In this document: piece by piece, positions 1 through 30,306 of the stretch
How positions within the stretch are numbered: position 1 is the first letter of the stretch
Layout of the letters: every line of letters starts with the position of its first letter
Notes under the pieces: generated by a model
What the model was told of the DNA's origin: nothing
Database searches by the model: none
The model's input: the letters and a program-made list of their open reading frames with translations, nothing else
Program-made: the position numbers and the translations under genes
Source of the DNA: Calditrichaceae bacterium
Lineage (GTDB): Bacteria; Calditrichota; Calditrichia; Calditrichales; JBFXGD01
DNA length: 30,306 nt
Assembly: GCA_050178385.1 (NCBI GenBank)
Contig: JBFXGD010000024.1
Coordinates: forward strand, 1-30,306
Direction of reading: 5' to 3'

Positions 1-243
1 GTACAAACCGCTGACTATGGAATAAATTTTTATAATCTGCAGTCGAACAGTAACATCAATATATATAATTTAAACGGCCGTCATCTTAAAACGCTGAATT
101 CCGGTAATGAGCAGACAAACAGATTTGTCTGGGATTTAAGGGATCTTAACAATACAAGACTTGCCAGCGGTATATATATTTACGTGATCGAAGCCTACGG
201 TTTTGAAAAGATAGGAAAATTCGCGGTTATCAGAAAAAAATGA
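1..243 (+). CDS. 3' end of a secreted protein with a T9SS C-terminal sorting domain-like / FlgD-Ig-like tail (partial, not in ORF track)
   Basis: Frame 1 is open from base 1 to TGA at 241-243: ...INIYNLNGRHLKTL...FVWDLRDLNNTRLASGIYIYVIEAYGFEKIGKFAVIRKK*. The IYNLNG, WD..D, ASGIY and terminal K-FAVIR pattern is typical of these tails. The stop overlaps the next ATG (ATGA). Confidence 0.8.
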   Translation, partial: VQTADYGINFYNLQSNSNINIYNLNGRHLKTLNSGNEQTNRFVWDLRDLNNTRLASGIYIYVIEAYGFEKIGKFAVIRKK

Positions 244-1280
244 AATTTTTATTCATAAAATCGAGACTCATAATCCCCGTAGTTCTGCTGCTGATCCAAG
301 TTAACACTCGGGCGCAGGATGCAGACTGGATCAGGCAAAGCATTGATCTGACCATCAATACGCATTTTTCAGAAGCCGAATCTCTTTTGGTAAAGAGAAT
401 GGCTGCGGGGGATTCGGGCATTGATGTTAATTTTTACTATGCCTCTGTGCTGAATTCAAAAATGACTCATTTTGAAAATCAAAAAGGTGAAAAAAAATTT
501 ATCGATGCCTTAAACAAAGTGATCAGGAAAACAGATAATTATCTTGAGTCTAATCCTGATATCGATTCCACCGCGTTTGCGAAAATAGCGTTTTACGCGG
601 GAAGCGCCTACGGGTATCTTGCATATTATGACGGGCAGTGCGGGAAATGGTATCCGGCTCTTTCAAATGGGATGAAAGCCAAAAAATATCTGGAACGCGC
701 CGTTGAACTCGACAGTACGCTATACGATGCTTATCTTGGCCTGGGAACATATAACTACTGGGTCAGTTCCAGGGTCAGGCATGTGCTTTGGCTTCCGTTT
801 ATCCCGGATAATCGCGAACAGGGAATTGAATACATAAAAAAAACCGTCCGGAATAAATCATACAGTAAATATATGGCCATGCATCAGCTGATCTATGTAT
901 TGCTCGATTATAAGGATTATAAGGAAGCCGAAATTTTGGCTGAGAAGGTTGTAAAGGCCTATCCTGAAAGTCAGTTCATGTGGTGGGCAAACGCGCATAC
1001 GTATTTTAAGTCAAAAAAATACCGGCAGGCGGTGACATCTTACCTAAAGATATTATCTTTGATGGAAAAGAATCCGGAGTCCAATCCGATGCATTACCTT
1101 GACTGTCAGGTGCGTCTTGCCGAAATTTATCACCGTCTTGGGGATGAGGGCGCTTGTTTCAGACATAGTAAGCTCGCGCTGGAGCGCTCATACGGCGATA
1201 ACCTTTCAAAAAAAGATAAGAAGAGATTGGAGCAGGCGCGGGAGCTTATGGAAAACAGCCGAAAAAAAGCGGAGAATTAA
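240..1280 (+). CDS. Exported tetratricopeptide-repeat protein, function unknown
   Basis: 346 aa ORF with an N-terminal signal peptide (..NTRA|QD) and TPR-like helices (KKYLERAVELDSTLYDAYLGLG; AEKVVKAYPES; AHTYFKSKKYRQAVTSY). Confidence 0.8.
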   Translation: MKFLFIKSRLIIPVVLLLIQVNTRAQDADWIRQSIDLTINTHFSEAESLLVKRMAAGDSGIDVNFYYASVLNSKMTHFENQKGEKKFIDALNKVIRKTDNYLESNPDIDSTAFAKIAFYAGSAYGYLAYYDGQCGKWYPALSNGMKAKKYLERAVELDSTLYDAYLGLGTYNYWVSSRVRHVLWLPFIPDNREQGIEYIKKTVRNKSYSKYMAMHQLIYVLLDYKDYKEAEILAEKVVKAYPESQFMWWANAHTYFKSKKYRQAVTSYLKILSLMEKNPESNPMHYLDCQVRLAEIYHRLGDEGACFRHSKLALERSYGDNLSKKDKKRLEQARELMENSRKKAEN

Positions 1281-1309
1281 ATCCGGAATAAATGCCTTCC
1301 GAAATTGCC

Positions 1310-1338
1310 TTGATTTGAGGCGATTAAAAATTTAAATT
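1310..1338 (+). promoter_or_regulatory. Putative sigma70-type promoter for the parA operon
   Basis: TTGATT (1310-1315), 17 bp spacer, TAAATT (1333-1338) in the intergenic region upstream of parA. Confidence 0.5.
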
Positions 1339-1355
1339 AAAAACTTAATTTAAAT
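1330..1355. repeat. Perfect 11-bp inverted repeat, possible operator
   Basis: ATTTAAATTAA-aaac-TTAATTTAAAT, overlapping the putative -10 element. Confidence 0.55.
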
Positions 1356-1416
1356 CAGTTTTTCGAATGCTGAATTTCCTTTATTCAAGATATTTTATTA
1401 ATGTGAATGGGAGTTT

Positions 1417-2184
1417 ATGGGCAGGATTATTGCGATTGCGAATCAGAAGGGCGGCGTAGGAAAGACAACGACGGCCATTAATCTGGCGAGTTGTATTGCT
1501 ATTGCTGAAAAACAGGTTCTGTTGGTCGATATCGATCCACAGGCAAATGCCACGAGCGGTCTTGGGATGGATCCGGATGGTCAAAAATACTCAACTTATG
1601 AGGTGCTGCTGGCGGATGTAAATATTTCAGACGCTCTGATAAAAACTCATGTTCCGTATCTTGATCTTCTGCCTTCGCACATAAGGCTGGTGGGAGCCGA
1701 AATTGAACTTGTGGAAGTCAACAGCCGCGAACACCGGTTGTCCGGAAGTCTGTCAAAATTAAAAGATCAGTATGATTTTGTGTTTATCGACTGTCCGCCT
1801 TCTCTTGGTCTGCTGACTTTAAACGCCCTTAGCGCGGCGGACTCGGTATTGATCCCGATCCAGTGCGAATATTATGCTCTTGAGGGTCTTTCTCAGCTTC
1901 TGAACACGATTCACCTTGTGCAGAAAAATCTGAATAAAAGTCTGGAAATAGAAGGTGTTTTACTCACCATGTATGATAACAGGCTGAATTTATGTAATCA
2001 GGTTGCCGCGGAAGTCAGAGAGTATTTTAAGGAAAAGGTCTATAATACGGTTGTTAACCGAAATGTCCGTTTGGGTGAAGCGCCTAGTTTCGGAAAACCG
2101 ATAATTATGTACGATGCGGTTTGCATCGGAAGCCAAAATTATATCAGTCTTGCCGAGGAAGTTATAGGTGAAAAAAACAAATAG
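1417..2184 (+). CDS. parA: Chromosome partitioning ATPase ParA/Soj
   Basis: Deviant Walker [11 protein letters not shown], plus [29 protein letters not shown] and EAPSFGKP. Confidence 0.97.
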
Positions 2185-3037
2185 GCTTGGCCGGGGGTTA
2201 AGCGCGCTTATCCCTGAAACAGACGGATCGGATTCCAGCAATAATAAAAAACTGATAGAAGTTGATGTGGCGTTGGTGAGAGCCAATCCATACCAGCCCC
2301 GGCTCGGTTTTGATCCGGTCGCTCTTGGGGAACTAAAGGCATCCATACAGGAAAAAGGTGTTATTCAGCCGATTACCATTCGGGAAGTGGATAATCATTA
2401 TGAACTGATCGCCGGAGAGCGCCGTCTGCGGGCGGTTACGGATCTTGGGCTACCAAAAATACCGGCATATATCATCGAGGTGAATACAAAAGAGGAAATG
2501 CTGGAGCTCGCGATTATCGAAAATGTTCAGAGGGAGAAATTAAATCCCATTGAACAGGCGGTTGCCTATAACCGTCTTATAGACGAATGCAATCTGACAC
2601 AGGATGACGTCGCACAGAAAATCGGCAAGGATCGTACGACAATCACGAACATCATCCGTTTGCTGAAATTACCGCAAAATATCCAGAATGGTGTCAAAAA
2701 AAATGAAATTTCCATGGGTCACGCCAGGGCTCTTCTGGCAATTGACGATCAGGATGTTCAGAATCAGATATTCAGAAAAATTATAAAAAATAATCTGTCG
2801 GTCAGAAAAGTCGAGAAGATGATAAAAGATCTCGGCGAAGAATCGGATACAAAGCCGGCTTCCGGTGCCCGGCGTTCCGTCTTTGTTCAGAAAGTTGAGG
2901 AAGAATTAAGGGAACTGTTCGGTACTAAGGTCAGTATACGATCACGCAAAGAGGGCGGATCGATTGAAATAGATTTTTATTCGCCGGAAGATCTGAACCG
3001 TCTTATCGAAATTTTTGAAAAAATGCAGGTAAATTAA
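2168..3037 (+). CDS. parB: Chromosome partitioning CTPase ParB/Spo0J
   Basis: GTG start overlapping parA. N-terminal LGRGLSAL ParA-interaction motif, [20 protein letters not shown] and [21 protein letters not shown]. Confidence 0.97.
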
Positions 3038-3047
3038 GAATAATCTT

Positions 3048-3857
3048 ATGGGACATAAAAAGCGTAAAGTAAAATATTTTTCATTCCTGATTGTGCCGGA
3101 TAATAAAGAAGCCCCGATATCGTTCAGGTTGCGTACAAGCATATTGACTCTCCTTATCGGCGCGGGCATCGCTGTTCTGGTCCTGATTGTGGCTGGCGCT
3201 GCAAGTTACTGGAAAGTCGCCGAAGTGGCACTGGATTACAACAGACTGGAAGAAGAGAATTTTAAACTCCATAAAAGTCTGAATCAGATGGAACAGTTAA
3301 AAGCGGATCTCAACAAAGTACAGCAATTTGAGAAACAAATTCGTTCATCGTTGAGCGGCTATGTATCTGTTGATAAAGTGAGCGATGTTGATACGCTGCA
3401 GCTGTCAAAATTAAATTTTGAGCAAATGAGTCTTGACCAGAGAAAGACCATTTTTAATTCGATTCCGAGTGTCAAGCCGGTTGAAGGGTTTATGACCCGG
3501 GGTTTGGATGTAAGTTCTCTGCTGACTGATCCCCATTTGGGTATCGATATTGCCGCTCCCATGGGTTCTCCTATCCGGGCCACCGCTGACGGTGTAGTGA
3601 CTTTTGCGGGTTGGACGGATGACGCGGGTTATGTGTTGATCATTGAGCATGGATTCGGTTTCTCGTCGCTTTACAAGCACAATGAAAGAAATATCGTAGG
3701 TGTAATGGAAAAAGTAAGCAAAGGGCAGGTGATCGCGCTGCTGGGTGATACGGGAAAGATCAGCTCGGGTGCCCATCTGCATTTCGAAGTATGGAAGAAT
3801 GGCAATCCGGTAGATCCGGTATTTTATATTGGTGAAATCGTTAAAGATAAGAGTTAA
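3048..3857 (+). CDS. Membrane-anchored M23 family peptidoglycan endopeptidase (TM, coiled coil, M23)
   Basis: One hydrophobic segment (ILTLLIGAGIAVLVLIVAGAA), a coiled coil, and zinc ligand motifs HLGID (HxxxD), YKH and HLHFEV (HxH). Confidence 0.92.
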   Translation: MGHKKRKVKYFSFLIVPDNKEAPISFRLRTSILTLLIGAGIAVLVLIVAGAASYWKVAEVALDYNRLEEENFKLHKSLNQMEQLKADLNKVQQFEKQIRSSLSGYVSVDKVSDVDTLQLSKLNFEQMSLDQRKTIFNSIPSVKPVEGFMTRGLDVSSLLTDPHLGIDIAAPMGSPIRATADGVVTFAGWTDDAGYVLIIEHGFGFSSLYKHNERNIVGVMEKVSKGQVIALLGDTGKISSGAHLHFEVWKNGNPVDPVFYIGEIVKDKS

Positions 3858-3868
3858 AAGGAGATATA

Positions 3869-4264
3869 GTGGCTTTCAAAGGAACAAATTCAGATGCGGG
3901 TTCGACAGAGCTTAATTTTATCGGTAAGGGAACTGTGATCGAAGGACACATTCGCACCGACAGCAGCATTCGAATCGACGGTAAAATAAAAGGATCTTTG
4001 AGTTGTAAAAACACCCTGACGATTGGTGAAAGCGGTGAAATTGAAGGTGATATAGACGCCAGCAACGCGATCGTGGGCGGTAAGATAAAAGGCAAGGTTA
4101 CCATCAAGGAAAAATTGGTGCTGGAAGCCAGATCAAGCCTGATCGGTGAACTCAAAGCCAAAAAACTGATTATCGACGAAGGAGCAATTTTTGACGGTGT
4201 TTCTGACATGGGGATCAATCAGGCTGATAAAAGCGCCCCCGCGGAAGCCGCGTCGGGGAAATAA
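3869..4264 (+). CDS. Bactofilin (polymer-forming cytoskeletal protein, CcmA/BacA family)
   Basis: Beta-helix repeats IGKGTVIEGHI..IRIDGKIKG..LTIGESGEIEGDI..IVGGKIKG..IIDEGAIFDG. GTG start after an AAGGAG RBS. Confidence 0.95.
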   Translation: MAFKGTNSDAGSTELNFIGKGTVIEGHIRTDSSIRIDGKIKGSLSCKNTLTIGESGEIEGDIDASNAIVGGKIKGKVTIKEKLVLEARSSLIGELKAKKLIIDEGAIFDGVSDMGINQADKSAPAEAASGK

Positions 4265-4278
4265 GTTCCCGGGATTTA

Positions 4279-4518
4279 ATGGCAAACTTCAAAAAACCAG
4301 GCTCAAGCGACCTGAATAAAGCGTTTCACAAGGCGGCACCTTATCTCAACATTGGATATGTTTTGACAGGAAGCGTTATTTTTTTTGCCGTAGCCGGAAA
4401 CTGGGTTGATAAAAAATTTGATCACCAGCCTTTGTTTCTAATCATAGGTGTTTTCGTGGGTTTGATTTTAGGGTTTTATAATATGATTAAAGTGATTCAG
4501 GAATTGGAGCGAAAATAG
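4279..4518 (+). CDS. AtpZ/AtpI-family small membrane protein (ATP synthase 'gene 1')
   Basis: Two TM helices with G..vD..f...P.f.i.G...G...GFY pattern, lying upstream of atpB. Confidence 0.85.
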   Translation: MANFKKPGSSDLNKAFHKAAPYLNIGYVLTGSVIFFAVAGNWVDKKFDHQPLFLIIGVFVGLILGFYNMIKVIQELERK

Positions 4519-4520
4519 GT

Positions 4521-4904
4521 TTGAAGGTTAAAAAATTCTTTTTGGGTCTTTGTATTATCCTGACATTTTACGCGGCTGTTTCATGGGGGGTTTCAAAAAC
4601 TTTTAATTTTAATGAACAGCAGGACCTTGGATTATTCCTGGCGGGAATTTTTTCAACGCTCAACATCGTTGCTGCCTATTTTATCATAATGTATTCGCTC
4701 AAAAAAGATCAAAAAGAGTTTGCAAAAATATTTTTGACGGGTATGGTTATCAGAATTTTAATTTTATTAATAATAATTTTCATAATTATTAGCTATAGTC
4801 AGGTAGAAGATTTTGTTTTTTTATCTGGCTTGTTTATATTATATTTTATTTATCAAATATGGGAAATCTTAATCCTCAACAGGACTCTTAAAAAAGGGTA
4901 TTGA
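4521..4904 (+). CDS. AtpI-like four-TM membrane protein
   Basis: 127 aa with four hydrophobic segments and a GMVIR motif, directly before atpB. TTG start. Confidence 0.7.
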   Translation: MKVKKFFLGLCIILTFYAAVSWGVSKTFNFNEQQDLGLFLAGIFSTLNIVAAYFIIMYSLKKDQKEFAKIFLTGMVIRILILLIIIFIIISYSQVEDFVFLSGLFILYFIYQIWEILILNRTLKKGY

Positions 4905-4908
4905 TTGT

Positions 4909-5763
4909 ATGTCTTTACTTAGTGTCGCTGCGAATACTGCTGCTGCAGATACCGTTGCTGCCCAGGGCGAAAATATCGGAAAATGGATAGAGCATCATCT
5001 TCAAAACAGTAATCAATGGCATCTACCCGGCTTACAAATTCACCTGCCGCACTTTGAGCCAATTCATATTTTTGGAATGACGCTGGATTTGTCCATCACA
5101 AATCATGTTGTGATGATATGGATTGCCGCCATATTTCTGATTCTGATGTTTAAGCTCTCTTTCAAACCCACGCGAAAAGTGCCTCGCGGGGCGGGCGCGC
5201 TGATCGAACTGCTGGTGGTATTTATTAGGGATGAAGTGGCGATCTCCAACATGGGAGAAAAAGAAGGCCGTCGATTTACGCCTCTTTTGATTACCTTCTT
5301 CTTTTTTATCCTGATCAGTAATCTGATGGGGTTGATTCCCCTTTTCAGCACATCAACGAGCAATATAAATGTCACCGCGGCACTTGCGTTGATCACATTT
5401 GGTTCGACGCAATATTTTGGGATAAAGGAGAGCGGACTGATAGGGTATTATAAATCACTGGTTCCTCATGGGGTGCCGGTTCTTCTATGGCCGCTGATGT
5501 TTGTGATTGAAATAATGGGTCTCGTGGCAAAGCATGTGGCGCTCACAATCCGTCTTTTCGCGAATATGACGGCCGGTCATATTGTTCTGTTTGCCTTCCT
5601 GGGCCTTATTATGATATTTAAGTCATTTTTTGTTTCGCCTGTCTCGATCGGATTCGCGATTTTTGTATATTTTCTTGAATTACTGGTTGCCTTTATTCAG
5701 GCGTATATTTTTACGGTTTTATCGGCGTTGTTCATTGGTATGAGTGTTAATCCGGAACATTAG
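4909..5763 (+). CDS. atpB: F1Fo ATP synthase subunit a
   Basis: SNLMGLIP, TSNINVT, essential Arg in IRLFANMTAGH, and LELLVAFIQAYIFTVL. Confidence 0.98.
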   Translation: MSLLSVAANTAAADTVAAQGENIGKWIEHHLQNSNQWHLPGLQIHLPHFEPIHIFGMTLDLSITNHVVMIWIAAIFLILMFKLSFKPTRKVPRGAGALIELLVVFIRDEVAISNMGEKEGRRFTPLLITFFFFILISNLMGLIPLFSTSTSNINVTAALALITFGSTQYFGIKESGLIGYYKSLVPHGVPVLLWPLMFVIEIMGLVAKHVALTIRLFANMTAGHIVLFAFLGLIMIFKSFFVSPVSIGFAIFVYFLELLVAFIQAYIFTVLSALFIGMSVNPEH

Positions 5764-5827
5764 CCGGAAATTATAATAATTGACACTGGAGTAAACTTTA
5801 AACTACATATTTTGGAGGAATCTAATA

Positions 5828-6061
5828 ATGAGTGAATGGTCATTGGCTTTCGCGTATCTGGCAGCAGGACTTGGTGCTGGTTTTGTTACGTTTGGCGCGG
5901 GTTTAGGTATTGGTAAAATTGCCGCTTCCGCAATGGACGGTACAGCAAGACAGCCGGAAGCCGGCGGTGCAATTCGTATAACGATGATTATCGCGGCGGC
6001 GATGATTGAAGGTGTGGCGCTGTTTGGTGCAGTAGTCTGCTTCCTTCTGGCCAGTAAATAA
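5828..6061 (+). CDS. atpE: F1Fo ATP synthase subunit c (H+-type signature)
   Basis: GAGLGIG, loop ARQPE and conserved Glu in MIEGVALF. GGAGG RBS. Confidence 0.98.
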   Translation: MSEWSLAFAYLAAGLGAGFVTFGAGLGIGKIAASAMDGTARQPEAGGAIRITMIIAAAMIEGVALFGAVVCFLLASK

Positions 6062-6082
6062 TCGATCTAAGAGGAAATTAAA

Positions 6083-6577
6083 ATGCTTGAATTAGATCCA
6101 GGGATGATGATCTGGACATGGATCACTTTTTTCATTGTCATCACCATCCTGTATAAAGTGGCGTTAAAACCGATGCTCGCGGCGATTCAAAATCGGGAAA
6201 ATGCGATTCATGATGATTTGCAGAATGCCGCGAATCAGCGCGAAGAAGCGGAAAAGTTGCTGGAACAACATAAAAAATTGATGGCTGACGCGGAAACGGA
6301 AGCTCAAAAGATTCTCAAACAGAATCAGGAACTGGCTGAAAAATCAAAACAGGAAATTCTTGAGAGCGCGCGCGTGAATTCGGCACAGCTTATTGAAAAA
6401 GCAAAAAAAGAAATCGATCAGCAAAAAGAAAGCGCCATCGCTTCGCTGAAGGCGGAAGTTGCCGATATGGCAATCGGAGCGGCGGAAATAATTCTTGTTC
6501 AGTCTCTGGATAAGGATAAACAGAAAAAGCTCGTCGACGATTATATTGAGTCGATGCCAAAATCGTCTAAAAATTAA
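6083..6577 (+). CDS. atpF: F1Fo ATP synthase subunit b
   Basis: DPG..IW N-terminal TM, KP......R motif, long charged helix, and operon position. Confidence 0.96.
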   Translation: MLELDPGMMIWTWITFFIVITILYKVALKPMLAAIQNRENAIHDDLQNAANQREEAEKLLEQHKKLMADAETEAQKILKQNQELAEKSKQEILESARVNSAQLIEKAKKEIDQQKESAIASLKAEVADMAIGAAEIILVQSLDKDKQKKLVDDYIESMPKSSKN

Positions 6578-6592
6578 TAAGGAAAAGAACTG

Positions 6593-7123
6593 TTGAATCG
6601 GGTTTCGAAACGATACGCCAAAGCTCTTTTTGAGCTGGCAAAAGAACAGAATAAACTGGAAAAAATCGATGCGGATTTCCTGGAGCTTAAGAAACTGGTT
6701 GATACCAATGATGAGTTTAACAATTTTATCGCCAATCCGTTAATCTCCAAATCCGTGAAATATCAGATTGTAAAGCAATTGTTTGAATCAAAATTGGATG
6801 ATCTGACATACAGGTTTTTGCTCCTGGTTAATGAGAAAAACCGTATTTCCCTTTTACCGGAAATGATTGAGCGGTTCAATGTTCTTTTGCTGAATCACCG
6901 CAATCAGGTTGAAGGTGAAGTGGTGAGCGTGGTGGAGTTATCCGGACTGCAAATCGGTAATATTCAGAGCAATATCGAAGATCTTATCGGAAAAACAGTG
7001 ATTCTCAAACAACGTCTTGATCCGGATGTATTAGGCGGTTTTGTTGTAAAGGTTCAGGATATTATTATTGATAACAGTGTCCGGTATCAGTTGATTAAGT
7101 TACGTGAAAAACTTCTGGCTTGA
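6593..7123 (+). CDS. atpH: F1Fo ATP synthase subunit delta
   Basis: KRYAKALF, NP, KNRI, DPDVLGGFVV and IDNSV. Confidence 0.96.
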   Translation: MNRVSKRYAKALFELAKEQNKLEKIDADFLELKKLVDTNDEFNNFIANPLISKSVKYQIVKQLFESKLDDLTYRFLLLVNEKNRISLLPEMIERFNVLLLNHRNQVEGEVVSVVELSGLQIGNIQSNIEDLIGKTVILKQRLDPDVLGGFVVKVQDIIIDNSVRYQLIKLREKLLA

Positions 7124-7149
7124 TGATTTTAAAAAAGAGGTAGTAATTA

Positions 7150-8673
7150 ATGAGTAATGCAGTGAGACCAGATGAAGTCTCTGCAATCTTAAAGAAGCAA
7201 TTAAAAGACTTCCAGAAAGAAGCGGATGTATATGAAGTAGGGACTGTGCTTCAGGTTGGTGATGGAATTGCTCGTGTACACGGTCTTGAAAAAGTTATGG
7301 CCGGCGAACTTGTTGAATTTCCTCATGAGGTCATGGGGATGGTGTTCAACCTTGAAGAAGATAACGTCGGTGTCATTCTTTTCGGCGAAGATACGCTGAT
7401 TAAAGAAGGCGATATTGTTAAACGCACAAAGCGGGTTGTGGAAGTTCCCGCCGGTGAGGAGCTGCTGGGCAGGGTTGTGAATCCTCTCGGACAGCCGATT
7501 GACGGCAAGGGAAGTATCGATGCGAAAAAGTTTGTGCTGGTAGAAAGAAAGGCTCTTGGAGTTGTCCAGAGACAGCCGGTTAAAGAACCCCTCGCGACAG
7601 GAATTAAGGCGATTGATTCGATGATTCCTATCGGGCGCGGGCAGCGTGAGTTGATCATCGGCGACCGTCAGACGGGTAAAACAGCCGTCGCGATTGATAC
7701 TATCATCAACCAAAAAGGTAAAGATGTGTTTTGTATCTATGTGGCGATCGGCCAGAAAGCATCAACCGTGGCAAAAGTGGTGAGGACGCTTGAAGAATAC
7801 GGCGCGATGGATTACACTATCGTCGTATCGGCAAGCGCCAGTGAGCCGGCGCCGCTGCAGTTTATAGCGCCTTACTCGGGTGCGGCAATGGGAGAATACT
7901 TCAGAGACAGCGGTCGTCATGCCCTCGTGGTCTATGATGATCTTACGAAGCATGCCTGGGCTTACCGTCAGGTATCGCTCCTGCTGCGTCGTCCTCCCGG
8001 CCGTGAAGCATATCCCGGTGATGTATTCTATTTGCATTCAAGACTGCTCGAACGCGCCGCGAAATTGAGTGATGAACTTGGAGGCGGGTCATTGACAGCG
8101 CTTCCGATTATCGAGACTCAGGCCGGTGACGTTTCCGCGTACATCCCGACCAATGTGATTTCAATTACCGATGGTCAGATATTTCTTGAATCGAATTTGT
8201 TCTTCTCGGGTGTTCGGCCCGCTATTAACGTTGGAATCTCTGTCTCCCGTGTAGGCGGCAGCGCCCAGATCAAGGCAATGAAGCAGGTCGCAGGACGCTT
8301 ACGTCTCGAACTGGCCCAGTATCGTGAAATGGAAGCGTTTGCAAAGTTTGGTTCCGATCTGGATGCAGCGACTCAGCAGCAGTTAAGACGCGGTGAGCGC
8401 CTGGTTGAAGTTTTAAAGCAGGGGCAGTATGTCCCGATGGAATTCGATCGGCAGGTAGCGGTCATTTTTGCCGCGACCAACGGATATCTTGATAAGATGC
8501 CGGTGGATATAATCGGCCGTTTCGAAAAAGAATTTCTGGATTATATCGATATGAAACACCAGGATGTGCTGAAGTTAATCAGCGAGCAAAAGACTTTAAC
8601 AGATGAAATTAGAGAAAAATTGAAAAATGTAGTCGAATCGTTTATCGCTAATTTTAAGGTTGAGGGAGTTTAA
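7150..8673 (+). CDS. atpA: F1Fo ATP synthase subunit alpha
   Basis: [47 protein letters not shown] and SITDGQIFL. Confidence 0.99.
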
Positions 8674-9542
8674 TGGCTACACTACGGGAGATCCGGCGCC
8701 GAATTACGAGTGTGCGCAGCACCCAGCAGATTACCAAAGCGATGAAGATGGTAGCGGCTGCAAAATTAAGGCGCGCTCAGGAAAATATTCTGGCCATAAG
8801 ACCGTATGCTTATAAAATGCGTGATTTGATTGCCCATTTAACCGCGGTTTCGGCTGATATTCAGTCAATCCCGCTTCTCGAAACACGTCCGGTGGAAAGA
8901 GTGCTTCTCGTTGTTGTGACAGCGGATAGGGGGCTGTGCGGAGCGTTTAACGGCAATATTCTCAGGACGGCAGTTAAACGGGTTGCAGATTATAGTTCGA
9001 AGGAAGTATATATTTATCCTGTCGGCCGCAAATCAAATGATTTTTTCAGGAAAAGAGATTACAAAATTCATGACAGAAAACTAAATTTCTTTAATCATCT
9101 GAATTTTGAAGACGCTCTTGAAATTTCCCGGAATCTGATTTCGTATTATGTGCAAAATCAGTTTGACCGGATAGAAGTTATTTACAATGAATTTAAATCT
9201 GCCGTTCAGCAGAATGTAATTGTTGAACAATTCCTTCCCTTTGTGCCCGATCCGGAAATGGCGGAACAAAAATCACATGTTGATTTTATCTTTGAGCCCG
9301 ATATGACGGCAATCCTGAATGAAGTTATTCCGAAAGATTTGAATGTGCAGATTTGGCGGATACTCCTGGAAAGTAATTCAGCCGAACAGGGCGCGAGGAT
9401 GACAGCGATGGAGAACGCGACTGTCAGCGCGGAGGAAATGGTTGGCAGATTGACACTTTATTATAACCGAGCCAGACAGGCCGCGATTACAAGTGAAATT
9501 TCCGAGATCGTCGGCGGAGCAGAGGCTCTGAAGGAAGGTTAG
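8673..9542 (+). CDS. atpG: F1Fo ATP synthase subunit gamma
   Basis: QITKAMKMVAAAKL, DRGLCGAFN, ARMTAMENAT and YNRARQAAITSEISEIVGGAEAL. Confidence 0.99.
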   Translation: MATLREIRRRITSVRSTQQITKAMKMVAAAKLRRAQENILAIRPYAYKMRDLIAHLTAVSADIQSIPLLETRPVERVLLVVVTADRGLCGAFNGNILRTAVKRVADYSSKEVYIYPVGRKSNDFFRKRDYKIHDRKLNFFNHLNFEDALEISRNLISYYVQNQFDRIEVIYNEFKSAVQQNVIVEQFLPFVPDPEMAEQKSHVDFIFEPDMTAILNEVIPKDLNVQIWRILLESNSAEQGARMTAMENATVSAEEMVGRLTLYYNRARQAAITSEISEIVGGAEALKEG

Positions 9543-9554
9543 AAGACTCATTAA

Positions 9555-10964
<1,410 letters not shown>

Positions 10965-11005
10965 GAAGTATATTTAGTACAATTAGTTTGATCAATAAAT
11001 CATGG

Positions 11006-11039
11006 AAAGATGATGACTCAGGTCGTCATCTTTTTATTT
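11006..11039 (+). terminator. Intrinsic-terminator-like hairpin between atpD and atpC
   Basis: AAAGATGATGAC-tcag-GTCGTCATCTTT (12 bp stem with one G-U pair) followed by TTATTT. Confidence 0.7.
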
Positions 11040-11080
11040 AAGTTTTATCAGGAACAGTCGAACCTATAGGGAGATATCGT

Positions 11081-11488
11081 ATGACATCGGAGTTGGAATT
11101 GGAAATTGTTACTCCATTCGGTGTTACTTATTCAGAAAAGGTTAACAGCTGTGTGGTTCCGGGAGAAATGGGACAGTTCCAGATACTAAACAATCATGCT
11201 CCTCTTGTTTCAGTGGTCAAAATCGGAGTCATAAAAATCGAGAAACCGGACGGTAAAATACTCTATCTGGCCACAAACGGCGGATTTTGCGAAGTTAAAG
11301 ACAACGTCATAAAAGTGATTGTTGAATCCGCGGAATTAGCTGAGTCAATTGATGTGGCCCGGGCGGAATATGCGAAAAAAAGAGCTGCTGAAAGACTGGC
11401 CTCTCACGCCTCAGATATCGATTATGAAAGAGTACGGTTTGCTCTCGAAAGAGCAATAAACAGACTTAAAGTATCTGAACTAAAATAA
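11081..11488 (+). CDS. atpC: F1Fo ATP synthase subunit epsilon
   Basis: LEIVTP, PGEMGQFQILNNHAPL, GGFCEV, ID..RA..A..RA and ALERAINRL. GGGAG RBS. Confidence 0.98.
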   Translation: MTSELELEIVTPFGVTYSEKVNSCVVPGEMGQFQILNNHAPLVSVVKIGVIKIEKPDGKILYLATNGGFCEVKDNVIKVIVESAELAESIDVARAEYAKKRAAERLASHASDIDYERVRFALERAINRLKVSELK

Positions 11489-11553
11489 CCCTTTTTTGTT
11501 AATATTTGCTGATTTTATTTGAAAATTTAGAGTTCGCTATTTGTTTATAATCC

Positions 11554-11581
11554 TTGACTGGGTATAAAATAATATTAAATT
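11554..11581 (+). promoter_or_regulatory. Putative promoter for the TPR/MotA/ExbD operon
   Basis: TTGACT (11554-11559), 16 bp spacer, TAAATT (11576-11581). Same CCTTGA...TAAATTAA layout as upstream of parA. Confidence 0.45.
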
Positions 11582-11628
11582 AAGCCCAAGGATTTGTCAA
11601 AAGGGTTCATAAAAAGTAGGTCAAAAAT

Positions 11629-14241
11629 ATGATTTCAAAGACCCTTTCTTTGTCTGCTGGTATTTTCTTCTTTTTACTGATTTCATTCTTCCCCGCGGCC
11701 GCACAGGAAGCTGCACAGACTGATCTGGAGTTCAATCAGGCCCTCAGGGTATATGTAACTGGTATGATCGGCGACCTGAGTAAGGAAAGCATTCATAATG
11801 AAAGATTTCTTATAGAACAGATTCGTCTGATCAATAATGAAATCAAATACCGTGTTACGAATGCATCAAAAATTCGCGATCAGTATTTCGAAGGATTACA
11901 GGAGCATCTTGTAGAGATCCAGGCGTTAAAACAGAGGCTTAATTCCGGAAATTCTGCCAAGCTCAATCAATTTATTGATGAATTGCAGAGAAGGATAAAG
12001 GAGACTATCCGGGCGGGTACGATTGATTTTAAAAAGCAAAAGGTTATAGAAGATGCTATACAGCTTCTGTACCTGGCTGAAGAAATGACAAAGCTCGACA
12101 CCGGCGCGCGTCTGGAAGAAAATCCCAGTTTTGTGAAAGGTCTCAACCGCACGAAAACAAATTTTGTTCAATCGTTCGGTGAATCCAATAAAATGGGAAT
12201 CTCCTCCGGAACAGGTGGAAATGGGAACGCCAGCATATTTGATGTTTATGAAGAGTGGAGACATACCGAGCGGCTTAAGTATCATCTGAGATGGACGGAC
12301 ATCCAGATAATAAAAAACAGACTAATTAAAAACGGCACAGCAGATCAAAAAAACAGAATGTTCAGGAATGAGCTTAGGCAAGCCGCATACGCCTATAATT
12401 TCGGATTTTATAATCTGGCGGGAAAATCATTCGAAGAAATCCTAAAAACATACGGCACATTCGGAAATCTTGATGACTGTGTTTATTATCAAAGTGAATC
12501 CAATTTTGCGTTGGGGCGATATAGTCAGGCCCTCGAAGGTTTTAAAAATCTGGTTGAAAAATATCCTTCATCCGTTTATTCGGCTCAGGCTTTCAGAAGG
12601 TTGATTTATTTGTCATATCATTTTGAGAATTACTCAAACGTACTCGCCTATTTTGAAAAAATGAAAGTGATTACATCGCCGAGTGCATCATATTATGATG
12701 AAACACTGCTTCTGGTTACGATGGCAGGTTTAAAAAGCGGTGATTATGAAAGCGCCGTAAAGTATGCGTATGAAATTTCCGCAACATCGGAATACTCGCG
12801 TCAGGCCAAATTCTTGCTGGCGGAAGCTTACGCGGGCGCCAATAATTATGAAGAAGCAATCCAGCAGTTTACGAATCTTCTTTCAATTTCCGGTCTGCAT
12901 CCTGAATTTCGTTTCGCGGTCCTTTTGAAACTGGGTTATTTGAGTTACGAAACAGGCAATATAGATGGCGCTATCAGGTATTTCGATTTGATAAGCTCAC
13001 AGTTCAGCAAATATGACCGTGTTCTGATTGGGTACGCATGGAGTTACTACAAACTTGAATTAAAAAAACTGCCGGATGAAGAAAAAGATTTTACCACAGC
13101 CAAACTGTATCTGGATGCGATTATAGAATCATTTAACGGATCGGATTATTATCTCGAAGCGCGAACTCTGCTGGGATATATAAACCAGCTTGAAGAAAAT
13201 GTTAGCGGAGCGCTTGATAATTTTGAATATGCTTACGGCACAAAAGATGTCAAAGAACTGTCTGACAGAATGAATGAAGAGCGGGAACATATGCGCGCTT
13301 CATACAGAGCCGCCGATAATCTGGAAAAGAAATCGCTTGCTGCAAATAATCTCTCCGGGTATTACCAGGCGAGAGAAATGAAGGACAAAATTGAAAAACC
13401 GCTGGTCGAACTCACTTATTCCGATGTCAGTTCAGAAGGTATCGCCGCGAAAAATGAAATTAAGCGGTTGAACGAACAGATCGAAGAGCTTGACCGCCTG
13501 AAGGCAATAGCCGATGAAAAAGGTGAAAAGAAGATAAAGAATCGAATCGAAGATTTACAATTGAAGATCTATCGTTCGATCAATGCCTACCCCGGAAAGG
13601 AGAACTCTCCGCTCGGTATTAATTATTTTGACGAACATCCGCTTGCCAGAAAGGAAAGTGTGATCGAAAGCGAGAATGCAAAAATCCAATCGCTGCGTGA
13701 TGAATCGAGATTAGAGCGTGAGAATATTATGAAGCGTATCTCTCAGCTTGATGTGGATATTCAGAAGGCGAAAGGTTCCAGAAATTACAAACGTGAAGTG
13801 GAGCTGGAACTCCAGAAAGATAGATTTACGGAGCTGCTGAATAAAATTGACTATCTGGAATCATGGGCTTACAACCTTGATATGATGCATTCCAATATTA
13901 ATCTGGGCAGATGGAGCGATTATGGCGCTTTTGGCGTGGCCAACGTTAATTTTTCCATAAAAAACAGCAAAGAGCAGGATATTTCCGATATGCAGAAACA
14001 GATTGAACAGATTAATGATTTTTTAATGGAGCGGAAAGAATACCTTGAACATAAGATTGGTTTAATTGAGAGTGAAATTACCTTGATGACCAGGAGGGTA
14101 AGACGGCAGGAACGACTTCGTGAGAGAGAGGAACTGAACAGACAGTTTGAGGAATCTTATTTCGATACTCATGAGACAGAAGCAAGAGGCACACAGAACA
14201 CGACCGCGCCGCCGGTGATTAAAAGGGATTCTGAGCAATAA
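11629..14241 (+). CDS. Large exported TPR / coiled-coil protein (possibly GltC/GltE-like)
   Basis: 870 aa with signal peptide (..PAAA|QE), a central TPR array (ESNFALGRYSQALEGFKNLVEKYPSS; FLLAEAYAGANNYEEAIQQF; LIGYAWSYYK) and long flanking coiled coils. The Glt assignment rests on context only. Confidence 0.8.
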   Translation: MISKTLSLSAGIFFFLLISFFPAAAQEAAQTDLEFNQALRVYVTGMIGDLSKESIHNERFLIEQIRLINNEIKYRVTNASKIRDQYFEGLQEHLVEIQALKQRLNSGNSAKLNQFIDELQRRIKETIRAGTIDFKKQKVIEDAIQLLYLAEEMTKLDTGARLEENPSFVKGLNRTKTNFVQSFGESNKMGISSGTGGNGNASIFDVYEEWRHTERLKYHLRWTDIQIIKNRLIKNGTADQKNRMFRNELRQAAYAYNFGFYNLAGKSFEEILKTYGTFGNLDDCVYYQSESNFALGRYSQALEGFKNLVEKYPSSVYSAQAFRRLIYLSYHFENYSNVLAYFEKMKVITSPSASYYDETLLLVTMAGLKSGDYESAVKYAYEISATSEYSRQAKFLLAEAYAGANNYEEAIQQFTNLLSISGLHPEFRFAVLLKLGYLSYETGNIDGAIRYFDLISSQFSKYDRVLIGYAWSYYKLELKKLPDEEKDFTTAKLYLDAIIESFNGSDYYLEARTLLGYINQLEENVSGALDNFEYAYGTKDVKELSDRMNEEREHMRASYRAADNLEKKSLAANNLSGYYQAREMKDKIEKPLVELTYSDVSSEGIAAKNEIKRLNEQIEELDRLKAIADEKGEKKIKNRIEDLQLKIYRSINAYPGKENSPLGINYFDEHPLARKESVIESENAKIQSLRDESRLERENIMKRISQLDVDIQKAKGSRNYKREVELELQKDRFTELLNKIDYLESWAYNLDMMHSNINLGRWSDYGAFGVANVNFSIKNSKEQDISDMQKQIEQINDFLMERKEYLEHKIGLIESEITLMTRRVRRQERLREREELNRQFEESYFDTHETEARGTQNTTAPPVIKRDSEQ

Positions 14242-14285
14242 TTTGATCGATTCATAAAAACACTGTCAATCTTGGAAAAAATATT

Positions 14286-17200
14286 ATGAAATCTATGATG
14301 AATAAAATGTCTTTGACCCGTTTGTTTCTTTTGGTGTTGTTGTACGGATATTTGTCCATACAAACGGTTTATGGGCAGGCTGATCAAACCGGTGCCCAGA
14401 GAGACAGCCTTTTTGACAAAGTTAATCTCGATGAATTGATTAAAATCAAAAAATATTATGAGCAGAATGTCAATAAGCTGAGATCAGAAGAAGAAAAATC
14501 TAGAAACGAAGGATTGAAAGTCGGCGAGGATTTTCTGACAAATAAAGCTTCCAAGGTCGAAAACAGAGATCATATTTACATTAGAATTGCTGAATATTAT
14601 ATAGAAGATGCTGACAGAAATTACGATCAGCAAGTAGAGAAATATGATAAGACTATCCTCGAATACGAAAAAAAGCTGGCTCTTTTTGATGCCGGTGAAA
14701 TATCAGAAGAACCCAAAATGCCTTCTTTCCCTGTTCACGACTACACAAAGGGCATAGAAGTATATGATCGTTTACTTAATGAATATCCGGCCAGTGATTA
14801 TGCGGATGATGCTCTTTACAATAAGGCCTGGCTGCTCGAACGTATGCGCAGGGGAAATGAAAGTCGCAGGCTGTATCAGGAAGTTATCGATAAATACCCG
14901 GATAGTCCTTTCGCGCCGGAATCATATATTCAGCTTGCCGAGTATTATTTTTCTCCCAGGGATGACAAAGATGACGAAGAGCAAGGTATTGTCGAACTTA
15001 AAAAAGCCATTCAGCTTTATAAAAAAGTATTAAAATATAGCGACTCTAAACGGTATGACGAAGCATTGTACAAACTGGGGTGGAGTTATTATAAGCTTGC
15101 GGCGCGTGACCCGTTATACTATAATGACGCGATCACTTACTTCATGGCCGTCGCGGATGATATTACACTTGCCAAAAAACTGGATCCTTCGGATAAAATT
15201 TCTAATCCCAATGTGAGGGATGAGGCCATCGAGTATATCGGTATCAGTTTCACCGATGAAGCATACACGATGACTGGGGTGGATAAGGCAAGAAAGCTGC
15301 TTGAGCGACTTGGCGAAAAAGAATATGGTGTTGAAATAATGCGCGCAATCGGTCAGACCTATCAAAAGATTGATGAGCAGGATAAAGCCATGTACGCGTT
15401 CGTTAATCTGCTTGATATGTATCCGCTTTACGAAGAAGCTCCGCTCATGAGACAAAATATAGTGAATGCGCTTTATTCACTTGGAAGGGATACCGACGCC
15501 TATCAGGAACGGGATACGTTATTCAGGCTGTATAACCCGGATTCGGAGTGGTATACTAAATTGGAAACTTCAGATAAAACAGACAAACTAAAATATATTG
15601 ATTCTGCTTATAAGATTGCTGAAGCCGCGTTCCGGACAAATATTCTGCTTGATCTGGAGAAAGCTGAACAGCTAAATTCAGAAGGTCTTCCCAGCACGGA
15701 ACAATATGAATTGTTTGCGGCAAATTGCAAAGATTATCTAACAGCCTTCCCGACGGATTCAAATGCCTACGATATTAACTGGTCCTATGCATTTATGCTC
15801 GACAGCAGACTTGGGCGTTTTGAAGAAGCTTTTGAAGAATACATGAGAGTCAGTAATGATTATCTTGAGACTTCCCATCAGGAAGCAGCGGCCTTAAATG
15901 CGGTTAAGGATGCAGATACACTTGTCGTTCTTAAATACGGTAAAGGTGATACTGTCCGGTTTAACTTTGCGGATATCGCGCAGCTCAGTCCTGAAGCTCT
16001 GACACCGGAAGAGACCAGGTTAATCGAAGCGTATGATAACTATATCAGGCTATTTCCTACAGGTTCATATACACCCAATTTTCTCGCTGCATCAGGAGGA
16101 ATTTATTATAATCATAAAAAATTCGCGGAAGCAAAAGTATATTTCCAGACCCTTGTTAAGCGTTTCCCGGGAGCAAAGGAGAAAAGTCTGGCATTGCGGT
16201 CGATTATGGATTCATACTTCGCGCTCGGAAAGTTCAAGGATAGTGAAATCATAGCAAAACGTATTATGAGTGATGACAGAATTCCGGATGAACAGAGGGA
16301 ATTTGCAGAAAAACGTTTGGGACAGGCCATTTTTAAGAATGCTGAATTTCTATCGGAGCAGGGAGATTACTTCGCTGCCGCGGGGGAATTTGTGCGAATA
16401 AATAATGAAGTTGCCAATGATCCTCTGCTCGTGGAGAGCGCGCTCTATAACGGCGGATTGAACTATCAGAAAGCCAAAGACTGGGTTAGGGCAATCGAAA
16501 CATTTGATATTCTTGCTTCTCAGCATCCAAAGTCAAAGTTCGCAATTGACGCTCTTGAAAATATGGCGGATGATTATAAGGAGCTGGAACAGTATGTGAA
16601 CGCCGGGCAGACCTATGAGAGGATCTATACAAATTACACGGATACAAAAAATGCTGAAATAGCGTTGTACAACGCGAGTTACTATTTCGAAAAAGGCAAA
16701 GAATGGTTAGATGCCATCCGCGTCAATAACATGTATATTACCGCTTTCCCATCGCAGCCTTACTCGGTGGATTTGTTTTTCAAAAATGCGCAGCTTTACC
16801 TGAATTCAGACAACATAACCGAAGCAAACGGTATATATGCAGAATTTGCAACACGGTATCCGGATGATCCAAGAACGGTCACCGCATTTTATGAACGTGG
16901 TAATTACTATCTCGACAACGGGCAGGAAACAGCCGCTAAGGTCGAATTCAATAAGGCCATCCAGAAAAGTGAAGCTTTCAGAAAAAGCGGAAAAGATCCG
17001 AATGCATATATAGCCGGGGAAGCAGTAAACAAACTGGCCGGAATTCTCCATACGGAATTTACATCTATCAAGATGACTCAACCAAAGAGCAATATAGATT
17101 ATCAGCAGGAAAGATTAAAAAACTTATTAACAGAGCTTAATCAGACTTATTCAAAAGTTCTGACATTCGGTTCACCGCGTAGTTTTGAGGCTACTTATAA

Positions 17201-19052
17201 TACGGCAAAAAGTTATGAAGAATTCGCGAGAATTTATGCATCTCAGGAAATTGATCCAAATCTGGATGTAAATAAGTTTTTTCTTGAAAAGAAAAGAATA
17301 AATGAACAGTCAGCGGCTTTGTTCCAGAAATCAGTTGATGAATATAAAAATGTTGTAACAAATATTCCCATTCTCGCGGAAAAATTGGGGGTAGATCTTT
17401 ACGTCTCAGCGGATTCAACGATGGATGTCGTAGATGCTGGCAGTGACACCACTGCCGTATTGGCCAGAGCGGCGGAAAGAGATTCTACAAGAGAACTGGG
17501 GATAAAATTTCAGGAAAAAGCGAGAGATAAAGTTTCTGAGCTGCAGTACACAATGGCTTCGCTTACGTCAGAAAATATTTATTACGCTCTGGACGTGAAA
17601 CCGCCGAATGATGAACCCTTGACAAAAATTATTTTCGAAGTCCAGCTGTTTCAGCAGGCGGTCAGTCCCGCCATCACGCAGACAATCGAATCGCATCTTA
17701 GCAATATAAAAGAAGCGGAGGCGATGGGTCTTTCCAACAAATACGTCGAAGAATCTAAACGTCAGATATTGTTAACATCCAATATACTTGCGGAGGAATT
17801 TGAATCGCTGGTAGATGTTGCGTTGGGTGAATATACTTCCATAACCCGTCAGATAATGGATCTCGTCGAAAAAGAGTTTGGAACACTAAACGCAAAGGGA
17901 CAGGACTATTACGCGCTGGACAATAGCGCCAGCCAAATGATAGATTTTACAAAAATTTTATCTGAAAAAATCATAGATTCATACACAAAAACGTTGGTGC
18001 TTGCACAGGAAAACGGCATTCAAAATGATATCGTCCGCAATACGCAGGATCGTCTTCTCCGCTACGCGGTTGAAATAACAGACCGAATGAGCGGTCTCTC
18101 GGACTCCGCCAATGCGATCAGTGATAATTATACCGTGAAATTTGATTCAACAGAAAATTATAATTTCGATGACGCAAAAGTAATGTTCGAAACCTACTAT
18201 TATTCTTTTAACGATAATTCCCTGGCTATTCTGGAGAATGCCTACAAGGTAAGACAGGATTATGATATCAAGAATCTTTGGGCAAATAAATTGCTTTATA
18301 AACTCATAAAACTTGATCCGGTTACCTACTCCGCGAGTATCGAGAAAGAGAAAATTATAGTTTCTTCAGATGAATCCTGGCTGTACACAAAGCGTTATTA
18401 TGGGGATCAATGGACAAAATCGGAATTTAATGATTCGGACTGGTCATCTCCGCAAATAGTACCGGATTATAATAATCAGTTTGCGGCTTTGGGGGTCAAT
18501 CCTAAATCAATTTGGATAAGTCAGATACCGCTCACGTCGCAGCAAACAAGCCTTTCGGCTGCGGATACGCTGGCCGTCGCCGATTCACTGAACCTGAACA
18601 TTCAGCCTGATACATCGGCAACAATGGTTGTGGTTGACACGTCCGCGTTAGTTTCGGCGGATACGGTTGCATTTTTCAGGAAAGAATTCCAGCTTGACGG
18701 AACACCTGTTTCCGGTGAGATCTTCCTTACCGCGGATGATGATTTCAGATTTTATTTGAATGGGGAATATATCATTGATGATAGTGACAATTCATTCGCA
18801 AAACTTGACACGCTTGATTACTATACATTTGATATTTTTCTTAAGCCGGGCAGTAATCAGATCGCTATCGATGTTGAAGACAAAGATATGACGGCTGGTG
18901 GTCTAAAATTCTATGGGACCTTCGATATTTTGCCAGCGGATATCACCGCCGCGGCTCAAGAAAAAGCTAAAGTAAAAACATATGATGTCGATGTTTCCAT
19001 ACTTAAAAAAATAAATATTTTGAATAAAAACCGCATTTCTGTTAATCAATAA
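14286..19052 (+). CDS. Giant exported TPR protein (GltD/AgmU-like) with a C-terminal beta-sandwich domain
   Basis: 1588 aa with signal peptide (..TVYG|QA) and many TPRs (YDRLLNEYPASDYADDALYNKAW; VIDKYPDSPFAPESYIQLAEYYF; ALYKLGWSYYK; ALYNASYYF). C-terminal FRKEF..TADDDFRFYLNG..LKPGSNQIAI domain. Confidence 0.85.
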   Translation: MKSMMNKMSLTRLFLLVLLYGYLSIQTVYGQADQTGAQRDSLFDKVNLDELIKIKKYYEQNVNKLRSEEEKSRNEGLKVGEDFLTNKASKVENRDHIYIRIAEYYIEDADRNYDQQVEKYDKTILEYEKKLALFDAGEISEEPKMPSFPVHDYTKGIEVYDRLLNEYPASDYADDALYNKAWLLERMRRGNESRRLYQEVIDKYPDSPFAPESYIQLAEYYFSPRDDKDDEEQGIVELKKAIQLYKKVLKYSDSKRYDEALYKLGWSYYKLAARDPLYYNDAITYFMAVADDITLAKKLDPSDKISNPNVRDEAIEYIGISFTDEAYTMTGVDKARKLLERLGEKEYGVEIMRAIGQTYQKIDEQDKAMYAFVNLLDMYPLYEEAPLMRQNIVNALYSLGRDTDAYQERDTLFRLYNPDSEWYTKLETSDKTDKLKYIDSAYKIAEAAFRTNILLDLEKAEQLNSEGLPSTEQYELFAANCKDYLTAFPTDSNAYDINWSYAFMLDSRLGRFEEAFEEYMRVSNDYLETSHQEAAALNAVKDADTLVVLKYGKGDTVRFNFADIAQLSPEALTPEETRLIEAYDNYIRLFPTGSYTPNFLAASGGIYYNHKKFAEAKVYFQTLVKRFPGAKEKSLALRSIMDSYFALGKFKDSEIIAKRIMSDDRIPDEQREFAEKRLGQAIFKNAEFLSEQGDYFAAAGEFVRINNEVANDPLLVESALYNGGLNYQKAKDWVRAIETFDILASQHPKSKFAIDALENMADDYKELEQYVNAGQTYERIYTNYTDTKNAEIALYNASYYFEKGKEWLDAIRVNNMYITAFPSQPYSVDLFFKNAQLYLNSDNITEANGIYAEFATRYPDDPRTVTAFYERGNYYLDNGQETAAKVEFNKAIQKSEAFRKSGKDPNAYIAGEAVNKLAGILHTEFTSIKMTQPKSNIDYQQERLKNLLTELNQTYSKVLTFGSPRSFEATYNTAKSYEEFARIYASQEIDPNLDVNKFFLEKKRINEQSAALFQKSVDEYKNVVTNIPILAEKLGVDLYVSADSTMDVVDAGSDTTAVLARAAERDSTRELGIKFQEKARDKVSELQYTMASLTSENIYYALDVKPPNDEPLTKIIFEVQLFQQAVSPAITQTIESHLSNIKEAEAMGLSNKYVEESKRQILLTSNILAEEFESLVDVALGEYTSITRQIMDLVEKEFGTLNAKGQDYYALDNSASQMIDFTKILSEKIIDSYTKTLVLAQENGIQNDIVRNTQDRLLRYAVEITDRMSGLSDSANAISDNYTVKFDSTENYNFDDAKVMFETYYYSFNDNSLAILENAYKVRQDYDIKNLWANKLLYKLIKLDPVTYSASIEKEKIIVSSDESWLYTKRYYGDQWTKSEFNDSDWSSPQIVPDYNNQFAALGVNPKSIWISQIPLTSQQTSLSAADTLAVADSLNLNIQPDTSATMVVVDTSALVSADTVAFFRKEFQLDGTPVSGEIFLTADDDFRFYLNGEYIIDDSDNSFAKLDTLDYYTFDIFLKPGSNQIAIDVEDKDMTAGGLKFYGTFDILPADITAAAQEKAKVKTYDVDVSILKKINILNKNRISVNQ

Positions 19053-19064
19053 AGGAATAGGTTT

Positions 19065-19397
19065 ATGAAAGTCATATTTTTGACAATCAGTCTGTGTTTT
19101 GTGTTCGCTGCCAGTGTTATTGGACAGGATACGAATAATCAGCAAATCCGGACACAAAACCAGAACGCAGATGATGTAATAGAGCTTGAAGTGAGCGAAA
19201 TAAAAATAACTATAGAAAAACCTCAAGTTACACTGTTTTCAGACCGAATAAAACCAGAGTTCGATGACACAAACCTCGAAAAATCCTTCTACCGTGAAAT
19301 TGTGGGTGAAGGGGAAAAATTCGTATTTGAATTTAAGAACAGTAAAGAACCCGTAGATCAGATTGATATAAAGCAATTATTAAATGTGCATAAATAA
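19065..19397 (+). CDS. Small exported protein, GltF/CglF-like
   Basis: Signal peptide (..VIG|QD), a Q/N-rich stretch, then IKITIEKPQV....R...F....LEKSFYREI. This matches the KP...R...F...SF..I pattern I recall for GltF-type proteins. Confidence 0.6.
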   Translation: MKVIFLTISLCFVFAASVIGQDTNNQQIRTQNQNADDVIELEVSEIKITIEKPQVTLFSDRIKPEFDDTNLEKSFYREIVGEGEKFVFEFKNSKEPVDQIDIKQLLNVHK

Positions 19398-19442
19398 AAA
19401 CCATTAGATAGGCAGAAAATGATTTTAAGGAGGGATTAGTTT

Positions 19443-20102
19443 ATGTTATTCTTAACCCAATTTGGTGATGCATTTGCATTTAGTGCAGAAGGATCCTTTT
19501 ACATGTATGCGATCGCCTTATTTGCTGCCGTTGCAGCTGCAATTTCGATTGAGAGAATATATTATATTGTCGTGCGATCAAACGTCAATGCTGATAAATT
19601 CATGACAGAAGTTAGAAAGCTGGTTGCGGGAGGCAATATTGAACGGGCCATAGAGCTATGTGAAAAAGGCAAGCAAAAAGCTCTGCCGTTTGTTGTGCTT
19701 CGCGGATTAAAACGGGCAAATGAAAGTGAAACTCTTGATTTCCGGGCCATTCAGAATGCGGTTGATGAAGGCACTCTGGAAGTTATTCCTAAGTTGAGAG
19801 AAAGAACCGGCTATCTTTCCATGCTTGCAAACGTTGCGACACTTACAGGACTGATGGGCACGATTTACGGTCTTATTCTTTCATTCGCGGCTGTAGGTAG
19901 TGAAGGTGTACCTGAATCAGAAAAAAGTAAACTTCTGGCCACAGGTATCTCGACCGCTATGAATACAACAATATTTGGTCTAATGGTGGCAATCCCGACT
20001 CTGATCGTTTATACTTATATCACCAGTAAAACAAGCAACATCATTGATGAACTGGATGAACATTTGGTAAAACTGATCAACTTGATAACCGGCAACAGAT
20101 AA
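19443..20102 (+). CDS. MotA/TolQ/ExbB proton-channel subunit (AglR-like)
   Basis: Three TMs, ISIER, AVDEGTLEVIPKLRERTGYLSMLANVATLTGLMGTIYGLI..F and GISTAMNTTIFGLMVAIP. AAGGAGG RBS. Confidence 0.93.
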   Translation: MLFLTQFGDAFAFSAEGSFYMYAIALFAAVAAAISIERIYYIVVRSNVNADKFMTEVRKLVAGGNIERAIELCEKGKQKALPFVVLRGLKRANESETLDFRAIQNAVDEGTLEVIPKLRERTGYLSMLANVATLTGLMGTIYGLILSFAAVGSEGVPESEKSKLLATGISTAMNTTIFGLMVAIPTLIVYTYITSKTSNIIDELDEHLVKLINLITGNR

Positions 20103-20122
20103 GAAACGAAGGAAAATAAATA

Positions 20123-20668
20123 ATGGCATATAAACCTTCACTTCGCCGAAAAGGCGAAGAGGTAGACATGGAGCTGGATATCAGGCCTGTCATGAACTTG
20201 ATGGTTGTGCTGATTCCGTTGCTTATCGCCAGTGCCGAATGGGTAAAGCTTGGGGTGATCGAAATAAATGTGCCTCCGAGTAAATCTGTTGGAGGCGCCG
20301 GCGACGGCGAACAGAATGAAGTTCAGGAAAAAGAACTTAAGCTGGGATTGAAGATCGCTATAACAAAGGATGGGATAACCATCGGCAATGCCCAGACATT
20401 ACTCGCCGGAGAAGAAGGAGACGGTCCGACAGTTCCCGTGTCAGAAGACGGAACATACGATTATGATAAGCTGAAAGAGAAGCTTGTCGAAATCAAGAAG
20501 AAAGTAAAAGGGAAAGGTTTTAAGGACGAAAATCGCGCTGTGATCACAGCTTCGAAGGAAATTGAATACCAGGTCATCATCAAAGTTATGGATACTTCAC
20601 AGACCTATGAAGATGAAAATGCGATTTTGCCTTTATTTCCCGAAATAAATTTTGGCAGTATTTTATAA
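20123..20668 (+). CDS. ExbD/TolR-family subunit 1 (AglQ-like; TM Asp replaced by Asn)
   Basis: Single TM LDIRPVMNLMVVLIPLLI and a periplasmic ExbD-type C-terminus (ITASKEIEYQVIIKVMD...LFPEI). Confidence 0.9.
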   Translation: MAYKPSLRRKGEEVDMELDIRPVMNLMVVLIPLLIASAEWVKLGVIEINVPPSKSVGGAGDGEQNEVQEKELKLGLKIAITKDGITIGNAQTLLAGEEGDGPTVPVSEDGTYDYDKLKEKLVEIKKKVKGKGFKDENRAVITASKEIEYQVIIKVMDTSQTYEDENAILPLFPEINFGSIL

Positions 20669-20693
20669 TAGACAATAACGGAGCGTTCATTAT

Positions 20694-21179
20694 ATGGCTT
20701 ACCAACCTTCAAAATCAAAGAAACACCTTGTTGCAGAATCAGGTAGTCTCAATATGAACTCGATGATGGACATGATGACCATTATCCTTCTGTTTCTTTT
20801 AAAATCATTCTCTACAGAAGGGGCACTGGTTACACCATCAGAAGTATTGAGATTGCCGACATCAGTCCAGGGTGAAAAGCCAAAAAAGGAATTAAACGTT
20901 TCGATTTCGAAAAATGAAATTCTCGTTAACGATAATGTAGTCGCAACGATTAAAGATATTCCTGAAGATCAGATGGTCATAACATCTTTATTCGCTAAGC
21001 TGGGTGAATATGCTAAACAGGAGCGGGAACTCGAAATTGATATCGGTAAGGAATTCACTCATGAAGTAATAATACAGGGGGATGAAAAAATTCCTTTCGA
21101 ATTACTTTTTAAGGTGATGTTTACATGCAGTAGATCAGATTTTTATAAAATGCGTCTCTTGACGATTAAAGCAGGCTAA
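20694..21179 (+). CDS. ExbD/TolR-family subunit 2 (AglS-like)
   Basis: TM LNMNSMMDMMTIILLFLLKSFS, LRLPTS and IIQGDEKIPFELLFKVMFTC, which are AglS-type signatures. Confidence 0.92.
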   Translation: MAYQPSKSKKHLVAESGSLNMNSMMDMMTIILLFLLKSFSTEGALVTPSEVLRLPTSVQGEKPKKELNVSISKNEILVNDNVVATIKDIPEDQMVITSLFAKLGEYAKQERELEIDIGKEFTHEVIIQGDEKIPFELLFKVMFTCSRSDFYKMRLLTIKAG

Positions 21180-21212
21180 TAGATTAGTATCAAACTACAA
21201 AAAGGTGAGTTA

Positions 21213-22298
21213 ATGAAAACACCAAATGTGCAGGGCGCATCAAGACCAGCGGGTGCAGGCGGCTATCGACTTGTGGCTTTCCCAAAAGAGTTCGAAAGAA
21301 ATATGTGGGAAAGTATCGACAGAAGGTTTTACACAATTCTTCTGGCCTCATTGGCACTGATCTATGGTCTGGTTATATATTTGGCCAATCATGAGTATCC
21401 GCAGGACTTGATCGACAAAGAAATTAAAAGAAAATATATACAGAAATTTTATGCCGCAGAATTTGAAGAACCTGTACAGCAAGCAACTGAAGAAATCGGA
21501 GCAGGTCTGGGAGAAGAAGAAAAGCCTGAGGAAAAAGTTGATGAACGCGCAAAACGTGATGAAGGAAAACGCGCGGAAGCGACAGGTACATCGGCTTCTG
21601 AAAGAAGAAATATGCGGCGTGAAGCGGCTGCCAGAAGAGGAGCACAGCGTGCCGCGATGGAGCAGTCAGTCGCAGGTTCAGGAATTTTAGCTGAGCTCTC
21701 GGCCGGCGGAGGCGGTGGATCAGGTGATGCTGTTTACGACGTTCTTGGTTCCGGTGGTGCTGGCGGGGTAGGCGATCTGGAGCAGGTATTGGGAAGTGTA
21801 GGCGGATTGCAGACAGCGTCATCTGGCGCAAGCAGGTCAGTGCTTGGCGCACGGTCCTCAGGCGGAAATCGTTCCGGAGGAGCAGGGATTGATGATCTTG
21901 TCCAGAGCGGTGTTGGTCAGAGCGGTTCTGTTTCAATAAAACGTCAGGGCTCCTTTGCCATCAAAATGGAAGAAGGAACTGTTTCCGGAAAGGGATCAAA
22001 ATCGGCAAATCGATCAGCGGATGCCATCAGCAGAATTATCGCCAAACACGCGGATGCCATCGAGAACTGTTATAAAAAAGAATCCCGGATTAATCCGAAT
22101 CTTAAGGGCAGTATCACTGTTCAGTTTTCGATTTTGGCAGATGGCCGGGTTGATAATGTCCGGATAATTGACTCAACAATTCGGAATAAAAATGTTGAAA
22201 ATTGTGTCATCTCGAGAATCAGAAGATGGCGATTTGATAAAATTGATGCCAGTGAAGGTGATGTATCCTTCAGACAAAAATATATTTTCAGCAGTTAG
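21213..22298 (+). CDS. TonB/TolA-like energy transducer with AgmX/PglI-type C-terminal domain (GltG-like)
   Basis: Single N-proximal TM, a charged helix, a Gly/Ser-rich linker, and C-terminal RS...I...I......I..CY......NPNLKG.ITVQFSI..DGRV......S.......VENCV...IRRWRF with the two-Cys pattern. Confidence 0.88.
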   Translation: MKTPNVQGASRPAGAGGYRLVAFPKEFERNMWESIDRRFYTILLASLALIYGLVIYLANHEYPQDLIDKEIKRKYIQKFYAAEFEEPVQQATEEIGAGLGEEEKPEEKVDERAKRDEGKRAEATGTSASERRNMRREAAARRGAQRAAMEQSVAGSGILAELSAGGGGGSGDAVYDVLGSGGAGGVGDLEQVLGSVGGLQTASSGASRSVLGARSSGGNRSGGAGIDDLVQSGVGQSGSVSIKRQGSFAIKMEEGTVSGKGSKSANRSADAISRIIAKHADAIENCYKKESRINPNLKGSITVQFSILADGRVDNVRIIDSTIRNKNVENCVISRIRRWRFDKIDASEGDVSFRQKYIFSS

Positions 22299-22325
22299 AA
22301 ACCTGAATAAAAAATATCACATCTT

Positions 22326-22351
22326 AAGCCGCTTTTTAGCGGCTTTTTTTT
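22326..22351 (+). terminator. Intrinsic terminator ending the 7-gene operon
   Basis: AAGCCGCT-tttt-AGCGGCTT followed by a T run. Confidence 0.9.
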
Positions 22352-22360
22352 GTGACAAAT

Positions 22361-22389
22361 TTGTTAACTTTGGGTTTATTGCGTAAATT
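22361..22389 (+). promoter_or_regulatory. Putative aspS promoter
   Basis: TTGTTA (22361-22366), 17 bp spacer, TAAATT (22384-22389), lying between the terminator and the AAGGAG RBS. Confidence 0.5.
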
Positions 22390-22420
22390 AACGCCATTTT
22401 TTAGAAGGAGTTTAACATCG

Positions 22421-24175
22421 ATGAAAAGAACGCATAACTGCGCGGATTTGAACCTGGATTACCTTGGCCGGACTGTCGTATTGAATGGATGGGTGAATAA
22501 GTGGCGTGATCACGGAGGATTGATTTTTATTGATATTCGGGATCGATACGGGATTACTCAAGTCGTATTTAATCCGGAAGTGAGTAAACCGGTTTATGAA
22601 AACGCAAAAAAATTAAGGACAGAATATGTAATAGCGGTGAAGGGCGTCGTAGAAAAAAGACCACCGGAATCTGTTAATAAAAAGATGAATACGGGTGAGA
22701 TCGAAGTACATATCAGTGAACTTGAAATACTGAATATTGCTAAAACGACACCATTCGAAATAATTGAGAATTTGGATGTTAATGAAGAACTTAGACTCAA
22801 ATATCGCTATTTGGATTTGCGAAGAAGATCGCTGCAGCAAAATCTGCTCACCAGAAGCAAGATTTATAAAATTGTAAGAGATTCTCTGAATGATGAGGGA
22901 TTTGTTGAAATCGAAACTCCTGTTTTAATGAAGAGTACACCCGAGGGAGCCCGGGATTTCCTGGTGCCGAGCCGTAATTACCCGGGCAGTTTCTATGCAT
23001 TGCCGCAGTCGCCGCAAACCTATAAGCAGTTGCTGATGGTCGCGGGATTTGATAAATATTTTCAGATCGTAAAATGTTTTCGGGATGAGGATCTCCGCAA
23101 AGACCGGCAGCCGGAATTTACACAAATTGATATAGAAATGTCATTTGTTGACGAAGATGATATCAGGGATATGGCGGGAAGGCTTATAAAGAAAATATTC
23201 AGGGAAACGATCGGTTATGAAATTTCTGAAAAAATTCAAAAAATGACCTATAAAGAAGCGTTTGAGTCATACGGATCAGATAAACCTGATCTTCGTTTTG
23301 ATCTTCGCATTCATAATTTAACCGACATATTTGCGGAATCGGATTTTGTCGCCTTTAATAAAGTATTAGCTGACGCGGGTGTGATTGCCGGATTTCGTTT
23401 ACCTTCAGGTGCGGGACTCAGCAGAAAAAAAATTGATCAATTAGTAGAAGATTCAAAAAAGGCCGGCGCGAAGGGCCTTGCATATGTCAAATATGAAAAT
23501 GGTGAATTTACCGGCGGAATATCAAAGTTTTTGAAAGATGATGAAAAAAGAAAATTAATAAATGCTTTGAACATTGAAGAAAATGATTTAATATTAATTA
23601 TAGCGGATTTATATCAGATCACTTACACAGTTCTTGGCCACCTGCGTATTTATTTAGCTGAAATGTTGAATCTAATAAATAAAGATGCGTTTTCTCTCTT
23701 ATGGATTTTGGATTTCCCTTTGCTGGAGTTTAGCGATGATGAAAATCGATATGTAGCGAGACATCATCCATTTACCAGCCCAAAGAAGGAAGACCTGGAT
23801 AAGCTGGATAAGGAACCGGAAAAAGTCATTGCCAGAGCGTACGATCTTGTGTTAAATGGGAATGAAATCGCCGGCGGCAGCATCAGAATACATACAAAAG
23901 ACTTACAGCGGAAAATGTTTGATGTTCTGAAAATGAGTCCTGATGAGGCGGACGCGAAATTCGGATTTCTGATGAAAGCCTTTGAATACGGGGCTCCACC
24001 GCATGGGGGAATTGCTTTTGGTCTTGACCGCCTTGTGATGCTGTTAACAAGATCTGATTCAATTCGTGATGTGATTGCTTTTCCGAAAACAAGTTCAGCG
24101 CTTTCACTAATGGACGGAGCGCCATCGGATGTCTCGGAAGACCAATTAAAAGAGTTAGGATTAAAAATTGTATAA
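22421..24175 (+). CDS. aspS: Aspartate--tRNA ligase (bacterial type with GAD insert)
   Basis: MKRTHNC start after AAGGAG. RDHGGLIFIDIRD, TPEGARDFLVPSR, LPQSPQ, CFRDEDLRKDRQPEFTQID, HHPFT and GAPPHGGIAFGLDR. The ORF-track start at 22352 is too early. Confidence 0.99.
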   Translation: MKRTHNCADLNLDYLGRTVVLNGWVNKWRDHGGLIFIDIRDRYGITQVVFNPEVSKPVYENAKKLRTEYVIAVKGVVEKRPPESVNKKMNTGEIEVHISELEILNIAKTTPFEIIENLDVNEELRLKYRYLDLRRRSLQQNLLTRSKIYKIVRDSLNDEGFVEIETPVLMKSTPEGARDFLVPSRNYPGSFYALPQSPQTYKQLLMVAGFDKYFQIVKCFRDEDLRKDRQPEFTQIDIEMSFVDEDDIRDMAGRLIKKIFRETIGYEISEKIQKMTYKEAFESYGSDKPDLRFDLRIHNLTDIFAESDFVAFNKVLADAGVIAGFRLPSGAGLSRKKIDQLVEDSKKAGAKGLAYVKYENGEFTGGISKFLKDDEKRKLINALNIEENDLILIIADLYQITYTVLGHLRIYLAEMLNLINKDAFSLLWILDFPLLEFSDDENRYVARHHPFTSPKKEDLDKLDKEPEKVIARAYDLVLNGNEIAGGSIRIHTKDLQRKMFDVLKMSPDEADAKFGFLMKAFEYGAPPHGGIAFGLDRLVMLLTRSDSIRDVIAFPKTSSALSLMDGAPSDVSEDQLKELGLKIV

Positions 24176-24211
24176 AGACAAGAAACACTTAGCTTTAGGA
24201 ATAAATATAAC

Positions 24212-24240
24212 TTGACAAAATTTAGTTAATTTGTTACTTT
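24212..24240 (+). promoter_or_regulatory. Strong sigma70-type promoter for the lipoprotein-LysM bicistron
   Basis: TTGACA (24212-24217), 17 bp spacer, extended -10 TGt-TACTTT (24232-24240). Confidence 0.75.
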
Positions 24241-24288
24241 CATCATTAAATGAAACCCCAGAACTGTCACAATTAGGAGGCTCGATTC

Positions 24289-24582
24289 ATGAGAAAAGTA
24301 AAGAAATCGTTTAATCTCTTCATGATATTGCTGTTCACTGTCTCTGTAATCTCCGTAACGAGTTGCGGATGGAAGCCGAGTGAAGAAGAAATAAAGCAAT
24401 TGGAAGAGACCAAGTCAGCGGCCCTTGCTGCCGAAAAAACACTTGCGGATAAAAAAGGCGAAAGCCAGGCATTAGAAGCAAATGTAAATGCAAAAAAGGC
24501 TGAACTTGAAAAGGTCAAAGCTGAGAAAGAAAAAGTTGCCAAAGCTGTCGAAGAACGAGCAGCAATGAGTACAGGTAAATAA
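24289..24582 (+). CDS. Small coiled-coil lipoprotein ending in Lys
   Basis: AGGAGG RBS, basic N-terminus, hydrophobic core, lipobox VTS|C, then an A/E/K-rich heptad helix ending ...STGK. Confidence 0.85.
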   Translation: MRKVKKSFNLFMILLFTVSVISVTSCGWKPSEEEIKQLEETKSAALAAEKTLADKKGESQALEANVNAKKAELEKVKAEKEKVAKAVEERAAMSTGK

Positions 24583-24610
24583 ATATTTATTATAAGACAG
24601 GAGAACTGTG

Positions 24611-25465
24611 ATGATGAAATTGACAAAATTATATTTTACGTCAATTTTGCTCGTAGCGTTAGTAACTTTTAACACAGCATTTGCTCAGGTTTCCTACAAT
24701 TATGAGGAAATGACTCAGGAACAGTATAACGCTTATCTGGCAGAATGGCAGCAAAGATTGCAGACGGCACAAACAGGTATTACTGAAGAAGATACTAAAA
24801 TAGCCGCTCTGAATCAGGAATTAACCGATACCCAGACAGGTATTGATAAAACCTGGGATGAAATTTACGCATTAGCCGGCTCCGATAAAGCTGGTAATCA
24901 GGCGTATGTTAGTGAATTAAACAAATTGAAAACTGATGTGAACGCATTTTTGAGTATGTCTCCTGAAGAAATTTACTCAAAATCGAATGAACTCAATGCC
25001 TTCAAAGCACGAGTTGCGGAATTAAAGAAAAACAATTTGTCATTGTTAAGTGAAAATGCCGCTGCGTTTAATTCAATCGAAAGTTTGATTGCCCAGGCTG
25101 AAGAAAAGGGCAAGGCCGCGGTACCTCCGTCATACACTGTAGTAAAAGGTGATTATCTTTGGAAGATAGCAGCCAAACCTGACATTTATGCAGATGCATA
25201 CGCATGGATGAGAATTTATACTTCAAACCGTGATCAGATTAAAGATCCCGATTTGATTTTTGTAAATCAAGTTTTCTCAATCCCGCGGGTTGTAGGACCA
25301 AATGAACATCTGGTCGCAAAAGGTGAATATCTTTCAAAAATCGCGGGCTATTCAAATGTTTATGGCAGTTCCTTTAAATGGCAGAAATTATATGATGCCA
25401 ACAAGAGCACCATCAATGATCCTAATATGATTTATCCATACCAGGTGCTCAAGATTGCCCGTTAA
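24611..25465 (+). CDS. Exported coiled-coil protein with two C-terminal LysM domains
   Basis: Signal peptide (..AFA|QV), helical N-half, then two repeats: YTVVKGDYLWKIA...Y.....W.RIY..N.DQIKDPDLI..NQV..IP and HLVAKGEYLSKIA...Y.....W..LY..N...INDPNMIYPYQVLKI. The start lies at 24608, 24611 or 24614. Confidence 0.92.
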   Translation: MMKLTKLYFTSILLVALVTFNTAFAQVSYNYEEMTQEQYNAYLAEWQQRLQTAQTGITEEDTKIAALNQELTDTQTGIDKTWDEIYALAGSDKAGNQAYVSELNKLKTDVNAFLSMSPEEIYSKSNELNAFKARVAELKKNNLSLLSENAAAFNSIESLIAQAEEKGKAAVPPSYTVVKGDYLWKIAAKPDIYADAYAWMRIYTSNRDQIKDPDLIFVNQVFSIPRVVGPNEHLVAKGEYLSKIAGYSNVYGSSFKWQKLYDANKSTINDPNMIYPYQVLKIAR

Positions 25466-25502
25466 TAAGTTTTGAACAAAATGTATAATTAAGTAAAAAT
25501 TT

Positions 25503-25540
25503 AAAAAGCTTCTGGTGGTTTTATTCCGGAAGCTTTTTTT
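25503..25540 (+). terminator. Intrinsic terminator after the LysM gene
   Basis: AAAAAGCTTCTGG, 10 nt loop, CCGGAAGCTTTTT, plus further Ts. Confidence 0.85.
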
Positions 25541-25562
25541 GTTTTAAGGAGACAGGAATAAT

Positions 25563-26540
25563 TTGATTGAAGTTGTTTACAGTCTAAGGGAGAATCTGGA
25601 TCCTGTTCTGTTTTATGGTAATCAGGATATAAATATCAAACAGATTGAAGATCAGTTTCCTGTGAGACTAATTGCCCGTGGGCATGATGTAAAGATTATA
25701 GGCGAAAACCAGGATGTGACGATTGTTAAAAAGATCTTTGATGAGATCAGCTTTCTGCTTGAAAAAAAACAAATTTTATCAGTCAAAGATATTCAGGTTA
25801 TCGTTCAGATTGTAAAAGCAAATGAAACCAAGCCGAATGGCGCGGATTCTGAACCAAAATATGTATCGTCTGACATTTCTTTGACGTCAAATGATGGGTA
25901 TATAAAACCAAAATCAGACGGACAGCGCCACCTACTGGAAGAAATGGGCAATAATGATATTGTTTTTGCAATCGGACCGGCGGGAACCGGAAAGACCTAT
26001 CTCGCGGTCGCCATGGCATCTTCATATCTTAAAAACGGAATGGTCAAAAGAATAGTATTGGCCAGACCGGCAGTGGAAGCAGGTGAAAGCCTGGGATTCC
26101 TGCCGGGTGATTTTAAAGAAAAAATCGATCCTTATTTAAAACCCCTTTATGACTCACTGGATGATATGTTTCCGAAAGATATATTAAAAAAATATATTGA
26201 TCAGCAAATTATTGAAATTCTGCCGCTTGCCTATATGAGAGGCCGAACGCTGAATAATGCTTTTGTAATTCTTGATGAAGCTCAGAACAGCACGTTCACT
26301 CAGATGAAGATGTTTCTTACGAGAATGGGTATCAATTCCAAGGCTGTCATTACGGGTGATATAACACAAATCGATCTTCCGTCGTCCAAAGATTCCGGCT
26401 TGATAAGCAGTCTGAAGGTGTTGCAGGGAATCAAAGGGATTTCGTTTGTGAAATTATCAAAAAGTGATGTGGTGAGACACAGTCTTGTTAAAGATATCAT
26501 TGAAGCATATGATAAATTTGATAAATACAATCCGAAATGA
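25563..26540 (+). CDS. phoH: PhoH-family (YbeZ-type) ATPase
   Basis: GPAGTGKTYLA, RPAVEAGESLGFLPGD, PLAYMRGRTL, LDEAQN, MKMFLTRMG and DVVRH. Confidence 0.96.
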   Translation: MIEVVYSLRENLDPVLFYGNQDINIKQIEDQFPVRLIARGHDVKIIGENQDVTIVKKIFDEISFLLEKKQILSVKDIQVIVQIVKANETKPNGADSEPKYVSSDISLTSNDGYIKPKSDGQRHLLEEMGNNDIVFAIGPAGTGKTYLAVAMASSYLKNGMVKRIVLARPAVEAGESLGFLPGDFKEKIDPYLKPLYDSLDDMFPKDILKKYIDQQIIEILPLAYMRGRTLNNAFVILDEAQNSTFTQMKMFLTRMGINSKAVITGDITQIDLPSSKDSGLISSLKVLQGIKGISFVKLSKSDVVRHSLVKDIIEAYDKFDKYNPK

Positions 26541-26612
26541 CGCCGGGATTATTCGTACTGTCTAATAGCTTGGGTTACCCTTTCTCTTTCTTTAGCAGAA
26601 ATCTTTGTAACC

Positions 26613-26641
26613 TTGAAAAAACAGAAAAAAATAAGTACATT
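26613..26641 (+). promoter_or_regulatory. Putative promoter for the thiolase-to-secA run
   Basis: TTGAAA (26613-26618), 17 bp spacer, TACATT (26636-26641). Confidence 0.55.
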
Positions 26642-26673
26642 AATTTTTCCTACTAATAGATAAGGATGATGAT

Positions 26674-27861
26674 ATGGCAAGCTTGAGAGATGTAGTGATT
26701 GTTAGCGCTGCCCGAACTCCGATCGGTAGTTTTAACGGGGCGCTGAAGGATATTCCCGCAACGAAACTGGGCAGTATCGTAATTGAAGAAGTGTTAAAGC
26801 GCGCAAATGTTGATAAAAAACTGGTTGATGAAGTAATAATGGGGAATGTCCTTCCGGCAAACGAAGGACAGGCGCCTGCGCGTCAGGCAGCATTGGGCGC
26901 GGGACTTCCCAAATCAGTTGAATGTCTAACTATCAATAAAGTATGTGGTTCAGGATTGAAGGCGGTAATGTTGGCCGCTCAGGCAATTATGGTCGGTGAT
27001 GCAGATGTCGTAGTCGCCGGTGGAATGGAAAATATGACCCAGGTGCCTTATTATCTCCCGGGAGCCAGAAATGGTATGAAAATGGGTGACGGAGCTGTTG
27101 TTGATGGCATGGTAAAAGACGGATTATGGGATGTATATAATAATTATCACATGGGTAATGCGGCAGAATTATGCGCGGAAGAATGCAATATCTCCCGTGA
27201 AGCTCAGGATGAATTTACGGTCTTGAGCTATAAAAGAGCTCAGGCTGCTCAGGAAAATGGTTCATTTATGGATGAAATCATCCCGGTGCAGATTCCTCAA
27301 AGAAAGGGAGACCCCATTATCTTTGACAAGGATGAGGAACCGACTCGTGTCAAATTTGACAAGATTTCTTCATTAAGATCTCCGTTTAAAAAAGACGGTT
27401 CGGTAACAGCGGCGAATGCTTCTTCGATAAACGACGGTGCGGCGGCAGTTCTTGTAATGTCGATGGAAAAAGCGAATGAGCTGGGATTAAAGCCAATGGC
27501 AAAAATAATCGCCCAGGCCTCAGCCGCGAAAGAGCCTGAATATTTTACAACCGCGCCTGCGGATTCAGTCAAAAAGGTGTTGAAAAAAGCAAGTCTTACA
27601 ACGAAAGATATAGATTTATATGAAATCAATGAAGCATTTGCGGTTGTCTCGCTGATAAACAATCGTCTGCTCGATCTTCCCACCGAAAAAGTCAATGTGA
27701 ATGGCGGAGCTGTGGCGCTGGGTCATCCTATCGGCGCGAGTGGTACCAGAATACTGGTGACATTGCTGCACGCGATGAAGAATAGAAAAGTTAAACGCGG
27801 CCTGGCTTCTTTGTGTATTGGTGGCGGCGAAGCATCAAGTCTGATTGTCGAAACTCTCTAG
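26674..27861 (+). CDS. Acetyl-CoA C-acetyltransferase (thiolase II, AtoB/ThlA type)
   Basis: ARTPIG, NKVCGSGLKA, GGMENM, EINEAFA, GHPIGASG and LCIGGG. Confidence 0.97.
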   Translation: MASLRDVVIVSAARTPIGSFNGALKDIPATKLGSIVIEEVLKRANVDKKLVDEVIMGNVLPANEGQAPARQAALGAGLPKSVECLTINKVCGSGLKAVMLAAQAIMVGDADVVVAGGMENMTQVPYYLPGARNGMKMGDGAVVDGMVKDGLWDVYNNYHMGNAAELCAEECNISREAQDEFTVLSYKRAQAAQENGSFMDEIIPVQIPQRKGDPIIFDKDEEPTRVKFDKISSLRSPFKKDGSVTAANASSINDGAAAVLVMSMEKANELGLKPMAKIIAQASAAKEPEYFTTAPADSVKKVLKKASLTTKDIDLYEINEAFAVVSLINNRLLDLPTEKVNVNGGAVALGHPIGASGTRILVTLLHAMKNRKVKRGLASLCIGGGEASSLIVETL

Positions 27862-27870
27862 GAGATCGTT

Positions 27871-28722
27871 ATGCCGGATAATAAAGTCAGTGTTATCGGG
27901 TGCGGAACTATGGGGAACGGAATATCCCATGTCTTCGCTCAAAACGGATATGAAGTTAATTTAATCGATCTGAATCATGAGCTGCTTGAAAAAGCACTTG
28001 CTGTTATTGATAAAAATCTAAGCAGGCAGGTAAAAAAAGAAATTATCACTGAGAATGATGCGAAAAATATTCTGAGCAGGATAAAAACATCCACCGATCT
28101 GTCAGTCGCTGCCGGTTCGATGCTTGTTGTAGAGGCGGCTACTGAAAATCCGGAGGTCAAGAAGGAAATTTTCAGGAAGCTGGATAAGATTTGCGGATCC
28201 GAGACGATACTGGCAAGCAATACTTCATCTATTTCAATTACTGAAATTGCCGCGGTCACAAACCGTCCCGATAAAGTGATCGGGATGCATTTTATGAATC
28301 CGGTGCCGGTAATGCAGTTAATTGAAATAATTCGCGGTCTTGCAACTACCGATGAAACTTATAAAACGGTTGAAGAACTCTCAAAACACCTGGGTAAAGT
28401 ACCCGTGGAAGTAAACGATTTCCCTGGATTTGTTTCAAACCGGATTCTGATGCCGATGATCAATGAAGCGATCTATTGTCTTATGGAAGGAGTCGCGGAA
28501 AAAGAAGCCGTCGATACGGTGATGAAACTGGGAATGAATCACCCCATGGGGCCGTTAACATTAGCTGATTTCATTGGATTGGATGTGTGTTTAAATATTA
28601 TGGATGTATTATATGGAGGATTGGGTGACCCAAAATATCGCCCATGTCCATTATTGAAAAAAATGGTAGCTGCCGGTCATTTGGGCAGAAAAACAAAAAT
28701 CGGTTTTTATAAATACGAATAG
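27871..28722 (+). CDS. hbd: 3-hydroxybutyryl-CoA dehydrogenase
   Basis: GCGTMGNGI Rossmann motif, [36 protein letters not shown] and [15 protein letters not shown]. Confidence 0.96.
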
Positions 28723-28727
28723 GATAG

Positions 28728-29174
28728 ATGAAAAGAAGAAAAGAACGAGAATTTGCTCTGGGAATTCTGTACGCATGTGAATATAATTCAGATCCCTACT
28801 CTTCGCTAATTGAGCGGATGGATGAAGAGCAAAAAAAACATGCAAGCGATTTTGCAGTCCGTATTATCAAATTATGCACAGAGCAGAAGGATGATCTGGA
28901 CGAAGCGATTGTATCAAAGCTTCAAAATTGGGATTATGGACGTGTGGCGGTTATCGACAGAATTCTGCTGAGGATGGCCATGGTGGAGTTTCTGTATTTC
29001 GATGAAATACCGCCGGAAGTATCCCTGGATGAAGTTATAGAAATCAGTAAAATATACAGCACGGAACGCAGCGGAAAATTTATCAATGGCGTTCTTGATG
29101 CCCTATTAAAACAATTACGCGAAGAAAACCGGTTGAATAAATCTGGTCGCGGACTTATTTCAAATTTAATGTAG
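28728..29174 (+). CDS. nusB: Transcription antitermination factor NusB
   Basis: RRKEREFAL, NWDYGRVAVIDRILLR, IPPEVSLDEVIEISKIYS and KFINGVLD. Confidence 0.96.
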   Translation: MKRRKEREFALGILYACEYNSDPYSSLIERMDEEQKKHASDFAVRIIKLCTEQKDDLDEAIVSKLQNWDYGRVAVIDRILLRMAMVEFLYFDEIPPEVSLDEVIEISKIYSTERSGKFINGVLDALLKQLREENRLNKSGRGLISNLM

Positions 29175-29185
29175 AATAATGGCTT

Positions 29186-29899
29186 ATGATTATCGCTGTT
29201 CTTTCAGATATTCACGGCAATTTAGAGGCACTTGAAGCAGTCTTTCGCTATATTGATGAGAATCCCGTTGATAAAATTTATTGTCTCGGCGATATTGTCG
29301 GATACGGACCCAATCCAAACGAGTGTGTTGAGTTGATCCGTGAAAGATCGGATATTACTCTTATGGGTAATCATGATTATGCGGCTTTAGGTCTGGCTAA
29401 TATTGAATACTTTAATGAATACGCAAAAATGTCAACCTACTGGACGATCAATAATCTGAAAAAAGAGAATGAGGATTTTTTAAGAAAACTGCCGTTTACT
29501 CATCAAAACGGCCGGATTATGCTCGTGCATGCATCTCCAGCCAATCCGCCATACTGGCATTATATTCTATCTTTCCAGGAAGCAAAAAAAGAACTGCAGA
29601 CTTTTGATGAGTCAATCTGTTTTGTCGGACATTCGCATGTCCCGGTAATATTCTCAAAGGACAAGGCCTATAAGCAGTCGCCCTTTATGATCGAACAAAA
29701 TCAAAAATATATCGTTAATGTTGGCAGTGTTGGGCAGCCAAGAGACGGTAATGCAAAATCCTGCTTTGTGGTTTTTGATGAATCCACTGGAGAATTGAAG
29801 CATGTCCGCCTTGAATATGATGTAGAAAAAACTTACAAAAAGATTATCCGCGCCGGCCTGCCGGTGTTTTTGGCAGAACGCTTATTGAAAGGATATTAA
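29186..29899 (+). CDS. Calcineurin-like metallophosphoesterase
   Basis: SDIHGN, GDIVGYG, GNHD, HASP, GHSH and NVGSVGQPRDG. Confidence 0.93.
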   Translation: MIIAVLSDIHGNLEALEAVFRYIDENPVDKIYCLGDIVGYGPNPNECVELIRERSDITLMGNHDYAALGLANIEYFNEYAKMSTYWTINNLKKENEDFLRKLPFTHQNGRIMLVHASPANPPYWHYILSFQEAKKELQTFDESICFVGHSHVPVIFSKDKAYKQSPFMIEQNQKYIVNVGSVGQPRDGNAKSCFVVFDESTGELKHVRLEYDVEKTYKKIIRAGLPVFLAERLLKGY

Positions 29900-29908
29900 G
29901 AGGAAATT

Positions 29909-30306
29909 ATGATATCGAAACTGGTGAAATCTGTTTTTGGATCGAAACACGAACGGGATGTAAAAAAAATTCAACCCCTGGTTGAGCAAATCAATGTATA
30001 CTTTAATCAATTTGAGTCACTGACTGAAGATGAATTAAAAGCCAAAACTTCTGAATTTAAGGAGCGTCTGACGAAGGGTGAAACGCTAGATGATATTTTA
30101 CCTGAAGCTTTTGCCACAGTAAGAATGGCCTGTAAACGATTACTGGGACAAAAATGGAGAGTCGCTGGGAATGAGATCACATGGGATATGGTTCCGTATG
30201 ATGTACAATTAGTCGGCGGGATTGTGCTTCATCAGGGCAAAATAGCTGAAATGGCCACGGGAGAGGGTAAAACACTGGTGGCGACACTTCCGCTTTATCT
30301 GAATGC
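29909..30306 (+). CDS. secA: Preprotein translocase ATPase SecA (5' part, runs off the window; not in ORF track)
   Basis: Own translation from ATG 29909: [20 protein letters not shown]...[10 protein letters not shown]...[41 protein letters not shown]. Confidence 0.98.

Follow-up and report, generated by a model that had tools for sequence, protein, structure and literature searches.

An operon between atpC and aspS in Calditrichota resembles the core complex of the Myxococcus Agl-Glt machine

Which kind of envelope machine is encoded by seven tightly spaced genes that lie on the plus strand between the atp genes and aspS in a member of the Calditrichota? The original prediction, made from the letters of the DNA, described this locus as a self-contained, trans-envelope Agl-Glt-like motor operon of undescribed function. 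In this work we analysed the stretch of DNA bearing the operon (30,306 nucleotides, hereafter the window) and the genome to which it belongs, a Calditrichota metagenome-assembled genome (MAG). The sequencing runs listed for this source are DNA runs from landfill and other metagenomes, with no RNA run among them.

All seven open reading frames (ORFs) were found as originally placed, with spacings of 44, 12, 45, 20, 25 and 33 nt, in order (Table 1). The predicted clear terminator behind the last gene was also retrieved, as the top-ranked terminator-like site of the region; the 14 sites of this type in the region are not above the number in shuffled sequences (10.9, sd 3.8). The putative promoter fared less well. 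Three sigma-70-like matches (9/12) are present in the gap after atpC (11544-11573, 11554-11581 and 11606-11633), but the promoter call is weak because the region is rich in such matches (50 found versus 32.6 expected). The upstream flank comprises parAB, the gene of an M23 peptidase and atpBFHAGDC, and the downstream flank aspS, the gene of a LysM protein, phoH, a thiolase gene, hbd, nusB and secA. As had been stated, none of the 21 flanking ORFs matched a TonB-dependent receptor, TolB, Pal or barrel family (E ≤ 1e-5). Read by eye, the N-termini of both TPR proteins and of the 110-aa protein have the look of type I signal peptides without a lipobox.

Table 1. Features of the operon and its boundaries in the window
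Feature	Position (nt)	Strand	Description
Intergenic gap 3' of atpC, possible promoter	11489-11628 (140 nt)	+	sigma-70-like matches
870-aa gene	11629-14241	+	ORF, first of seven
1588-aa gene	14286-19052	+	ORF, second of seven
Beta-sandwich domain of the GltD homologue (residues about 1353-1549)	18342-18932	+	galactose-binding-like, GH2 N-terminal sugar-binding fold (AF2, Foldseek), putative
110-aa gene	19065-19397	+	ORF, third of seven
219-aa gene	19443-20102	+	ORF, fourth of seven
181-aa gene	20123-20668	+	ORF, fifth of seven
161-aa gene	20694-21179	+	ORF, sixth of seven
361-aa gene	21213-22298	+	ORF, seventh of seven
AgmX/PglI C-terminal domain of the 361-aa protein	22014-22289	+	NF033768, 95.1 bits (cut-off 40)
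Intrinsic terminator	22326-22351 (hairpin 22326-22345)	+	8-bp stem, 5 G-C pairs, loop 4, T run

The gene families assigned beforehand, i.e. two TPR proteins, one MotA/TolQ/ExbB protein, two ExbD proteins and a two-Cys AgmX/PglI tail, were confirmed with Pfam and NCBIfam. The 219-aa protein matches MotA_ExbB (PF01618, 2.5e-23), and the 181-aa and 161-aa proteins match ExbD (PF02472, 5.6e-14 and 3.6e-13, respectively). In an IQ-TREE phylogeny the 219-aa motor subunit falls into a clade with Glt-linked and Myxococcus AglR-type proteins (support 100/99), apart from the canonical ExbB and TolQ, as had been supposed. This clade holds 26 of the 53 rows of the tree: all 17 operon-linked FCB sequences (Fibrobacterota-Chlorobiota-Bacteroidota-related, here Calditrichota, KSB1/Zhuqueibacterota and other MAGs), the Glt-linked motors of Bdellovibrionota/Myxococcota loci (L075, L076 and L078) and two Myxococcus paralogues (L133 and L130), while E. 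coli TolQ and ExbB and three paralogues from the genome itself lie outside. Each of the two Myxococcus paralogues has two ExbD genes next to it, downstream; from these and from the protein lengths, they are probably AglR and its M2 paralogue.

On the first and second ExbD of Myxococcus L133, the HMM of the 181-aa family scored 90 and 12.5 bits and that of the 161-aa family 31 and 119 bits, respectively; the two ExbD genes thus match the AglQ and AglS positions one-to-one. The 181-aa subunit, at the AglQ position, has Asn25 where E. coli TolR and ExbD have a transmembrane Asp, and Asn is found in 50/50 family members. The 161-aa subunit, at the AglS position, carries the transmembrane Asp26, with Asp again in all 50 members of its family. 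Both Myxococcus ExbD pairs examined have Asp at the AglQ-position site, in contrast to the Asn found here, and this substitution of the proton-carrying Asp in the AglQ-like subunit may be a new detail.

The last protein of the operon, of 361 aa, consists of approximately 40 cytoplasmic residues, one transmembrane (TM) helix, a linker that is first charged and then Gly/Ser-rich, and the AgmX/PglI C-terminal domain. Residues 22-345 align with positions 322-632 of the 650 of NF033760 gliding_GltG, from the TM helix to the C-terminus, with 95.6 bits against an equivalog cut-off of 650; none of the NCBIfam gliding equivalog cut-offs was attained by any protein of the window. The protein passes TIGR01352 tonB_Cterm (35 bits, cut-off 27.1) and is under the cut-off for Pfam TonB_C (23.6 versus 24.6). 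An FHA domain was not matched in the family profile searches. Public records name it 'TonB family protein'. Among 79 aligned relatives C286 and C331 are invariant, and some linker positions are conserved. The conserved linker positions would fit a docking role rather than that of a passive spacer, when compared with the portion of the Myxococcus machine model (PMC11761067) used here. A complex predicted between residues 250-361, which hold the C-terminal domain, and the mature form of the 110-aa protein scored 0.00, a value read neither for nor against an interaction.

A similarity of the TPR and small proteins to Glt profiles had also been anticipated and was found for all three. For the 1588-aa protein, a Calditrichota HMM gave one collinear alignment of its positions 57-1026 with the 1124-aa GltD-like protein of Myxococcus sp. 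L090 (362 bits, E 1.6e-111), and residues 1-1040 aligned with the GltD-like family over 921 columns (hhalign, prob 100, E 3e-116). TPR families were matched by both large proteins. The 1588-aa protein is a GltD homologue, predicted to be exported, with an extra C-terminal part. A fusion of GltD with GltE was considered as the cause of its length and rejected, as the C-terminal 548 residues gave a prob of 0.1 with the GltE-like family.

The AF2 model of residues 1030-1588 (pLDDT 82.8) includes a beta-sandwich, and the top Foldseek matches of this model are GH2 enzymes (5uj6_A, E 1.5e-4, prob 1.0). VIA-align of the sandwich to residues 32-184 of 5uj6_B gave a Z of 13.6 and an rmsd of 3.0, with 128 aligned residues and 20% identity. 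Of 41 family members, 8 matched Pfam Glyco_hydro_2_N and 10 matched Bac_rhamnosid_N; the window's own copy of the domain matched no sugar-binding Pfam family. By hhalign, nothing corresponding to the domain was found in the GltD-like, GltE-like or GltC-like families of Myxococcota. We regard the sandwich as a putative GH2-type sugar-binding-like domain, possibly new, with weak sequence backing in relatives.

The 870-aa protein aligned with the Myxococcota GltC-like family (hhalign, prob 99.8, E 7.8e-29, 286 columns, TPR part only), more strongly than with the GltD-like (E 7.8e-11) or GltE-like (E 1e-4) families. The C-terminal halves of the protein and of the GltC-like family did not align, and NCBIfam GltC gave no match to it at E ≤ 1. 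In the AF2 model of residues 480-870 (pLDDT 84.9) the C-terminal 390 aa form long helices, the model being all helical, and Foldseek of the C-terminal 391 residues returned nothing at E ≤ 0.001. From the profile match of its TPR part and its gene position, the protein may be called GltC-like.

For the 110-aa protein there was no Pfam or NCBIfam match. Its family (n = 47) was compared with 22 GltF-like proteins of Myxococcota and Bdellovibrionota, a set seeded from a Myxococcus sp. L090 protein that matches NCBIfam gliding_CglF, and aligned over 45 columns (hhalign, prob 94.9, E 4.6e-8, score 48.9). The aligned region, residues 38-81, belongs to the mature part, and without the signal peptide the score was 36.4 (prob 86.6). 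Controls remained lower, with a maximum of 16.3 in 30 column shuffles, 16.0 for the reversed alignment and at most 15.9 for unrelated families. CglF, which we take to be GltF (MXAN_4868) from gene position, is not among the best 25 of the 43 NCBIfam families matched by 70 members of the small-protein family (E ≤ 1), and these scattered matches were read as noise. By its profile, the 110-aa protein is a distant GltF (CglF) homologue.

The one expected member of a Glt core that is missing is GltE. No eighth gene and no NF033758 match were found, the NCBIfam models GltC, GltE and CglF had no match in the window proteins at E ≤ 0.01, and neither the TPR proteins nor the GltD C-terminal part matched the GltE-like family (hhalign, prob 57 or less). 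The gene set comprises GltD-, GltF- and GltG-like and AglR-, AglQ- and AglS-like members and a protein that may be GltC-like, without a GltE counterpart; the absence of GltE here is possibly a new detail.

Systems of this type entered the literature in 2011. In the portion of their paper used here, Luciano et al. (PLoS Genet 7:e1002268) describe a 'core complex' whose Group B comprises gltC, gltD, gltE, gltG, aglR, aglQ, aglS and one additional gene, with examples in Geobacter uraniireducens (Gura_3070-3077) and Fibrobacter succinogenes (Fisuc_1892-1897). As judged from protein profiles and gene order, the operon is the Calditrichota version of this core complex, so that the Glt-like identity in the original prediction stood, and the system is an already described one, as that prediction partly acknowledged. 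As in the published core, all genes share a single operon, which runs GltC-like, GltD-like, small gene, AglR-, AglQ-, AglS- and GltG-like. According to Table S3 of Luciano et al., the order in Geobacter is identical once GltE is removed, and the additional gene, which that table does not list, would lie before aglR at the same position as the 110-aa gene, a likeness of position. The F. succinogenes core shares a short GltG-like protein lacking FHA (308 aa, 361 aa here), and GltE, not found here, is not listed for it in the same material. Among the differences, the GltD homologue is 300-480 aa longer in Calditrichota and ends in the sugar-binding-like sandwich, and the small gene is tied to GltF, which the same source lists as restricted to Myxococcales and Bdellovibrionales. 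The published cores were likened by gene order and description; a single peptide pattern from a nine-sequence alignment reached no Fibrobacter, Geobacter or gammaproteobacterial locus. Our literature search found no paper joining Calditrichota with AglR, GltG, Agl-Glt, AgmX or PglI.

Myxococcus elaborated this proton-driven core complex into its machines for gliding and for the spore coat. The Agl-Glt, Nfs and glt-like paralogues of Myxococcus share with the operon a homologous AglRQS stator, a GltD scaffold, a GltG-type tail and GltF; in one paralogous cluster, that of Myxococcus sp. L090, the genes run GltC-, GltD-, GltE-, CglF- and GltG-like. In contrast to the Myxococcus machine, the motor genes are inside the operon here, and the operon and window are without the outer-membrane module, adhesin, GltE, GltI/GltJ/AglZ and FHA domain. 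None of GltA/B/H/K and CglB was found among the window ORFs, and the cytoplasmic platform GltI, GltJ and AglZ is absent from the window, with only approximately 40 residues preceding the TM helix of the GltG-like protein. The locus is Agl-Glt-like, as proposed, but its self-contained, trans-envelope character is at most putative, since the window encodes no part of an outer-membrane module.

With Tol-Pal and ExbBD-TonB the operon shares the stator superfamily, a single-pass transducer with a TonB_C-like domain and YbgF-type TPR modules. It differs from both by its separate motor clade, two different ExbD proteins and the two-Cys AgmX/PglI tail; from Tol-Pal by having no TolB or Pal in the window; and from ExbBD-TonB by its Gly/Ser-rich, not Pro-rich, spacer, the lack of a receptor in the window and a motor outside the canonical clades. 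Elsewhere the genome has a complete tolQ-tolR-tolA-tolB-pal-ybgF cluster (contig C29) as well as exbB-exbD-exbD-tonB and tonB-exbB-exbD. The Glt-core operon is a system additional to Ton and Tol.

The prediction of a core, vertically inherited system agrees with the conservation of the cluster across the phylum. Its place between atpC and aspS is the same in 8/8 sampled Calditrichota genomes; the operon was matched in 84 of the 86 genomes of the phylum, including 53/53 high-quality ones, and 82/86 have a full-length orthologue. Among 43 loci of KSB1/Zhuqueibacterota and other MAGs, 32 have the full seven-gene order (28 with aspS downstream), and the remaining 11 are cut by contig ends with no deviation in gene order. 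Because the order recurs in the eight phylum genomes and the 32 further loci, the arrangement is not due to chance. In view of this presence, synteny and shared order, the operon is an ancient component of the Calditrichota genome, of housekeeping type.

We consider it somewhat probable that the operon encodes an Agl-Glt core member whose output is a constitutive envelope task, with a scaffold that holds glycan, and not focal-adhesion gliding. By homology, its inner-membrane, ion-driven stator consists of an AglR-like channel and the AglQ-like/AglS-like pair, in which the AglS-like subunit alone retains the transmembrane Asp. The further components are a TonB/TolA-like GltG-like transducer, a giant periplasmic GltD scaffold, a second TPR protein in GltC position and the small GltF-like protein. 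On the pattern of the Myxococcus machine, ions passing through the stator would move the GltG-like protein via its TM helix, its conserved linker and disulfide-bearing C-terminal domain would dock on the GltD scaffold, and the assembly would be extended beneath the outer membrane by GltF and the GltC-like protein. Judging from the parts present and absent, the sugar-binding-like domain of GltD may hold glycan, either peptidoglycan or a surface polymer. In its logic, such a system would resemble Tol-Pal or the Nfs spore-coat machine more than an engine for motility.

The resemblance to Tol-Pal raises the alternative of an accessory for division or outer-membrane tethering, in which the GltD homologue, as a giant CpoB/YbgF, would link the motor with peptidoglycan synthesis or with constriction of the outer membrane. 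Four YbgF/CpoB-type TPR stretches in the GltD homologue (TIGR02795, 107.8 bits, cut-off 90.1), a TolQR-like motor family and phylum-wide occurrence among housekeeping genes speak for such a role. However, the genome has a complete canonical Tol-Pal system with its own YbgF, neither TolB nor Pal is linked to the operon, and the motor and transducer belong to Glt-linked clades, and we regard this alternative as unlikely.

The operon could also be a true gliding engine whose outer-membrane parts and regulators are encoded elsewhere; counterparts of all its genes occur in the machines of Myxococcus and Bdellovibrio. The search for MglAB proposed in the original prediction yielded an MglA/MglB-like pair in the genome, the MglA-like GTPase being 56% identical to a GTPase adjoining a Myxococcus glt-like cluster. 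This pair counts against a purely non-motility reading, but it is unlinked to the operon. The lack of the outer-membrane, adhesin and platform proteins in the window and of FHA on the GltG-like protein, and the argument in the consulted portion of Luciano et al. (2011) that it takes more than the core to drive motility, make a gliding engine very unlikely. In the portion of Kublanov 2017 used here, Caldithrix abyssi is described as moving by tumbling and as having genes for flagella and type IV pili; gliding is not reported. A search for the GldM family gave no match anywhere, controls included, and one query aimed at the outer-membrane module, with the 250-aa protein upstream of the glt-like cluster of Myxococcus sp. 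L090 and without a positive control, gave no match in the genome.

It is likewise improbable that the operon energises an outer-membrane gate as a specialised TonB-type uptake or secretion device, a role earlier suggested for the core complex and in line with the tonB_Cterm match and record name of the GltG-like protein, since neither operon nor window contains a TonB-dependent receptor or barrel, the genome has two canonical TonB systems at other sites, the linker is not Pro-rich, Pfam TonB_C stays under its cut-off and two giant periplasmic scaffolds would be left unexplained.

The finding is a further example of a system already in print, and the constitutive, glycan-holding core that we favour can be carried one step further, as a tentative and rather doubtful proposal. 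Next to Ton and Tol, the Glt core may represent a third class of ion-driven energiser for the envelope, one of housekeeping character and fixed in entire FCB-related phyla (Calditrichota, KSB1/Zhuqueibacterota), in which a half-dead stator with one Asp per AglQ/AglS pair would drive a periplasmic GltG-GltF-GltD-GltC shaft that grips and moves or remodels a layer of glycan via the sugar-binding-like domain of GltD. If so, gliding and spore-coat assembly in Myxococcus would be later specialisations of glycan handling. Three details lend themselves to direct testing: a GltF homologue in a lineage other than Myxococcota and Bdellovibrionota, the asymmetric Asn/Asp stator and the sugar-binding-like domain on GltD. 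Calditrichota have cultured members, among which we found no described gliding, and their core, which is single-copy, universal and stripped of motility add-ons, makes the phylum well suited to studies of the task of the ancestral machine.

The seven genes that the original prediction had read as an Agl-Glt-like trans-envelope motor operon form a real and well conserved unit within a metagenome-assembled genome of 3.89 Mb (94% complete), in which the window is one entire contig of 30.3 kb. Pfam and NCBIfam searches bore out all its domain calls: an 870-aa and a 1588-aa exported TPR protein, one MotA/TolQ/ExbB protein and two ExbD/TolR proteins. The exported 110-aa protein matched no Pfam or NCBIfam family. 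The operon starts after a 140-nt gap 3' of atpC. Of the claimed promoter and terminator, the terminator stands, as the strongest terminator-like hairpin of the region; the promoter, with 9-of-12 consensus matches, is putative. A family scan of 21 flanking ORFs gave no match to TonB-dependent receptor, TolB, Pal or barrel families, in agreement with the absence proposed earlier. The + strand carries all ORFs of the window (1-30306) that were scanned or assigned as genes, with a positive GC skew along its whole length; parA and parB stand at its start, followed by the atp operon, an arrangement common near the replication origin.

Positions of the operon, its terminator and other loci discussed in the text
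Feature	Sequence	Position	Strand	Remark
Seven ORFs of the operon	contig C24 (window)	11629-22298	+	spacing 12-45 nt
GltD homologue	contig C24	14286-19052	+	
Terminator-like hairpin	contig C24	22326-22345	+	27 nt 3' of operon end
aspS ORF as listed	contig C24	22352-24175	+	from GTG immediately 3' of terminator T run
Second GltG-like protein, 310 aa	same genome (G000), contig C88 (L015)	10047-10979		neighbours unrelated
MglB-like/MglA-like locus	same genome, contig C3 (L140)	4887-9455		unlinked to operon
Additional motor of the AglR clade, two ExbD genes	Zhuqueibacterota genome G088, contig C4 (L124)	35475-38834		
Paralogous glt-like cluster	Myxococcus sp. RHSTA-1-4 (L090)	444-12068		

The genome carries four MotA/ExbB genes. 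Three of them lie in a complete tolQ-tolR-tolA-tolB-pal-ybgF operon, in exbB-exbD-exbD-tonB and in tonB-exbB-exbD, and the operon is an extra system beside these Tol and Ton sets. A whole-genome search found no paralogue of either operon ExbD or of the 110-aa protein at E<1e-3.

The proteins most similar to the 361-aa protein are labelled by their sources as a 'TonB family protein' of Calditrichaceae, Caldithrix or Calditrichota. The 361-aa protein was matched (E<=1e-10) in 84 of the 86 genomes of the phylum, including 53 of 53 high-quality ones; in two of the 84 (G017 and G037) nothing but a paralogue's C-terminal domain matches, which leaves 82 genomes with a full-length orthologue, and the four other genomes are 52-88% complete. 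The order atpD-atpC, seven genes, aspS was identical in 8/8 genomes of the phylum, sampled from six coded families. Scanning species-representative genomes gave 80 loci, the closest 43 of which (L028-L070) are, where they bear a label, KSB1, Zhuqueibacterota, Calditrichota or 'Cytophagia'. The full seven-gene order is found in 32 of these 43, the other 11 end at a contig edge and agree up to there, and no deviation was seen among them all (11 being partly visible); aspS lies 3' of the operon in 28. Gene order and atp/aspS position in the sampled genomes of the phylum, and gene order in the related loci, support the view that the system is old and was inherited vertically. Within the listed aspS ORF, alignment to the aspS models begins at residue 23-24, and the true start is probably about 20 codons 3' of the listed GTG.

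Both TPR proteins showed similarity to Glt proteins. The HMM of the 1588-aa family matched the 1124-aa GltD-like protein of the Myxococcus cluster L090 over one collinear stretch of ~970 positions (362 bits), and hhalign aligned the protein with the GltD-like family over 921 columns (E 3e-116). The 870-aa family aligned best with GltC-like proteins (E 7.8e-29), followed by GltD-like (7.8e-11) and GltE-like ones (1e-4); because the GltC-like match is limited to the TPR part, it is graded as a probable GltC counterpart. No GltE counterpart was found in the seven-gene operon. The GltD homologue has ~550 additional C-terminal residues without counterpart in the Myxococcota GltD-like family, in which AlphaFold2 (pLDDT 82.8) placed a beta-sandwich C-terminal to a helical bundle. 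This sandwich resembles the sugar-binding domain at the N-terminus of GH2 glycosidases (Foldseek E 1.5e-4, probability 1.0; VIA-align Z 13.6, rmsd 3.0, 128 aligned). Pfam Glyco_hydro_2_N and Bac_rhamnosid_N matched weakly in 8/41 and 10/41 relatives, respectively, and neither matched the window's own sandwich. The GltD homologue also exceeds the curated cut-off of the YbgF/CpoB equivalog TIGR02795 (107.8 vs 90.1 bits), because four TPR stretches sum up, and automatic annotation could misname it accordingly. Cluster L090 itself encodes GltC-, GltD-, GltE-, CglF- and GltG-like proteins, all under equivalog cut-offs. A small MglA-like GTPase is encoded immediately 5' of this cluster, and a cyclic-nucleotide-binding-like protein after it.

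The Agl-Glt core complex described by Luciano et al. (2011, PLoS Genet 7:e1002268) comprises gltC, gltD, gltE, gltG, aglR, aglQ, aglS and one additional gene; their account reports it clustered in Gammaproteobacteria, one betaproteobacterium, Geobacter and Fibrobacter succinogenes, and assigns it no function. Their Table S3 gives the Geobacter order as GltC, GltD, GltE, an unlisted gene, AglR, AglQ, AglS, GltG, which is that of the operon except for GltE. The F. succinogenes cluster likewise has no GltE listed, and its GltG homologue is a 308-aa 'TonB family' protein. From these two likenesses in gene content and order, we infer that the operon is a further member of this core complex, a kind already in print. 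A literature search (AglR, GltG, Agl-Glt, AgmX or PglI with Calditrich*) found no paper on such a system in Calditrichota; all that the Caldithrix abyssi genome paper (Kublanov 2017) states on gliding is that genes for gliding of the Bacteroidetes type are missing.

In the description of Luciano et al. (2011), gltF is restricted to Myxococcales and Bdellovibrionales, and the additional core gene has no homologue there. We compared 47 members of the 110-aa family with 22 GltF-like proteins, gathered from Myxococcota and Bdellovibrionota loci using the L090 protein that matches NCBIfam gliding_CglF. Hhalign aligned 45 columns within the mature part (probability 94.9, E 4.6e-8), and the match persisted after removal of the signal peptide. 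The score was 48.9, against a maximum of 16.3 for 30 column shuffles and <=16.0 for reversed and unrelated families. In eight Myxococcota/Bdellovibrionota loci, the Calditrichota HMM found exactly the small ORF immediately 5' of the gene for the GltG-like or AglR-like protein, with no other match in these loci. Speaking against the homology, the CglF model was not among the 25 most-matched of 43 families at E<=1 for any member of the 110-aa family. For the FCB-type family (Calditrichota, KSB1/Zhuqueibacterota and related genomes), the only one used here, the hhalign result suggests that the small gene at that core position is a diverged gltF.

The motor tree (IQ-TREE) was built from 53 MotA/ExbB proteins: 17 of 49 operon-linked FCB-related sequences, three glt-linked motors from Bdellovibrionales and Myxococcota loci, paralogues of one Myxococcus sp., one Bdellovibrionales and one Zhuqueibacterota genome, the genome's three other paralogues, and E. 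coli TolQ and ExbB; the tree omits one duplicate locus and rows of <150 or >360 aa. All operon-linked and Glt-linked sequences and two Myxococcus paralogues formed a clade with 100/99 support, outside of which the canonical TolQ and ExbB fall. Every non-FCB member, for which context was counted, has two same-strand ExbD genes in its locus, and the 17 FCB members have two within the operon. On a Myxococcus motor locus (L133), the first ExbD HMM scored 90 bits with the first ExbD vs 12.5 with the second, and the second HMM 119 bits with the second vs 31 with the first, which marks the two as old, distinct paralogues. The lengths in Table S3 of Luciano et al. (2011) agree with the first ExbD being AglQ and the second AglS. 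At the site of the transmembrane Asp of E. coli TolR and ExbD, the AglQ-position subunit has an invariant Asn (50/50) and the AglS-position subunit keeps the Asp (50/50). This Asp is the proton-carrying residue of TolR/ExbD. The same pattern was found in the remaining non-Myxococcus clade members examined, and both Myxococcus pairs have Asp in both subunits. Zhuqueibacterota locus L124 and Bdellovibrionales locus L127 (genome G087) each hold one more motor of the AglR clade, again with two ExbD genes and this Asn/Asp pattern, apart from the respective operon-linked copy.

The 361-aa single-pass protein matches the AgmX/PglI C-terminal domain model with its last 92 residues (95.1 bits, cut-off 40). 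The part from its TM helix to the C-terminus scores 95.6 bits on the latter half of the equivalog model for Myxococcus GltG, far below the cut-off of 650. Its linker has nearly invariant positions, which agrees with the Myxococcus model described in PMC11761067, in which the GltG linker packs into a GltD groove. Unlinked to the operon, the genome encodes another GltG-like protein (310 aa) built in the same way, with a DRRF motif that precedes a single TM helix, then a linker and an AgmX/PglI tail with two Cys (62 bits). A second match of this type occurs in 31/39 genomes of the same order; the protein may serve the same scaffold as a second, GltJ-like transducer.

The components and their homology to Glt/Agl proteins are shown here, and we hold the identity of the operon as an Agl-Glt core to be very probable. 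Ion flow through the AglR-like channel and the AglQ-like/AglS-like heterodimer would move the GltG-like transducer, which would dock on the GltD scaffold; GltF and the GltC-like protein would be attached as well. An outer-membrane module, an adhesin, an FHA domain, GltI and GltJ are not encoded in the window; because of this, because the system is universal and placed among housekeeping genes, and because its scaffold has a sugar-binding-like domain, we tentatively, and with less than even confidence, favour a constitutive envelope task on a glycan layer over gliding. True gliding with unlinked parts is an alternative for which the MglB/MglA pair of the genome speaks. In that locus, two DUF4388 proteins and a HAMP protein precede an MglB-like Roadblock/LC7 protein (170 aa), which adjoins an MglA-like GTPase (194 aa) with 56% identity to the GTPase beside L090. 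Other alternatives are a Tol-like role in division and, as a preprint on CglB suggested for the core complex, a gate in the outer membrane that serves uptake or secretion. The stator asymmetry, with Asn in the AglQ position and Asp in the AglS position, the conserved GltG-like linker and the predicted sugar-binding-like extra domain on GltD may be new details.
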